This document shows positions 1 to 64,000 of a DNA stretch of 64,000 bases, one piece after another; the first letter of the stretch is position 1; every line of letters begins with the position of its first letter. The position numbers were made by a program, and so were the translations under genes. The stretch is from an uncultured Acidobacteriota bacterium (lineage in GTDB: Bacteria > Acidobacteriota > Thermoanaerobaculia > UBA5066), in NCBI GenBank assembly GCA_963779415.1, contig CAVZYA010000001.1, forward strand, positions 640,001 to 704,000, given 5' to 3'. The notes beneath the pieces were generated by a model, which searched no databases, was not told the DNA's origin, and worked only from the letters and a program-made list of their open reading frames with translations.

Positions 1-884
1 CAGACGCCGAGCGCGAGAAATAGGGTGAACTGAAGGATGACGAGGACGCCGCTCCCGATCAGGGCCCGCTGCGCGTCCCGGAGTCCGCGGCAGGCGAGGA
101 GGCGCTGAACGATGAGCTGATCGGCTCCGTGGCTCGCCATCGCGAGGAATCCGCCGCCGACGACCCCGGCCCAGAACGTATAGGGCTGGGACGGGTCGAA
201 CGCGAAGTTGAAGAGATGGACCGGCTGCCCCTCCGCCGCGTTCCGGGCCCAAGCCCCGGCGAGCCCTCCCGGGATTCGCTCGAGGAGAATCGCAAAGGAC
301 ATCACCGCGCCCGACAGGTAGACGACGACCTGGATCAGGTCGATCCAGACGACGGCCTTCAGCCCTCCCAGGTAGGTGTAGAGGGCGGTCGCCCCCGCGA
401 GGGCGAGGATCGCGACCCAGACCGGGACTCCGGTCATCAGGGCGATCGGGATGGCCGGGACGGCGAGGCGGACGCTCGCCGCCATCACGCGCGTCACCAT
501 GAAGATGAACGACGTGAAGCGCCGGGCGCCGACGCCGAATCGCCGCTCGAGGAGCGCGTACGCGGTCGGGATCTCGCCCCGGAAGTAGCTCGGGAGGAGA
601 AGCGCAGCGACCGCGATCCGCCCGACGAGGTATCCGAACGTCAGCTGGAGGAAAGTGAAGCCGCTCCGGTAGGCGTCGCCGGGGACGGAGAGGAACGTCA
701 GGGCCGACGTCTCGGTCGCGACGATCGACGCCATGACCGCGTACCACGGCAGCGCCCGGTTTCCGAGGAAGTAGTCCTTCGCGTCCTTCTGGCCCCGCCC
801 GAGCCAGGCCCCGAGCAGGTTGATCCCGACGAGATAGACGACGATCGCGAGGAGCGTCGGGAGCCCGAGCCGGAGCGATTCCAT
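1..884 (-). CDS. Sodium:solute symporter (SSS/SLC5 family), runs off the window's left edge
   Basis: Manual translation from ATG at 884: MESLRLGLPTLLAIVVYLVGINLLGAWLGRGQKDAKDYFLGNRALPW...SIVATETSALTFLSVPG...YTYLGGLKAVVWIDLIQ...DQLIVQRLL, which are typical SSS motifs. Absent from the ORF track because no stop lies in the window. Confidence 0.88.
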   Translation of the reverse strand, partial: MESLRLGLPTLLAIVVYLVGINLLGAWLGRGQKDAKDYFLGNRALPWYAVMASIVATETSALTFLSVPGDAYRSGFTFLQLTFGYLVGRIAVAALLLPSYFRGEIPTAYALLERRFGVGARRFTSFIFMVTRVMAASVRLAVPAIPIALMTGVPVWVAILALAGATALYTYLGGLKAVVWIDLIQVVVYLSGAVMSFAILLERIPGGLAGAWARNAAEGQPVHLFNFAFDPSQPYTFWAGVVGGGFLAMASHGADQLIVQRLLACRGLRDAQRALIGSGVLVILQFTLFLALGV

Positions 885-943
885 TCGCGCGGAATGATCA
901 CACGGAAGCCATTTGTCCCCGGGGCGTCGCTACACTTCCATCC

Positions 944-3900
944 GTGCCCACGGCCCCTCCCCCGCACCGCCTCTTCGCCGGCCCGTTTCGGGCGCTCGAG
1001 CCGACCTTCCTCGCGGAGATTCGCTCTCTCAAGGGAGAAGACCCGCTCCGGCCGGTCGAGATCCTCGTCGGTTCGAACCTCCTCGCCGTCTACCTTCGCC
1101 GACGGGCGGCCGAGACGTTCGGCGCCGTGGCGAATCTCAGGTTCCTGACTTTTCTCGATCTGGCGAAGGAGCTCGTCCCGGAAGGCGACCCGCGACCGCC
1201 GCTGCCGGCGCTCGGCGAGAGGCTCCTCGCGCGCAAGGCGCTTCAGGCGACGAGAGAAGCGGCGGCGTTCGGAGCGATTCGAGACCGCCCTTCGCTCGCC
1301 GCGGCGATCGTCTCGACAGCGAACGACCTTCGCGAGGCGGGGATTGCTCGGGAAGAGATCCCGGGGCTCCTTGCAGGCGCGTCGGAGCTGGACGATCGCC
1401 GCAGGAATCTTCGCGCGCTGGCAGCCGTCGTCTCTTCATTCGAAGAATCCCGGCGCCGGTTCCACGATGCGACGGCTCTTCTCGAGCGTGCCGTCGATGC
1501 TCCGCTCTCCTCCTCGGACGAGCCGCTCCTCGTCTACGGCCTCTACGATCTCGGCGGCCTTCGCGAGCGGCTCCTCTCCGGCGTCGCCGCGGCCCGGCCG
1601 GTCATCGCCTTCGTTCCCGACGACGGCGGACCGGAGCCGGAAGAGTCTCCTCTCGTGAGGTGCCGCCTTTTCGAGAAGCTCCTCGGCGCTGCCGCAGAGC
1701 GGCTCCCGGCCGGGCCGGAAGTGACGCCACGCTTCGTCATCGCGCCGACGGACGGCGCGGAAGGACGCGAAACGATCCGCGAGATCCTCCGTGCCGTCGA
1801 CGAAGGGATCCCTCTCCACCGGATCGCCGTCCTCGTCCGGAATCCGGAACGCCAGGAAGCGCTCCTCGTGACCGAGCTCGGCCTTCGGAGGATCCCGTAC
1901 TTCCGTCCCGCCGGGCCCGGCTTCTCGCGCTCGCCTCTCGGCCGCGCCGCACGCGTTCTCGTCCGCCTCTCCGTCGAGGACCATCCGTGGAAAGCCGTCC
2001 GGGAGCTGCTCGACCTTCTGGAGAATCTCGGCCTCCTGCCAGTTCTGGGTCTTGCCGCTCTTTCTCCGGCGAGGGCCGGCGCTCTTCTCACCGAGATGGG
2101 CTTCTCGTCGGGGAAGGAGAGCCTCGTCGCCTGCCTCGCGTCGGCTCGCGAGCGGCTCAACCGCCCCTTCCACGCCGCGGACGATCCCGACGGCCGGTTT
2201 GCCACCCGCCGGGAACGAGAGCGAGCGGAGCTCGACCTTCTGGAGAAAGCCGTCGCGGTGCTCCTCGCGGCGACTCCCGTCGCGCAGCCGGCGGCATGGG
2301 CAGAATGGGCGGGGCGCCTTCGCCGGTCGTTCGACGCTCTCTTCGCGACCCTTCCGGATCGGGAAAGACTGGAGCGCGGCGTCGAGGCGATAGAGCAGCT
2401 CGAGAACGTCGAGCAGGGCGCCCTCCTCGAAGCCGCGGCTCTCGAGCCGATCCTCGCCGACGCGCTCGATCTCTCCCCGGAGATCCACGGACGGTTCGAG
2501 CGGAACGGGATCGCGCTCCTCTCCGCGGTCTCCGCACGCGGACTGCTCTTCGACGTCGTCCTCGTCCCGGGGCTCGTTGAACAGTCGTTCCCGCGCCCCG
2601 TCCGTCCCGACCCGCTTCTCTTCGACGCCGAGCGAAAGGCGATCTCCCGTTCTACCGGAAAGCCCCTTCCGACGTGGGCCGACGAACGACCTCTCCGCGA
2701 GGAACGCTTTCTCTTCTGGCTCGCGCGCTCCTCCGCGACGAAGCGTCTGGTCCTTCTCGCCGCGGCCCGGGACGTGGCGACCGATCGTCCCCGGCTCCTC
2801 TCGCCTTATCTCCTCGACCTGTGCGAGAAAAAGGACCGCGAGGCCCTTCGCCGGCGCGAGCTCGGACGTTTCGCTCCGCTTCCGGAGAGGATCTCGTGGC
2901 TTCCGGCATGGCGCGCGCCCCTCGAAGGACCTCCGGTCGACGCCGAGGAGGCGCTCCGGCGCACGCTCTTCCGTTCTCCCGGGCTCCGAAAGTCCCTTCC
3001 CAGATCCGCGACGCCGGCCGTCGACGCCCTGGCGCGCGCCGCTTCCCGCCGCGCGCCCTTCTTCACGGCGCACGAGGGAAAGACCGACCGGGCCGCCTCG
3101 GGGCTCCTCCTTCGTGGGCGAGTCGTCTCGGCCAGCCGCCTCGAACGGTTCGCCGGCTGCCCGTATCGCGCGTTCCTCGAGCGCGGGCTTCATCTCAAGG
3201 TACTTCCCGAGGTGGACGACGAATCGCCTTTCGGCCTCGACCCGCTGGCCCGAGGAAACGCCCTGCATGCGGCCGTCCGCGACCTGACCCGGTCGATCCT
3301 TAAGAGTGGCCGGACGTTCGCCGATCTCCGACTCGACGAGATTCCCGCCCTCGCGGCCTCCGCGGCCCGCCGTGCCGTCGAGGAGGTCGTGGCCACGTCC
3401 GGGCCTGCTCCTCCCCCGTTCTCGTCGAAATCGAGATCGACGCCCTCCGGGCTCTCCTCGAGGCGCTCTATGCCTGGCTGAGATCCACGACTCCGGATCT
3501 CCCTCCCGCGGGAGCGGAGGTCCGGTTCGGGCCCGCCACGGCGGACCCCGCGGACCGCGACGAAGACGCCGTACTTTCCACGAGCGATCCTGTTCCGGTT
3601 CCGGGCCTCCCGTTCGAGATCCGGCTCTCCGGCAGGATCGACCGGCTCGACCGTGACGGCGACCGGGCGTCCGTCGTCGACTACAAGACCGGAAAGCCCG
3701 AGCCGTACGGAGAAAGGAACGAGAACCGATACCGGGTCGCCGGCGGCGAGCGGCTCCAGCTCCCCGTTTATGCGCTCGCCGCGCGACATTTCGGAGCCTC
3801 GCGGGTCGCGTCGGCATATCTCTTCGTCCGCTTCTACAAGGGGAAGCCGAAGGTCACCGGGATCCGCTTCGGAGAAGACGAGACCGAAGAAGCGATCGCC

Positions 3901-4116
3901 GGCTTGAAAGACGCCCTCGTCCTGATGGACGAGGCCGTCCGGTCCGGCCTCTACCTCCCGAAGACGACCTCTCTCCGCTCCGCCTATCCATGCGACACCT
4001 GCGACTTCGCCGCCGTCTGCGGGCCGGGACACGACAGGGTCTACGGGAGGAAGTGGCAGGGAGAGGCCGAGCGCGGATCGGCGACCCCTCTCCGAAAGCT
4101 GGAGGAGATCCGGTGA
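944..4116 (+). CDS. addB: AddB/RexB-like inactive helicase plus PD-(D/E)XK nuclease subunit, with one frameshift near 3415
   Basis: ORF 944-3481 ends just after SASRLERFAGCPY...RGNALH. After a shift at the CCTCCCCCG run it continues ...LSGRIDRLD...VVDYKTG...LQLPVYA...CDTCDFAAVC to TGA 4116. The four Cys match the AddB Fe-S staple. Overlaps addA by GTGA. Confidence 0.78.
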
Positions 4117-7100
4117 CGCTGCGCGATGCGGCGGCACGCACCCGGGCCGAAACCGAGGCGGGATCTTCCCTTCTCGTCGAGGCCTCCGCAGGCACCGGGA
4201 AGACGACGTCGCTGATCAACCGGATCGTCCACCTCGTCGTCAAGGGGGACGCCCCGCTTCGCGAGATCGCCGCGATGACCTTCACCGAGAAGGCGGCCGG
4301 CGAGATGAAGACGCGCCTCCGTCAGGCGCTCGACGACGCCCTCGCGACCGACCTGAGTGAGGACGAGAGAAAGCGCACCGAGCGGGCGACCTTCGACCTC
4401 GACGCCGCGGAGATCTCGACGATTCACTCCTTCTGCGCCCGTCTTCTACGCGAGAGGCCCGTCGAAGCCGGCGTCGATCCCGACTTCGTCGCCGGAGACG
4501 AGCTGCTCGCGGCGGACCTCGCCGACGAGGCGTGGCGAGACTGGTTCGACCGGGCCGCGCGCCGCGACCCCGGCCCCGTCGCGGACGTCCTTCGACTGGG
4601 CGTCTCCCCCGAAAGGCTCAAGGCCCTCGCACTCGACCTCTATGAGCAGCGCCTGCCGCTCGCCGATGCGATCCTCCCGGAAGATTCGCTCGAGGAGATC
4701 CGGGAAGAGATCCGGATTCTTCGAAAGGAATGGGAGGAGGTGCTCGGCCTCTTCCCTTCGAAGCTTCAATCCGACGCGAAGGCCGACCAGATTCGAAGCG
4801 CGCTGGAAGAGCTGGCCTCGTGGCAGTCGCCGGACCTCGAGGACTTCCGCGGTCTTCGCCTTCAGACGAAATTCAATCTCGGCTGTGGCAGCCGCTTCGC
4901 TCTCGAGGAAGACGGAAAGGAGCGCTTCAAGGCCGCTGCCGAGGCAACGAAGCTCCTCGCCGCCGGATTCGACGCTCTCCCCTTCGTCTCGAAGCTGACA
5001 TCCCTCGTTGCAGAGATCCGCTCCTCCTTCTTCTCGGAGATCGAAGCCGCCAAGCGGCGAGACGGGCTGCTCGACTTCGACGACCTCCTCCTCAAGGCCC
5101 GCGACCTGCTTCGAAACTCCCGAGCCGCGCGAGAGCATTTCCACGCGAAGTACCGGACGCTCGTCGTGGACGAGTTCCAGGACACGGACCCCGTCCAGGC
5201 GGAGATCGTGATGCGCCTCGCCGCGGCGCCGGAACGGAGCGGAAGGGCCTTGGAAGGAATTGACCCCCGAGCCGGGGCGCCTCTTCATCGTCGGCGATCC
5301 GAAGCAGTCGATCTACCGATTCCGGCGCGCCGACATCGAGACATACGCAGAAGCGCGGAAGCCGACTTCCCGGCAGCCGATCGGCTCCCCTTCTCGAGTA
5401 ACTTCCGGTCGACGAAGCCTCTCCTCGATTTCTTCAACGAGATCGGCCCCGTTCTCCTTCCGCCGCCGGAAGGGACGAGGGTACGCGGTCGGCTACGCTC
5501 CGCTCGACCCGACCCTGGAGACGAAGCCCGGCGACGGCCCGGCCGTCTTCTTCCTCTCGCCTCCCGCGCCGGTCTCGCCGCGCCGACTGCCCCGTGGACG
5601 ACGAGATCTCCCGGTCCGCCGGCAGGAGGCCCGCGCGGTCGCCAATCTCCTTCTCGACCGCTTCTCGAGGCGCGAGAAGTCCGTGGAGCCGGATCGCCGT
5701 CCTCGTCCCGCGAAACGACACCGTGCCGCTTCTCGAGGATGCCTTCCGCGACGCGGGGATTCCGTTCGTTCTCGAAGGGGGAAAGAGCTTCTACAGGCGC
5801 GAGGAAGTCGCGGCCGCCGTTCAGGCGCTCCGCGCCATCGACGATCCTTCCGACGGCATCGCCGTCGTCGCCGCCCTGAAGTCGGTTCTCTTCGGCGATC
5901 TCCGATCGTCTCCTTCTCGACGCGGCCGAGGCGGGAGTCCGGTTCGACGACCCGAAGAGCGTACGAGGAGATCGTCGCCGATCTCTCCGGCGATCCGATC
6001 TCCTCCTTCGTCTCCACCGGGACCGGCATCGCGCGCCCCTTTGCCACGACACTCGCGGACCTCCTCGCCTCCCGGCAGGCGCTCGCCGCCATCGAAAACG
6101 GCGCGGTCGTCCACCCCGTTCAGGGTCTTGCGAACCTCGAGAGGCTCCTTTCCTTCGCTCGGGACCTCGACCGCCAAGGCCTGACCTTCCGGGACTCGAT
6201 CGCCCGGATCGTCCGCCAGACGGAAGAGGACGCCGCCGAGCCGGCCGCCTTCACCGAGGAGAGAGACGCCGTCCGGCTGATGACCCTCCACAAGGCGAAA
6301 GGATTGGAATTCGACGTCGTCGTCCTCGCCGACTTCGGCCTCAAAGGGCTGAACGGCGGCGGAGAACCCCCGGCAGTCCTCTGCGAAAGGGCGGGGGGCC
6401 GTTTCGGCGTCCGCCTCGAGTTCGGAAGCCGCGTCGTCCGTTCGGCGCGTTTCGCCGAGGTCGAGGCCGCCGACTCGATCCGTCGCGAGGCGGAAACCCG
6501 GCGCCTTCTCTACGTCGGCTTCACGCGTGCGAGAGAGGCCCTCGTCCTCTCCTGGTTCCGGAGATGGCGCCGCAACAAGGAAGAGGGCCCGCAAGACCTC
6601 CTCCCGGAGAGCCTGCTCGGATCGATCGCGCACCTCGAGACACCGACGGGCCGCCTCGCGGAGCTGGTGCAGGTCATCCCTGCCGATCTCGACGCGCCCT
6701 CGACCCGTGCGTCGGCGACGGAACCTGCGGAGCCGGTCGACGTCGCCGCGGAGATGGCCGCCGCGGAGGTTCTTCTCGAGACGGCTCGAGACGAGGGCCT
6801 CCCGGGCTCTCCGCCGGGCCGGAGAAAAGGCACCCGCCCTCCCGTTCGTGCACGAGGACGCCGAGCCTTCCGACCGGGACGACGCCCCCGATCGCGCCCG
6901 GCGGATCGGCGTCGCCGTCCACGCGGTGATGGAGGCGCTCCTGAAGCGGACCGCGCCGCCCGGATGCCGCGGCGACGGCGCACGAGGTGAAAAGGGCCTG
7001 CGAGGGTCTCTTCGAGGACGAGCAGCGGGAGGCGTCGGCCCTCGTGAACAAGCTCCTGTCGACGCCGATCGTCGGCCGCGCCCGCGGCAGCGCGCGCCGG

Positions 7101-7385
7101 TTCGTCGAGCTGCCCCTCCTCTACGTCGACGACTCCCTGCCCGATCGTCCTCTCGTCGAAGGAAAGATCGACCTCCTCTTCGAGGAACCCGACGGCTGGC
7201 AGATCGTCGACTGGAAGACGGACCGGGTCGATTCCGCGGAGGATCGCCTCGCGCGCGAGGACCTCTATGCCCCGCAGCTCCGCGCGTACGAAGGGGGCCT
7301 CCGGAAGCTCCTCGGCCCGGGGGCCGCCGTGAAGAAGGGCGTTCTCGTCTTCGCCCGCGGGGCTCAAGGGGTGAAGAAGCGGTAG
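4113..7385 (+). CDS. addA: AddA/RexA UvrD-like helicase-nuclease with several frameshifts between ~5240 and ~6980
   Basis: Motifs VEASAGTGKT, MTFTEKAAGEM, STIHSFC, LDFDDLL, VVDEFQDTD, FIVGDPKQSIYRFRRAD, NFRS, LMTLHKAKGLEF, RRLLYVGFTRAR and GKIDLL...IVDWKTD...QLRAY are spread over ORFs 3990-5879, 5260-6990, 5594-6184 and 6987-7385. Confidence 0.82.
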
Positions 7386-9067
7386 TAGGCGGCCCCCGAG
7401 ACGACGGCTCGCTGGGCCCAGCCGTCCACGATCTCGCCGAACCTGATGGTTTCCGGCTCGACGCTCCTCGCCGATCCGGAAGCGCCCGCTCTCGAGCGGG
7501 ACCAGGAGCCACTCCTCGCCACCGGGCGTCTCCATCCAGAGCTTTCCCTTCCGGATGAAGACGCGGAAGTTGTTCGCCCAGGGCTTCGCGGCCTTGTAGT
7601 GCCCCCGGTAACCCGACCACTCTTTCGGCACGTCGAACGAGCGCGGACCATCGTACTTTTCCGACACGTACCACGAAGGGCCGCACTCCGCCTCCACCGC
7701 GCGCCCGTTCTGGCGTCTGAACCGGAGGAGGTAGAGGTCGAAGTCGGGTTGATCGACCCAGAACCGGTCTTCGCCTCGCGGCTCGAGGGGGTGCCGTTCT
7801 CCGCCCCGGACGAGGAAGAGCCTCTCCCCTTCCGCCTCGAGGACGATCCGGTCGCCGGAAGGGGCGACGAAGGTCCCTGCGAAATCGCTCGCGTCCGCCA
7901 CGCGCGTCCGATCCTCCCCGGGAACCTCCGGAAGAGGCTCGCCTGCCGCATCGGCCAGAAGGGTCCGGAGGACGAAGTCGGCGATCCCGGTCGGCCGCGC
8001 GTCGGCTCGCGCGCGACGTTCGTCAGGACCACGACGCCGACTCCGCCTCCGAGATCGGCCGCGAGGGCGGACGTGAAGCCGAGCATCCCGCCCGTGTGGC
8101 GCAGAAGGGTCCGCTTCTCGTCGCCGAGGACGAAGAAGCCGTATCCGTATGACCAGGGATCCAGCGGCGAAACGCGGACCCACGGCCGGACCATCCGGGC
8201 GAAGCTCTCCTCCGAAAGGATCCTCCCGGAAGGCGCCGCGCCCCGCGAAAGGATCATCCGAAGCCACCGCCCCATGTCGGCTGCCGTGGAGAGGATGCTC
8301 CCGTCGGCCGCGTCGTACTCGATCCACGGCGCCTCGACCAGCGGATACCGGGGGTGGGGCGGCCGGTCGTCCCAGAGCGGGACGTACCCCGTAGCCGACG
8401 AGGGACGGAGCGACGCGGTGATCCTTCCCGAGGTGGCGTTCATCCCGAGCGGCTGAAGGATCTCCGAACGGAGAAACGACTCGTACGCCCCGTGCGTCGC
8501 GGATTCGAGAGCGAGACCGAGAAGCTGATAGCCGATGTTCGAGTAGTGAAAGCCGGGACTCCCGCCCGGGACGGCCCGGCGCTCGCGGGTCGCGAGGGCC
8601 AGCGCCAGCGGCGACGGGATGTCGTCCCGGTCGCCCGGGAGGGCGCCGGTATGCGTCAGGAGCTGGTGGAACGTCGGAGGGCGGACTCCGGCCGGCGGCT
8701 GGAACCACCGGAGCACGCGCGTGACGGGCGAATCGAGGTCGATCCGGCCGGCTTCCGAAAGTCGAAGAACGAGCGCGGCCGTGAAGGCCTTCGAGAGCGA
8801 GCCGATCTGGAATCGTGTCTCCGGCCCGACGGCCTCTCCCGTCTTCAGGTCGGCGACTCCGAAACACCGCTCCCCGATCCGGCCCGTGGAATCGGCCACG
8901 GCGATCGCGACTCCCGGAATCCTCTCCGCGGCGAGCTTCGCCCGGACGAACGTCTCGATACGCTCCCATGCCGCGGGGCTCCCCGGAGCCTTCGGCGGCG
9001 GCTCTGCCGCCGACGCTCCCGTCGCCGCGAGAAACAGGGCCGCGAGGGCCCCCGATCGCCTCGTCAT
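7364..9067 (-). CDS. Secreted serine hydrolase (beta-lactamase/class C-like), with two compensating frameshifts at ~7990 and ~7460
   Basis: Signal peptide MTRRSGALAALFLAATGASA. Motifs FQIGSLSK (SxxK), FHYSN and HTGG. The protein-like segment between ~7990 and ~7460 lies in the frame of ORF 6510-8969. Confidence 0.8.
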   Translation of the reverse strand: MTRRSGALAALFLAATGASAAEPPPKAPGSPAAWERIETFVRAKLAAERIPGVAIAVADSTGRIGERCFGVADLKTGEAVGPETRFQIGSLSKAFTAALVLRLSEAGRIDLDSPVTRVLRWFQPPAGVRPPTFHQLLTHTGALPGDRDDIPSPLALALATRERRAVPGGSPGFHYSNIGYQLLGLALESATHGAYESFLRSEILQPLGMNATSGRITASLRPSSATGYVPLWDDRPPHPRYPLVEAPWIEYDAADGSILSTAADMGRWLRMILSRGAAPSGRILSEESFARMVRPWVRVSPLDPWSYGYGFFVLGDEKRTLLRHTGGMLGFTSALAADLGGGVGVVVLTNVAREPTRGRPGSPTSSSGPFWPMRQASLFRRFPGRIGRAWRTRAISQGPSSPLPATGSSSRRKGRGSSSSGAENGTPSSREAKTGSGSINPTSTSTSSGSDARTGARWRRSAALRGTCRKSTMVRARSTCRKSGRVTGGTTRPRSPGRTTSASSSGRESSGWRRPVARSGSWSRSRAGASGSARSVEPETIRFGEIVDGWAQRAVVSGAAYYRFFTP

Positions 9068-9201
9068 CCCCCCAACCTCCGGACGATCATACGTTTCCGG
9101 GTCTCCCTGATGCATTTGGGTCATGATCCCGGGCGGATCGACCCCGCAAACTCGGAGGCCGGAGCCCGGCCGCCCGTCGGGGGCCGTTCTCTTCGAAGCG
9201 A

Positions 9202-10815
9202 ATGGAAACGTCCCGCATCCCCTGGTGGCGGCGCCTGAGCGTTGCGCTCGTCGCGACGGTGGCCGCCCTCACGCTGATTTCGATCAGCGTTTTCGCCGTC
9301 CTGACGATCGGGGCACAGCGATCGCAGATGATGGACGAGACCCAGCGAGGCGCCGCCCTCTTCTCCGACACCATCCGGACGAGCACGCACGACCAGATGC
9401 TCTCGGACCGGAAGGACGATGCCTACCGCGTCATGGAAGCGATCTCCCGGCGCGAAGGGGTCGAGAAGGTCCGGATCTTCAACAAGGAAGGGAGGATCAT
9501 GTTCTCGACGGCCCCGGGCGAGATCGGGACCTTCGTCGACAAGAAGGCCGAGTCGTGCTACGCGTGCCACGCGGCCGGGCAGCCGCTCGTCCGGCTGTCG
9601 GTCCCCTCGCGGGCCCGGGTGTTCCGCGCTCCGGATGGCCATCGGGTTCTCGGGATGGTGACGCCCATCTACAACGAGACCGCCTGCTCTTCCGCCGCCT
9701 GCCACGTCCATCCGGTGAGCCAGAGCGTTCTCGGCGTCGTCGACGTCTCCATCTCGCTCCAGGAGGTGGATGCCCGGGTGGCCGAACAAACCCAGAGAAC
9801 AATCTGGATCTCGGTCGTCTGCGTTCTCGCGATCGCCGCCACGCTCGGTGTCGCGATCAGCCACTTCGTCCTCCGGCCGGTCCGGGAGATGGTCACGGCC
9901 ACCGAGCGGATCGGGCGGGAGGACCTGCTCGTCACGGTCCCCGTTCACGAACGGAACGAGCTGGGAAGCCTCGCGACGTCGTTCAACGAAATGGCCGAGT
10001 CGCTCGCGAAGGCGCGCGCCGAGCGCCTCGAGCTCCTGAACAGCCTCGAGCATCAGGTGGAAGAGCGGACCGAGGCTTTGAGGGCGGCTCAGGCGCAGCT
10101 CCTCCAGACGGAAAAGCTCGCTTCGCTCGGGCAGCTCTCGGCCTCCATCGCGCACGAGATCAACAACCCGCTCGCGGGAATCCTCACCTTTTCCAAGCTG
10201 CTGATCCGGAACCTCGAGGAGGGAGCGGACCTTTCCGCTCTGAAGGGAAGCTTCCTCCGGAACCTCAAGCTGATCGAGCGCGAGACCGACCGCTGCCGGT
10301 CGATCGTCCGGAACCTCCTCGACTTCGCCCGCCAGCGGCCGCTCGTTCTCGCCGATGTCGACGTCTCCCAGCCTCTCGAGGAAGCGCTTTCGCTTCTGAA
10401 CCACAAGATCGAGCTGCAGGGAATCGCACTCGAGAAGCGGCTCGCCAGCCCGGCCTTCGTCCGCGCCGATTTCGGCCAGCTGCGGCAGGCCTTCGTGAAC
10501 GTCCTCCTCAACGCCTGCGACGCGATGCCGGGCGGCGGACGTCTGGCCGTCGCCGCCGACCTCTCCGCCGACGGAAAGTGGGTGGATGTCGCCTTTTCGG
10601 ACACCGGGCCGGGAATCTCTCCGGGAAACCTGACCCGGATCTTCGACCCTTTCTTCACGACGAAGGAGATGGGGACCGGTCTCGGGCTTTCGGTCGTCTA
10701 CGGCATCGTCCAGAAGCACGGCGGGGAGATGAGGGCCCAGAGCCGCCCCGGCGCGGGGACGACCATGATCATCCGTCTCCCCCTCGCCCCCTCCTCGCCC
10801 GAGGCGGCGGCGTGA
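9202..10815 (+). CDS. Sensor histidine kinase (periplasmic domain with CxxCH and CX4CH motifs, HAMP, HisKA, HATPase)
   Basis: Two TM helices, CYACH and CSSAACH, H-box IAHEINNPL, N-box NACDAM, DTGPGI, FFTTK, GTGLGL. Confidence 0.92.
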   Translation: METSRIPWWRRLSVALVATVAALTLISISVFAVLTIGAQRSQMMDETQRGAALFSDTIRTSTHDQMLSDRKDDAYRVMEAISRREGVEKVRIFNKEGRIMFSTAPGEIGTFVDKKAESCYACHAAGQPLVRLSVPSRARVFRAPDGHRVLGMVTPIYNETACSSAACHVHPVSQSVLGVVDVSISLQEVDARVAEQTQRTIWISVVCVLAIAATLGVAISHFVLRPVREMVTATERIGREDLLVTVPVHERNELGSLATSFNEMAESLAKARAERLELLNSLEHQVEERTEALRAAQAQLLQTEKLASLGQLSASIAHEINNPLAGILTFSKLLIRNLEEGADLSALKGSFLRNLKLIERETDRCRSIVRNLLDFARQRPLVLADVDVSQPLEEALSLLNHKIELQGIALEKRLASPAFVRADFGQLRQAFVNVLLNACDAMPGGGRLAVAADLSADGKWVDVAFSDTGPGISPGNLTRIFDPFFTTKEMGTGLGLSVVYGIVQKHGGEMRAQSRPGAGTTMIIRLPLAPSSPEAAA

Positions 10816-10836
10816 CGGAGAGAACCGGGGGGAGGA

Positions 10837-11385
10837 ATGAAGGGAGCGATCGCGGTCTGGTGGATCGGAGCCGGTCCCTTCGAGGCAAGTCTTCTCGGCG
10901 GCGTGAGACAGGCTCTCGAGACCTCCTACGGGCTTCCCGCGCGCCTTCACCACGGCTCCGATCGGCCTGCCGATTCGTTCGAGCCGAGACGGGGACAGCA
11001 CGCCTCCGGGAAGATCCTGGCCTGGCTCGCCTCGCGCGCTCCCGACGAGAGCCGACGGATCCTCGGCGTGACGGACGCCGACCTCTTCATCCCGATCCTC
11101 ACCTTCGTCTTCGGCGAGGCCGAGCTCCGGGGCCGCGCGGCCGTGGTCTCCACCGCGCGCCTCTCGGACCGGGAAGGCGTCCCGGCCGAACCGTCGCTCC
11201 TCGCCGCCCGCCTCGCCAAGGAGTGCGTCCACGAGGTGGGGCATACGTTCGGTCTGATCCATTGCCGCGTTCCGGGCTGCGCCATGGCCCGGTCCGCGAG
11301 CCTGCGCGACGTCGACGCGAAGACGGAAGATCTCTGCCACGAGTGCCGCGACCACGTCCGCGACGTTCTCCGAAAGGAGCGCTGA
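10837..11385 (+). CDS. Archaemetzincin-family Zn metalloprotease (peptidase M54)
   Basis: HEVGHTFGLIHCRVPGCAM (HExxHxxGxxHC-x4-C-x-M) plus C-terminal CHEC and DLFIPILTFVFGEA. Confidence 0.85.
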   Translation: MKGAIAVWWIGAGPFEASLLGGVRQALETSYGLPARLHHGSDRPADSFEPRRGQHASGKILAWLASRAPDESRRILGVTDADLFIPILTFVFGEAELRGRAAVVSTARLSDREGVPAEPSLLAARLAKECVHEVGHTFGLIHCRVPGCAMARSASLRDVDAKTEDLCHECRDHVRDVLRKER

Positions 11386-11389
11386 AGCC

Positions 11390-12775
11390 ATGAGCCGGAA
11401 GAACACCCGAATCCTGATCGTCGATGACGAGGAGGTCGTCCGCGAGTCGTTGGGCGGCTGGCTGGAGAAGGACGGGTACAGCCTCGGGAGCGCACCGGAC
11501 GGCGCCTCCGCCCTGAAGGCCGTCGAGGAGAAGGAGTGGTCAATCCTCGTCGTCGACCTGAAGATGCCCGGCATCGACGGGCTCCAGGTCCTGCAGGCGG
11601 TCAAGGAGAAGCACCCCGAGATCGCCGTCGTCATCATGACGGCCTACGCCACCGTCGACACCGCCGTGAGAGCGATGAAGCTCGGCGCCTATGACTACAT
11701 CGTCAAGCCGTTCGACCCCGAGGAGCTCTCCCTGATGATCCAGAAGATCGTCGGGCAGCAGGCCCTCGTGAGGGAGAACCTGATTCTCCGCAAGGCCCTC
11801 AAGCGCGAATACCGGTTCCACGACTTCGTCAGCAAGAGCCCTATCATGCGCGACGTCCTCGAGCTGGCCAAGACCGCGGCCCGGAGCCCTTCCACGATCC
11901 TGATCCTCGGCGACAGCGGGACGGGAAAGGAGATTCTCGCCCGGTCGATCCATGCCGAGAGTCCGCGGGTGGCGAAGCCCTTCGTCGCCGTCTCCTGCGC
12001 GGCCCTGACCGAGACGCTCCTCGAGTCCGAGCTCTTCGGCTACGAGAAAGGGGCCTTCACGGGAGCCTCCGGGCGTCACGAGGGAAAGTTCGAGGCCGCC
12101 AGCGGCGGCACGCTCTTCCTCGACGAGATCGGGGACATCAGCCCGAAGCTGCAGCTCGACCTGCTGCGCGTTCTGGAGGAGCGGCGGGTGACGCGCGTCG
12201 GCGGCACCGAGAGCATTCCGGTCGACGTCCGGATCATCGCGGCCACGAACCGCGACCTCGCGAAGGCCGTCGAGGAGGGAAGGTTCCGGCAGGACCTCTA
12301 TTACCGGCTGAACGTCATCGCCATCCGGCTCCCCCGCCTCACCGAGCGGCGAGAGGACATCCCTCTGCTCGTCGACCACTTCCTCGAGCACCTCGGCGTC
12401 GAGATGAAAAGAGAGGCCGAGGGGATCTCGGCCGAGGCGATGGCGCTCCTGATGTCGCACGACTGGCCGGGCAACGTCCGAGAGCTGCGGAACGTCCTCG
12501 AGCGTGGCCTCGTCGTAGCGAAAACGCCGGTCATCCAGGCTTCCGACCTCGGACTCGTCCCGGGTGCGACGGGGGGCGGAAGCGACCGTCCCGCCTCGCT
12601 CTCCGAGGTGGAGAAACGCCATATCGCCTCGGTCCTCCACCACGCGGGCGGCAACGTCAGCCAGGCCGCGCGCATCCTCGACATCGACCGGGTCACCCTC
12701 TACAACAAGATCCGGAAGTACCACCTGCGCGACGCCGAGGAGCACGATGCGGCGCCGGAGTCCGAGAAAGCCTGA
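11390..12775 (+). CDS. Sigma54-dependent response regulator (NtrC/AtoC-type: REC-AAA+-Fis HTH)
   Basis: Receiver domain, Walker A GDSGTGKE, GAFTGA loop, LFLDEIGD, WPGNVREL, HTH NVSQAARILDIDRVTLYNK. Confidence 0.95.
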   Translation: MSRKNTRILIVDDEEVVRESLGGWLEKDGYSLGSAPDGASALKAVEEKEWSILVVDLKMPGIDGLQVLQAVKEKHPEIAVVIMTAYATVDTAVRAMKLGAYDYIVKPFDPEELSLMIQKIVGQQALVRENLILRKALKREYRFHDFVSKSPIMRDVLELAKTAARSPSTILILGDSGTGKEILARSIHAESPRVAKPFVAVSCAALTETLLESELFGYEKGAFTGASGRHEGKFEAASGGTLFLDEIGDISPKLQLDLLRVLEERRVTRVGGTESIPVDVRIIAATNRDLAKAVEEGRFRQDLYYRLNVIAIRLPRLTERREDIPLLVDHFLEHLGVEMKREAEGISAEAMALLMSHDWPGNVRELRNVLERGLVVAKTPVIQASDLGLVPGATGGGSDRPASLSEVEKRHIASVLHHAGGNVSQAARILDIDRVTLYNKIRKYHLRDAEEHDAAPESEKA

Positions 12776-12786
12776 ACAGGCCTTTC

Positions 12787-12804
12787 TGTTTCCATTCCGT
12801 GACA
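12787..12804 (+). promoter_or_regulatory. Putative enhancer box TGT-N12-ACA for a sigma54 activator
   Basis: TGTTTCCATTCCGTGACA ends 75 nt upstream of the -12 C of the promoter at 12865-12880. It has the same length and half-site as the boxes at 31593, 35655 and 49519. Confidence 0.5.
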
Positions 12805-12864
12805 GCGATGAGCGGAACCGGTAACGGTGACGCCGCCGCGACGCATGCGCCGGCTCGCGAGGGA

Positions 12865-12880
12865 AGGTACCAGGTTTGCA
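12865..12880 (+). promoter_or_regulatory. Sigma54 (-24/-12) promoter
   Basis: AGGTACCAGGTTTGCA gives GG-N10-GC with TTGCA, upstream of the RBS and ATG at 12904. Confidence 0.65.
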
Positions 12881-12903
12881 TCTCTCGTGACAGGGAGCTT
12901 CGC

Positions 12904-13737
12904 ATGCCGATCGTCACGATTTCCCGCGGAACCATGAGCGGTGGGAAGGCCCTGGCGGAGTGCCTCGCCACGACGCTGGGCTGCTCCTGCATCGCCCGCG
13001 AGGTTCTGGTCGAGGGCGCCGCCAAGCTGGGGGTCTCGGAGGAGTTCCTCCGCGAAAGACTGGAGCGAGCGCCCGGTCTCTGGGAGCGCCTGACAGCCGA
13101 GCGGAAGACGTACGCTCTGGCGACGCAGGCGGCTCTGGCCGAGCAGGTCGTCCGCGGCGAGGCCGTCTATCACGGCCTGGCCGGACACCTCCTCCTTCGC
13201 GAGATCCCCGAGGTGCTGCGCGTCCGGCTCATCGCGCCGGCCGAGATCCGGGTGAAGGCCCTCATGGAGCAGCGGCGCATGACCCGGGAAGACGCCGAGA
13301 GGTTCATCGCCCAGGTGGACAGTCACCGGGTGAGGTGGACGCGGCTCATGTACAACGCCGACATCGAAGACCCGCGTCTGTACGACATCGTTCTCAACCT
13401 CGAGAAAACCACGATCCAGTCGGGATGCGACACGGTCATCACCCTCGCCCGGCGGCCGGAATTCACCATCGACGACGCCGCCCGCGCGCGTTTGAGCGAC
13501 TTCGTCCTCACCTGCCGCGTGCGTCTCGCCCTGGCCGTTCAGCCGGCCACGCGGGGCCTCGAGCTGGACGTGACGGTCCGCGGCGGCACGGTCACCCTTT
13601 CGGGCAAGGTCCCGAAGCCCGACATGCTGACCCATGCGAGCGATCGCTGGATGAAGGAGCTTCGCGAGGCGGTGGAGGGGGTGACGGGAGTCAAGCGGGT
13701 CGTCCTCGACGTGAGCGTGGTAAGCGCTTACCACTGA
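12904..13737 (+). CDS. Cytidylate-kinase-like (P-loop) protein with C-terminal BON domain
   Basis: MPIVTISRGTMSGGK...VYHGLAGH..L...LRVRLIAP...YDIVLN, then LDVTVRGGTVTLSG...VEGVTGVKRV (BON-like). Start set at the ATG after GGGAG. Confidence 0.8.
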   Translation: MPIVTISRGTMSGGKALAECLATTLGCSCIAREVLVEGAAKLGVSEEFLRERLERAPGLWERLTAERKTYALATQAALAEQVVRGEAVYHGLAGHLLLREIPEVLRVRLIAPAEIRVKALMEQRRMTREDAERFIAQVDSHRVRWTRLMYNADIEDPRLYDIVLNLEKTTIQSGCDTVITLARRPEFTIDDAARARLSDFVLTCRVRLALAVQPATRGLELDVTVRGGTVTLSGKVPKPDMLTHASDRWMKELREAVEGVTGVKRVVLDVSVVSAYH

Positions 13738-13747
13738 GAAATCCGAA

Positions 13748-13768
13748 GGCGCCTCCCGACGAGGCGCC
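13748..13768 (+). other. Intergenic GC-rich hairpin (possible mRNA stability or processing element)
   Basis: GGCGCCTC-CCGAC-GAGGCGCC, a perfect 8-bp stem with no U-tract. Confidence 0.35.
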
Positions 13769-13782
13769 GTCAGGAGGCCCGA

Positions 13783-13971
13783 GTGGAATTCCTGAACTGG
13801 CTCCAGAATCTGGGAAAGGACGCGAGTCCGGCGCCCGGGTTTCAGGCGCGTCCCGAATACGTCCTCGTCTCCGTCCTCCTTCCGGTTCTGGTGGGTCTTT
13901 TCGTCGGCTTCACGCTGAGGCTCATCGAGCGGCTCCTCGGGGTGGAGCTGGGAAAGGGCGGGGCACACTGA
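13783..13971 (+). CDS. Small membrane protein, probable TSUP partner (resembles the C-terminal half of the DVU0150-like protein)
   Basis: GGAGG RBS, one TM helix, and C-terminus GFTLRLIERLLGVELGKGGAH similar to GTGFDRVITKLGIDLGRLEHHE at 16930. Lies 1 nt from the next gene. Confidence 0.65.
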   Translation: MEFLNWLQNLGKDASPAPGFQARPEYVLVSVLLPVLVGLFVGFTLRLIERLLGVELGKGGAH

Positions 13972-13972
13972 G

Positions 13973-14908
13973 ATGTCAGCCGGAGAGTTCCTTCTCGGCG
14001 TCGACAACTTCCCGTACCTCGCCCTCTTCGGCCTCGTGATCGGAGCCCTGGGCGGCTTCTTCGGGGTAGGCGGCGGCTTCCTCATGGTCCCGATGCTGAA
14101 CGTGGTCTTCGGTGTGCCGTACAACATCGCCGTCGGCTCGGACCTCGGCCAGATGTGCGGGATGTCGACCGCCGCCACCGTGCGCCACATGCGATTTGGC
14201 AACATCGACTTCAAACTGGGCCTTCTGATGATCGTCGGAACCGCGAGCGGGGTCGAGGTCGGCGCCCAGCTCCTGGAGTTGCTCAAGCACCTCGGGAGCA
14301 TGTCGATCCTGGGGCGCGAGATCGACATGATGACCGTCATCATGAGTCTGGTCTACGCGGCGCTCCTCATCTTCCTGGGTCAGGCGATGGTGAGGGAGTC
14401 ACTCCGGACGATGAGGCGGGCCGCGGGCCAGATCCAGCTCGGCGCCGAGGCGCCTACCGCGACGGCGGCCGTGCGGCTCCGGACCGTCAAGCTCTGGCCG
14501 ATGGTGAGCCTTCCGGCGTCGGGGATCGAGTCGGTCTCGCTCTGGGTGATTCTCGGAATCGGCTTCGCCACCGGGCTCCTCTCCGGGATGCTGGGAGTCG
14601 GGGGGGGCTTCATCCGGATGCCGGCGCTCGTCTACATTCTCGGCTGCCCGACGGTCGTGGCCGTCGGGACCGACCTCTTCGAGATCATGTTCAGCTCGGC
14701 GTACGGCGTGATGACGCACTCGTTCAAGGGAAACGTCCATCTCGGACTCGTGCTGGCTCTGCTCGCCGGCACCGCCGTCGGAGCCCAGATCGGGGCGTCC
14801 TACACGAGAAGAGCCGGGGGGCCCTGGGTCCGATTCGGTTTCGGATGCCTGGCCTTCGTCGGCGTCTTCATGGTCGTCCTGAAGCTCTATCTGAAGCTCC
14901 TCCACTAG
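13973..14908 (+). CDS. TSUP (TauE/SafE, DUF81) sulfite/sulfur-compound transporter
   Basis: Duplicated GFFGVGGGFLMVP and GMLGVGGGFIRMP motifs, AVGSDL and AVGTDL, GNIDFKLG, multiple TM helices. Confidence 0.9.
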   Translation: MSAGEFLLGVDNFPYLALFGLVIGALGGFFGVGGGFLMVPMLNVVFGVPYNIAVGSDLGQMCGMSTAATVRHMRFGNIDFKLGLLMIVGTASGVEVGAQLLELLKHLGSMSILGREIDMMTVIMSLVYAALLIFLGQAMVRESLRTMRRAAGQIQLGAEAPTATAAVRLRTVKLWPMVSLPASGIESVSLWVILGIGFATGLLSGMLGVGGGFIRMPALVYILGCPTVVAVGTDLFEIMFSSAYGVMTHSFKGNVHLGLVLALLAGTAVGAQIGASYTRRAGGPWVRFGFGCLAFVGVFMVVLKLYLKLLH

Positions 14909-14912
14909 ACCT

Positions 14913-16142
14913 ATGGGCGGGTTCTGGCGCCGCCTCGCCCGGATCCTCCCCCCGGTCCCGCGCCGACAGGGCCGCCTCTCCGTGGAGGCGAAGTTCACGC
15001 TGCTCCGGGCGATCGGCGCCGCAAACGACACGTTTCTCGCCGCCCTCGCCCGGTACCAGGAAGGAGAGGAGACGGAGACTCCGCCGGGGCTGGGCGCCGT
15101 CGCCGAGGCGTACGAAGGCCTGTCGGCACCGGTCGGCGAGATGGTCCGGTCCCTTCTGACCATGTCCCGGGGGCGTTATGTCGAGCTGGCCCAGCGTTAC
15201 GAGACGCTCGATCGGGAGCTGGCCTGCGAATTCCTGGGCTCTTCTCCCGTCGAGTTCGGCCCCCTCGTCATGACGCCCGAAGACGCCGAGGCCTGCCTTC
15301 CGGTGCGCGAGAAGCTGCGGAAGCTGATGGAGCGGGTGACGCCTCTCACGCTGACCGACCCCGAGTCGCCCACCTTCGACCCCGCGCACTGCCAGACGCT
15401 TCACGACGTGGCTCACTTCGTCCATCAGCGCGCCATGGGCGAGATGTCCGCCATCGAGGAGCTGACGGCCGGCGAGCGGCGCACGTGCCGGCGCCTCGTA
15501 TGGCACCGCCCCATGGAGGTTCGGCTTCTGGACCTCGGGGGGGCGGTCGGGCCGGAGACCGGCCGGGAGGTCGCGCTAGCGGACGTGACCTCGGTCCCGC
15601 TTCATGCTCTTCTGGAAGGGATGCTGGACTCGCGGCTCCGGTGGGCCGGTCCCGTGGGATTCGACCTGAAAGGGTTCGTCTCGGTGGTGGTTCGGAGCGC
15701 CGCGGACGACCAGCGGTACGGCGAGCCGAGCTACGCCCTCTGCTCCGCGGATTACCTCCACTTCGCCTCGCGCCTTGCCTACCACTTCGCCCTCGTGGAT
15801 GCCCTCTGCGGCGAGTCGTTGAACGAAAACTATGTCCGCTTCCGTTTCCATGGCGGCGCGGCGGTGGCCGAGCGGCGGGAGTGGCGGGGGCAGTTCCTCG
15901 TCACGGTGCTTGAGTACAATCGCTTTCTCGTCACGCACGTGGGTGATCGCGTGAATGCCATCCTCCCCGGGCGGCCCGTAGAGGAACTGGAGGACGCTCT
16001 CGTCATGCTGGGCCGGCTGATGGTGGCCTCCCGGCATCTGGACATGGTGATCGAGAGCCCTGCGGTGGCCGTGACCCTCGCCCGGGCCTTTCTGGCCGGC
16101 GACTACGGCTTCGATCTGGTCCGGACGCAAGCGGAGCGGTGA
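14913..16142 (+). CDS. Protein made only of the N-terminal helical and C-terminal unknown domains of the PEP-synthase-like paralogs (no ATP-grasp or phospho-His domain)
   Basis: Shares LTDP...F.P..CQTLHDVAHFVHQRAM, RLAYHFALVD, NYVRFRFHGGAA and LGRLMVASRHLDM with the genes at 19429, 24003 and 38394. Lacks the RSSA, DxEWA, QxRP and H-x5-RE motifs. Confidence 0.75.
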   Translation: MGGFWRRLARILPPVPRRQGRLSVEAKFTLLRAIGAANDTFLAALARYQEGEETETPPGLGAVAEAYEGLSAPVGEMVRSLLTMSRGRYVELAQRYETLDRELACEFLGSSPVEFGPLVMTPEDAEACLPVREKLRKLMERVTPLTLTDPESPTFDPAHCQTLHDVAHFVHQRAMGEMSAIEELTAGERRTCRRLVWHRPMEVRLLDLGGAVGPETGREVALADVTSVPLHALLEGMLDSRLRWAGPVGFDLKGFVSVVVRSAADDQRYGEPSYALCSADYLHFASRLAYHFALVDALCGESLNENYVRFRFHGGAAVAERREWRGQFLVTVLEYNRFLVTHVGDRVNAILPGRPVEELEDALVMLGRLMVASRHLDMVIESPAVAVTLARAFLAGDYGFDLVRTQAER

Positions 16143-16179
16143 TGGGATTTCTCGTAGGCATGAGAGGCGCGGAGAGCGT

Positions 16180-16603
16180 ATGAGCGGTTCCGAACGGATC
16201 CGGGTTCTCGTCGTGGATGACGAGGAGGACTTCGCTTCCGCCATCGCCGAGCGCCTCGCACGGCGCGGCTTCGACGCGGCGGCTGCGTTCTCGGCGAGGG
16301 CGGCCCTGGCGCTTCTCGAAGAGTTGCCCTCCGACGTCGTCGTCCTCGACCTGAAGATGCCGGGGATGGACGGCCTCACCGCCCTGCGGGAGATCCGGAA
16401 GCTCCACCCCGGCGTCCAGGTCATCGTTCTCACCGGACACGGCACCGTCGCGTCCGGCATCGAAGGGATGCAGGGAGGCGCCGCCGATTTCCTGCAGAAA
16501 CCCGTCACGATCGAGGTTCTTTGCGCGGCCATCGCGGTCGCCGCCGAGCGCTCGCGCGCGGGCGGTACGTCCGGGGGGCCGGGAGAGGGAGGAAGAGAGA
16601 TGA
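16180..16603 (+). CDS. Stand-alone response regulator receiver (end inferred; probable indel in the G-run near 16575)
   Basis: VLVVDDE...VLDLKMPGMDG...LTGHG...FLQKP. Similarity ends at ~16560 and an ATGA with an upstream GGAGG lies at 16600-16603. Confidence 0.8.
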
Positions 16604-16930
16604 ATCGAACGACGATTCGCCGGCCGATCCGCGTCGGGGCGGGACGCCTGCATTCCGGTCCTGACCGGACTCGCGATCCTTGCGCTCGGGCTCGAGGCGC
16701 GGGGTGCCCCTGCCGGGCCCGCCAGGCAGCTGGTCAACATCGCCGACACGCGCACGCTCCCGCAGGGGTTCACCCGCTGGATCGCGGACGTCTACAACAC
16801 GTCGCACTGGGAATACGGGCTTCTCGTCGTCATCGTCATGGCAGCCATGGGGCTCCTCCTCGGCACCGGATTCGACCGCGTCATCACGAAGCTGGGCATC
16901 GACCTCGGGCGGCTCGAGCATCACGAGTAG
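16600..16930 (+). CDS. DVU0150-like membrane protein (frameshifted near its 5' end, missed by the ORF track)
   Basis: Frame ending TAG 16930 reads IPVLTGLAILALGLEARGAPAGPARQLVNIADTRTLPQGFTRWIADVYNTSHWEYGLLVVIVMAAMGLLLGTGFDRVITKLGIDLGRLEHHE. The ADTR...W...YN...G.D...H pattern and position before a TSUP gene match my recollection of this family. Confidence 0.65.
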
Positions 16931-16952
16931 GCCGGACCGGAAGGAACAGCAC

Positions 16953-17981
16953 ATGGACTTCTTCACCGTCTACCTCCCCATCGCGGGAATGCAATTCAAC
17001 GTCCTGCTCCTGCTTCTCATCGGTTTCACCGTCGGCGTCTGCGGGGGCTTTTTCGGGATCGGCGGGGCCTGGATCGTCACGCCCGCCCTCAACATCTTCG
17101 GCTTTCCGATGCCCTATGCCATCGGGACGGACCTTGCCCACATGGGAGGCAAGTCGATCGTCTCGACGATGCGGCACGGGAAGTTCGGAAACGTCGACCT
17201 GAAGCTCGGTTTCTCGATGATCCTCGGAACCACCGTCGGAATCGAGCTCGGAGCACGGCTCGTCATGATGCTCGAACGTGCGGGCCTCGCCGAGTCGGTG
17301 ATCCGGAAGGCGTACATCGTCTTCCTCGGCCTGATCGGCTCGTACGTCCTCTACGACTACATCAGCCACACCCGACGCAGCGCGCGGCCGGCAGAAGCCC
17401 AGACAGCCCGGCCGGAGACGATCGCCCACCGGCTTCAACGGATCAAGATCCCGCCGATGATCCACTTCAAGGCCTCCGGGATCACCTGCTCTCTCTGGCT
17501 GCCGATCCTCGTGGGCCTCACGACGGGGATCGTGGCTGCGGTGCTCGGCGTCGGGGGGGGGTTCATCCGGATGCCGGCCCTCATCTACCTGATCGGCTGC
17601 CCCACTCTGGTGGCCGTCGGAACGGACCTTTTCGAGGTGATGATCACGGGAGCGTACGGATCGTTCACCTACGCGGTGAAGGGGCGCGTCGAGCTGATTG
17701 CGGCGATGTGGATGATCCTCGGCGCCGCCGTCGGCGCCCAGATGGGAACCGTCGCGGTGAAATACGTGCGCGGCTACGCCATCCGCCTCCTCTTCGCCTG
17801 CACGATCTTCATTGCCTGCGCCTCGGTGATCCTCAAGCAGCTTCAGTTCCAGCTCGCCTCGTCGATCACGATCCTGGCCGCCGGAATCGCCATCAGCTCG
17901 GTCATCATCTTCTGGCTGGTCAAGGGAATCCTCGCGGAGCGGGCGGCGCAGCGCCGGCGGCTGGCGGGGACGTCGATCTAG
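16953..17981 (+). CDS. TSUP (TauE/SafE, DUF81) transporter, DVU0149-like
   Basis: MDFFTVYLPIAG...GGFFGIGGAWIVTP...AIGTDL...GNVDLKLG...GVGGGFIRMP...AVGTDL. Start set at the ATG after AAGGA. Confidence 0.9.
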   Translation: MDFFTVYLPIAGMQFNVLLLLLIGFTVGVCGGFFGIGGAWIVTPALNIFGFPMPYAIGTDLAHMGGKSIVSTMRHGKFGNVDLKLGFSMILGTTVGIELGARLVMMLERAGLAESVIRKAYIVFLGLIGSYVLYDYISHTRRSARPAEAQTARPETIAHRLQRIKIPPMIHFKASGITCSLWLPILVGLTTGIVAAVLGVGGGFIRMPALIYLIGCPTLVAVGTDLFEVMITGAYGSFTYAVKGRVELIAAMWMILGAAVGAQMGTVAVKYVRGYAIRLLFACTIFIACASVILKQLQFQLASSITILAAGIAISSVIIFWLVKGILAERAAQRRRLAGTSI

Positions 17982-17993
17982 AAGGAGAGGACG

Positions 17994-18326
17994 ATGAGAC
18001 AAATGCGAATCGGTGCGGGACGGATTCTCCTCGCCTTCTCCCTCCTCTTCGTGGCCTGCGGCCCGGCCCCGATCGTCGTTCAGGGGACGGTGGTCCGATA
18101 CGACGCCGTCGGGAAGCTCCTGCTCCTTCGGGACGAGAGGCCGCCCCAGGCGACGATGGAGATCTCGATCGCCGGCGCCGAGGTGGGAGCCGATCCGATC
18201 CCCGGGGATACCGTCCGCGTCGCCTACCGGGTCGCCGATGACCGCCCCGTCGCCACGCGCGTCATGAACCTCACCCGCCAGGAGGAGATCGGAAAGAAAG
18301 GGGTGAAGAGCTCGGGCGGCCATTGA
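17994..18326 (+). CDS. Small lipoprotein (possibly DUF4881/DVU0148-like)
   Basis: Lipobox-type signal ILLAFSLLFVA-CG, beta-rich body, GGAGAGG RBS. Confidence 0.65.
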   Translation: MRQMRIGAGRILLAFSLLFVACGPAPIVVQGTVVRYDAVGKLLLLRDERPPQATMEISIAGAEVGADPIPGDTVRVAYRVADDRPVATRVMNLTRQEEIGKKGVKSSGGH

Positions 18327-18365
18327 CCTGAAGTTCGAATCCCGGGATGCCCGCCGGAACTTCCC

Positions 18366-18899
18366 ATGCCGACACTGAAGAGTCTCTTCCTGGTCTTCCT
18401 GAAGATGGGCGCTTTCGCATTTGGTGGCGTCTACTCGATGCTCTCGTTTTTCCAGAGGGAGCTGGTGGACCGGAGACGCTGGCTCAGTGAGGAAGAGTTC
18501 GCCGAAGGAGTGGCCATCGGCCAGATGACACCGGGCCCACCAATCATCAACACCGGGATCTTCGTCGGTTACCGTCTGAAGGGGGCCCGGGGAGCCGTCA
18601 CAACAACCGCCGGCCAGGTCCTCCCGGGTTTCCTCCTGGTCCTCGTTCTGGCATTCCTTTACACAAAGTACAAATCCGTGCCTCTCCTCGAAGGCGCCCT
18701 GAAGGGGATCGGCGCGGCTGTCGTGGGCCTTCTCGGCTCGGTCGTGCTCAAGATGGGCCGGCAGATCGTCGACGGCTGGCAACCCGCGCTTCTGGCGTTG
18801 GGAGGCTTCGGCCTCCTCTATTTCGCCAGGGCGAATCCGATTTTGTTGATCGCGGCGTCCGGCATGCTCGGCTACCTGCTCTACGGGAGAAGCCGATGA
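18366..18899 (+). CDS. Short-chain CHR-family (chromate/oxyanion) transporter, subunit 1
   Basis: FLKMGAFAFGG...WLSEEEFAEGVAIGQMTPGP. Confidence 0.9.
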   Translation: MPTLKSLFLVFLKMGAFAFGGVYSMLSFFQRELVDRRRWLSEEEFAEGVAIGQMTPGPPIINTGIFVGYRLKGARGAVTTTAGQVLPGFLLVLVLAFLYTKYKSVPLLEGALKGIGAAVVGLLGSVVLKMGRQIVDGWQPALLALGGFGLLYFARANPILLIAASGMLGYLLYGRSR

Positions 18900-19411
18900 C
18901 GCTCGTGATGCTCTTCGGGGTCCTCTTCCTCGTCAACCTCTTCACGATCGGCGGCGGGTACGTCATGCTCCCACTGCTTCACGGATTCTTCGTGGAGCGG
19001 TTCGGCTGGCTGACGAACCAGGAGTTCATGGACGCCGTGGCTATCGGGCAGGTGACGCCGGGCCCCTTGACCATAATGAACACCTTCATCGGCTACAAGG
19101 TTGCCGGGCTCGCGGGGGCGGTGACCGCGACCGCCGGGAGCTACCTCCCGTCGCTCCTCGTGACGACCTTCGTGACGAAGTACTACCTCAAGTTCAAGAC
19201 CTCGAAAGTGGTCAGCTCGGTCTTTCGCGGCATCAAACCGGCCGTCGTCGGAATGCTCCTGGCCGTCTGCCTCAGCCTCGGGACGGCTTCCCTCGTGAGC
19301 CCGACCGCGATTGCGATCTGCGTTACGAGCTTCGGACTCATGACGTTCACGAAGATCGATCCGACGATTCTCGTTCTCGCTGCAGGAGTCGCGGGGGCGA
19401 CGCTTCTCTAG
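18896..19411 (+). CDS. Short-chain CHR-family transporter, subunit 2
   Basis: FTIGGGY...WLTNQEFMDAVAIGQVTPGP...GIKPAVVG. ATGA overlap with subunit 1. Confidence 0.9.
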   Translation: MTLVMLFGVLFLVNLFTIGGGYVMLPLLHGFFVERFGWLTNQEFMDAVAIGQVTPGPLTIMNTFIGYKVAGLAGAVTATAGSYLPSLLVTTFVTKYYLKFKTSKVVSSVFRGIKPAVVGMLLAVCLSLGTASLVSPTAIAICVTSFGLMTFTKIDPTILVLAAGVAGATLL

Positions 19412-19428
19412 GGATTTCCGGATCCCCG

Positions 19429-21936
19429 TCAGAACCTCTCCCACTCGCCGGCGAGGAAGGCGCGAGCGAAGAAGTCGGGGCTCGCATCGGAGCCCATCAG
19501 CATGTCGAGCTGGCGGGCGCAGAGCGTGAGGTGGCCGAGGTCGACGAGGCGGGCCCGGATGGTCTCGGCCCCGTACTTGTCGAGGCGCGCCGTCAGAAGG
19601 TCTCCCCGCGCCTTCACCTTGAAGTCGAGGGCGGCGAGGACGGTCTCGAGAAATCGGACCCGGCGCTCGCGCCGAGCCGCGTCCGCCGCTCCCCCCGAGA
19701 AGCGGAAGTGGACGTAGTTCTTGTTCTGGCTCTCGCCGCAGTACGTGTCGACGGTGGAGAAATGGTAACCGGCCTTGGTCGAGAAGTTCATGTAGCGGTC
19801 GGAGACGATCGCGTACGAGAGCCTACCGATCTGCCGGGCCTCCGCCGGGGGGCCGGAGATGCTCTCGCCGAGGACGGAGAGGAAGCCGCTCATCGAGACG
19901 GGCCTCGGCTGGTTCCAGCGGATCCGCTCCTCCAGCATTCCGGAGATAAACGCGTTCATCGGCACGCTCGTGATCTGCCCGGGCCTCACGCTCTCCGATC
20001 CCGCCGCGTCGGGGGAGATCCCGCCGCCGACGTCGAAGACCCGGACGGTGATCGGGAGCGGCGCCTCGAGACGTTTCGACGCCTCCCGGTCGTCGACGGC
20101 GAGATCGCCGAAGTGGAACATCACCTCGTACGCCTTCTCGTGGACGAAGCGCGTCACGTCGTGAAGCGACCGGCAGCTCTCCGACTTGAAATCGGGTGCG
20201 GTGGAGTCGGTCAGCCGGAGAGGCGTGACGAACGCCGCGATCTCCCGGAGCGCCTCTCTGGCGGGGGTGTCGGTGAGGGGGCGGCGGATTCCTGGCGGAA
20301 TCGCTCCGGGCGGAGGCGGACCCGGAAAGACCTTACGGAGCCCGGCATCAACGGTCACGATCCTGCCGGCCTCGAGAACGGCCGTCGCGCCCGCCATGCC
20401 GACGATCGTCGGGACGTCGAACTCGCGCGCCAGGCTCGCCATGTGGCCGATCGGCGAACCGACGTCGGTCACGATGGCCGCGCAGCGGCCCATGACGCGC
20501 GAGTAGGCGGGCGACGAGTGGTGGGCGACGAGAACGCCGCCATGGGGGAATGCCGCGAGGTCGTCGTCGGGGCGGACCGGCACCACGGCGCCCGAGCCGA
20601 CCCCGAGACTGGCGGTGAGCCCCCCCGACAGGAGCGCCGGCCGCGAGTCGTCGACTTCGAGGACACTTTCCGCCTTGCGGGCGAGCGCGACGAGCGGGCG
20701 TGCCTGAAGGATGATCAGCTCCCGCCCCTCCCCCAGCGCCCACTCCACGTCCTGCGGGCCGCCGAAGTGCTCCTCCAGGCGGCGCGCCGCGACAACCAGC
20801 CCGGCGACCTCCGGGACCGTGAGCAGGTCGCTCGCGGCCTCGTCCTCGCGCCCCGGCCTCGCCACGATGAGCTCGGCTCCCTCCTCCCCGGAAGCGAGGC
20901 GGTCGGCGACCCCGAGCGTGGCGCCGATGACGACGGCGTCGGAGCCGGGGTCGTCGGGAGGTCGCGAGTGGAGTATCCCCGCGCAGCGGGCAGCGACCAT
21001 CGCGACGCAGCCCACGGCCATCAGCGCCGCGTGCGTCGGCAGCCCCCGCTCGTACCGGTAGGAGACGGCGGCAGGGTTGTAGGCGCTGGCGAGCACGCCA
21101 CGGTAGGCGTCGAGGAGCCGCGCGGCGGAAACGTGCAGCTCGGTGGCGTAGAGGCCCGCATGCGAGGCCTCCCGCGAGTCCTCGCCCACCGCGCTGGAGC
21201 GGACGGCCACCAGGCTTCCGGGGGGGAACGTGGCCGAGAAAGCCTTCTGGATCGCCGCAGAAAGCTCCTCCGGGATCGGGGCCGAACGGACGGCGGCCTG
21301 CACCTCGGCGCAGGCGGGACCGAGGGCCTCGGCCCCGTCCAGCTCCAGGACGCTCTCGAGCCGTTCACAGCGCTCCCAAAGCCCGGCCTCCGAAAGAAAC
21401 CGCCCGGTCGCGGCCGTGGTGATCGCAAAACCGGCCGGGACGCGGAGCCCCGGGCAGCTCCCCACCTCTCCCAGGTTCGCCATCTTGTTTCCGACGAGGG
21501 CGAAATCCTCTTTGCGCAGCTCCGCGAGGCTGACGATCAGGGGGGCGGTCCCTTTCTCCATTCCGCCGAGGAGCGGCTCCAGCTCGCCGTCCATCCGGCG
21601 CAGAGCCTCGTAGAGGCCGTCGTGTCGGCCGCCGGATAGCAGATTGAGATCCTTGACCATGACGAAGACGTCCATGGCCGCCTTTCGGACCCGCCCTTTG
21701 ACGATCTCCAGCGAGAACGGCTCGCGCCCCGCGAGCCGGTCCCCGATCTCGGCGACCAGCTCGAGGGTCCTGTCGTTGAGGGCGAGGATCTCCCGGAACC
21801 GGTCGTACATCATCCGGAATCGCGCCTGACCGGAACGCGGCGGCCGCTCCGCCTCCACCGGCCGCGTCCCTCGCGAGCCGAACGCCGACCGGAAAGAGTC
21901 GAGAAGGCCCCGGAGCGCTTTGCCCGTCGTCAGCAC
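19429..21936 (-). CDS. PEP-synthase/PPDK-like protein A (ATP-grasp + phospho-His swivel + unknown C-terminal domain)
   Basis: GNKMANL, AVRSSAVGED..SHAG, QDVEWA, LQARPL and GSPIGHMASLARE, then SCRSLHDVTRFVHE...GYHFSTVD...RQLDM. Confidence 0.85.
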   Translation of the reverse strand: MLTTGKALRGLLDSFRSAFGSRGTRPVEAERPPRSGQARFRMMYDRFREILALNDRTLELVAEIGDRLAGREPFSLEIVKGRVRKAAMDVFVMVKDLNLLSGGRHDGLYEALRRMDGELEPLLGGMEKGTAPLIVSLAELRKEDFALVGNKMANLGEVGSCPGLRVPAGFAITTAATGRFLSEAGLWERCERLESVLELDGAEALGPACAEVQAAVRSAPIPEELSAAIQKAFSATFPPGSLVAVRSSAVGEDSREASHAGLYATELHVSAARLLDAYRGVLASAYNPAAVSYRYERGLPTHAALMAVGCVAMVAARCAGILHSRPPDDPGSDAVVIGATLGVADRLASGEEGAELIVARPGREDEAASDLLTVPEVAGLVVAARRLEEHFGGPQDVEWALGEGRELIILQARPLVALARKAESVLEVDDSRPALLSGGLTASLGVGSGAVVPVRPDDDLAAFPHGGVLVAHHSSPAYSRVMGRCAAIVTDVGSPIGHMASLAREFDVPTIVGMAGATAVLEAGRIVTVDAGLRKVFPGPPPPGAIPPGIRRPLTDTPAREALREIAAFVTPLRLTDSTAPDFKSESCRSLHDVTRFVHEKAYEVMFHFGDLAVDDREASKRLEAPLPITVRVFDVGGGISPDAAGSESVRPGQITSVPMNAFISGMLEERIRWNQPRPVSMSGFLSVLGESISGPPAEARQIGRLSYAIVSDRYMNFSTKAGYHFSTVDTYCGESQNKNYVHFRFSGGAADAARRERRVRFLETVLAALDFKVKARGDLLTARLDKYGAETIRARLVDLGHLTLCARQLDMLMGSDASPDFFARAFLAGEWERF

Positions 21937-21946
21937 CGTGTCCTGC

Positions 21947-22321
21947 TCATCGGACCTTGCCCGCCGCAGCCCGTCTCACCGTGTCGAGGAGCACGTCGAG
22001 CTCGATCGGCTTGAGCAGGTAGTCGAAGGCGCCCAGCTCCATTCCCTTGACGCCCAGCTCGGCCGAGGCGTGGCCCGTCAGGAGGACGACGGGGAGGGCG
22101 GGATAGAGGCGGCGGAGCCGTCTCAGCAGCTCGAGCCCGTCCATTTCGGGCATCTTCACGTCGACCACGGCGCAATCGCACGGGGAAGAACCGAGGATCG
22201 CGAGGGCCTCCGCACCGCTCACGGCCGTGGTGCAGGCGATCCCGCGCCGTTCGAGCCTCGCCTTCATCGGCTCCAGAAACTCCACCTCGTCGTCCACGAG
22301 AAGCAGCCTGAGATCCGCCAT
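21947..22321 (-). CDS. Stand-alone response regulator receiver
   Basis: LLLVDDE...VVDVKMPEMDG...LTGH...YLLKP, 124 aa. Confidence 0.92.
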   Translation of the reverse strand: MADLRLLLVDDEVEFLEPMKARLERRGIACTTAVSGAEALAILGSSPCDCAVVDVKMPEMDGLELLRRLRRLYPALPVVLLTGHASAELGVKGMELGAFDYLLKPIELDVLLDTVRRAAAGKVR

Positions 22322-22351
22322 GGCGCGTCCCTCCTCTCCGTCCGGCCCGCC

Positions 22352-24010
22352 TTAGCTCCCTTTCGCCTCCGGAGGAAACCACAAACTGAATGCGGCGCCC
22401 CCTTCCGGGCCTCTCTCCACCCCGATCGACCCCCCGAGATTCGTCATGATCTCCTGGCAGATGGCAAGCCCCAGCCCGGTGTGCTCCCGTGAGCCCTCCT
22501 TCGTCGAGTAGAAAGGCTCGAAGATCCGCGCCCGCTCCTTTTCGGGAATGCCGGGCCCGTTGTCGATCACGCGGACGCGGACTCCCCCGCCTTCGGCCTC
22601 GACCACGAGACGCACCTCTCCCTTCTCTCCAAGGGCGTCCAGCGCGTTGTTGATCAGGTTCAGGAAGACCTGCTGCATCCGCGACAGGCTCGAGCGGATC
22701 AGGGGGATGTCGGGGGCGTATTGCCGGACGATCCGGACCCCGGAGCTCTCGAGCTGTTTCTCGAGGAAGCCGACGGTCTCGTCGAGCGCGGCGGCCACGT
22801 CGACCGGCTCCAGCTCGGGCCCCACCCTGCGGGAGAAGCCGAGAAGCTGGTGCGTGACCTTTCGCCCTCGCTCCACCTGTGCCTCGATCTTGGCGATGCG
22901 CGCCCGGAACTCGTCGCGCTCCGGAAGATCGGGCCTCTCCGCGACGATGTCCGAGAGAACCCCGACCTGCGCCTGGATGATGGCGAGCGGATTGTTGATC
23001 TCGTGGGCGATTCCGGTGGCCAGCCGGCCGATGGCCGCCATCTTCTGCGACTGTGCCACGGACTCGTAGAGCCCGGCGCGCTCGGCTTCCAGCCCCCGGA
23101 ACTGGCGAAGCCGGTAACGGGCGATGAATCGCGAGAGCACGGGCACCGCAACGAGGCCGGCGAGAATCACGCCCGTCACGGCCGGGTGTCCTCCAAGAGG
23201 GAGAAAGGTGCCCGGCACGGGCTGGAGGGCCACCAGCACCCAGGCCTCTCCCCGAAGCCAGGCCGTGCCGAACAGCTCGCGGCGGCCGCCCCGCCGCCCC
23301 TCGACCACCCGCACCCCCGAGTGAAGCGGGACGGGGGGGATGTCGGCACGCTCCATGAGACGGTGCTCCTCGGAGTAGCGCGTCTGGTACTCGCCGTTGC
23401 GGTTGAGGATGAAGACGTCGGCCCCCGACTCGAGCCCCCCCTCGCGGACGAGCGACGAGAGCCGGTCGGTATCGATGCTGGCGCGGACGATCCAGTCCTG
23501 GCCCGCCTCGCGCTTCTTGACCGCCATCACCATGTGGGGAAATCGCCGGAACCCGAGGAAGATGTCGCTCTCGTACCGCCCCTGGACCATCACCTGCTGG
23601 AACCAGCTCTCGCCCGAGTAGTCGAGGCCCGCGAGGTTGTAGGGACCGGCATAAGCGACGTGCCGGCCGTCCGCAGCGATCAGTCCGAGGTCGACGAAGG
23701 CCCCCCCTTCCCTCCGGGACTGCTCGAGGATCGCCGAAAGGAGCGGGGGCCGGGAGAGCTGCTCGACCGGGAGCGCGTCCGCGATCATCTGGAGCTGCCG
23801 CATCGTGTCTCCGAGGAAGAGATCCACCGTGGCCTTGCGGTTCTTGACCATCGCCTCCAGGACGCCCCGCGTACGGCTCTCCTGGATGGCCCGGTTTGCG
23901 AAAGTGACGGCGATCGCGGTCGCGACGACGGGGACGAGACCGAAGGCCAGGAGGACGAAGAAGATCTGCCGGCGGAGGCGCCGGTAGGGATTGGGAGCGG
24001 GCTCAGCCAT
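22352..24010 (-). CDS. Cache-domain sensor histidine kinase
   Basis: Two TM helices, periplasmic FVDLGLI...YAGPYNL...WFQ..ESDIFLGFR.FPH, H-box IAHEINNPL, NNALDA, DNGPGI, TGLGL. Confidence 0.92.
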   Translation of the reverse strand: MAEPAPNPYRRLRRQIFFVLLAFGLVPVVATAIAVTFANRAIQESRTRGVLEAMVKNRKATVDLFLGDTMRQLQMIADALPVEQLSRPPLLSAILEQSRREGGAFVDLGLIAADGRHVAYAGPYNLAGLDYSGESWFQQVMVQGRYESDIFLGFRRFPHMVMAVKKREAGQDWIVRASIDTDRLSSLVREGGLESGADVFILNRNGEYQTRYSEEHRLMERADIPPVPLHSGVRVVEGRRGGRRELFGTAWLRGEAWVLVALQPVPGTFLPLGGHPAVTGVILAGLVAVPVLSRFIARYRLRQFRGLEAERAGLYESVAQSQKMAAIGRLATGIAHEINNPLAIIQAQVGVLSDIVAERPDLPERDEFRARIAKIEAQVERGRKVTHQLLGFSRRVGPELEPVDVAAALDETVGFLEKQLESSGVRIVRQYAPDIPLIRSSLSRMQQVFLNLINNALDALGEKGEVRLVVEAEGGGVRVRVIDNGPGIPEKERARIFEPFYSTKEGSREHTGLGLAICQEIMTNLGGSIGVERGPEGGAAFSLWFPPEAKGS

Positions 24011-26588
24011 TCTCCGCCTCCCCCTTGAAGCCGTAACGGCCCGCCATGAATGCCTCCTCGAAGACGGTGACGAGTGCGTCGGAGGTGAGCGCCATGTCCA
24101 GGTGGTTGACGAAACCCGTCAGCAGCCCGACGAGAACGAGCGCCTGAAGCATCTCCGCGGCGGGGCGGTGACGCGCGCGGGCGTTGACGAGATCGGCCTT
24201 GCAATCGGTCTCGAAGCCGTGGCGCGCCAGGATCCGCTGGATCAGCATCGCCCGGCGCGAGCGCTGGTCCACGCCTGTGGACCCTCCCACGAAGCGGAAC
24301 GAGGCGTAGTTCGACTCCACGGCCTCCCCGACGCGGGCGTCGACCGTCGAGAAGTGATAACCGACCCTCGAATTGAGGTTCATGTAGTCGGATGTAATGA
24401 AGACATACGACGGCTCGCCCATCGCGCGAACCCTCACGTCCTGGTCGTAGTTGTAGTTGACGACCGCCGACAGGAAGCCCGAAACCGAGACGGGCCTCGT
24501 CATGCGCCAGCGGATGCGCGGATCGGTCAATCCGCGCCAGAGCGCGAGAAGCGGGACGGAGACGACGTCTTCGATCGTGACGTCGCCGGACGCCACGTCC
24601 TTTCGAAGGCCCCCGCCGAGATCGAAGAGCCGGCAGTCGATCGGGACCGTCGAAACGAGCCGGTGTACGGGCGTTCCCTGGCGGAGGGCACCGTCCCCGA
24701 GGGCGAACATCGCCTCCACGGCGGCCTGGTGGCAGAAGCGGATCATGTCGTGGAGCGTCCGGCACTTCCGGGGGGAGTAGCCGCTCGCCAGCCGGTCCCG
24801 GAGCGTGAGCGGAACGATGAAGTCGGCCACGGAGGCGAGGCGCTCGACCGCGGGGCTCTGTCGCCCGGGAGGCCGGACTTCCTGGGCACGAACGAGCGCC
24901 TCTTCGACCCGCCCCTCGTAGACCACCCCGGCATCCGCATCGACCGTGACGGAGGCGGCGCCGGGCAGTGCCGTCGTGGCCGCGTTCGTCGCGAGGAGAG
25001 CCGGAACTCGGAGCTCGCGCGCCACGGTGGCCAGATGTCCGGTGACCTCGCCCCTGTCCGCCACGAGAGAGGCGGCCTTGGGAAGCAGGACGGCGAAGCG
25101 GGGGTTCGCCTCGGAAGTCACCAGAACGCCGCCGGAGGGAAAGCGAAGGATGTCGAGATCGGTCTCCACCCGAATCGGCTCCCCGAAGCCGACTCCACCC
25201 GAGGCCCTCGAGCCCCCGTCGAGAAGGACGCGTGCACCGGCGACGCGGGGCGGGGGCGTTCGCCACGTCTCCCCGGCGTGCTCGGGCTGCGGCCGGACCT
25301 GCAGGACGAAGGCGCGGCCCTTCCGGTCGATGGCCCACTCCATGTCCAGGGGCATGCCGAGGTGGTCCTCGAGCTGCCAGGCGAGCCGGGCGACCGAAAG
25401 CGCCTGATCGTCGGAAAGAATCGGGACGACCCCAAGGCCGGCCTGGACCGTCCGCGTCTCGGTCCCTTCCCCTTCGGCGCAGGCAAGGAGGGCGTCCTGG
25501 CGCCCGGAGGTCCTGTTCGTGATCCTCCCGTGTCTGCGGTCGAGGAAGATCGAGTCCGGTACCGCCGAGCCATCCACTGCGGAAAGCCCGAGACCTCGCA
25601 CGGCCTGGATCAGCGTCCGGACGCCGGTTTCGGTCCGGCAGGCGCTGTAGAGCACCCCCGCCGACTCCGCGTCCACCATGGCGAGGACGCAGCAGCACAT
25701 CGCCACCTCGTCATCCTCGAGGCCGCGCCCGAGCCGGTAGGTGATCGCCTGCGGCGAGTACTTGCTGGCCACGACCCGGCGAAAAGCGTCTCCGATCCCG
25801 CCCGCCGGCACGTTGAGGAGCGACCGGTATTGCCCGGCGAACGAGACCTCGAGCCCTCCCTCCTGGAGCGCGCTCGAGCGGACCGCGAAGCGTGTTCCGT
25901 CGCCCCCGAGCGATGCGGCGCCCGTCTCGAGCTCCGCCGCGACGCGCGCGGGAAGTCGCGCATTTTCGATCATCTGGGTGATCCGCGCCGCGGCCGAGAA
26001 GGTGGCGGCGGTGTCCGACGGGTCGAGCGCCGCCATCACCCCGGCGATCTCCTCGGCGAGGCCGGATCGGCCGATGAACTCGCGGTACGCCGGCTCGGTG
26101 GTGGCGAAGCCGTCGGGCACCCGGCCGGGAAGAAGCCGGCGCGCCTCGCCGAGAAAGGCGCTCTTCTGCCCCACGACCTCGGCCATCTCCGCGCGGACCT
26201 CGGCGAGCGGCATGGTGAAGCCGACCGACCCGAGATAGGGCGTCACCTCCGCTCTCCCCGAAATCCGCCCTCGCAGGTCGTGGAAGCGGCGGACGAGGAC
26301 GGGGAAGCGGTCGCCCGTCATCCGGTTCAGGTTCGCGATCATCCGGAATGTCTGGACGGTCACCCCCGCAACGAGACGGCGGCTTTCGGCGGCCGTGACG
26401 GAGCGCTCCCCCGCGAGCGCTTCCTGGATCCGGGTGACGAATCCCAGAGCCGTGTTGTTGGCCTGCAGGACCTCCCGGTAGCAGGACATCCGGACGTCGA
26501 GGTCCGGCATCCCCCTCCTCCCGGGGAGCCATCGGAAGGCTCTCGGGGGCTCGGGATCAGGCGGGCGGTCGCGCGGCGTGGAAACCAC
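24003..26588 (-). CDS. PEP-synthase/PPDK-like protein B
   Basis: GQKSAFL, AVRSSA..SFAGQY, LDMEWA, LQVRP and GEVTGHLATVARE, then CRTLHDMIRFCHQ...GYHFSTVD...HLDM. Confidence 0.85.
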   Translation of the reverse strand: MVSTPRDRPPDPEPPRAFRWLPGRRGMPDLDVRMSCYREVLQANNTALGFVTRIQEALAGERSVTAAESRRLVAGVTVQTFRMIANLNRMTGDRFPVLVRRFHDLRGRISGRAEVTPYLGSVGFTMPLAEVRAEMAEVVGQKSAFLGEARRLLPGRVPDGFATTEPAYREFIGRSGLAEEIAGVMAALDPSDTAATFSAAARITQMIENARLPARVAAELETGAASLGGDGTRFAVRSSALQEGGLEVSFAGQYRSLLNVPAGGIGDAFRRVVASKYSPQAITYRLGRGLEDDEVAMCCCVLAMVDAESAGVLYSACRTETGVRTLIQAVRGLGLSAVDGSAVPDSIFLDRRHGRITNRTSGRQDALLACAEGEGTETRTVQAGLGVVPILSDDQALSVARLAWQLEDHLGMPLDMEWAIDRKGRAFVLQVRPQPEHAGETWRTPPPRVAGARVLLDGGSRASGGVGFGEPIRVETDLDILRFPSGGVLVTSEANPRFAVLLPKAASLVADRGEVTGHLATVARELRVPALLATNAATTALPGAASVTVDADAGVVYEGRVEEALVRAQEVRPPGRQSPAVERLASVADFIVPLTLRDRLASGYSPRKCRTLHDMIRFCHQAAVEAMFALGDGALRQGTPVHRLVSTVPIDCRLFDLGGGLRKDVASGDVTIEDVVSVPLLALWRGLTDPRIRWRMTRPVSVSGFLSAVVNYNYDQDVRVRAMGEPSYVFITSDYMNLNSRVGYHFSTVDARVGEAVESNYASFRFVGGSTGVDQRSRRAMLIQRILARHGFETDCKADLVNARARHRPAAEMLQALVLVGLLTGFVNHLDMALTSDALVTVFEEAFMAGRYGFKGEAENG

Positions 26589-26619
26589 TGGAGAGTATGA
26601 CAGGGCTTGCCGAAGGCGG

Positions 26620-26650
26620 GGGAGCCCCGCCGAAACCGGACGGGGCTCCC
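26620..26650 (-). terminator. Hairpin downstream of hppA (possible terminator, weak U-tract)
   Basis: GGGAGCCCCG (26620-26629) and CGGGGCTCCC (26641-26650) form a perfect 10-bp inverted repeat about 30 nt after the hppA stop. Confidence 0.45.
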
Positions 26651-26681
26651 GGACTCTCTCCTGTTTCGAAGCGGCGCCGGA

Positions 26682-28922
26682 TCAGATGAAGAGCGGCGCC
26701 AGGACGAGGGTGATCGTGGAAAGGAGCTTGATCAGGACGTGAAGCGACGGGCCGGCGGTGTCCTTGAACGGGTCGCCCACGGTGTCGCCGACGACGGCTG
26801 CCCCGTGTGTGGGGTTCTTCATTTTCTTGCCGTCCGGCGCCGTCAGGTATTTCCCGCCGTGCGCACCGCTCTCGATGTACTTCTTGGCATTGTCCCAGGC
26901 GCCGCCGCTGTTGTTGAGGAAGAGCGCCATGAGAATCCCGCAGATGGTCCCGACCATGAGCAGACCGGCCACGGCCTCGGCGGAGATGAGCCTGTTTTCC
27001 GGCGTGATGAACATCTTGAAGATGAGGCCGACGCCGATCGGAGTGAGAACCACGAGGAGGCCCGGCGCGACCATCTTGCGGAGCGCTGACTTCGTGACGA
27101 TGTCGACGCAGGCGCTGTAGTCCGGCTTGAAGTCGGCGGGGAACTGGATGATGTCGTTGAGGCGCGGGAGCTTGGCGTACTGCCGGCGCACCTCCTCGAT
27201 GATCGCCTGCGCGGCCTTGCCAACCGCCCGGATGGCCATCGACGAGAAAAGGAAGACCAGGGCCGCACCGATCAGCGCGCCGACGAAGACGACCGGGTTG
27301 GCGAGGTTGACCCCATGCATTTCCTGTCCGGCGTACTGCGCCACCTCGTCCATGTAGGCCTGGAAGAGGAGGAACGCCGCGAGGGCCGCGGACCCGACCG
27401 CGTACCCCTTCGTGAGCGCCTTCGTGGTATTACCAACGGCATCGAGCCGGTCGGTCTTCTTGCGGACGTTCTCCGGCTGCTCGGACATCTCCACGATGCC
27501 GCCCGCGTTGTCCGTGATCGGGCCGAAAGTGTCCATGGCAAGGATGTAGGCCGCCGTCGCGAGCATCCCCATCGTGGCCACGGCAGTGCCGAAGAGGCCC
27601 CCGTGCATCCCGGAGGAAGCCGGGAAGGCCGACTGCCCGAGGAAATAAGACCCGAGAAGCGCGGCGCCCATGACGAGGGTCGGCATCCAGGTGCACTCGA
27701 GGCCGACGCCGACGCCGGCGATGATGTTCGTGGCCGGGCCGGTCTTGGACGCCTCGGCGATCGACTGGACGGGGCGGTACTTGTACTCCGTGTAGTACTG
27801 CGTGATGTAGACGAAGGCGACCGACGTGAGGACCCCGACGATGCCGCAGAGGAAGAAGTGCCACCAGGCGTCGGGCGCGCCCGGCGGGTTGAGGAGCCAG
27901 TATGTCGTTCCGCCGAAGGCCACCATCGCAAGCACCACCGCGTAGTAGTAGCCGCGGTTCAGCGCCTGCATCGGGTCGATCTTCTCTTCCTTGTCCATCT
28001 TGACCATCATGATTCCGATGATCGAGGCGACGATTCCGAAGGCGCGCGCGACGAGGGGGAACATCATCACGCCGATGACGCCGGCGGAGAATCCGAAGTT
28101 GGCCTTCTCCGCGGCGGCCGCCAGCGAGGCCCCGAGGATCATGGCGCCGATGTTCTCGGCGGCCGTCGACTCGAAGAGGTCGGCGCCGCGCCCCGCGCAG
28201 TCGCCCACGTTGTCGCCCACGAGATCGGCGATGACGGCCGGGTTGCGAGGATCATCCTCGGGGATGCCGGCCTCCACCTTGCCGACGAGGTCCGCGCCGA
28301 CGTCGGCCGCTTTCGTGTAGATACCGCCGCCGAGTTGGGCGAAGAGTGCGACGAAGGAGGCTCCGAATCCGTAACCGACGATCAGGAGAGGGATCTTCGT
28401 CGGCTCGACGTTGCCGAACGCGTCCACGAGGGCGTAAAGCCCGCTCACCCCGAGAAGGCTCATGGCCACGACGAGGAGACCGGACACCGCGCCTCCCCGA
28501 AGGGCGATGCGGAGCGCGTCGTTGAGGCTGGTGAGCGCCGCCGTCGCCGTCCGGATGTTGCTCCGGATCGAGACCCACATCCCCACGTACCCGGCGAAGA
28601 CGGAGCAGAGGGCGCCGAAGACGAAGGAGAGGGTGATCCAGAAGGCGAGCGCGTACGAACTCCCCACGGGATCGAACGGGCGGTGTTCCCGGACGACGCC
28701 GTACCCGAGGAAAAGAACGACCGCGAACGCCAGGGCGAGGCCGAGGATCGTCCGGTTCTGACGCCGGAGGAACGCCTCGGCCCCCTCCTTGATCGCGTTC
28801 GAGATCTTCTGCATCGCCTCGCTTCCCGTCGAGAAGCGCAGGACCCAGCGGGCCAGATAGGCGGCGAAGAGCAGGCCGAACACCGAGAATCCGATTACCA
28901 GAAGGATGAGCTGTGCGGTCAT
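26682..28922 (-). CDS. hppA: Membrane-bound H+-translocating pyrophosphatase, K+-independent type
   Basis: GGGIYTKAADVGADLVGKVE..IPEDDPRNP..DNVGDCAG, DTFGPITDNAGG, GNTTKALTKG (Lys at the K+-dependence position), GGAWDNAKK, GDTVGDPFKD. Confidence 0.95.
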   Translation of the reverse strand: MTAQLILLVIGFSVFGLLFAAYLARWVLRFSTGSEAMQKISNAIKEGAEAFLRRQNRTILGLALAFAVVLFLGYGVVREHRPFDPVGSSYALAFWITLSFVFGALCSVFAGYVGMWVSIRSNIRTATAALTSLNDALRIALRGGAVSGLLVVAMSLLGVSGLYALVDAFGNVEPTKIPLLIVGYGFGASFVALFAQLGGGIYTKAADVGADLVGKVEAGIPEDDPRNPAVIADLVGDNVGDCAGRGADLFESTAAENIGAMILGASLAAAAEKANFGFSAGVIGVMMFPLVARAFGIVASIIGIMMVKMDKEEKIDPMQALNRGYYYAVVLAMVAFGGTTYWLLNPPGAPDAWWHFFLCGIVGVLTSVAFVYITQYYTEYKYRPVQSIAEASKTGPATNIIAGVGVGLECTWMPTLVMGAALLGSYFLGQSAFPASSGMHGGLFGTAVATMGMLATAAYILAMDTFGPITDNAGGIVEMSEQPENVRKKTDRLDAVGNTTKALTKGYAVGSAALAAFLLFQAYMDEVAQYAGQEMHGVNLANPVVFVGALIGAALVFLFSSMAIRAVGKAAQAIIEEVRRQYAKLPRLNDIIQFPADFKPDYSACVDIVTKSALRKMVAPGLLVVLTPIGVGLIFKMFITPENRLISAEAVAGLLMVGTICGILMALFLNNSGGAWDNAKKYIESGAHGGKYLTAPDGKKMKNPTHGAAVVGDTVGDPFKDTAGPSLHVLIKLLSTITLVLAPLFI

Positions 28923-29016
28923 GAACGCTTATCTCCTCTCTTTTCCTGCAGAGCCAGGGGTGAACGGTGATACGACACCAGATACTACGACGAGGGGAAT
29001 CGTCAGAATCGGCGTT

Positions 29017-29811
29017 TTAGTGCCCTCCCTGCCCGAACAGAGTCCCCGCGATCCAGCCCGAGACGACCGCGATGAGGACGGTGAAGGCGCCATAGAAGAC
29101 GGGGCGCCGGTCGGCCAGTCTCGAGAGCCAGTCCACGATCCCCGTCTTTCGAAGGAAGAGTTCGTTCGTCTCCATGCCGAGCAGCCGCTCCTCGCCGACG
29201 AAGTACGTCGTGGCGCCGTACAGGCCGTCCGGCGCGGACGCGGGAAGCCGGAAGGAATGGTAGAAGGCGCCTTCGGCGTTCAGCCGGATGGCGTTGGTCC
29301 GGACGCCGTAGAGGCCCCGCTGCGCCTGAAGATCCCAGTAGCCCTTCAGCACGCTCTCCTCCTCCCCGGGCCGAAGGGGCGAGGAAAGGCTCTCGAGACG
29401 CGCCCGAGCGGCCACGTCATCGGGGCCCGTCAGGAGGCCCAGCGGCGCGAGAAGCCGATTGCTGAGTTCGAGGGCGTCGGTATGAGGACAGGGAGCGAAG
29501 CCGTTGCAGACGGGACAACTGACGTTGACGAGGTAGAGCCCCGGCACTCCCGAGAGGCGGTACTGGCGAACGCCGAGCCACAAGAGCGCGACCCGCCCTT
29601 TCTCCATCAGCCGGATCTGCCCGGCCGGAGGACCTTCCATCACCACGATGACGTGGCGGGTCCCGGCCGGAGCCCTCCCGTAAAGGAAGATGTCGCGGCC
29701 CGAGAAGGCGTACGACACGTCGATTCGCCGGACCTCGATCCGGGCGGCGGCGGCCTGCGGGGCCCCCGCGGCCGGTGTCACCGCGAGAGCGACGACGAGG
29801 GCTACGAGCAC
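29017..29811 (-). CDS. TIGR02186-like periplasmic/membrane protein, the usual partner of a TSUP gene
   Basis: Signal peptide, FSGRDIFLYG, KGRVALLWLG, FRLPASAPDGLY, C-terminal TM helix. Lies directly after the TSUP fusion gene. Confidence 0.75.
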   Translation of the reverse strand: MLVALVVALAVTPAAGAPQAAAARIEVRRIDVSYAFSGRDIFLYGRAPAGTRHVIVVMEGPPAGQIRLMEKGRVALLWLGVRQYRLSGVPGLYLVNVSCPVCNGFAPCPHTDALELSNRLLAPLGLLTGPDDVAARARLESLSSPLRPGEEESVLKGYWDLQAQRGLYGVRTNAIRLNAEGAFYHSFRLPASAPDGLYGATTYFVGEERLLGMETNELFLRKTGIVDWLSRLADRRPVFYGAFTVLIAVVSGWIAGTLFGQGGH

Positions 29812-29812
29812 G

Positions 29813-31501
29813 TCAGTGTCCTCCCCCCGCCTTGGCGAAATCGATGAGCTGGTCCGGAGGCATGAGGAGCTGGAAGAGGAGCATCGCCATCACGACGAGG
29901 ACGATCAGGGCGAGGAAGACGCGGATCTGCTCCCCCCGGACGCGGCGGCTGGCGGCCGCCCCGAACTGGGCGCCGATGACGCACCCGGCGAAGAGCACCA
30001 CGGCCAGCATCACGTCCACTGTCCGGTTGGTGATGGCCTGCTGGAGGGCGACGTTGGCCGACGTGAGGACGATCTGGAACAGGTCGGTCCCGACCGCCAC
30101 CCGGGTGGGGATGCCGATGATGTAGATCATCGTCGGGAGCATGATGAATCCCCCCCCGACGCCCAGGAACGCGGCGAGCACCCCGACGAGGAAGCCGGCG
30201 GCTATCGGAAGAAGGACGGAGGTCCGGAGCCCCGATTTCGGAAAGTCGAGCTGAAGCGGGAGTCGGGCGAAGAAGACCGTCAAGGCGCCGCGCGTCGGCT
30301 CGCCGGCGGGCGACTTCCTCCGCCAGGCGCGCAACCCTTCGCGGAGCATGGTGAGGCCGATGAATCCGAGGACGAGGACATAGGTCAGCTTCAGGAAGAA
30401 GTCGAAATTGCCTTGGTTGCGGAGGACCTTCACGAGCTGCACGCCGACGAACCCGCCCGTCCATCCTCCGCCAATGATGAACAGCCCCATCTTGAAGTCG
30501 ACGTTGCCGAGGCGGGAGTGGGAGAGGGCTCCCGACGTGGCCCCGGCGGTGATCTGGGCGGCGTTTGTGGCGGCGGCCACGGCGGCCGGAATGCCGATGA
30601 AGATCAGGAGCGGCGTCATCAGGAAGCCGCCTCCCACGCCGAACAGACCCGAGAGGAAGCCGACGAGACCCCCCATCCCGGCGATCAGAAGAGGGTTCAC
30701 GGACGCCCCGGCCACAGGGAAATAGACCCGGAGCCGCCGGAGGAGGCTCCGCGTCTCGGGACGCCCCTCGTGGTGTCGCACCCTCTCGAACATGGCGGGA
30801 GTGACCTGCGGGTGGCAGACGCGGCAGGTCCGCTCGAGCCGGGCCGGGTTCAGCCTCGAACGCGGGTCGCTCGCCGGGAGGATCCCGTGCGATCCGTGAC
30901 ATGACGGACAGGTGGCCACGTCGAGGATGCCGTGGGAGAGGGCGACTCCGTGGACCGTTCCCTCGAACCCCTCCACACAGGCCGACGGAAGCTCCGTGTG
31001 CCGGATCACCGCCGGGTCGTCGTGGCAGCGGGCACACGTCGTCGAGACGCGGGCCGTGGAGGTGGGAGCGGCGTCGTCGTGTACCGGAAGGACCGTGTGG
31101 CTGCCATGGCACGAGACGCACGTGGGCGAGAGCCCGTCACCGGCCTTCGCGCCTCGGGCGTGAGAACTCTCCGAATACGCATCCAGTTCGGCCTTGTGGC
31201 AGCGGCCGCAGGTCGCGGCGACATTTCTCGCGTTGACCGGCGAGGAGGGCTCGTCCGGCGAAAGCCGCGTCCCCGCGCCATGACACTCCCCGCACGCGAG
31301 GGGAGCGTGAACCCCTGCGAGCGGCACCTGCCCGCCGCGAGCAGGAAGATCGGCGAACATTCGACCCGAAGGGAGGAGAAAAAGAGCGACGACACCTACC
31401 AGAGAGACCGCCTGTCGCCGGAAGGACGCCGGCCGGCCCGTGTCGTGATCGCCGGTGCACGGGAGGCGCGCACCTCCCCTACTCCCCCAGCAGCTCCGCA
31501 C
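29813..31501 (-). CDS. Six-heme cytochrome c fused to a TSUP (TauE/SafE) transporter; start uncertain
   Basis: CGECH, CGRCH, CVSCH, CARCH, CPSCH and CRVCH follow a hydrophobic signal-like stretch. In the same frame come VYFPVAG...GLFGVGGGFLMTP...GNVDFKMG...GVGGGFIMLP...AVGTDL. An in-frame GTG at 31501 lies next to the predicted transcription start. Confidence 0.82.
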   Translation of the reverse strand: MRSCWGSRGGARLPCTGDHDTGRPASFRRQAVSLVGVVALFLLPSGRMFADLPARGGQVPLAGVHAPLACGECHGAGTRLSPDEPSSPVNARNVAATCGRCHKAELDAYSESSHARGAKAGDGLSPTCVSCHGSHTVLPVHDDAAPTSTARVSTTCARCHDDPAVIRHTELPSACVEGFEGTVHGVALSHGILDVATCPSCHGSHGILPASDPRSRLNPARLERTCRVCHPQVTPAMFERVRHHEGRPETRSLLRRLRVYFPVAGASVNPLLIAGMGGLVGFLSGLFGVGGGFLMTPLLIFIGIPAAVAAATNAAQITAGATSGALSHSRLGNVDFKMGLFIIGGGWTGGFVGVQLVKVLRNQGNFDFFLKLTYVLVLGFIGLTMLREGLRAWRRKSPAGEPTRGALTVFFARLPLQLDFPKSGLRTSVLLPIAAGFLVGVLAAFLGVGGGFIMLPTMIYIIGIPTRVAVGTDLFQIVLTSANVALQQAITNRTVDVMLAVVLFAGCVIGAQFGAAASRRVRGEQIRVFLALIVLVVMAMLLFQLLMPPDQLIDFAKAGGGH

Positions 31502-31509
31502 GTGACCCA

Positions 31510-31651
31510 GGAAAGCAAGTACCACGCCCGGATCGCTAATGTCCGCAGATACTTGAACTTCCGTCCGAATCGGTGGCCGGAGCCGTTCCGGCTGTTACCG
31601 TCTCTTCCCAGCGGAGGGGGGTGAGCCTTACCCTGGCGGGACGTCCCCCTG
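31510..31651 (-). promoter_or_regulatory. Sigma54 promoter module copy 1 (-24/-12 at 31514-31529, IHF-like 31546-31558, enhancer box 31593-31610)
   Basis: Minus strand GGGCGTGGTACTTGCT (GG-N10-GC). Box TGTTACCGTCTCTTCCCA starts 78 nt from the -12 C. About 140 bp is homologous to 35572-35712. Confidence 0.75.
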
Positions 31652-31699
31652 CACGCGCCCTCAGCTCCCCTCCGGCCAAGACAACGTGTCGCGCAAGCG

Positions 31700-33262
31700 T
31701 CAGTGTGCGATCGGCGCCAGCACCGGCATGCCCAGGGCTGGCCAGATGACGTAGACGAAGAGCGCCAGGATCAGCATGACGAGCACGCTCGGGATGAGCC
31801 CGTAGAGGAAGAACTCCCCGGACGTGAATTGCTTGCTCTCGTAGGCGATGGCGTTGGGCGCTGCGCCGATGAGCAGGTTGAACGGCATGCCGGCGGTCAC
31901 GAGGCACGAGAAGAGGATCACCGCCGGGGCGACCCCGAGGTAGCGCGCGATGACGAGCGCGACCGGCAGCGCGATGGCGATGGCCGCGACGTTCATGATG
32001 AAGTTCGTCATCACCAGGACGAAGAAGGCAATGCCGAGGACGAACAAGAGCCAGGGGGCGGTGCGGAACATCGTCAGCCAGTGCACGGCGACCCACTCGG
32101 CCGCGCCGGTCTTCCAGAGGCAGAAGCCGATCGACATGGCGCCGCCGAACAGCAGGATGATGTTCCAGGGGATCGACTCGAGGTCCTCGACGGTGAGGGT
32201 CCGGGTCATGAAGAACGCAATGGTGCCGATCAGCATGATGCCCGCGCGGTCGAGCTGAGAAAGGGCGGGCAGGAAAGACTTGAAGACGAAGAGCGCGACG
32301 ATGGTCAGCACGGCGAGGATGACGAACTTCTCCTTGCCGCTCATCGGACCCAGCTCTCGCGCCAGGACCTTCGCCTTGTCGCGCAGGCCCGGAATGGTGG
32401 CGCGCTCGGGCCTGAGGAAGACGATGATGACGACCCAGATCAGGAAGACCATGATCCAGCCCAGGGGCCCGAGGTATTTCGGAAGCTCGAAGAACCCGAT
32501 GTCGCTGCCCGTGAACTCCTTGTACATGCCGGCCGCGGCCACGCCGCGCGCCGAGCCGAGGAAGGTGATGATCGAGCCGGCTCCGGCGACCCAGGCCATC
32601 CCCATGAACAGCCCCTTGCCGAACCGGGTGGGCTTGCCCGAGTCGTCGTAGAGCCCGTTGATGGCGAGCAGGAGGGGGAAGACGGCCGCGGCCACCGCCG
32701 TGTGGGCCATGATGTGAGTCATCAGGGCCGTCACCACGAAGCTACCGAGCAGGATCATGCTGGTCCGCTCGCCGACCAGGGTCAGCATCCTGTAGGCCAT
32801 CCGCTTGGTCAGGCCCGAGCGGCTGAACGCCAGACCGATGACGATCGAGCCGAAGATGAACCAGACCGACGGGTCCATGAAGTCGCTGAGCGCGTCGTGA
32901 GTCGGGCGGATGTTGAACAGTACCTGCACGAGGCCGATGGCGATGGCGGTCACGCCGATGGGCATGACCTCCGTGACCCACCACGTCCCGGCCATGAGGA
33001 AGAGGCCGGCGGCGAGCTTCCCCTGCCAGGAGAGCTTGAAGACCTTGCCCCCTGGGTCGACCGCGTCGGGGAGGCCCGGCAGGAAGTAGAAGACGACGAA
33101 GATCCCGATGCCGAGGAGGATCCAGGTGACGCGCCGCCAGTCGATCTTCGGCCGCTTCGGCGCGACCACGATCTCCGCCGGCATGGGCGGGAGGCCGGCC
33201 GGCGGGGCCTGGGCGCGGGGGGTGGCGGCGGATCCGCCGTCACCGATGGTCGAGGTTGTCAT
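31700..33262 (-). CDS. DASS/SLC13-family divalent anion:Na+ symporter (sulfate/carboxylate)
   Basis: WWVTEVMPIG, SGLTKRMA, MAHTA, GSIITFLGSARG, IPWNIILLFGGAMSIG, TNFIMNVA, GAAPNAIAY. Start set at MTTSTIG. Confidence 0.88.
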   Translation of the reverse strand: MTTSTIGDGGSAATPRAQAPPAGLPPMPAEIVVAPKRPKIDWRRVTWILLGIGIFVVFYFLPGLPDAVDPGGKVFKLSWQGKLAAGLFLMAGTWWVTEVMPIGVTAIAIGLVQVLFNIRPTHDALSDFMDPSVWFIFGSIVIGLAFSRSGLTKRMAYRMLTLVGERTSMILLGSFVVTALMTHIMAHTAVAAAVFPLLLAINGLYDDSGKPTRFGKGLFMGMAWVAGAGSIITFLGSARGVAAAGMYKEFTGSDIGFFELPKYLGPLGWIMVFLIWVVIIVFLRPERATIPGLRDKAKVLARELGPMSGKEKFVILAVLTIVALFVFKSFLPALSQLDRAGIMLIGTIAFFMTRTLTVEDLESIPWNIILLFGGAMSIGFCLWKTGAAEWVAVHWLTMFRTAPWLLFVLGIAFFVLVMTNFIMNVAAIAIALPVALVIARYLGVAPAVILFSCLVTAGMPFNLLIGAAPNAIAYESKQFTSGEFFLYGLIPSVLVMLILALFVYVIWPALGMPVLAPIAH

Positions 33263-33276
33263 CTGATCCCCCGCGG

Positions 33277-33786
33277 CTAGCCCTCGGGGAGGGCGGCGGT
33301 GATCGCGTTGTAGGCGTCGTCGAGCCGCACGATGCCGGCGACCTGGTTGCCCTCCATGGCCGCGAGCGCGGGGACTCCGTCCGCGAGCATGAGGCTCGCG
33401 GCGTGCGTGAGCGTGTCGTCCACGCGGACCGTCGACTTGACCGGCACCATGAACTCCTTGACCGGCGCCGCGGCCGCCTGCGCGCTGGCCTTGAGGTCGC
33501 TCCAGAGCGCGGCCAGCTCGGTCGGCTCGGCCGTGGGCCACCCGCCGGCGGGCTGCTTCGTGAGGAAGCGCGGTTCCAGGCCCCGGAGGATGTTCTCGGG
33601 CCTGAGGAGACCGAGGAGCTGGTACTTCTCGTCGAAGACCAGCACCAGCCGCGGCGAGGGCGGCTCGTCGTCCATCTCGGCGATGCGGAGCAGGGTGATG
33701 GCTTGTCGCAGGCTGAACCAGTACGGCATGTGCGGGTACTTGGTCAGAGGGACCATGGAGTCGCGCACCGCGGTCTTGTGTGGCAT
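33277..33786 (-). CDS. Tandem CBS-domain protein
   Basis: VRDSMVPLTKYPH...LVLVFDEKYQLLGLL...VKEFMVPV...AMEGNQVAGIVR. GAGGAGG RBS before the ATG at 33786. Confidence 0.82.
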   Translation of the reverse strand: MPHKTAVRDSMVPLTKYPHMPYWFSLRQAITLLRIAEMDDEPPSPRLVLVFDEKYQLLGLLRPENILRGLEPRFLTKQPAGGWPTAEPTELAALWSDLKASAQAAAAPVKEFMVPVKSTVRVDDTLTHAASLMLADGVPALAAMEGNQVAGIVRLDDAYNAITAALPEG

Positions 33787-33812
33787 CAGGGACCTCCTCG
33801 GGACCGTGATCC

Positions 33813-35564
33813 CTACTTCAGCACCAGCAGCAGGTAAATCGACGAGATGATCATGCTCATGAGCATGAACGGCATGCCCACCTTGAGGAACGCGCGGAAC
33901 GAGACGGGGTAGCCGGCCTTCTCGAGAAGCCCGGCGGTGACGATGTTGGCGCTGGCGCCGACGAGCGTGCCGTTGCCCCCGAAGCACGCGCCCAGGGAGA
34001 GCGCCCAGAAGAGCACCATGTTCTCGGCGCCCGGCAGGTTCCTGGTCATGTAGGCGACGATGGGAAGCATCGTCGCCGTGAACGGGATGTTGTCGATGGC
34101 CGCCGAAAGGATGGCCGACACCCAGGCAATCACGAGGATCGCGACGACCAGGTTGCCGGCGGAGACCCCGAGCACAAAGTCGGCCACGACCTGCAGGATT
34201 CCGGCCCTGGCCGCGGCGCCGACCACGATGAAAAGCATCATGAAGAAGACGAGCGAGGACCACTCGACGTCCTTTTCCAGGATGTGGACCAGGTCTTTCT
34301 TCGAGATGGCCAGCAGTACCGCGGCGCCGACGAGCGCGGCCACGCTCACCTCCATGTGCAGCGCGCCATGGAGAATGAACATGCCGATGACCATGGCGAG
34401 CACGCCGAGCCCCTGCCACATGAGCTTCCGGTCGGTGATGGAGTAGCGCGCCTCCATGGACACGAACATCCGTTGCAGCTCGGTCTCGTCGAGCTGGGCG
34501 GCCCGGTACTCCTTGCGGTACCAGAGCTTGGTCATCAGGGCCTGCGCCACCATGACGATGATGACGACGGGCGTCAGCTTTGCGACGAAATCGTTGAAGG
34601 TCAGCCCCGCGAACGAGCCGATCATGATGTTGGGCGGATCGCCGATGAGGGTGGCCGTGCCGCCGAAGTTCGAAGCGAAGACGAGCGGCAGGAGCAGGGA
34701 GAAGGGGTGCAGCTTCAGGATCACGCAGATCTCGATGGCGACCGGCGTGAGCAGGAGCATGGTGGTCACGTTGTCGAGGAAGGCCGAGACGATGGCCGTG
34801 ACGAACATCATGATCACGGAGAGGACGTAGACCTTGCCGCGCGCCACCTCGAAGCTCTTGAAGGCGAGCCACTGGAAGAGGCCCGTGTCCTTGAGGATCC
34901 CCACGATGATCATCATCCCGAAGAGGAGGAAGATGACGTTCCAGTCGATGGCCCGCATGGCGTCGGGGAAGGTGATGACGACCCAGTCGGGGCTAACGTG
35001 GCCGGCGGTGTAGGAGAGCACGAGGAGGACACTGGCGCCGAGGAACGCCGCCAGGGTGCGGTGCATGACCTCGGCGGCGATCAGGACGTAGACGGCAAGG
35101 AGAGCGACCAGGGCCACCCAGAAGGCCGCCGACCATGTCCGGTCGAGGGCCACGTCCAGGTGGGCCACGTACGCGGCGGCTGGCCCCGGCTGCCGGTGGA
35201 GCCCGGGCACCTCCACGGGCCCAAGACGGCGATAGGTGGTCCGCTCGAAGACCAGGGTGACGCGGGCACGGGCCGCCTGGGCGGCCGGCAGCTCGAAGTC
35301 CAGGCGGTAGCTTCCGTCGAAACCACTCAAAAAGCCGCCCGGCGACGACGTGACCGGCGTGCCGTCCACCAGCGCGGTGATGCGGCAGCCGGCAACCGCC
35401 TCCTTGTGCCGGTCGTTCACGGCGCCGATGAGGGTGATCTTCGCGCTGGCGCCCCCGGCCTGCGATGCGGGTGGCGTGACATCGTTCGCGGCGACCCCGT
35501 GACCGCCGAGCAGAGCCACCAGGAGCAAGAGGCCGCCGCCCACACTCCGCCAGCCGATCCGCAC
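33813..35564 (-). CDS. ArsB/NhaD (ion-transporter superfamily) permease with an N-terminal extracytoplasmic domain
   Basis: Signal peptide plus a beta-rich domain, then IDWNVIFLLFGMM, SAFLDNVTT, SNFGGTATLIGDPPNIMI, SAAIDNIPF, GGNGTLVGASAN. Confidence 0.87.
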   Translation of the reverse strand: MRIGWRSVGGGLLLLVALLGGHGVAANDVTPPASQAGGASAKITLIGAVNDRHKEAVAGCRITALVDGTPVTSSPGGFLSGFDGSYRLDFELPAAQAARARVTLVFERTTYRRLGPVEVPGLHRQPGPAAAYVAHLDVALDRTWSAAFWVALVALLAVYVLIAAEVMHRTLAAFLGASVLLVLSYTAGHVSPDWVVITFPDAMRAIDWNVIFLLFGMMIIVGILKDTGLFQWLAFKSFEVARGKVYVLSVIMMFVTAIVSAFLDNVTTMLLLTPVAIEICVILKLHPFSLLLPLVFASNFGGTATLIGDPPNIMIGSFAGLTFNDFVAKLTPVVIIVMVAQALMTKLWYRKEYRAAQLDETELQRMFVSMEARYSITDRKLMWQGLGVLAMVIGMFILHGALHMEVSVAALVGAAVLLAISKKDLVHILEKDVEWSSLVFFMMLFIVVGAAARAGILQVVADFVLGVSAGNLVVAILVIAWVSAILSAAIDNIPFTATMLPIVAYMTRNLPGAENMVLFWALSLGACFGGNGTLVGASANIVTAGLLEKAGYPVSFRAFLKVGMPFMLMSMIISSIYLLLVLK

Positions 35565-35571
35565 GTCTACC

Positions 35572-35712
35572 GGAAAGCAAGTACCACGCCCGAAGGGCTA
35601 ACGTCCTCAAGTGATTGAATTTCTGTCGGAATCGCCCGCCGGAGCCCCTCCGGTTGTTACCGTCTCTTCCCAGCCGGCAAAGAAGGGCCGTGCCTGGCGA
35701 GACTTCCCCCTG
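35572..35712 (-). promoter_or_regulatory. Sigma54 promoter module copy 2 (-24/-12 at 35576-35591, IHF-like 35608-35620, enhancer box 35655-35672)
   Basis: Same GGGCGTGGTACTTGCT and TGTTACCGTCTCTTCCCA at the same 78-nt spacing. ATTCAATCACTTG is one mismatch from WATCAANNNNTTR. Confidence 0.75.
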
Positions 35713-35725
35713 GCCTTCCAGTTGA

Positions 35726-36160
35726 TCAGGAGTCTGGAGTGCGGCCGCCCCTGCCTTCAACCTGGCTCTTGAGCTCCCGGTTCTCGCGCACGAGCGCCTG
35801 GAAGCGCAGGGCCTTGTCGAGGGCAAGCAGGATCTGCTCCTTGCGGAACGGCTTGGTGATGAAGTCGACGGCGCCGCGCTTGAGCGCCTCGGCCGCCGAC
35901 TCCTCCGACCCGTAGGCCGTCATGACCAGCACCGCGATGTCGGGGTCGCGCGCGTGCACTTTCGCCAGGAGATCGAGGCCGTCCATGCCGGGCATCTTGA
36001 GGTCGGTCACGATCGCGTCGACTCTCTCGTGCCCGAGGATCTCCGCGACCTCGAGCGGATTGTTGGTCGCCAGGACCTGGTGCTGGGTGTGGCCGCGGAT
36101 GAGGGTGCGCAGGAGCGCCAGCATGTCGGGTTCGTCGTCGACCAGGAGGATGCGGGCCAT
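35726..36160 (-). CDS. Stand-alone response regulator receiver with short coiled-coil tail
   Basis: ILLVDDE...TDLKMPGMDG...MTAYG...FITKPF, tail ALVRENRELKSQV. Confidence 0.92.
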   Translation of the reverse strand: MARILLVDDEPDMLALLRTLIRGHTQHQVLATNNPLEVAEILGHERVDAIVTDLKMPGMDGLDLLAKVHARDPDIAVLVMTAYGSEESAAEALKRGAVDFITKPFRKEQILLALDKALRFQALVRENRELKSQVEGRGGRTPDS

Positions 36161-36175
36161 GGGTCACCTCGCGTT

Positions 36176-38392
36176 TCAGGGTACCGGCTTTTCCGGCGCC
36201 GGCAGGAGGGAGACGAGGAACGTCGTGCCGGGCGGGCCGCCGGAGTCGCCCGCGGGGCGGGTCTCGAAGGAGATGGTGCCGCCGAACTTGGTCACGATGG
36301 CGTGGCTGACCGACAACCCCAGGCCGGTCCCCTCGCCGACCTTCTTCGTGGTAAAGAACGGCTCGAACACCTTGTCGGTGTGCTCGCGCGGGATGCCGCA
36401 GCCGGAGTCGGAGAACGCGATCTCCACCAGCTTGCTCAGCGGGCCGAGGCGGGTGCTCACCGTCAAGGCGCCGCCGTCGGGCATGGCCGCCATGGCGTTG
36501 TTGGTGAGGTTCATGAAGACCTGCTGGAGCTGGCCCGAGTCGGCCCGGGCCCGCGGGAGGCCCTCGGCCAAGTCGAGCTTCAGGTCGATCCGCCGGGTCT
36601 TGAGAGCGTGGCCGAGAATCTCGAGGATGGCGCCGACGTCCTGGTTCACGTCGGTCCGGTCGCCGGCCTTCTGAGGAATGCGCGCGAACGCCAGCAGGTT
36701 CTCGACGATCCGCTTGCAGGCGAGCCCCTGGCGCTCGATGCGCATCAACGTCTCGCGCAGCTCGCTCCCCTCGGGCGCGGACTCGAGGAGCACCTCGGTG
36801 AAGCCGAGGATGACGGCGATCGGGTTGTTGATCTCGTGGCCGACGCCCGCGGCCAGGCGGCCCAGCGAGGCGAGCTTCTCGGTGCGGTAGAGGACCTCCT
36901 CGAGCCGCTGGTGCTCCTCGATGTCGTGCGCGACCAGGAGGACACGGTCCGCCGGGCCCTCCTCGGGCAGGGGGACGAAGTGTCCGGCGAGCTGGTAGTC
37001 GCGGCCACGCGCCTTGATGGTCAGGTGGGCGTCGAGGCTCCGCCCGCGATCGAGGGCCTGGTGCACGTGGGCGAGCAGAGCCTGCGCGTCGGCGGGCCTG
37101 AGCAGGTCGGAGAGGGGCTGCCCCCAGAGATCGGGCGCCTCCGCCCCGAGCGCGGTCGCGGCGAAGCGGTTGATGGCCTGAATACGCCCGTCGGGGTCGA
37201 CCACGACGATGAACTCGCGCACGCTGTCGACGACAGATCGGTACTTCTCCTCGGCCCGGCGGAGCGAGGCGTTGGTGGCGAGGAGGTCCGAAGTCGCGCG
37301 CTTGACGCGGGCCTCCATTTCGCGCGACCAGCGGCGCTCGTGCCAGACGAGGGCCATCCCGGCGAAGACCAGGGCCAGCACCAGCACCGCCTGGACGAAG
37401 AGCTGGCGAACGTATGTCGAGCGGACGGTTCGTGCCACCTCGGCCGCGGGCACGACGGCGGCGACAGACCAGAATCGGCCCGGTTCGATGGTCACCGGCG
37501 AGAAGGCCACGTACTTCTTCACCTCGCCGCCCGTCTGGCCGAGGTGCCAGTCGGAGATGTACCACGAGGTCCCCTCCTCGCCGCGCAGCATCCGCGTCTT
37601 CTGGATCTCGTCGATCCGGTCGAAACGCGTTCCGGGGCTGCGCTGGTGGCGGGCTGTGGAGGCGTCAAGGCCGACCAGGGCTTCATCGGGGTGGTAGAGG
37701 AAGCGGCCGTCGTCGGCGAGAGCCCAGGCGTAGGCCGAGTGCTCGTCGCGGGCGCCGGCCACGTGGCGTCCCACGAGCTGGTCGAGCCGCAGCCGCACGG
37801 TGAGGACGCCGCCGAAGGCCCCCGGGGCATGCGGGTGCGACGGGTCGACCGACTCCTGGTAGACCGGTGTGCCGACCTGGAAGGTGGGTACCAGGGCGCC
37901 TGCCTGCCGCTCGACCTCGACCGGACCGTGGTGGAAGCGGCCCTTCACGGCCGGGTCGCGCGCCCAGGCGAGCATCGCCGATGCCGGCCCCGGGCCGGGC
38001 TCGGTGCGGGCCGTCCCGTCGGCGGTCACCAGGCTGCTGGTAGAGCCGTCCGCGGAAGTGCGGCGGATCTCCAGCGCGCCATACTGTCTCAGCTCCTCCA
38101 TGCCGATGCGCATCCGGTTTGCCCAGGCCACGTCCTCCAGGTACTGAACCGATGGCGAGTAAGCAAGCGTTTGGAGCTCGCGGCGGATGTGGTGCAGGGA
38201 ATCGCTGACCTGGTGCGCCAGGCTGCGGGCCACGATGAGCTGCTGGCGCGTCAGGTCGTCGGCGACGATCTGCTCGGTCCTCTTGATCGAGACGAGCCCG
38301 ATCAGCAGGGCCACCACCAGCAGTACGGCGGTGGCGGCGCCCATGACGGTGACCACCAGCCGGAATGCCAGATGTTTCGCGAGGAGGCGCAT
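36176..38392 (-). CDS. Cache + PAS sensor histidine kinase
   Basis: Two TM helices, periplasmic Cache-like region (FLYHPD), PAS (IVVVDPDGRIQAIN), H-box VGHEINNPI, DSGCGI, FFTTK, GTGLGL. Confidence 0.92.
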   Translation of the reverse strand: MRLLAKHLAFRLVVTVMGAATAVLLVVALLIGLVSIKRTEQIVADDLTRQQLIVARSLAHQVSDSLHHIRRELQTLAYSPSVQYLEDVAWANRMRIGMEELRQYGALEIRRTSADGSTSSLVTADGTARTEPGPGPASAMLAWARDPAVKGRFHHGPVEVERQAGALVPTFQVGTPVYQESVDPSHPHAPGAFGGVLTVRLRLDQLVGRHVAGARDEHSAYAWALADDGRFLYHPDEALVGLDASTARHQRSPGTRFDRIDEIQKTRMLRGEEGTSWYISDWHLGQTGGEVKKYVAFSPVTIEPGRFWSVAAVVPAAEVARTVRSTYVRQLFVQAVLVLALVFAGMALVWHERRWSREMEARVKRATSDLLATNASLRRAEEKYRSVVDSVREFIVVVDPDGRIQAINRFAATALGAEAPDLWGQPLSDLLRPADAQALLAHVHQALDRGRSLDAHLTIKARGRDYQLAGHFVPLPEEGPADRVLLVAHDIEEHQRLEEVLYRTEKLASLGRLAAGVGHEINNPIAVILGFTEVLLESAPEGSELRETLMRIERQGLACKRIVENLLAFARIPQKAGDRTDVNQDVGAILEILGHALKTRRIDLKLDLAEGLPRARADSGQLQQVFMNLTNNAMAAMPDGGALTVSTRLGPLSKLVEIAFSDSGCGIPREHTDKVFEPFFTTKKVGEGTGLGLSVSHAIVTKFGGTISFETRPAGDSGGPPGTTFLVSLLPAPEKPVP

Positions 38393-38393
38393 G

Positions 38394-40898
38394 TCACAGG
38401 GCCAGGTGGTAGCCGCCCGCGATGAACTCCCGGGCGAAATGCTGGGCCGCTGCGTCGGAGAACATCATCATGTCGAGCTGTTTTGCGGCCATCATGAGGC
38501 GCCCGAGGACGTCGAGGCGCTCCTCGAGCGCCGCGACGTCGTAGCCGTCGATGCGCGCGACCAGGAAGTCCGCCTGGCGCTGCAGGCGGAAGTCGACGTG
38601 GCGGAGCACCTGCGTAAGGAACTCGATGCGGCGGACCCGGCGCGTGATGTCCGCCCCGCCGCCGTAGAAGGTCAGGCTGACGTACGAGTCGTGGTCCTCG
38701 TGGAGGAACGAGTCAATCACCGCGAAGTGGAAGCCCATGCGGTTGGAAAGGTTGAGGTAGGACTCGGCGACCAGGGCGAAGTTCCGCTCCTCGAGGCGAC
38801 CACGAATGCTCGTGTCGGCGGCGGCGGACATGACCACCGACATGAACCCGCCGAGGTCCATCGGCTTGGGGCCCTTCCAGCCGGCCGCGACCACGCCGCG
38901 CCAGTACGCGAGGAACGGGCGCGAGAGGATGTCCTCCGGGGTCACGACCGCCCGGCTCGCGGCTTCCTCCTTGAGCCCCCGCTCGAGATCTATGACCCAG
39001 ATGTCCAGCGGGATGTTGCTCTTCAGGCGCTTGGCGCTCCTCGCCTCGGGGCTCCCCTCGGGAACCTCGAAGAACGAGCGCATCGCCATCTCGTGGGCGA
39101 AGCGAGTGACGTCGTGGAAGGTCTCACAGCGGTCGGGCCGGAAGTCGGAAGCGCGCGGATCGGTCAGGTTGAGCGGCACGACGTCCTGCAGCACGGCCTG
39201 GAGCGCGCGGTAGGGGCGGCTCCCCCGGATCAGGCTCCTGTCGGGCGCGGGCGCGGCCAGTAGCTCCTCGACCCGGCCCCGGTAGACGTTACCGTAGAAC
39301 GCATCGACGGTGACGGTCTCGCCCGCGGGCAGGAGCTCGCAGGCCCGCCGGGCGCCGAAGAGGGCTGGCAGGGCGGCCTCGCGCAGAACCGTGGCCAGGT
39401 GGCTCGTCGTCGAGCCTACCTCACAGACCACGGCACGGGCGCGGCCCAGGTGGACGGTGTAGTCCAGCGACGGGCTGCGGGCCACCAGCACGCAGCCCTC
39501 CGGCACCTCGTTCCCGTCGTCACACATGAGGTGGACCGGTCCCGCCGCGGCGCCCCGGCTGGCGATCAGCGCCCGGTCGACGAGCAGAGGAGCACCCTTG
39601 ACCACCGGTGGCTGGTAGGACGCCGGGCTGCGCACGCGAAGCGGCCGCGACTGGAGCAGAGCGAGCTGCCCATCCTGGCCGAGGGCCCACTCCATGTCCT
39701 GCGGGTCGCCAAGCAGCTCGCGCACCTGCTCCCCGAGGCGCACCAGCTCCTGTGCGTCCGCGGCGGACAGGGACGCTACGTGCCGCTGCCCGGCCGGCGT
39801 CGCGCGCACCTCGGTGCCGCCCTCGGCGAGGCACACCGCCATGCGAGTCTTGTCGCCGACCGCGACCTCGAGCTGTCCCGCGCGATTCACGCGCAGCACG
39901 TCCGGGCTGACGTCGCCGCCAACCGCCATGGTGCCGAGGCCCCAGACGGCGTTGATCACGCGCTCGCCCTCCTCGGGGCTGGCCGGGTCGACGCTGTAGA
40001 AGACGCCGGCGGCCCGAGCGTCCACCATGTCCATCACGAGCACCCCCATGCCCATCTCCTCGTACGAGTACCCGTGGGCGTTGCAGTAGTAGAGGGCGCG
40101 GGGGGTGAACTGACTGGCAAGCACCGTCTTGTACGCCGCGGCCGTCTCCTCGCGGGGCACGTTGAGGACGCTCTCGAACTGGCCGGCGAAGCTGAAGAAG
40201 CTGTCCTCGTGGATGGCGCTCGAACGGACCGCCACGCGCGCGCCGAGGCGCGTGGCGTGGCCGTCGATGGCGGTGCGCAGCTCTGGCGGGATCTCGGCCG
40301 CGACGATGCGTTGCCGGATGGCGTCACCCGCGCGGCGCAGGCTCTCCATGTCGCCGGCGCTGGTCCCGGCCAGCTCCTCCGCCACCAGGCGGGAGAGGCC
40401 CGCCCCTTCGAAGAAAAGACGCTGGCCGTAAGCGGTGACCACGAACCCCGACGGGACGGGCAGGCCCGCGCGCGCGAGGCGCCCGAGGTTGAGGGCCTTG
40501 CCACCGGCCTGGTGGGCGTCGTCGGGGATGGCTTCGAGTGGGAAGACCAGAGGACCCGGCTCGATCCGCGCCGGGTCGAGCCTCCCTCTCACCCGAGCGC
40601 GGATGCGGGCCACGACCTCATGCAGCTCGGTGAAGCGCCCGTCTGACAGCTCGACGAGCCCGTCCACCAGGCTGTCGACGTGCGCGCCGAGTTCGTCGCA
40701 CGACCCGCGGACGTAGGACATGTCGAACAGGTAGCCCTCGGAGGCCTTGGCCTGCAGGTCGCCAATGAGGGCGAGGACGGCGTAGTTCTCTCCGAGGAAC
40801 TCGCGGAAACGCGTGTAGCGGGTTGCGAGCGTCGAGCGAGGCCGCACGGTGGCGCCTTTGGCCGGCTGCTTCCGGTGCCATCGATCGAGCCACTCCAC
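38394..40898 (-). CDS. PEP-synthase/PPDK-like protein C
   Basis: GGKALNL, AVRSSAIHED..SFAGQF, QDMEWA, LQSRPL and GSTTSHLATVLRE, then CETFHDVTRFAHE...GFHFAVID...KQLDM. Confidence 0.85.
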   Translation of the reverse strand: MEWLDRWHRKQPAKGATVRPRSTLATRYTRFREFLGENYAVLALIGDLQAKASEGYLFDMSYVRGSCDELGAHVDSLVDGLVELSDGRFTELHEVVARIRARVRGRLDPARIEPGPLVFPLEAIPDDAHQAGGKALNLGRLARAGLPVPSGFVVTAYGQRLFFEGAGLSRLVAEELAGTSAGDMESLRRAGDAIRQRIVAAEIPPELRTAIDGHATRLGARVAVRSSAIHEDSFFSFAGQFESVLNVPREETAAAYKTVLASQFTPRALYYCNAHGYSYEEMGMGVLVMDMVDARAAGVFYSVDPASPEEGERVINAVWGLGTMAVGGDVSPDVLRVNRAGQLEVAVGDKTRMAVCLAEGGTEVRATPAGQRHVASLSAADAQELVRLGEQVRELLGDPQDMEWALGQDGQLALLQSRPLRVRSPASYQPPVVKGAPLLVDRALIASRGAAAGPVHLMCDDGNEVPEGCVLVARSPSLDYTVHLGRARAVVCEVGSTTSHLATVLREAALPALFGARRACELLPAGETVTVDAFYGNVYRGRVEELLAAPAPDRSLIRGSRPYRALQAVLQDVVPLNLTDPRASDFRPDRCETFHDVTRFAHEMAMRSFFEVPEGSPEARSAKRLKSNIPLDIWVIDLERGLKEEAASRAVVTPEDILSRPFLAYWRGVVAAGWKGPKPMDLGGFMSVVMSAAADTSIRGRLEERNFALVAESYLNLSNRMGFHFAVIDSFLHEDHDSYVSLTFYGGGADITRRVRRIEFLTQVLRHVDFRLQRQADFLVARIDGYDVAALEERLDVLGRLMMAAKQLDMMMFSDAAAQHFAREFIAGGYHLAL

Positions 40899-40917
40899 TC
40901 GTCGCCCCGGTCCCGTG

Positions 40918-42300
40918 TCAGCGCGCCGTGCTCGGCGTCCCGCCGCGCTCCAGGACGAACTCCGCGATGGTGTCGAACACGTCGGTCATAACCACCACGC
41001 CGACCGTGCGGCCGCCGTCCAGCACCGGCACGAGGTCGACGCCGTACTGGATCATGGTCGTGACGACACGGCTCAGCCCGTCCCTGCAGCTGACCGTGCC
41101 CCGGATTGGTGCCATGACCGACGGCACGGGCTGCCGGGCACCCTCCACGGCGGCGTCGCTGAAGAACGAGAGCCACCGCAGGCTCGCCAGCCCCGAGAAG
41201 TCGGCGGAAGGCACGAGACCCGCGACCAGCCCCTGCGTGCGATCCATCCGACGGAGCTCCGGCGGGAGGCCGCGAAGGAGGTCCCGGCGTGTCACCACGC
41301 CCAGCACGTGTCCCGCATGGTCGATGACGAGGAGATAGCGTGGCCGGATGAGGTGGCCGTCCGCAAGCTTCACGGTAAAGGCGCCGAGTGCGACGAGAGC
41401 CTCGCGGATCGTCACCGACTCGTGCACGTGCGGGTAGTCCGCAATTGGGACCATGAATTCGCGGGCCGTCTTCTCCGTCGATTGTGCGCCGGCTTCGATG
41501 TCGCTCGGCGGGTCTCCCTCGCAGGCGACGCGGGCGACGCCCGGGATCGCCCCGACGAGCCGCGCGATCAGGTCGCGGTCGCGCGGCACATGCGCGCCGC
41601 CACCGACGTGGACGACCCCCTTGCGCGCCGTCACCGTGAATCCGTGCTCGGGCAGGCCGGAGCGAAAGGCCAGGGTCGCGCGCGCCTGTGCCGCGATCAC
41701 GAAGTCGTCGATCTCACCCTGGCGCTCGGCGTTACGCGCGTACTCCTTCCGCCCCGCCAGGTCGGCCACCAGAGAGACCGCGGCCTCGGGGTCGAGGCAC
41801 TCGAGGTTGATCACCAGGTCGTACAGGGCGGGGTCCGCCCAGTCGGCCTGGTAAACCTGCCGCACCCAGCGCTGGCGCTCGCTGTCAACGGTCTCGATGT
41901 AGCGCTCGGCCTCCTCGCGCGCGAGGCCGCGCTCGGCCATGGCGGCACGCACCCGGTACTCGGTGGGCGCGATAAGCCGGAGCCTGATGACGCACGGCAG
42001 ATTGCGGAGCAGGAACTGGCCCGCGAGTCCATGGTAGATGACGTCCCCCGCCTGGACCTTTTCGGCGAGGGTCGCCTGCACCGCCAGGATGTAGTCCTCC
42101 GCCTCGTGCCGGAAGCGGTCCCACAGGCTGGGAGGACTCTGCATGGCGCGCAGCATCTTCTCCTCGCTCACGCCGTACTGCTGCGCCGCCTCCACGAGCA
42201 CCTCGCGGCTGAGCGTGCGGTAGGAGAGCCGCGCCCCCAGCTTCTCCGCCAGGAGCCGGCCCCCGCTCAGCGTTCCCCGAGAGATCGAGATGATCGCCAT
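40918..42300 (-). CDS. Cytidylate-kinase-like + BON-like + tandem CBS protein
   Basis: MAIISISRGTLSGGR...IYHGLAGQ..L...LRLIAP...YDLVIN, then VTARKGVVHV...IPGVARV, then AREFMVPIADYPHV...VPVLDGGRTVGVV. Confidence 0.8.
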   Translation of the reverse strand: MAIISISRGTLSGGRLLAEKLGARLSYRTLSREVLVEAAQQYGVSEEKMLRAMQSPPSLWDRFRHEAEDYILAVQATLAEKVQAGDVIYHGLAGQFLLRNLPCVIRLRLIAPTEYRVRAAMAERGLAREEAERYIETVDSERQRWVRQVYQADWADPALYDLVINLECLDPEAAVSLVADLAGRKEYARNAERQGEIDDFVIAAQARATLAFRSGLPEHGFTVTARKGVVHVGGGAHVPRDRDLIARLVGAIPGVARVACEGDPPSDIEAGAQSTEKTAREFMVPIADYPHVHESVTIREALVALGAFTVKLADGHLIRPRYLLVIDHAGHVLGVVTRRDLLRGLPPELRRMDRTQGLVAGLVPSADFSGLASLRWLSFFSDAAVEGARQPVPSVMAPIRGTVSCRDGLSRVVTTMIQYGVDLVPVLDGGRTVGVVVMTDVFDTIAEFVLERGGTPSTAR

Positions 42301-42440
42301 TGGAGGACGTCGGGACGTTCGGACGTTCTCGGCCGAATGTCAAGGAGGCCGCCAAGGCGTCGGCGGGTGCGCCCGCGTGCTAGGATCTTGCTCCGAAGCG
42401 AGGAAGGTGCGCGTCGTCGGTCGAGGTGGACACTAGCACC

Positions 42441-45400
42441 ATGCGATTCCTGGGGCGCGTCTTCCCGTTCCTTGCGTGGTTCAAAGGCTATGACGGCGCG
42501 GCGCTGCGCGCCGACCTCACGGCCGGCGTCACCGTGGCGCTTGTGCTGGTGCCGCAGTCGATGGCCTACGCGCAGCTCGCCGGGCTTCCTGCCTACTACG
42601 GCCTGTACGCGGCCTTCCTCCCGCCCATCGTGGCCAGCCTTTTCGGCTCCAGCCGCCAGCTCGCGACCGGGCCGGTGGCGGTGGTCTCGCTGGTGTGCGC
42701 GGCGGCGCTCGAGCCGCTGGCCACGGCCGGCAGCGAGCAGTTCGTCGCGTACGCGGTGCTCCTCGCACTGCTCGTCGGCGTGGTGCAGCTCGCGCTCGGG
42801 CTCCTCCGGCTCGGCATGGTGGTGAACTTCCTGTCGCACCCGGTGGTCAACGGCTTCACCACCGCAGCCGCCATCATCATCGCCACGTCGCAGCTCGCCA
42901 AGCTGTTCGGCGTGGTCGAGGAGAAGGCGCCGCACCACTACCAGACGGTCGCCCGGGTGGTCGGCGAAGCCCTCAAGAACACCCACTGGCCCACCCTCGG
43001 GATGGCGGCGCTCGCCTTCGTCCTCATGCTCGGGCTCAGGAGGTGGCTGCCTCGGGTGCCCAACGTCCTCGTGGCCGCGGTCGTGACCACGTTGATCGCC
43101 TGGGCGGTCGGCTTCGAACGCGTCGAGACCGTCCCGCTCGGAGAGATCGAGTCGCCGCGCGTCGCCGCGGCCGTGACCTCGTACAACGAGGCGCTGGCGC
43201 TGAAGGAGAGTCTCGAGAGCACGCGCGCCGCGGGCCGGAAGGCGTGGGCCAGCCGGCAATCGCAGGGCAGCGAGGTGTGCGCGCGCTGCCACGCACCGCG
43301 CGACGTGCGCCGCCTGGGCGCGGCCCTCGCCGGTGAGGAGGGCCGCGCCGGAAGCGGCTCGATCCTCGCGCTGCACGACATGTCGGGCCTGCTCGCCGAC
43401 TGCGTGGCCGAAGCACGGAAGACGATCGCGGCGCGGCGCTCGGAGCTCCTCGCGTTGCGCCTGGTGCGTGCGGCCGGCGACAAGGACGGCCGGTTCTTCC
43501 TGAACGGGGAGGCGCCGCCCGGAACCACCATCCTCAGCGGCACGTGGAAGCTGCAGGTGGGCAACCGACCGGTGTTGGCGGATGCGATCACATTGCAGGG
43601 TGGGGGCGCGGTCGTGGGCCGGGTGCCCAAGGGTCTTCCCGCCGTCCGTCTGCCTTCGATGGACGGGAGCATCCTTGTCCGGCTCGTCCCGGCCGCGCTC
43701 ATCATCTCGCTGCTGGGCTTCATGGAGGCCATCTCCATCGCCAAGGCCATGGCCGCCCGCACCAAGCAGAAGCTCGACGCCAACCAGGAGCTGGTCGGTC
43801 AGGGCCTCGCGAACATCTTCGGGTCGCTGACGCTCAGCTATCCGGTGTCCGGGTCCTTCTCCCGCTCGGCGGTGGCCCTCCAGGCGGGCGCGAGGACCGG
43901 CCTGGGGAACGTGGTGTCGGGTCTGGTGGTCCTCGTGGTCCTCCTCTTTTTGGCCCGCTGGCTCTACTTCCTGCCCGAGGCGGCGCTGGCCGCCATCATC
44001 ATGGTCGCGGTTCTCGGGCTGGTGAAGGTCGACGGCTTCGTCCACGCCTGGCGCGCGAACCGCCTCGACGGCGTCATCGGAGTGGTCGCCTTCGTCGTCA
44101 CGCTGGCCTTCGCCCCACACCTGGAGTGGGGCATCGCCACCGGCGTGGCGCTGTCGCTGGGGGCGTACCTCTACCGCACCATGAGGCCCAAGGTGGTCGA
44201 GCTGGCGCCGCATCCGGACGGCGCTCTCAGGGACGCCAGCCGCCACGAGCTCAGGAGCTGCCGCCACCTCGCCGTGATCAGCTTCGAGGGACCGCTCAAC
44301 TTCGCCAGCGTGGCCTACCTGGAGGACGAGATCCTCGGCCGTGTCGCCGAGAAGCCCGGCCTCAGGCACGTCCTCGTCTCGGGCAACGGCATCAGCGAAA
44401 TCGACGCTTCCGGCGAGGAGACCCTGCGCAAGATCGTGGACAACCTGCGCGGCGCCGGCTACGAGGTCTCCTTCTCGGGGCTCTCCGATCCCGTCCTCGA
44501 CGTGCTCCGGCGGACGGGTCTCTTCGACCGGATCGGCGCGGCGCGCTTCTACGCCACACGGGCCCTGGCGATCAGCGAGATCTACCCTCAGGTCCACGCC
44601 GGGAGCGACGAGCCGGACTGCCCGTTCCGGCAGGCCATGCCGCCGGTCGTCGAGCTGTCGCTCCATCCGGATGGGTCGCTTCGGGCCGCGGAACGCCATG
44701 GCCTGACGTGCTGCCGCCACATCGCGGCCTTCCGCTTCGACGCCCCGCTGAGCTTCGCGAACACGGCCTTCCTCGAGCAGGAAATCCTCGGTCGCGTCGC
44801 CGACCGGCCCACGCTGCGCCACGTCATCATCGTCGCCCACGGCATCAGCGAGGTCGACGATGCCGCGGCCCAGAAGATCGGCGACCTGGTGCAGAGGCTG
44901 CGGGCCGCCGGCTTCGCCGTGTCATTCAGCGGCCTGAAGGATGACGTGCAGGAGGTGCTCGAGCGAACGAACGTGGCGCACATCCTGGGCGCCGAGAACA
45001 TGTACCCGACGCAGGCCGCCGCGGTGGCGGCCATCTACGCCCGGGCCCACACCGGCTCGTCCGAGGAGGGCTGCCCGCTGGAGGCGCTGGCGCCGCGCCT
45101 GACGGAGCTGTCGCTCCATCCCGACGGCACGCTGCGCGACGCGCGCCGCCAGCAGCTCCGGCTCTGCCAGGCCATCGGCGTGCTGCGGTTCGACGGACCG
45201 CTCCCCCTCGGCAGCCGCAAGGGGATCCAGTCGGAGTTCATCCGCTGGACCAAGCGGCGGGCGAGCGTGCGGAGCGTCGTCTTCGTGGCGAGCACCCTGC
45301 ACCGGCTGGAGCGGGCCGAGGCCGAGAACCTCGCCGCTCTGGTCCAGGCGGTCCGGGAGGCCGACTACGAAGTGGTTCTGGCGAGCGTCACCGACGAGGC

Positions 45401-46013
45401 GCTCGAGTCCCTCGGCCGCAGCGGAATCGCCGACGCCATCGGCCTCGCGGCCATCGTCCCGTCCGAGTATCTCGCCATCGCCGAGATGCTCCCCTGGGCC
45501 CACGAGGGCCGCGACGAGCCGGACTGCCCATTGCGCGGCCTCCTGCCGCGCGTCGTGGAGTTGGCGCTTCACGCCGACGGCTCGCTGCGCGACGCGCGGC
45601 GCCACGGGCTCGGGCTCTGCCCGCGGATCGTCGCGGTGCGCTTCGACGGGCCGCTCAACTTCGCCACCATCCGCTACTTCGAGTCGCAGCTCGCCGCCTG
45701 CCTCGTAAGGCGCCCCTCCGCCCGGCACGTCCTCCTCGCCGGGCACACTATCGAGCGCCTCGACACCGAAGCCGCCGAGGAGCTGGTGCACCTGTTCGCA
45801 CGGATGAGCGACGCCGGGATCCGCGTGGCGGTGAGCGGACTACGCGACGACGTGCTCGACATGCTGCGCCGCGGTGCCGGGAGCGTCGAGAAGGCCCGCG
45901 CCGAGTTCTTCCCGACCCAGGCCAAAGCGCTCGAGACCCTCTACCCGGACGCGCATCCCGCCCCGGACGAAGAGAGGTGCCCCTTGCGAGAGGTCGTGCC
46001 GGTCCCGGCGTAA
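42441..46013 (+). CDS. SulP/SLC26 anion permease with a CxxCH-containing insert and four tandem STAS domains
   Basis: DLTAGVTVALVLVPQSMAYAQLAGLP..YGLY, GSSRQLATGP, DANQELVGQGLAN, GSFSRSAV. Insert contains CARCH. Four STAS-like repeats follow. Confidence 0.9.
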   Translation: MRFLGRVFPFLAWFKGYDGAALRADLTAGVTVALVLVPQSMAYAQLAGLPAYYGLYAAFLPPIVASLFGSSRQLATGPVAVVSLVCAAALEPLATAGSEQFVAYAVLLALLVGVVQLALGLLRLGMVVNFLSHPVVNGFTTAAAIIIATSQLAKLFGVVEEKAPHHYQTVARVVGEALKNTHWPTLGMAALAFVLMLGLRRWLPRVPNVLVAAVVTTLIAWAVGFERVETVPLGEIESPRVAAAVTSYNEALALKESLESTRAAGRKAWASRQSQGSEVCARCHAPRDVRRLGAALAGEEGRAGSGSILALHDMSGLLADCVAEARKTIAARRSELLALRLVRAAGDKDGRFFLNGEAPPGTTILSGTWKLQVGNRPVLADAITLQGGGAVVGRVPKGLPAVRLPSMDGSILVRLVPAALIISLLGFMEAISIAKAMAARTKQKLDANQELVGQGLANIFGSLTLSYPVSGSFSRSAVALQAGARTGLGNVVSGLVVLVVLLFLARWLYFLPEAALAAIIMVAVLGLVKVDGFVHAWRANRLDGVIGVVAFVVTLAFAPHLEWGIATGVALSLGAYLYRTMRPKVVELAPHPDGALRDASRHELRSCRHLAVISFEGPLNFASVAYLEDEILGRVAEKPGLRHVLVSGNGISEIDASGEETLRKIVDNLRGAGYEVSFSGLSDPVLDVLRRTGLFDRIGAARFYATRALAISEIYPQVHAGSDEPDCPFRQAMPPVVELSLHPDGSLRAAERHGLTCCRHIAAFRFDAPLSFANTAFLEQEILGRVADRPTLRHVIIVAHGISEVDDAAAQKIGDLVQRLRAAGFAVSFSGLKDDVQEVLERTNVAHILGAENMYPTQAAAVAAIYARAHTGSSEEGCPLEALAPRLTELSLHPDGTLRDARRQQLRLCQAIGVLRFDGPLPLGSRKGIQSEFIRWTKRRASVRSVVFVASTLHRLERAEAENLAALVQAVREADYEVVLASVTDEALESLGRSGIADAIGLAAIVPSEYLAIAEMLPWAHEGRDEPDCPLRGLLPRVVELALHADGSLRDARRHGLGLCPRIVAVRFDGPLNFATIRYFESQLAACLVRRPSARHVLLAGHTIERLDTEAAEELVHLFARMSDAGIRVAVSGLRDDVLDMLRRGAGSVEKARAEFFPTQAKALETLYPDAHPAPDEERCPLREVVPVPA
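44184..45995 (+). repeat. Four intragenic STAS-domain repeats with an exact 453-nt (151-aa) period
   Basis: The His codons of the H(P/A)DG motif fall at 44211, 44664, 45117 and 45570. Each unit ends in H-x7-CP. Confidence 0.85.
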
Positions 46014-46034
46014 GCCGCGTGGGCGCCCGGGCTC

Positions 46035-46466
46035 TTACCAGCCCCGGGACTTGAGGATCTTCTCGACCTGCTGGCGGGCGCGATCGTCGGTCAGCGCCAG
46101 GCGGCGCGCGCGCGCCTCGCGGATCTTCTCCAGCAGGGTGTTGATGTCGGTCGGCTTCTCGAGGACGTCCACCGCGCCGAGCCGCGTGGCCTCGACGGCC
46201 GTCTTGATGGTGGCCTGGCCCGTGAGGAGCATGACCTGCAGATCGGGGTTCAGGGCCAGGAGCGCCTTGAGCGTCGCGATCCCGTCCATGCCCGGCATTG
46301 CGAAGTCGAGGACGACCGCGTCGAAGCGCGCGGCCCCGACCTTCGCAATCCCGTCCGTGCCCGTGTACGCGACCTCGACCTCGAGCCCGCGGGCCCGAAG
46401 CCGTTCCGCCAGCGTCTCGACGAACTCCACCTCGTCGTCAATCAGGAGCACTCGATCAGTCGACAT
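46035..46466 (-). CDS. Stand-alone response regulator receiver
   Basis: VLLIDDE...LDFAMPGMDG...LTGQA...LEKP, C-terminus KILKSRGW. Confidence 0.9.
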   Translation of the reverse strand: MSTDRVLLIDDEVEFVETLAERLRARGLEVEVAYTGTDGIAKVGAARFDAVVLDFAMPGMDGIATLKALLALNPDLQVMLLTGQATIKTAVEATRLGAVDVLEKPTDINTLLEKIREARARRLALTDDRARQQVEKILKSRGW

Positions 46467-47197
46467 CAGCAATTACCTCCGGCGGCCGCCTGGCTGGCGC
46501 CGCCCGATTCGGGGCGGACGCTGCCCCGGCGGCTGTGCGGGACGAACAGGACGAGGCGGTCGTCAGCCGCGTGGCGCGGCGCCTCCCGCACTTTGCCCCC
46601 CAACACTTCCAGGATGCTCGAGAGCGCGGCGAGCCGCGCGGCGGTCTCCGTTCCTCGGGGCACCGGGTCGGCGCCGACGAGCACGATCGCCGCTCCGTCC
46701 GGCTGCGGCGACAAAGTGACCGCAATCCGGCCCCGTTCGGTGCTCCCTCCGAGCAGCAGCTCGATGGCCGTGTAGACCGCCTGCTGCAGCCAGAAGGGGT
46801 TGCTCTCGAGCGCGACCCCCGCGTCGGGCAGGCTGGCGGAAAGTTCGGTCTGCCGGAGACGGGTCTGCCGCGTCGCGAAGAACACGACGCGGCCAACGAC
46901 CTCTCGCGCATCGAAGACCACCCAGGGAGCGTCCACGCTGTGCGCGAACTGGTGCATGTTGCGGATGATCGTCTGGCCGCGCTTGACCTGCGCCTGGATC
47001 CGGCACACCGCCTCGCCGAGCTTCTCGAGGCTCCCCGGATCCCCCCGCCGGACGCGACCCAAGGTGTCCTCCTGAAGCCCGGCGAGTTCGTTCACGATGT
47101 TGAAGACGTTGACGAGCTCGTGGCACTGCCCGGCCATGACCCGGCCGAAGAAGACGAGCCCCTCCTCGCAAAGGCGACTCTCGCCCGCGTCGGTCAC
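46466..47197 (-). CDS. Cytoplasmic degenerate histidine-kinase-like protein (HisKA intact, ATPase boxes eroded)
   Basis: FFGRVMAGQCHELVNVFNIVNELAG is H-box-like and FAHSVD follows. No recognisable N, G1, F or G2 boxes. Start set at the GTG at 47197. Confidence 0.7.
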   Translation of the reverse strand: MTDAGESRLCEEGLVFFGRVMAGQCHELVNVFNIVNELAGLQEDTLGRVRRGDPGSLEKLGEAVCRIQAQVKRGQTIIRNMHQFAHSVDAPWVVFDAREVVGRVVFFATRQTRLRQTELSASLPDAGVALESNPFWLQQAVYTAIELLLGGSTERGRIAVTLSPQPDGAAIVLVGADPVPRGTETAARLAALSSILEVLGGKVREAPRHAADDRLVLFVPHSRRGSVRPESGGASQAAAGGNC

Positions 47198-47199
47198 GG

Positions 47200-47568
47200 T
47201 CAGGCCCTGGCCGCAGCGCGGCGGAGTATCTCGATGAGGTCCTCGATCTCGACGGGCTTCTGGAGGTAGTCGAAGGCCCCGAGGCGGAGCCCCACCTCGA
47301 CGTCCTCCTTGGCCCCGTGGCCGGAAAGGAGGATCACTTCGAGGTCGGGGTGCGTCTGCTTGAGGCGCTTGATCACGTCCAGGCCTCCGAGGCCCGGCAT
47401 CCGGACGTCGAGCACCACGACGTCGAACGCCTTCTCCGCGACCTTGGCGAGAGCCTCCAAACCGCTCGTCGCGCCGCTCGCCTCGATCCCCCGCAGGCCG
47501 AGCCGCTCGACCACGGTAGACACGAGCTCCTCCTCGTCGTCCACGAACAAGACGCGCAGTGGCACCAT
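47200..47568 (-). CDS. Stand-alone response regulator receiver
   Basis: VLFVDDE...LDVRMPGLGG...LSGHG...YLQKP. Confidence 0.92.
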   Translation of the reverse strand: MVPLRVLFVDDEEELVSTVVERLGLRGIEASGATSGLEALAKVAEKAFDVVVLDVRMPGLGGLDVIKRLKQTHPDLEVILLSGHGAKEDVEVGLRLGAFDYLQKPVEIEDLIEILRRAAARA

Positions 47569-47571
47569 CCG

Positions 47572-49290
<1,719 letters not shown>

Positions 49291-49420
49291 GGTTCGCCGT
49301 CGCCCGGCGCCAGCCTCCCATGAGGAGGTAGTGGCGTCAACGCGTCGTCCGTCGCCCGCCAGCCCGCGTCGCGAGAGCCGGTGCATGGGAGACGCGCGTC
49401 CCTCACACACAACCAGCGAA

Positions 49421-49543
49421 TCCGCACGTAGGACAGGGAAGCAAGGACCGCGCCCGAGCCGTCAAGGTCCGGAGGTCGTTGAATCCCAGTAGGTTCAGGC
49501 TGCTGGCGGGCGTCGCCCTGTTACCGTCTCTTCACAGCGGAGG
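49421..49543 (-). promoter_or_regulatory. Sigma54 promoter module copy 3 (-24/-12 at 49440-49455, enhancer box 49519-49536)
   Basis: Minus strand GGGCGCGGTCCTTGCT (GG-N10-GC). TGTTACCGTCTCTTCACA (TGT-N12-ACA) again lies 78 nt away, and TTGAA sits at the same offset as in copies 1 and 2. Confidence 0.72.
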
Positions 49544-49546
49544 CTT

Positions 49547-49852
49547 CACGGGCCCGACCTCAACTGCGTCCGATACCGGTACGACGAGCGCGCCGGCCAG
49601 CGCCTGAAGACCGTGGAAATCGTCGTCGGCCGCGCCCGCTGGCGGCCCCCACGTCGCATTCCGAACGACGCCCTCGTCTCCGTGAAGGTGGAGTTGTGGG
49701 AGAAGGCGCTGCAGGAACGATTGAAATCCGCTGGCGCCCGCTGGGATCCGGCGCTACGTTTGTGGCGGATGCGATACGACAAGGCCGTCGAGTTCAGGGT
49801 CCGGAGGCGACTCGTGAGCCTCCGGCCGCAGGAAAAAAGCACCCAGAAGTAG
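49547..49852 (+). pseudogene. 5'-truncated hypothetical protein of a family often seen beside integron integrases
   Basis: Frame reads HGPDLNCVRYRYDERAGQRLKTVEIVV...ERLKSAGARWDPALRLW with no start codon before the CVRYRYD motif. The family association is from memory. Confidence 0.5.
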
Positions 49853-49930
49853 GAACCTCAATGCGCCTGGATCCAGACCCTTCAACCTCTTTTCCTTCAA
49901 AAGCGTCTAGATCTACTCACCCCCGTCTGA

Positions 49931-49949
49931 CGTCTAATACTAGTTAGGT
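49931..49949 (+). mobile_element. attI-like integron recombination site (or core site of a lost attC)
   Basis: CGTCTAATACTAGTTAGGT has an inverted L/R-like pair ending in GTTRRRY directly before the first cassette ORF. Confidence 0.5.
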
Positions 49950-50365
49950 TGCGGAACAAGACATTGGCTCCGGCCATCAAAGTCGCCATCGTTCTCGACC
50001 GGGCGTTTCAGGGCGCATCTCTGCGCGAACTCGCCCAACAGTGCCACGTCTGGTTGGTCGGAACCGAGGCAAACGTGCGCGAGGCCCGGTCTTTCTGGGC
50101 GGCATTCCCGGGAGCCACCCGTACTTCCAGTCTTACCACGTTCACGCCCGGCGATCACGCGGAGCCGGCAGCCGAGTGCGCGGCTCTCCTGCATAACATC
50201 GACCTTCATCACGGGCCAGTATCGTCTGTGCCACCGTACAGCGTCCTCGAGATCATCGGCGCCACGCTCACCCCTTCTTTCGAGCAGGTGTGTCGTTCCC
50301 TCGGTTTCTCGTCCTTCGTCAACACGGCTGCCGGCTTCCAGGCCGAGCGGCCGCCCGCAACCTAA
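49949..50365 (+). CDS. Gene-cassette hypothetical protein (138 aa)
   Basis: Flanked by GTTAGGTTGCGG (49943-49954) and its exact reverse complement CCGCAACCTAAC (50355-50366). The stop codon lies inside the RYYYAAC inverse core. Confidence 0.7.
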   Translation: MRNKTLAPAIKVAIVLDRAFQGASLRELAQQCHVWLVGTEANVREARSFWAAFPGATRTSSLTTFTPGDHAEPAAECAALLHNIDLHHGPVSSVPPYSVLEIIGATLTPSFEQVCRSLGFSSFVNTAAGFQAERPPAT

Positions 50366-50370
50366 CCACG

Positions 50371-50900
50371 TATCTGGACTCCTCCTGTTGGTCAAGTGCG
50401 GGCGGTGTCTGATCCTCTCCTTCTAAGCAAGGCGACGTTTCGATGGGCGAGGGAGTCTCCCAGAGCGTTTCACGGACGGCCGGAAGGGCGCTCCCGGCCC
50501 CCTCGCGCATCGTCACCCCGAATTCCCTCAGAAGACCCCTCACCGTGTTCAGCCGTGCGATCCGGGTCTTCATCAAGACCGCGCGAATCCGGTGAAGCGA
50601 GGAGATCGTCTGCTGCTCCACGGTTTTCACGCGCACAGGCGAGATCTCTTTCCGATGCCGCGCCGAAAGGATCGCCTCCGTGTCCCTCCGGTCGGTCGTC
50701 TGGCCGATCCGGTATTTCTTGACGTGCTGTGCCGGCAGCAGGCCGACATCGTGCCCGAAGCCCCGTGCTACCCGCCCAAAGTAGTGCGACGAGCCGCAGG
50801 TCTCCATCAGAACCCTGGCCTTCGGACACTCCGACAGAAACGCCGAAAGCTGCCGCCGGTTGAGCCGCTTCTTCTGACAGATGCGCCCCTGGCGCTCCAC
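50371..50900 (-). mobile_element. IS110-family (IS1111/attC-targeting type) remnant: transposase N-terminal fragment plus one element end
   Basis: RVLMETCGSSHYFGR...LLPAQHVKKY...TDRRDTEAI...RGLLREFG (DEDD RuvC-like domain), truncated at both ends. End sequence TTGACCAACAGGAGGAGTCCAGATA on the minus strand. Confidence 0.8.
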
Positions 50901-50920
50901 TGAACGCGGTATCGTTGGGC
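50900..50920 (+). mobile_element. 3' half of an attC site (L'-spacer-R')
   Basis: CTGAAC-GCGGTATC-GTTGGGC, with the GTTRRRY core at 50914-50920, directly after the transposase fragment. Confidence 0.6.
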
Positions 50921-50942
50921 TGCAGGAGGGAGTCCGCGTTCG

Positions 50943-51176
50943 GTGGACTTCGAGCTTCTCTCGGCCATCACGGAAATCGAGACCATCGCTCGCGGGGCCG
51001 GCATTCGCGAGCTTCCACGCTTGCGGCGCGTGTACGGCCCGGCGCGCTGGCTCAAGCGGAAGGGCTTCGCTTTCGTTCGCGCCTCGGATGGCCTAACCTA
51101 CCGGGCGGAGATTCACTGGTATGAAGCGAGTGGCATCGGTCGGAAAGAACTCAAGGTCAAGCGCTACCTCCCGTAA
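50943..51176 (+). CDS. Small basic hypothetical protein, first gene of a two-gene cassette (toxin-antitoxin-like pair)
   Basis: 77 aa, EIETIA.G.GIRE..RL...YG..RW.KRKG...AEIHWYEASGIGRKE.K. GGAGG RBS present. Confidence 0.7.
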   Translation: MDFELLSAITEIETIARGAGIRELPRLRRVYGPARWLKRKGFAFVRASDGLTYRAEIHWYEASGIGRKELKVKRYLP

Positions 51177-51426
51177 GCCGGCCGCCGCGCCAGCGCACCG
51201 GGCTCGGCGGTACGTTATCTGTGTGAGCTCTGCCGGCTATCGCGCTTCACTCGAGGTCGGTAAGGTCTACCGCAGCCTCGGCACTCCTTCCCATGGCCCG
51301 GCGGACCATCTGCGCGTCGTCGACGAGTCTGGCGAGGACTACGTTTACCCGAAGGGTCTCTTTCGGGCCATCACCCTTCCCGTTCCCGTTCAGCGCGCGC
51401 TCTCTCACGCCGTCTCTGCAGCCTGA
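51121..51426 (+). CDS. Small hypothetical protein, second gene of the cassette (start uncertain)
   Basis: YVICV...Y.ASLE..KVY...LRVVDESGEDYVYP..F. The stop lies in GCCTGAC, within CTGCAGCCTGAC, which nearly complements the cassette start GTTGGGCTGCAG. Confidence 0.7.
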   Translation: MKRVASVGKNSRSSATSRKPAAAPAHRARRYVICVSSAGYRASLEVGKVYRSLGTPSHGPADHLRVVDESGEDYVYPKGLFRAITLPVPVQRALSHAVSAA

Positions 51427-51431
51427 CCACG

Positions 51432-51493
51432 TATCTGGACTCCTCCTGTTGGTCAAGTGCGGGCGGTGTCTGATTTTCTCCTACTCAGCAAGG
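51432..51493 (-). repeat. Second copy of the IS1111-type end (direct repeat of 50371-50432)
   Basis: TATCTGGACTCCTCCTGTTGGTCAAGTGCGGGCGGTGTCTGAT...AGCAAGG repeats 1061 nt apart, each time after inverse core + CACG. Confidence 0.85.
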
Positions 51494-51694
51494 TGAGATT
51501 CCGACGATCGAAGGTCTTGCCGCGCCGGCGCACGAGTCGTTCATCCCGATGGAGTCCTTCGCCGAACGCTGGATTGAGGGGAACGGGGTCAAGGCCCGGC
51601 TCGGTGCAGCTCCGCGGCCGGAACGACAAGGCTGTTTGGTCATGGGGTCAGAGCTGTTCGAGTCCCTCCGGCAGGGTGACACCGGGACCAGACT

Positions 51695-53071
51695 TCAGCC
51701 GTTCTCCAGCCCGTAGTGCTTGGTCTTCTCCCAGAGGGTCTTGCGGCTCACGCCCAGAATCTGGGCCGCTTCGCTGCGGCGCCCCTCGGTGCGGGAAAGC
51801 GCCGCCCGGATCGCCTCGATCTCCGCCTGCTCCACGGCCTCCTGAAGGGTCGTCGTCTCCTGCGCCGGAGCACGGCGGGGGGCGGGGCTGGCCGTCCGGA
51901 GATTGGCCGGAAGATCCTCGAGTGCGATCTTCGCTTTCCTGCTGAAGAGCGCGGCCCTCTCGACGACGTTACGAAGCTCCCGGACGTTCCCCGCCCAGTG
52001 GTAGGCGTCGAAAGCTTCCAGAACCCCGTCGGAGAACCCTTCGATCGTCTTCCGGCGCTCACGGCTGAACCCCTCCAGGAACGAGGTGGCCAGAACCGGG
52101 ATGTCCTCCCGTCTCTCGCGCAGCGGGGGGAGATGGATGGTCACCGTGTTGATCCGGAAGAAGAGGTCCTCCCGGAAGAGGCCTTCGGAAATCTCCTCCT
52201 CGAGCGGGCGGAGCGATGCCGCGACGATCCGGACGTTGATGTCGATCGGGCGCTGGGATCCGAGCCGCTCGATCTGCCGCTCCTGGAGGACGCGGAGCAG
52301 CTTCACCTGGAACGAGAGGGGCAGTTCGCCGATCTCGTCGAGAAACAGCGTTCCTCCCGAGGCCGCCTCGAACCGCCCGATCCGACGTTCCGAAGCGCCG
52401 GTGAAGGCCCCCTTCTCGTAACCGAACAGCTCGGACTCCAGGAGCGACTCCGGCAGGGAGGCGCAGCTCACACGGATGTACGGCCGCGTCCGGCGGACCG
52501 AGTTGTAATGGATGGCGGAGGCGACCAGCTCCTTGCCGGTTCCGCTCTCCCCCTGGATCAGGACGCTCGCGTCCGAATCGGCCACGACCTTGATCAGCTC
52601 GAACACCTCGAGCATCCTTTTGCTCTTTCCGATGATGTTGCCGAAGGAGAACCGCTTTTCGAGCTGCTCCTGGAGCCGGATGTTCTGCTCCTTCAGGAGC
52701 CGGAACGAGCAGACGTTGTCCAGCCTCAGGACGAGCTGCACCATCGAGAACGGCTTGGCGATGAAGTCCGCGGCCCCGAGGTGCATCGCCTCCACCGCCG
52801 TCTCGACCGTGCCGTGAGCGGTGATGATGATGACCGTCGTGTCGGCCTGGAGAGCCTTGACGCGCCGGAGCAGCTCGATGCCGTCCATGCGCGGCATCAG
52901 GAGGTCGGTCAGGATGACCTCGTGCCGTTGACGCTCGAACAGCGCGAGGGCCTTCGCGCCGTCCTCCACGACGTCCACCTCCCACCCCTCCTTCCGGAGG
53001 GCGTCGGCGATCGTGACCCGGAGGATCGGTTCGTCCTCGACGACGAGGAGCCGGTGCCCGCAAGGCCTCAT
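51695..53071 (-). CDS. Sigma54-dependent response regulator (REC-AAA+-Fis HTH)
   Basis: LLVVEDE, GESGTGKE, GAFTGA, LFLDEIGE, WAGNVREL, AAQILGVSRKTLWEK. Start set at MRPCGHRLL with an ATGA overlap. Confidence 0.95.
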   Translation of the reverse strand: MRPCGHRLLVVEDEPILRVTIADALRKEGWEVDVVEDGAKALALFERQRHEVILTDLLMPRMDGIELLRRVKALQADTTVIIITAHGTVETAVEAMHLGAADFIAKPFSMVQLVLRLDNVCSFRLLKEQNIRLQEQLEKRFSFGNIIGKSKRMLEVFELIKVVADSDASVLIQGESGTGKELVASAIHYNSVRRTRPYIRVSCASLPESLLESELFGYEKGAFTGASERRIGRFEAASGGTLFLDEIGELPLSFQVKLLRVLQERQIERLGSQRPIDINVRIVAASLRPLEEEISEGLFREDLFFRINTVTIHLPPLRERREDIPVLATSFLEGFSRERRKTIEGFSDGVLEAFDAYHWAGNVRELRNVVERAALFSRKAKIALEDLPANLRTASPAPRRAPAQETTTLQEAVEQAEIEAIRAALSRTEGRRSEAAQILGVSRKTLWEKTKHYGLENG

Positions 53072-54543
53072 GACCCCGCCTCCCCGTTCTCCCGGGGCGG
53101 GCTCTGGGGGAGGCTGACCCGGAACGTGGATCCCTTCCCCATCTGACTTTCCACGGAAAGCGTCCCTCCATGAGCCGCCACGATGTTGTAGCTTACCGAG
53201 AGTCCCAGACCGGTCCCCTTTCCCACCTCGCGGGTGGAGAAAAAGGGATCGAAGATCCGGTCCTGGATCTCCTCGGGAATGCCCGCCCCGGTGTCGGCCA
53301 CCTCCGCCACCACGCGTCCGCCCGCGATGCGCGTCCGGAAAGTCAGCCACCCCCCTTTCGGCATCGCCTCGATGGCGTTCAGGACCAGGTTCAGGAAGAG
53401 CTGCTCCATCTGAAAGTGGTCCACGAGGACGATCGGCTCGACCGGTGACAGGTCGAACTCCACCTCGACGTTGTTCTTCCGGAGCTGATACTGGACCAGC
53501 TCGGCCACGTGGTGGAGGTTGTGGTTTAGGGAGGTCGGCTCGGGACGTATGGCGCCGGGCCGCGAGAAGTCGAGGAGATTTAGGACTGTGTGCTCGATCC
53601 GCCGGATCCCGTCCTGCACCAGATCGAGATACCGTTCGCGCATCTCGGTATCTCCCGGGTTCGCGCGGATCGTCTCGAGACAGGTGAGGATGCCGGCCAG
53701 CGGGTTGTTCACCTCGTGGGCCACGCCGGCGGCGAGGGTCCCGACGGCGACCATCTTCTCCGTGTGCGCGAGCTGGACTCGCCGCACCTCCTCCCGCCCC
53801 CGGGCCCGCTCGAGCTCCTCCATCGTCCGGTTGAAGGCGGCCGCCAGCTCGCCCACCTCGTCCCAGCGCCTGACCGTGGCCCGGGCCTTGAGATCCCCGT
53901 GCTCCGCTTTCGAGATGGTGTTGTGCAGATTGAGGATGGGCCGGATCAGCGTCTCGACGTAGACGGCCGTGAGGATGGAGTTCCCGAGCATGAGAAGGAG
54001 CGCGACCAGCCCGGCGCGCTTGGCGATGGCGCGGGCCTCCTGCTCGACGGGGGTGAGGGAGAACCCCATGGCGAGGGAGCCCCAGAAGCGCGTCGAGATG
54101 GCGAGGGGGGTCCGGACCTCGAGGATCCGCTCTCCCTCCGGGGAGGTCTGCGGCACCACGACGGACGGCTTGCCGATCGCCGTCCGGTCGAGGGCGCCGG
54201 CGTACCGCCGTCCGATCAGGTTCCAGAGGTTGGAATGGACCACCACGCCGTCGGTATCGGCAATGACGACATACCGGACGAGGTCCCTGTTTCGCTCGAG
54301 AAGCCCGCTGACGTAGTTCTCGATCAGCCCTTCCTCCGTCACGAGCCCCAGCTCCTCGTACATCAGGGCGTCGGTGACCGGGACGGCGAAGGTCTCGGTG
54401 AGGGTAAGCCCGCGGCCGACGATCTCCCGGTAGCGGGTCTGCCGTTCGTGGACGACCGACAGCAGGGTCACGAGCCCCATAGTCACTACGATGAGGGTGT
54501 TGGAGTAGAGGAAGAACTTGGTCCGGATGCCGAGGAGTCGCAT
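53068..54543 (-). CDS. HAMP-containing sensor histidine kinase
   Basis: Two TM helices, HAMP ([11 protein letters not shown]), [27 protein letters not shown]. Confidence 0.92.
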
Positions 54544-54545
54544 CG

Positions 54546-55445
54546 TCACTTCTGCCCGGGGCGACACTCCAGGAGAGCTTCGGGAGCGGTCAGGGCGGAA
54601 GGGCCGAAGAGCTTCACCGCGAGACGGCGGACGGGATCGTAATCCGAGTCGGACGCCGGGAGAAAACCTCCGGCCAGCTCTTCGTCCCACCCACGGATCC
54701 TCTCCGCCGTCGCGGGATCCTTGCCCGGGCCGAGGACGAGGGCGCGGATCAGCTCCTCCTGGAGTGCCGGATCGCTCCCGGGCGCGACCGCGATCAGGAA
54801 TCCCGGAATCTCCTCCGTGCGCGCCAGAATCCGGAGGCCCCGCCGCGTGTACTTCACACCGACGTTCTCCCTGATTCCGCAGGCGTCCACCTCTCCGCGC
54901 AGGACGGCGCGGGCCGCCTCCTCCTGATGCGCGTAGTGACGGCAGGCGACGTCGACGCCCGGGCGGAGTCCGGCGTCCACGAGAGTCGCGCGTGCCTCGA
55001 GGTAGGACGCCGAGGCCATCGGCGGGCCGAAGCCGATCCTTTTTCCGGCCAGATCCGGGAGGTTCTTCAGCGGACTGTCGGCCCGCACCATGATCAGGCC
55101 GCGATACGTCGGCTTCCCGCCGGTCACGAGCTTGACGACCGGGAGCACCTTGCAGGCCGCCTGGGCCCGTGCGTAAGCGAAGGGGCCGAGCCAGGCGCCC
55201 GTCAGCTTCCCGGAGCAGAGGTCCCGAACGAGGCGCTCGTACGAGGGGACGACCACGAGGTTCCACGGAGTTCCGGTGGCGCCCGTCAGGTAGTCCACCA
55301 GGGGCTGGTACTTGAGATACATCAAGCGGGGGTTGTAGACACTCACGACACCCAGACCCAGAGAGGGCGGCGGAGCCGGCGAGGCCGCGGCTCGAAGGCC
55401 CGCCAGGGCGAGGATCAGACCACCGGCGGTCTTCAGCCCCGTCAT
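54546..55445 (-). CDS. PhnD/SsuA-type periplasmic oxyanion-binding protein
   Basis: Signal peptide, YQPLVDYL, LGPFAY, YRGLIMVRADS...DLAGKRIGFG..MASASYL, AVLRGEVDA. Confidence 0.8.
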   Translation of the reverse strand: MTGLKTAGGLILALAGLRAAASPAPPPSLGLGVVSVYNPRLMYLKYQPLVDYLTGATGTPWNLVVVPSYERLVRDLCSGKLTGAWLGPFAYARAQAACKVLPVVKLVTGGKPTYRGLIMVRADSPLKNLPDLAGKRIGFGPPMASASYLEARATLVDAGLRPGVDVACRHYAHQEEAARAVLRGEVDACGIRENVGVKYTRRGLRILARTEEIPGFLIAVAPGSDPALQEELIRALVLGPGKDPATAERIRGWDEELAGGFLPASDSDYDPVRRLAVKLFGPSALTAPEALLECRPGQK

Positions 55446-57193
55446 CTTCCGTCTCCGAGGGCGGCGATCAGCGCGGCCCGGCTCCCCTCTCCGCTCACTT
55501 CCACCACCCGGCTCCAGCCGATCTCCCGCGCACGGCACGCGGCCTCACGTCCGAGGCACCATGCCACGACTTCCCCGCTCCAGGCTCCCTTCTCTGCGGC
55601 CAGCGCATCCACTTCCCTCCGGCTCCTGAGAAGACAGCCCGTCAGCGGGAGCGCGGCCGCTGCCGTTCGGGCCGCTCTCGTCAGCGGCAGGGGCACCTCG
55701 ATGACCTCGGCGCCAGCCACCTCCAGAGCATCGCGCAGGTCGCCCGCCGGCGACGCGACCAGAATCCGGTGACCGAAGAGCGGGCGGCCGGAGAACCAAT
55801 CGAGATGCGCGGCATGGCGGACCGCGTGTCCGATGACGAAGAGGGCCGGCGGCCGGATTCCGGCGGCCTCAGCCGCCCCCGGAAGATCGCGGAGCGGCGC
55901 GCGGACGACCTTCTGGGCCGGCGTCGTCCCCCGTTCGACGATCGCGGCGGGCACGTCGGGGTCCATTCCGGCCGCGAGGAGGCTCGCCGTGACGTTCTTC
56001 AGCGCCGAGACTCCCATGAAGCCGACGAGAGTCGCCGAAGGGTCGCGGGCGAGCAGATCCCAGTGCACCTGCGGCCCGCCTTTCTTGATGCTCTCGTGCG
56101 CCGTGACCAGGGTGACGCGAACGGCCTCGTCCCGGAAGGTCACGGGAATCCCGGCGTAGATCGGAACGGCGATTCCCGCCGTCACGCCGGGGACGATCTC
56201 GAAGGGGATTCCTGCCCGGGAGAGCGACTCGGCTTCTTCGCCTCCCCGCCCGAAGATGCAGGGATCGCCCCCCTTGAAGCGAACCACGCGCTTTCCTTCA
56301 CGGGCCCGGCGGATCAGCAGCGCCTCGATCTCTTCCTGCGGCACCGGGTGATTCCCCGCCTCCTTCCCGACGGGGCAGAGTTCCACGGAAGCGGGCAGAT
56401 CCGAGGGGAGAGCCGGCTCGGCGAGGCGGTCGTAGACCACCACGTCGGCGGCCAGCGTCCGTTGCCGGCCCCTCACGGTCAGGAGGCCCGGGTCCCCGGG
56501 ACCGGCGCCCACGAGGGAGACGAGACCGACGCCCGCCGGGAGCGGATCGATGGTCGCCGGCGAGGGCACTTCCGCGCCGGCGAGCAGGGCGCTCTCCTCT
56601 TCCGTGGAAGGAATGCGGACCGCCAGCGTCTCCGGATCGACCGTGGCAGCGAAGAATCGATCGAAAATCCTCTCCCGGTCCGGCCCCTCTGTCGTCAAGG
56701 AACGCACCCTCTCCCGGAATCGCCCCGAGGCCGAGATCCAGTCCGCCCATGCGGCCGGGAACCGCCGTTCCAGGAGCTGGCGAAGCCGCCGGACGGCGAA
56801 CGGCGCCGTCCCCTCGGAGGTCACGGCCACCTGTAGAGAGCCGCGCGTCACGCGCGCGGGCATCTGAAATGTGCAGAGGTCGGGGTCGTCGGCCACGTTG
56901 ACCCAGATCCCCGCTCCCCCGGCGTCCTCGGCCACGCGGCGGTTCGTTCCGACATCGTCGGTGGCCGCGAAGACGAGGGAGTATCTGGCGGCCTCCTTGT
57001 CGAGGTATTTCCGGCGTTCGAGGACCAGCTCTCCCCGGGAGGCGAGGAGCTCCAGCTCCGGGACGGGGGAAGGTGCCACCACCGTGACACGGGAGCCGGA
57101 CTCGAGAAGCGTCTCGGCCTTGCGCCTGGCCACCTCACCGCCGCCAACGACGAGGCACGCACGGCCCTTGAGGTCGAGCACGACGGGAAGCAT
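55442..57193 (-). CDS. cysG: Siroheme synthase (precorrin-2 dehydrogenase/chelatase + uroporphyrinogen-III methyltransferase) with a short HemD-like tail
   Basis: LVVGGGEVARRK, WVNVADDP, VSLVGAGPGDPGLLTVRG, VVRFKGGDP.IFGRGGEE, VPGVTAG, then WFSGRPLFGHRILV...GAEVIEVP. Confidence 0.88.
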   Translation of the reverse strand: MLPVVLDLKGRACLVVGGGEVARRKAETLLESGSRVTVVAPSPVPELELLASRGELVLERRKYLDKEAARYSLVFAATDDVGTNRRVAEDAGGAGIWVNVADDPDLCTFQMPARVTRGSLQVAVTSEGTAPFAVRRLRQLLERRFPAAWADWISASGRFRERVRSLTTEGPDRERIFDRFFAATVDPETLAVRIPSTEEESALLAGAEVPSPATIDPLPAGVGLVSLVGAGPGDPGLLTVRGRQRTLAADVVVYDRLAEPALPSDLPASVELCPVGKEAGNHPVPQEEIEALLIRRAREGKRVVRFKGGDPCIFGRGGEEAESLSRAGIPFEIVPGVTAGIAVPIYAGIPVTFRDEAVRVTLVTAHESIKKGGPQVHWDLLARDPSATLVGFMGVSALKNVTASLLAAGMDPDVPAAIVERGTTPAQKVVRAPLRDLPGAAEAAGIRPPALFVIGHAVRHAAHLDWFSGRPLFGHRILVASPAGDLRDALEVAGAEVIEVPLPLTRAARTAAAALPLTGCLLRSRREVDALAAEKGAWSGEVVAWCLGREAACRAREIGWSRVVEVSGEGSRAALIAALGDGR

Positions 57194-57230
57194 CACGGTT
57201 TCCGGGGGGCCGACCCCATTCGGCGTGATG

Positions 57231-58301
57231 TTACAGGAACGTAGCCGAGGCACGGCCGGCCGACGACGGGAAGCCGCGCCTCGCCTCGCCTGTCGTTGGC
57301 CCTCTTCGAGCCTCGGCCCACGACAGCCAGTCGACCAGCTCCTCCTCCACGATCCTGCGGGCCTCTTCTTCCGCGGCGCGCCGCCGCTCCGCGTCCCGGG
57401 GAAGGTGACGGGCAAGGTCCTCCAAATCGGCGAGGACGAGGCCCTCGGGGCGGTTTTCGGGCTCCTCGACCCCGCGCGGGACAGCAAGGTCCACGACCAC
57501 GATCGAGCGCCTCGTCGCCGCGAGCCAGGCCCCGGCGAGCACCGGCTCTGCGGCGTGGCAGGCACAGATGACCCCATCCGCCTCCTCGAGCGCCATGGCC
57601 CGCCACGCCCAGGGGATGGCTTCGCCCCCGGCTTCGGCCGCCAGCGTCTCCGCCCGAGAGAACGTCCGGTTCGCCACGAGAAGGCGGCCCACGCCGCGCT
57701 CTCCGAGCCGCGACACGGCAACGTGGCCCATCTCCCCTGCTCCGAGGACCAGAATGCACTTCTTCGAGAACCCGTTCAGACGGTCCGCGAGAAAGGTCAC
57801 GCCGCACTCGGCAAGGGAGCGGGCGCCCCCCTTCAGCGAGGTCTCCGCCCGGGCGCGCTTGCCGGCCCGGAAGGCGGCGTGGAAGAGCCTATGGAGGAGG
57901 ACGCCGGCCTCTCGCGCGTCACAGGCGCGCCGATACGCTTCGCGCACCTGCCCCAGAATCTGGTCCTCTCCGAGGACGGCCGACTCGAGCCCCGCGGCGA
58001 CGCGCAGGAGGTGCCGGCCGGCGTCCGCATTCTCCCGGACCGAAAGGTACGGGTTGAGGGCGGCGAACTCGGCGGGGGAAAGGCCGAGCCAGCTCCGCCA
58101 GATCTCGATCGTCCCCGGGATTCCGGCTCCTTCCGTGTAGAGCTCCAGACGATGGCAGGTGCCGACCCGGACGAGACCCTCGGAAATCAGGTTCATGGAG
58201 GGGAGAGGATCGACGCGCCGTCCGAGGAGTCGCTCCAGGACGGGGAGCGGCGTCCGCCGGTGCTCGACACCCATTTGCACGACGCAAAGAGCCGGCCTCA
58301 T
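57231..58301 (-). CDS. hemA: Glutamyl-tRNA reductase (short C-terminus)
   Basis: TCHRLE (catalytic Cys), HLLRVAAGLESAVLGEDQILGQV, LVLGAGEMG, ANRT, DLAVPRGVE. Confidence 0.88.
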   Translation of the reverse strand: MRPALCVVQMGVEHRRTPLPVLERLLGRRVDPLPSMNLISEGLVRVGTCHRLELYTEGAGIPGTIEIWRSWLGLSPAEFAALNPYLSVRENADAGRHLLRVAAGLESAVLGEDQILGQVREAYRRACDAREAGVLLHRLFHAAFRAGKRARAETSLKGGARSLAECGVTFLADRLNGFSKKCILVLGAGEMGHVAVSRLGERGVGRLLVANRTFSRAETLAAEAGGEAIPWAWRAMALEEADGVICACHAAEPVLAGAWLAATRRSIVVVDLAVPRGVEEPENRPEGLVLADLEDLARHLPRDAERRRAAEEEARRIVEEELVDWLSWAEARRGPTTGEARRGFPSSAGRASATFL

Positions 58302-59971
58302 CGGGAATTCTCCATTCCCATGAGAGCCCTGAACCGTAACCCCCCGGCAAGATAGCTCGCGGAAGAGCCGGTGGCCCGGAGCAGCCGGACCGCCTCTGCG
58401 GAGCGTCCCCCGCGTTCGCAGACCGCGAGCCACGGGCCCTCCTCGGGAAGCGGGAGAGCGGCACGGAGCTCCTCGAGCGGCGTCTCCCGGGCGGAACCGG
58501 GGAGCGGGCGCTCGTTCCGTTCGCTCCCGTGACGCACGTCGAGGAGCCGAAGCCCCTGCACGGATTCGCCGGGGCTCCTCGCGACGACTCCCTCTTCCTG
58601 GTTCTCCGCCGCGAAAGCCGCGACGGCGAGCGGATCGATGGCCGGGGCGAATGGCGGAGCGTAAGCCTGTTCCACGTCCGCAACGTCCTTCAGCGTCGCG
58701 CCTCGGGCGACGAGCGCCGTCGCCACGTCGACCCGCTTGGCCACCTCCCCCTCTCCGACGGCCTGGACACCGAGGACCCGTCTCGATTCGGCCTCGTACA
58801 CCAGATGAACCACGATCTCCTTCGCCTCGGGCCAGTAGTGGGCCCGGTCGTGGGCGGTCACCCAGACCGAGCGCGCCCGAATCCCGCGCCCCGTCGCGGC
58901 CGTTCGGGTCAGGCCGGTTGCCGCCACGTTGAGGTCGAAGATCTTCACCGCGGCAGCGCCCGCGGCCCCGGGGAAGGTGTCGTCCCGGCCGGCGAGAATG
59001 TTCGCAAGAGTACGTCCCTGACGGTTTGCCAGAGAGCCGAATGGGAGGTAGGCCGGCTCGCCGCCGGGAAGCCGCCTCACCTCCACGCAGTCGCCGGCCG
59101 CCCAGACGTGCGGGACGGACGTGGCGAGGCGCGGATCCACGCGGATGGCACCGGTCGTGCCGAGAGCGGCTCCCGCCGACCGGGCGAGGTCCACGGCCGG
59201 CTGCACGCCGACCGCGACGACGGCGAGATCGGCCGTGAAGCGTTCGTTCCCGGCCGTCACGTTGGCCCGCGTCTCGTCGACTCCAATGGCCTCGATCGGC
59301 GTGCCGGTGCGCAGGTCGACCCCGTTTCGCCTCAGGGTGGCGGCGACGACCGCGCCGATTTCCGGATCGAGGAAGCCGGCGAGGGGGAAGGCGGCCGCCT
59401 CCAGGAGCGCGACCTCGACCCCCCAGAGGGCGCGGAAAGCTTCCGCGAGTTCGCACCCGACGAGGCCGGCACCGACGATCACCACCCGGGAGATCTCCCC
59501 TCTTGCCAGCGCCGCGTGAAGAGGGGCGAGGTCCTCCGCGGCGTGAAACGACGAGACGCGGGGATGGCGTGGCTGACCCGGCAGACGGCGGGCACGGGCT
59601 CCGGTGGCCAGGACGAGGTCATCCCACTCGAGATCCTCGCGCGCCGCTCCCGGTCCCTCGCAAACGAGCCGATGGGCGCCGACGTCGACGGCGGTGGCCC
59701 GGCGGCCCGGGAGAACCCGGACCCCTTTTATGGAGGCGAAGTACGCCGTGTCGCGGAGAGCGCCGTCGCTCGTCGTTCGGAGCGCTTCCGCGGCGCCGAC
59801 GTCGCCCGAGAGGACGTACGGAAGGCCGCAGGCCGCCACCGAGAAGAGTTCCCGCTCCTCGACGACGGTGATCCGCCACCCGGGGCGGAGGCGGGCGAGG
59901 CGGGAGGCGCACCGAAGGCCGGCCGCCGAAGCGCCCACGATCACGACCCGGCAATGTCCGTCCGCGTGCAA
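58298..59971 (-). CDS. FAD-dependent CoA-disulfide/persulfide reductase-like protein with C-terminal rhodanese domain (Npsr/Cdr type)
   Basis: VIVGASAAG, SVAACGLPY, LVLATGA, IVGAGLVGCE, AAGDC, YAPPF, rhodanese LLDVR...CERGGRS. Confidence 0.85.
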   Translation of the reverse strand: MHADGHCRVVIVGASAAGLRCASRLARLRPGWRITVVEERELFSVAACGLPYVLSGDVGAAEALRTTSDGALRDTAYFASIKGVRVLPGRRATAVDVGAHRLVCEGPGAAREDLEWDDLVLATGARARRLPGQPRHPRVSSFHAAEDLAPLHAALARGEISRVVIVGAGLVGCELAEAFRALWGVEVALLEAAAFPLAGFLDPEIGAVVAATLRRNGVDLRTGTPIEAIGVDETRANVTAGNERFTADLAVVAVGVQPAVDLARSAGAALGTTGAIRVDPRLATSVPHVWAAGDCVEVRRLPGGEPAYLPFGSLANRQGRTLANILAGRDDTFPGAAGAAAVKIFDLNVAATGLTRTAATGRGIRARSVWVTAHDRAHYWPEAKEIVVHLVYEAESRRVLGVQAVGEGEVAKRVDVATALVARGATLKDVADVEQAYAPPFAPAIDPLAVAAFAAENQEEGVVARSPGESVQGLRLLDVRHGSERNERPLPGSARETPLEELRAALPLPEEGPWLAVCERGGRSAEAVRLLRATGSSASYLAGGLRFRALMGMENSR

Positions 59972-60030
59972 CTTTCGTCTCTCCCGTCAGGAACCGGCGA
60001 AGCGCCGGACCGCCACGACGGCTGTGGATC

Positions 60031-61188
60031 TCACGCCGCCACTTGCCCCCGGAGGGAGAGCGCGATCTTGTAGAAGAGCGTGATCAACAGGAGTCCCGTC
60101 GCGTAGATGCCGACCGAGATCAGGAGCTCCGGGGCGGTCGGAACGTAGGTCGTCACTTTGCCGAGCGGGGACGGAACGAATCCGGTCACGACCATCCCGA
60201 GCCCCTTATCGATCCAGATCGAAAGGAAGACCGCGACGCACGCGACCGCGAGCGTCTTTTCCCGGCGCCGCGTCCGCGGGTTGATCAGGAGGACGAGAGC
60301 CGTCGCGGCGAGCGCTTCGGCCGCCCACATCCAGGGAACGAGCGTCGTCTTTCCGTTCAGTCCCAGGAAGAGGAACTCGAAGTGCTCGATCTCCTCGGGA
60401 ATGCCGCTGTAGAGGGCGGTGAAGAGCTCCATCAGGACGAAGAAGACGTTGATCGACATGGCGTACGTCGCGATGAGCGCCAGCTTCTGGATCGGCTCGC
60501 TGCCGGCATCGAATTTGGTGATCCGGCGCAGGATGAGGCACATCAGGATCAGGAGGGCGGGGCCGGAGGAGAACGCCGAGGCGAGGAAGCGCGGCGCCAG
60601 GATCGCGGTGAGCCAGAAGGGGCGTGCGGCGAGGCCGGAGTAGAGAAACGCCGTCACCGTGTGGATGGAGATCGCCCACGGGATGGAGAGAATGATGACC
60701 GGCCTGATCCAACCGGGAGGTTTGATCCCCTTCCGCTCGGCGTCCAGCGTCACGTGCGAGATCAGGACGTTGAGGACGAGGTAGCCCGAGAGGGAGATCA
60801 TGTCCCAGAACATGAGGGAGTGGGGCGTCGGGTAGAGGAGCATGTTGACCACCCGCGTCGGCTGCCCCATGTCGACGAAGATGAAGAGCATGCACATGGT
60901 CACCGCGGCGATCGCGAGAAATTCGCCGAGGATCGTGATCTTGCCGAAGGCCTTCCAGTCGTGAAGGTAATACGGCAGGACGACCATCACCGCCGAGGCC
61001 GCCACGCCGACGAGGAAGGTGAACTGGGCGATGTAGAGGCCCCAGGTGACGTCGCGGGAGAGGCCCGTGATGCCGAGGCCGACGGCGAACTGGCGCAGGT
61101 AGAAGACGAACCCGAGGGCGATCAGTCCCAGAAGGAGCGCCACCCAGCGCCAGTAGTTCTTCCCTCCGATCAGTGCTTTCTCGAGCAT
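60031..61188 (-). CDS. dsrP: DsrP, NrfD/PsrC-type membrane subunit
   Basis: GLGITGLSRDVTWGLYIAQFTFLVGVAASAVM, IPWAISIHTVTAFLY, ILAPRFLASAFSSGP, in dsrKJOP gene order. Confidence 0.92.
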   Translation of the reverse strand: MLEKALIGGKNYWRWVALLLGLIALGFVFYLRQFAVGLGITGLSRDVTWGLYIAQFTFLVGVAASAVMVVLPYYLHDWKAFGKITILGEFLAIAAVTMCMLFIFVDMGQPTRVVNMLLYPTPHSLMFWDMISLSGYLVLNVLISHVTLDAERKGIKPPGWIRPVIILSIPWAISIHTVTAFLYSGLAARPFWLTAILAPRFLASAFSSGPALLILMCLILRRITKFDAGSEPIQKLALIATYAMSINVFFVLMELFTALYSGIPEEIEHFEFLFLGLNGKTTLVPWMWAAEALAATALVLLINPRTRRREKTLAVACVAVFLSIWIDKGLGMVVTGFVPSPLGKVTTYVPTAPELLISVGIYATGLLLITLFYKIALSLRGQVAA

Positions 61189-61195
61189 GCGCGCC

Positions 61196-61960
61196 TCACA
61201 CCAGGTAATAGACTTCGGGCTGGGTTCCGAGGCCAGGCCGGCGGCGGATCGCGAACCGCGACCGGAGCAGCCGCCGCACCTCGGAGCCCGGATCGTTCAG
61301 GTCGCCGAAGGTCATCGCCTTTTCCTTGCAGGCCGCCACGCAGGCCGGCGGCTCTCCCTTGTCGACGAGCTCGTCGCAGAAGGTGCACTTCTCGACGACC
61401 CCCTTGGTCCGCGTCGGGAAGTCCCGGTTCAGCTCCTTGATGAAGGGGCGCGGCTCCTCCCAGTTGAAGCTCCGCGACCCGTAGGGGCAGGCCGCCATGC
61501 AGTAGCGGCACCCGATGCATCGGTGCCAGTCCATCATCACGATCCCGTCCGGGCGCTTCCAGGTCGCCTCGGTGGGACAGACACGCGCGCAGGGGGGGTT
61601 GTCGCAGTGGTTGCAGAAGACGAGGGCCGGCCTCGAGGTGAGCGCCTCCGCGACGTACGGCGATTCCTCGTTCGGGAAGACGTTCGGGAACGGCTCCTCC
61701 CAGATCCACTTCACCTCGTGCCTCGGGTTCGGGATGGACGGGACGTTATGGGCCCGGCGGCAGGCCTCGATGCACGCCGTGCAGTCGTCCTTCTCGAGGC
61801 ACTTCGTGAGATCCACGACCATCGCCCGGCGGACCCCCTTCGGGGCCTCTCCGGCCGAGGCCTCCGCGGCGTCGTCGAAGCGGAAGAGGGTGGCGCCGCC
61901 GGCAGCGACGAGAGCGGCCAGGCCGGCCCGCTTGAGGAAACTCCTGCGGTCCTCTCCCAT
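61196..61960 (-). CDS. dsrO: DsrO, Tat-exported 4Fe-4S ferredoxin-like subunit
   Basis: RRSFLK Tat motif, CNHCDNPPCARVCP, CIGCRYCMAACPY, KCTFC...PACVAAC. Confidence 0.92.
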   Translation of the reverse strand: MGEDRRSFLKRAGLAALVAAGGATLFRFDDAAEASAGEAPKGVRRAMVVDLTKCLEKDDCTACIEACRRAHNVPSIPNPRHEVKWIWEEPFPNVFPNEESPYVAEALTSRPALVFCNHCDNPPCARVCPTEATWKRPDGIVMMDWHRCIGCRYCMAACPYGSRSFNWEEPRPFIKELNRDFPTRTKGVVEKCTFCDELVDKGEPPACVAACKEKAMTFGDLNDPGSEVRRLLRSRFAIRRRPGLGTQPEVYYLV

Positions 61961-62340
61961 CACGACTTCTCCTTCGGCTCGATGTGGCACTCCCAGCAGT
62001 AGGGTTTGACGGCCATGTCGTTGTGGCAGCTGTCGCAGAACTCGACCTTGTTGGGATGGCAGCGCATGCAGGTTCCGGAGAGGCTCATCGTCACGGTCCT
62101 GCCGTCCGCGCCCCGGTATGTTCGCTCCCCCCGCCGGACGACGCTGTCCCGCCAGGAGTTGAGGAGGGCCATGTGGCTTTCCCGCATCGTCTCCCGGGAT
62201 TCCACGCACTTTTTCTCCGTCGTGACGATCTTCGGATCCGGCCTCGGAACGGTGGTGCTGATCGCGGGCCGCCAGACGGGAAAGAGCCCCAGGACCAGAA
62301 AGGCCGCCAGACCGGCCAGGATCTTGCCTCCGTCATGCAT
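61960..62340 (-). CDS. dsrJ: DsrJ triheme cytochrome c
   Basis: CVE...MRESHM.LL..WRDSVVR, CMRCH, CDSCH, CWECH. Confidence 0.93.
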   Translation of the reverse strand: MHDGGKILAGLAAFLVLGLFPVWRPAISTTVPRPDPKIVTTEKKCVESRETMRESHMALLNSWRDSVVRRGERTYRGADGRTVTMSLSGTCMRCHPNKVEFCDSCHNDMAVKPYCWECHIEPKEKS

Positions 62341-63952
62341 CGGGCTTCACCTCCAAGCCGGCGAACGGGATTCCCCGGAGGTCCGTCGTCCGCGCCTTCT
62401 CCCCCTTCATCACGAGCGCGTTGCCGACCAGCTCGTGGACGCCGGAGACTCCCACCTCGGGCACCCAGTACTCCATCAGGGTAGAGAGGACGGCACGGTC
62501 GATGGCGCAGATGCAGCTCAGGAGGTTCACGCCGTGCTTCTCGTGGACGTACCGGACGGCGGTGGCCCTCGGGAGGCCGCCCCGGAGCCGCATCTCCATG
62601 TTCTCGTCGTTTCCGAGGCCAGCGCCTCCGCCGCAGCAGAAGGTCTGTTCGCGGATGGTGTTCTCGGGCATCTCGAAGTAGTTGTTGCAGACCGATTTGA
62701 GAAGGTAGCGCGGCTCCTCCAGAATCCCCATCCCCCGCGCCGGGTTGCACGAGTCATGGAACGTCACGCGCCGGTGGTCGTTCCTTCTCGGGTCGAGATT
62801 GAGCAGGCCATGGTGGACGAGATCCGCGGTGAACTCGCAGATGTGCACCATCTTCGTCGACGAGGTGTTCTCGAAGCGCGTCTTGGTAAAGGGGCTCACC
62901 GGCACCTCGAGGAAGTCCGCCGGACCGTTCATGGTGTCCATGTACTGGTTGAGGACCCGCCACATGTGCCCGCACTCGCCGCCGAGGAGCCACTTGACCT
63001 TCAGGCGGGCCGCCTCGTGGTAGATCTTGTAGTTCAGCCTCTTGATCGTGTCGTGGGAGGTGAAGAGGCCGAAGTTCCCCCCCTCCGAGGCGTAGGCCGA
63101 GAGCGTGTAGTCGAGCCCGAGCTCGTGGAACAGGAGGAGGTACCCCATGAAGGTGTAGATGCCGGGGTCGGCGAAGTAGTCCGCCGAGGGGACCACGAAG
63201 AGGACCTCCGCCCCCTTCCGGTTGATCGACGGAGCCACCCGGATCCCCGTGATTCCTTCCAGCTCGTCGACGAGGAAGTCGACGTTGTCCTTGAAGGTGT
63301 GCGGCTGGATTCCGAGGTGGTTTCCCGTCCGGTCGCAGTTGGCGACCGGCTCGATCACCCAGTTGATGTTGAGGCCGACGAGATTCATCAGCTCCCGGGC
63401 GTGCATCGTGATCTCGGCCGTATCGATTCCGTAAGGGCAGAAGACCGAGCAGCGGCGGCACTCCGTGCACTGGAAGAAGTAGTAGTACCACTCCTTGAGG
63501 AGATCCGGGCTCAGCTTGCGGGCCCCGGCGACGTGGCCGAGGATCCTGCCGGCCGTCGTGAAGTCGTTCCGGTAGACCGAGCGGAGGAGCTCGGCCCGGA
63601 GGACCGGCATGTTCTTCGGATCCCCGGAGCCGAGAAAGAAGTGGCATTTGTCGGCGCAGGCTCCGCACCGGACGCAGATGTCCAGAAAGAGCTTGAGAGA
63701 CCGGTATTTGACCAGTCGCTCGGCGAGGCCGTCCTTGATGATCTGCTGCCAGTTCTCGGGGAGCTTCCAGTCCGCGTCCGTCGGAGACCAGTCACGTGGA
63801 TTCGGGAGGCCGAGGTAGCGGAGGTTCTTGGCCGCCCCGGGATAGGACCAGGAGCCCTTGCGCGCCTCGAAGTCGATCCGCGGGTCCGTCCAGTCGCTCG
63901 ACGGGGGTGTGTAGTCGATCTGTACGAGCTGCTCTTTGCTCTTCTCCGCCAT
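62333..63952 (-). CDS. dsrK: DsrK, HdrD-like Fe-S/CCG subunit
   Basis: CVRCGACADKCH, CTECRRCSVFCPYGID, GECGHMWR, FHDSCN, CCGGG. Confidence 0.95.
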   Translation of the reverse strand: MAEKSKEQLVQIDYTPPSSDWTDPRIDFEARKGSWSYPGAAKNLRYLGLPNPRDWSPTDADWKLPENWQQIIKDGLAERLVKYRSLKLFLDICVRCGACADKCHFFLGSGDPKNMPVLRAELLRSVYRNDFTTAGRILGHVAGARKLSPDLLKEWYYYFFQCTECRRCSVFCPYGIDTAEITMHARELMNLVGLNINWVIEPVANCDRTGNHLGIQPHTFKDNVDFLVDELEGITGIRVAPSINRKGAEVLFVVPSADYFADPGIYTFMGYLLLFHELGLDYTLSAYASEGGNFGLFTSHDTIKRLNYKIYHEAARLKVKWLLGGECGHMWRVLNQYMDTMNGPADFLEVPVSPFTKTRFENTSSTKMVHICEFTADLVHHGLLNLDPRRNDHRRVTFHDSCNPARGMGILEEPRYLLKSVCNNYFEMPENTIREQTFCCGGGAGLGNDENMEMRLRGGLPRATAVRYVHEKHGVNLLSCICAIDRAVLSTLMEYWVPEVGVSGVHELVGNALVMKGEKARTTDLRGIPFAGLEVKPDA

Positions 63953-63955
63953 GTC

Positions 63956-64000
63956 TCACTTCCCGTCGAGAGGGATACCGGCCGCCACGAGCTTGTCGTG
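63956..64000 (-). CDS. dsrM: C-terminal end of DsrM (partial)
   Basis: ...HDKLVAAGIPLDGK* ends 3 nt before dsrK. It resembles the DsrM tail and fits dsrMKJOP order. Confidence 0.6.
   Translation of the reverse strand, partial: HDKLVAAGIPLDGK

Follow-up and report, generated by a model that had tools for sequence, protein, structure and literature searches.

Inner-membrane bc-cytochromes of the CbcL type join a multiheme c domain to a cytochrome b of the HydC/FdnI kind, and oxidase- or reductase-coupled permeases, such as the Fet3-Ftr1 iron uptake system, as well as redox-gated channels, combine redox chemistry at the outer face with passage through a permease. TSUP proteins have been put forward as candidate sulfate transporters of sulfate reducers (PMC5840216); their genes lie near sat/apr in some of these organisms, and sulfate, sulfite or sulfonate have been proposed as the carried substrates (PMC5840216, PMC3949148). 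Marietou et al. found the TSUP genes of sulfate reducers to be mostly far from the pathway genes, and this comparative study regards TSUP function as not yet predictable; the word 'cytochrome' does not occur in it (PMC5840216). Our literature search returned no paper on a fusion of a multiheme domain with TauE/TSUP, nor on TIGR02186/Alph_Pro_TM/PF09608, and the fusion goes unmentioned in the main texts, supplements aside, of Flieder et al. (bioRxiv 10.1101/2020.10.01.322446, accessible part), Hausmann et al. (PMC6018796) and Neukirchen et al. (PMC10504309). An original prediction on this DNA had known of no characterised example, and within the literature searched the architecture is indeed undescribed.

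Here we describe such a fusion, found in a window of 64,000 nucleotides (the whole stretch of DNA analysed) from an uncultured Acidobacteriota bacterium. With TauE/SafE/TsaS-type TSUP permeases (PF01925), those labelled CysZ included, the window protein has in common the full domain, the two-repeat arrangement of helices and the GxGGG motifs, but it adds a fused six-heme domain, predicted to be periplasmic, and an N-terminal helix, and its partner carries a cysteine cluster. The heme-less TSUP and Alph_Pro_TM pair of Alphaproteobacteria and Desulfobacterota, with about 50% TSUP identity and the same downstream partner, shares the linker hairpin and the -GGH tail with the window protein but lacks the heme domain. 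CbcL-type cytochromes share the layout predicted for the window protein, a periplasmic multiheme domain at the N-terminus and a membrane domain at the C-terminus; the latter is a TSUP permease in the window protein, in which neither heme-b ligands nor a quinol site are conserved, so that it cannot be a quinol oxidase of the CbcL kind. Unlike DsbD/CcdA-type transmembrane thiol carriers, the TSUP domain has no conserved intramembrane Cys. The likeness to Fet3-Ftr1 and redox-gated channels is one of concept, with no sequence relation claimed, and those systems consist of separate proteins with copper or thiol centres, whereas the window encodes a fused multiheme wire.

Architecture and relatives of the fused protein

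The fused gene (29813..31501, minus strand), recognised from the open reading frame list together with the Pfam TauE and cytochrome c families, encodes 562 residues from GTG 31501. The longest frame (29813-31525, minus strand) begins at GTG 31525 and encodes 570 residues, and residue numbers follow this 570-aa form. The start at 31501, as originally chosen, is preferred over 31525 because it aligns with the ATG of two orthologues (L138 and L003); three relatives among the database matches (P0003, P0007 and P0009) have the same 562-aa length. That six CxxCH motifs run without a stop into a complete TSUP domain, the core of the original prediction, is borne out by the open reading frame list, by Pfam and by the conserved motif spacing. 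The N-terminus has a basic stretch followed by a hydrophobic helix (residues 36-50; 31376..31420, minus strand), evident in sequence and model, which is a putative signal anchor or signal peptide; the tail ahead of the helix, [MV][KR]SCW..LP.T..H..GRP..RR, is conserved as protein sequence in the window, L138 and L003, whose codons for it differ synonymously.

The six-heme c-type cytochrome domain (residues 66-262; 30740..31330, minus strand) was modelled with a pLDDT of 85-97. Its motifs, in order CGECH, CGRCH, CVSCH, CARCH, CPSCH and CRVCH, start at nt 31294, 31210, 31120, 31036, 30910 and 30826 of the minus strand (residues 78, 106, 136, 164, 206 and 234), with a spacing of 28/30/28/42/28 that is retained among relatives, and all CxxCH columns are 99-100% conserved in 71 aligned fused proteins. 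The same 71 rows hold candidate distal histidines at H122 (100%), H143 (96%), H192 (99%), H213 (99%) and H251 (92%), a sixth at H73 (66%, in 6/7-heme forms), and spare ligand candidates at H198 (83%) and M245 (86%), and no Cys beyond CxxCH is conserved in the domain (C183, 7%). Since a conserved candidate second His is available for all six hemes, an electron wire is favoured over a catalytic heme. The heme packing of the model resembles that of HAO (4n4j, Z 7.5) and MtrA (6r2q_A, Z 6.2). In addition, its identity to 10-11-heme proteins that continue into a PF01292 cytochrome b is 38-45%; two such relatives, L090 and L093, match PF01292 with 65.5 and 49.7 bits, and the window protein has TauE in that place. 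Judged by sequence similarity, multiheme-c/cytochrome-b fusions are the closest relatives of the heme domain, with the TSUP having apparently replaced the b subunit.

The side of the heme domain, which had been left to topology prediction, is predicted from the topology of the model and of the complex model to be the periplasm, because the chain has no hydrophobic segment from the heme domain up to the first TSUP helix, and because the complex model puts the linker and the secreted domain of the partner on one side. This Arg-rich linker (30695..30739, minus strand) bears a beta-hairpin, RRLRVYFPVAG, with strands 267-269/274-276 in the model; the hairpin recurs before the second TSUP half (residues 425-436; strands 425-428/433-436), and the motif is also present in aligned heme-less relatives. 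The TSUP/TauE domain (PF01925; residues 278-555; 29861..30694, minus strand) scores 154.6 bits with Pfam TauE over residues 282-548 (cut-off 32.6 bits; E 4.5e-45), a match that spans positions 2-236 of the 237 in the profile. In the model it consists of two repeats of a helix, GxGGG, a short helix and three helices; helices 278-402 and 438-554 share one pattern after hairpins 267-276 and 425-436, and FGVGGGF and LGVGGGF are invariant in the TSUP alignments. No invariant or near-invariant Cys was seen in the domain among 21 and 71 aligned sequences. Its nearest solved fold is BacA/UppP (5oon_A, Z 10.8, rmsd 4.4, 237 residues aligned). For the full fused model (pLDDT 82.4, pTM 0.74), Foldseek gave no PDB match at E 0.001 or better, and the PDB sequence search, which returned weak cytochrome matches alone (E 0.002 or worse), found no solved TSUP structure. 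The C-terminal tail (29816..29860, minus strand) ends in AGGGH, and a -GGH terminus is common to most TSUPs of the subfamily. The fusion is also a topological marker, which would place the N-terminus of this TSUP subfamily in the periplasm.

A search for the multiheme and TauE architecture had been suggested, with the proviso that the homologues might always prove to be separate genes, which is not so: among the best 120 database relatives, 103 have at least five CxxCH motifs, 11 (shorter records) have one to four and 6 have none, and 6-, 7-, 9- and 10-heme forms precede the same TSUP domain. The fusion also occurs in 2 other genomes of 400 in the phylum and in 11 metagenome contigs. A FastTree phylogeny of 64 rows brought together the window, 37 proteins picked from the 120 database relatives so as to span the heme counts, every third of the heme-less genome loci and the heme-less copy of the source genome. 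In it the 6-, 9- and 10-heme fused TSUP domains form one clade (local support 98%), separate from 29 heme-less rows, and the 7-heme fused proteins (among them P0104, P0106 and P0107) form a separate clade. Three apparently heme-less proteins inside the fused clade (P0110, P0111 and P0114) were rejected as cases of heme loss; their first residues fall in the linker and their sequences are almost those of fused proteins, which points to truncated gene calls. Given the 103 fused relatives from many independent assemblies, the further phylum genomes and the metagenome contigs, we consider it almost inconceivable that an assembly or sequencing error joined two genes in the window. Codon-position GC is likewise gene-like along the whole frame, and no insertions or deletions are listed anywhere in the public-run contigs. 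The argument for such an error is the thin read support at the junction, where a single 184-nt contig of public run X2, with 3 substitutions and no gap over 30691-30874, shows it intact; the public-read coverage consists of short, low-depth Logan contigs, with several bins uncovered and no piece spanning the gene.

Partner subunit and upstream region

The partner subunit (29017..29811, minus strand) is an Alph_Pro_TM protein of 264 aa (PF09608, 139.4 bits against 24.5), whose GTG lies 1 nt past the TGA of the fused gene; in 68 of 79 genome loci the TSUP gene is followed by a partner in the same direction. Its description as 'TIGR02186-like' was apt, as it scores 75.2 bits against a cut-off of 255.25 with residues 158-259 alone aligned. 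The protein has a signal peptide, an Ig-like beta-sandwich with a helical insert and a C-terminal membrane helix (residues 237-260), ending in GQGGH, and was modelled with a pLDDT of 94.3. Structure comparison identifies the fold as a generic Ig-like sandwich, and the ESM Atlas matches are Alph_Pro_TM clusters only.

Prediction of the TSUP-partner complex gave an ipSAE of 0.68 (runs 0.67, 0.69 and 0.68) against 0.00 for the best control; this mark is attained by 116/157 solved complexes and 2/215 mismatched pairs, a rough calibration since we used our own alignments. Contact agreement between runs was at least 83% and the partner pLDDT at least 75. The prediction provides support, not proof, for binding of the partner to the TSUP domain. 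In the complex model the partner contacts linker residues 266-275 of the fused protein, and the tail (residues 553-565) lies against the partner beta-sandwich. Both the heme domain (residues 56-265) and the Cys loop (98-112) are absent from the confident interface, residues that go unnamed being merely uncertain, and a heme-cysteine contact is therefore unsupported by the complex model.

The Cys cluster, CPVCNGFAPCPH (partner residues 99-110; 29482..29517, minus strand), sits in the loop 98-112 between the sandwich and the helices of the partner model and follows the patterns CPxCx5CPH or CPx8-9CP. In the genome set it is present in 5/5 readable partners of fused genes and in 0/66 partners of heme-less genes, a further difference from the heme-less pairs, and among metagenome loci the canonical form occurs in 7/8 and a variant in 1/8; several of all these loci are near-duplicates (L140 equals L141, and the L144 partner equals the L128 partner). 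The confinement of the cluster to partners of fused genes lends redox coupling indirect support. The fused genes whose partners bear the cluster all fall in one clade, so that its co-occurrence with the heme domain may reflect a single historical event rather than repeated co-evolution. Multiheme open reading frames lie within 6 kb of 2/76 heme-less TSUP loci, and the source genome itself also encodes a heme-less pair (L136).

These features could also be read as a periplasmic sulfur-redox station with an importer, in which a sulfur intermediate (thiosulfate, polysulfide, tetrathionate or sulfite) bound to the partner cysteines would be reduced or oxidised by the heme wire and then moved through the TSUP, the product passing to or from cytoplasmic Apr/Sat/Dsr. 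The original prediction had offered this option too, as a heme wire acting on the sulfur species that is carried. The restriction of the Cys cluster to fused-gene partners fits this reading, as do the placement of the gene in a sulfur-pathway context and the induction of a heme-less pair under thiosulfate disproportionation in another organism, Dissulfuribacter thermophilus (TauE protein up 1.56 and 'co-occurring transmembrane protein' up 1.79 log2-fold, in the accessible part of PMC13490349). A SoxZ-like Ig fold of the partner (2ox5_Z, Z 8.4) would point the same way, though it ties with 1182 chains at Z 5 or more and was dropped as evidence. We nevertheless consider such a station unlikely, as a second His candidate is conserved for all six hemes with no open or Cys/Lys-ligated catalytic heme evident, the heme domain has no conserved cysteine besides CxxCH, its contact with the Cys loop is not confidently predicted, and the partners of the 9-heme forms retain only two of the three cysteines.

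The fused gene had been assigned its own sigma-54 promoter. This claim holds as a supported candidate on the comparison of upstream sequences: the block GGCG-N7-CTTGCTT is invariant in 7/7 six-heme loci with an intergenic upstream region (the window, L001, L137, L138, L003, L139 and L140), and at loci where the gene comes after qmoC as part of an operon, its absence is in line with expectation. In the window it corresponds to 31514..31529 (minus strand), with GGC at -24 (31528-31526), TTGCT at -12 (31518-31514) and the GG-N10-GC arrangement, and the GTG start is apparently leaderless; mismatches to the -24 hexamer of the full consensus, TGGCAC-N5-TTGCW, number 3 in the window and 1-2 in L138, L003, L139 and L140. 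A consensus scan of the window at up to 2 mismatches is at chance level (16 matches against 12.4 +/- 3.3 expected). A consensus match at 31509-31524 was discarded for its wrong register and replaced by the cross-locus comparison. A sigma-54 activator gene was identified by Pfam at 11390-12775 of the window, 17 kb off. About 80 nt upstream of the -24 box lies the element GGGAAGAGACGGTAACAGC (31591..31609, minus strand), whose GGTAAC core and flanks are kept in 6/7 orthologous upstream regions with diverged surroundings, and which could be an activator-binding site. A sigma-70 and terminator scan of 28800-31900 gave no promoter-like site, and 2 terminator-like sites against 1.7 expected, both within the gene.

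Sulfur-pathway neighbourhood and proposed function

The next gene downstream of the pair encodes a membrane H+-pyrophosphatase (26682..28922, minus strand; Pfam H_PPase, 855 bits), which adjoins the pair in the window, L001, L003 and L138. It is followed by a PPDK_N/PEP-utilizer 'dikinase-like' protein (24003..26588, minus strand; Pfam), which resembles the N-terminal part of PEP synthase only. A homologue is found at 27/79 genome loci, mostly directly after the partner, and also beside the heme-less pair of the source genome, and the Desulfobacterota heme-less pair has the same PPDK_N-like third gene as well as a sigma-54 response regulator nearby; gene order suggests that the dikinase-like protein is a recurring third member of the TSUP-partner module. 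Upstream lie a DASS-family anion symporter (31700..33541, minus strand; Na_sulph_symp 152 bits; TIGR00785 185 bits, below 198.6) and a CitMHS/ArsB-superfamily transporter (33813..35564, minus strand; Pfam CitMHS 274 bits).

Among relatives, the order aprB-aprA-x-qmoA-qmoB-qmoC-fused-partner-sat occurs in L002, L128 (genome G373) and L129 (G143), with qmoC above the NCBIfam equivalog cut-off (NF038018, 395 bits against 300); L143 and L144 have the fused gene among homologues of AprA, QmoB and Sat arranged alike, the partner and then sat follow in L142 and L148, and QmoB lies upstream of the fused gene in L145, L146, L147 and L159. In the source genome, the contig with the fused gene also carries dsrMK-dsrAB, aprBA, qmo and sat, at distances of 39-53 kb. 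DsrD and DsrH were not found in this 92%-complete genome, where the DsrD control was also silent. In Alphaproteobacteria, the heme-less relatives come after an ABC transporter, and their surroundings, otherwise made up of unrelated genes, have no sulfur context and give no hint of function. With genes in or beside sat/aprBA/qmoABC/H+-PPase clusters, the sulfur link is much stronger than the original prediction could see. As counterpoints to a role in sulfur metabolism, the window gene itself is at least 39 kb from apr/sat and not adjacent to them, these Alphaproteobacterial relatives have no such setting, and Marietou et al. place most TSUP genes of sulfate reducers at a distance from the pathway.

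Taking these observations together, we tentatively prefer, while granting it somewhat less than even credence, that the pair is the anion permease that belongs to the sulfate-activation module and that the heme wire and the partner cysteines couple it to the redox state of the periplasm. The thiosulfate-responsive heme-less pair of Dissulfuribacter thermophilus and the candidacy of TSUP proteins as sulfate transporters speak for this reading too. The N-terminal membrane helix would export a six-heme, all-bis-His c-type domain to the periplasm, where a short Arg-rich hairpin would tether it to an eight-crossing TSUP permease with both ends periplasmic. The permease would be partnered by the translationally coupled Alph_Pro_TM protein, with its Ig-like domain in the periplasm and its single membrane helix packed on the TSUP bundle. 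The pair might serve as inorganic sulfur-anion permease for the sulfate-activation/APS-reduction module (sat, H+-PPase, aprBA and qmoABC) of a dsrAB-bearing Acidobacteriota lineage, its task most likely being sulfate uptake, with sulfite or sulfate export possible if the pathway is oxidative. The heme wire, derived from inner-membrane multiheme-c/cytochrome-b proteins, could relay to the CPxC...CPH cysteines of the partner whether the periplasmic cytochrome pool is oxidised or reduced, and transport would then be opened, closed or driven by redox state. The data show the architecture and its conservation, the pairing with the partner, the association with the sulfur genes and the joint occurrence of Cys cluster and heme domain; from these we infer the substrate, the direction and the heme-to-cysteine switch. 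In its more specific form, a redox-gated or redox-driven sulfate/sulfite permease in which the multiheme wire sets a thiol/disulfide (or metal) switch on the Ig-like subunit, the proposal is possible but rather doubtful; such a gate might permit ATP-costly sulfate activation only when no better acceptor keeps the pool oxidised. The reduction of a two-electron disulfide by one-electron hemes would be unusual chemistry, a counterpoint to the heme-cysteine switch.

The position of the gene directly after qmoC in the 9-heme loci, together with the wiring of the source proteins of the heme domain to a membrane cytochrome b, could instead point to an electron-entry module, in which electrons for APS reduction would run from a periplasmic hydrogenase, formate dehydrogenase or cytochrome pool through the heme wire to QmoC or some other redox protein of the membrane, and the TSUP and partner would mainly act as anchor. 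In Tmc and Hmc complexes, periplasmic cytochromes pass electrons in a like manner. This appears distinctly improbable, since conservation is highest in the TSUP, where dozens of columns are invariant and common to heme-less transporters, which is unlike a mere anchor, and a single helix suffices for anchoring, as in the paralogues L085 and L087 of the genome itself. In addition, the aligned TSUP helices lack any conserved His or Cys by which electrons could cross the membrane, and the six-heme forms are often away from qmo (window, L001, L138 and L139).

Metal transporters are among the members of the superfamily to which TSUP belongs, and a reductase-permease for a metal or metalloid (selenite, tellurite, chromate, Fe or Mn), with reduction outside followed by transport, would fit the resemblance, by NCBIfam, between residues 57-125 and the ExtN/ExtO cytochromes encoded in the selenite/tellurite operon, and the split chromate-transporter pair in the window (18366-19411; Pfam). 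The former is weak, with 25 bits well under the cut-off of 200, and the recurrent sat/apr/qmo/PPase context speaks against this function, which we regard as very improbable.

Implications for sulfate transport

How sulfate enters dissimilatory sulfate reducers is an unsettled question, and a TSUP gene that is placed between qmoC and sat in several genomes and has a built-in redox domain represents a testable candidate for the missing transport step. The fusion gives the Alph_Pro_TM partner, which is widespread but uncharacterised, a link to a function, and is an instance of domain swapping between respiratory bc-cytochromes and transporters. Coupling of a permease to the periplasmic electron pool would possibly be a new principle. 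If the redox-gated reading is true, this would be the first transporter known to be under the control of its own covalently attached multiheme domain, and the long-sought dedicated sulfate carrier would be named for one lineage of sulfate reducers; if the hemes merely feed Qmo, the finding would still be relevant to the electron supply of APS reduction.

The fused gene, its family and the origin of its heme domain

The fused gene at 29813-31501(-) belongs to an open frame of 570 codons (29813-31525(-) in the ORF listing; residues are numbered in this frame), in which six CxxCH motifs, at residues 78, 106, 136, 164, 206 and 234, are followed without a stop by a complete TauE/TSUP domain (Pfam, residues 282-548, 154.6 bits against a cut-off of 32.6), and the original prediction of a six-heme cytochrome joined in frame to a TSUP transporter is thus borne out. 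Residues 75-240 give weaker Pfam matches to the cytochrome c7/c3, paired-CXXCH and MtrC-type families, and the codon-position GC of the gene (GC3 0.85) is similar to that of the adjoining genes. The start proposed at GTG 31501 is preferred over 31525 and lines up with the ATG of the orthologues L138 and L003, in comparison with which the 35 residues after it are conserved as amino acids while their codons show synonymous changes. This conserved stretch of ~35 residues, [MV][KR]SCW..LP.T..H..GRP..RR, precedes a membrane helix, and its conservation suggests an uncleaved anchor with a cytoplasmic tail.

In the AlphaFold model (mean pLDDT 82.4, pTM 0.74), only residues 1-33, 51-65 and 559-570 are poorly modelled. 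An N-terminal helix (36-50), the heme domain (66-262) and a beta-hairpin linker (267-276) lead into two TSUP repeats (278-402 and 438-554), each consisting of a helix, GxGGG, a short helix and three helices, with a second hairpin (425-436) before the second repeat. Since the stretch between the last heme motif and the first TSUP helix has no hydrophobic segment, the N-terminal end of the TSUP part must be periplasmic, which would also place the heme domain in the periplasm. The packing of the hemes resembles that of hydroxylamine oxidoreductase and MtrA (Z 6.2-7.5). A sequence search of the PDB found no TSUP structure, and the nearest solved fold of the membrane part is BacA (5oon_A, Z 10.8, rmsd 4.4, 237 residues aligned); this likeness to BacA/UppP, the undecaprenyl-pyrophosphate phosphatase (a lipid phosphatase), is suggestive only, given the caveat that attaches to helical bundles.

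The same architecture recurs among close relatives. In a search of a large protein collection, 8000 candidates were scored and 6303 counted as relatives; 103 of the best 120 carry at least five CxxCH before the same TSUP domain (five motifs in 9, six in 48, seven in 3, eight in 3, nine in 38 and ten in 2), while 11 have one to four, in shorter records, and 6 have none. These relatives come from Thermoanaerobaculaceae or Acidobacteriota assemblies and are named only 'TSUP family transporter' or 'uncharacterized membrane protein YfcA'. As for the junction in reads, one 184-nt public-run contig spans it gap-free, such contigs otherwise adding little, and no insertions or deletions are listed in those over the locus; that the fusion is an artefact is, in our judgement, hardly conceivable. 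The spacing of the six core motifs is preserved among relatives, and in an alignment of 71 fused proteins each CxxCH column is 99-100% conserved and H122, H143, H192, H213 and H251 are 92-100% conserved; with a sixth histidine, H73, found in the 6/7-heme forms, this leaves one candidate distal ligand per heme. This set of ligands suggests an electron-transfer wire and not a catalytic heme.

The fused form is rare: when each species is represented by a single genome, it occurs in 3 of the 401 sampled from the phylum, namely this one and two others (G373, G143) that belong together to one family within the same class. The three genomes sampled from the window's own family gave none. In a FastTree phylogeny of 64 TSUP domains, the 6-, 9- and 10-heme forms make up one clade (98% local support), outside which stand 29 heme-less rows and, separately, a small 7-heme clade. 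The nearest relative in the genome collection (L001; gene 82% and pyrophosphatase 96% identical) lies on a 4.6-kb contig labelled Acidithiobacillales, all other close relatives being labelled Acidobacteriota or Thermoanaerobaculia, and this contig may be mis-binned.

The heme domain alone has matches in 215 of the 401 phylum genomes. Twelve such loci were pulled, of which two are TSUP fusions (this genome's own and that of G373) and the remainder are mostly open frames of 680-750 aa in which hydrophobic helices come after 10-11 CxxCH; the two of these that were scanned, L090 and L093, each have a cytochrome b domain, PF01292 (65.5 and 49.7 bits). Metal reducers have inner-membrane bc-cytochromes of this layout, CbcL for example, and cytochrome b there occupies the position held by the TSUP permease in the window protein. 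This genome also has 9- and 11-heme paralogues with a single helix at the end.

The partner subunit and its cysteine cluster

The partner gene (29017-29811(-)) starts with a GTG one base past the TGA of the fused gene. Its product matches PF09608 (Alph_Pro_TM) with 139.4 bits and TIGR02186 with 75 bits, below the cut-off of 255, and so the TIGR02186-like neighbour noted beforehand is indeed present, as an Alph_Pro_TM protein falling under the narrower TIGR02186 threshold. In the model (pLDDT 94.3), a signal sequence precedes an Ig-like sandwich containing a helical insert; an amphipathic helix and a single membrane helix (237-260) follow, and structure comparison marks the fold as generic.

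A complex prediction with residues 56-570 of the fused protein and 24-264 of the partner gave an ipSAE of 0.68 (runs 0.67, 0.69 and 0.68) vs 0.00 for the best control. Of 157 solved complexes 116 attain this mark, as do 2 of 215 mismatched pairs; these counts are only a rough guide because our own alignments were used. The runs share at least 83% of contacts, with partner pLDDT of at least 75, and the prediction supports TSUP-partner binding. In the model, the partner helix packs against TSUP residues 323-335 and 486-520, its sandwich (32-38, 66-84) contacts the linker hairpin (266-275) and the C-terminal tail (553-565), and its C-terminal end meets loop 371-373; this arrangement would fit a permease with eight crossings and both ends periplasmic. 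The confident interface leaves out both the heme domain and the partner's cysteine loop. The C-termini of the TSUP protein (29816-29830(-)) and of the partner (29017-29034(-)) end in Gly-Gly-His, and lie on opposite membrane sides by predicted topology; among loci L001-L079, those of Acidobacteriota, Desulfobacterota and Planctomycetota have such ends (or G-A-H or G-H-H) on both proteins, alphaproteobacterial partners mostly ending in basic residues instead.

Partners in the 6-heme group carry CPxCx5C[PR]H (in the window CPVCNGFAPCPH, residues 99-110) and those in the 9-heme group CPx8-9CP, in a loop that the partner model places after the first sandwich. In the genome set the cluster is present in all five readable partners of fused genes (window, L001, L002, L128 and L129; L003, frame-broken at the site, is uncounted) and is missing from all 66 partners that go with heme-less genes, the one in this genome's own heme-less pair included. 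Of 8 partners at metagenome loci, 7 show the canonical form and L142 a variant pair, with L140 and L141 identical, the L144 partner the same as that of L128, and L137 ending before the site. All cysteine-bearing partners belong to genes of one clade, and thus the co-occurrence of hemes and cysteines may be a single event. Redox chemistry in the periplasm, on a sulfur intermediate bound by these cysteines, is an explanation that we regard as unlikely.

Among Alphaproteobacteria, Desulfobacterota and Planctomycetota, heme-less TSUP genes of about 50% identity, paired with this partner, are common. The partner was matched in 69 of 79 genome loci (downstream and co-directional in 68), and a multiheme ORF lies within 6 kb at only 2 of 76 heme-less loci. 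A PPDK_N/PEP-utilizer protein is found in 27 of the 79 loci, mostly directly after the partner, as also in this genome's heme-less pair; in the window such a gene lies one gene further along, beyond the pyrophosphatase. Among annotated Desulfobacterota loci (L078, L020, L030), each has a sigma-54 response regulator upstream, and the partner is followed by a Usp gene in two and by a PPDK_N gene in L078; in Roseobacter-type genomes an ABC transporter precedes the pair. Gene order thus suggests a putative conserved three-gene module of TSUP, partner and PPDK_N homologue in Desulfobacterota and Acidobacteriota. The window has three PPDK_N paralogues of ~835-860 aa with a PEP-utilizer swivel domain (19429-21936(-), 24003-26588(-) and 38394-40898(-)), in which no substrate domain was recognised and each of which adjoins a dCache histidine kinase and a single-domain response regulator; a further homologue lies at L136:2976-5588.

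A proteomic study of Dissulfuribacter thermophilus reports TauE at +1.56 and a 'co-occurring transmembrane protein' at +1.79 log2-fold under thiosulfate disproportionation, and sulfite or sulfate export was proposed for the pair (PMC13490349). A comparison of sulfate transporters treats TSUPs as candidates of not yet predictable function and never mentions cytochromes (PMC5840216).

The upstream region

A sigma-54 promoter had also been proposed. A consensus scan (TGGCAC-N5-TTGCW, up to two mismatches) gave counts at chance level and a match in the wrong register, which was rejected. The alignment of upstream regions from seven six-heme loci does support a candidate, namely GGCG-N7-CTTGCTT, invariant amid diverged sequence at 31514-31529(-), spaced GG-N10-GC as in sigma-54 promoters. 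About 80 nt upstream (31591-31609(-)) another block, GAAGAGACGGTAACAGC, is conserved as well. Among the seven loci, the start codon falls 13 nt past the -12 GC in the window, L001 and L137 (GTG) and in L138 and L003 (ATG), and hence, if the candidate is used, the mRNA would be nearly leaderless.

Sulfur-pathway context and possible function

One gene order, aprB, aprA, a CxxCxxCC protein, qmoA, qmoB, qmoC, the 9-heme fused gene, the partner and sat, is shared by L002 (from a Thermoanaerobaculia assembly), L128 (G373) and L129 (G143), with qmoC matching the NCBIfam equivalog NF038018 at 395 bits (cut-off 300). Metagenome contigs scanned with the heme core yielded a further 11 fused and 2 truncated loci: AprA, QmoB and Sat homologues surround the gene in the same order at L143 and L144, sat follows the partner at L142 and L148, qmoB lies upstream at L145, L146, L147 and L159, and an H+-pyrophosphatase lies upstream at L138. 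A pyrophosphatase also adjoins in the window (26682-28922(-)), L001 and L003, the last with sat and a qmoC-like gene in addition. Only L137 (a 3.5-kb contig), L139 and L140/L141 lack such neighbours. An electron-entry module for Qmo, with the TSUP part as an anchor, would be in keeping with the adjacent qmo genes, and we think it rather improbable; a substrate other than sulfur compounds seems more improbable still.

In this genome the fused gene (C1:669813-671501) shares its contig with dsrMK-dsrAB (~710-716 kb), aprB (716.2 kb, followed by aprA and qmo) and sat (724.2-725.5 kb). The stretch just past the window end (C1:704001-726000) is a dissimilatory sulfur island with a dsrN-like amidase, a dsrL-like Fer4_20/Pyr_redox gene (two pieces as called), dsrB, dsrA, dsrK, dsrM, aprB, aprA, a CxxCxxCC protein, a long qmoB-containing frame and sat. 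No DsrJOP-type genes occur in its annotated part, and neither DsrD nor DsrH was found in the 92%-complete genome, the DsrD control giving no match either.

The window around the gene is crowded with other anion carriers: DASS, CitMHS, a SulP that has three STAS domains, two additional TauE genes and a split ChrA. The SulP-family sulfate permease (42426-46013(+)), with three STAS-type stretches, is 1195 aa, an unusual length for the family. The further TauE genes (13973-14908(+), 16680-17981(+)) are 36-39% identical to the TSUP part of the fused gene; ORFs without a family match lie between and after them (14913-16142, 17994-18326), followed by the split chromate-transporter pair (18366-19411(+)). 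Cytidylate_kin2 (P-loop kinase-like) proteins with BON and/or CBS (window 12799-13737(+), 40918-42300(-); L135:2599-4104, 10085-11086) stand beside TSUP genes and the sat/apr cluster, and at L003:12493-15327 a 944-aa frame directly after the partner apparently fuses Cytidylate_kin2 to a TauE domain.

All tested features place the fused protein in the TSUP family, from which it differs by an extra redox domain and a partner that co-varies. We tentatively favour, at somewhat less than an even chance, a permease for sulfate (or sulfite) that is redox-coupled or redox-gated, the latter two as first proposed, in which substrate, direction and a heme-cysteine link are inferred. The literature searched held no description of the fusion or the partner family, and the main texts of studies on Acidobacteriota or Dsr-pathway synteny do not mention the fusion (bioRxiv 10.1101/2020.10.01.322446, PMC6018796, PMC10504309). 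The main new result of our analysis is the genomic context (aprBA/qmoABC/sat/H+-PPase), and the anion permease of a sulfate-activation/APS-reduction module may here have gained an electron wire in the periplasm and an accessory subunit that bears cysteines.
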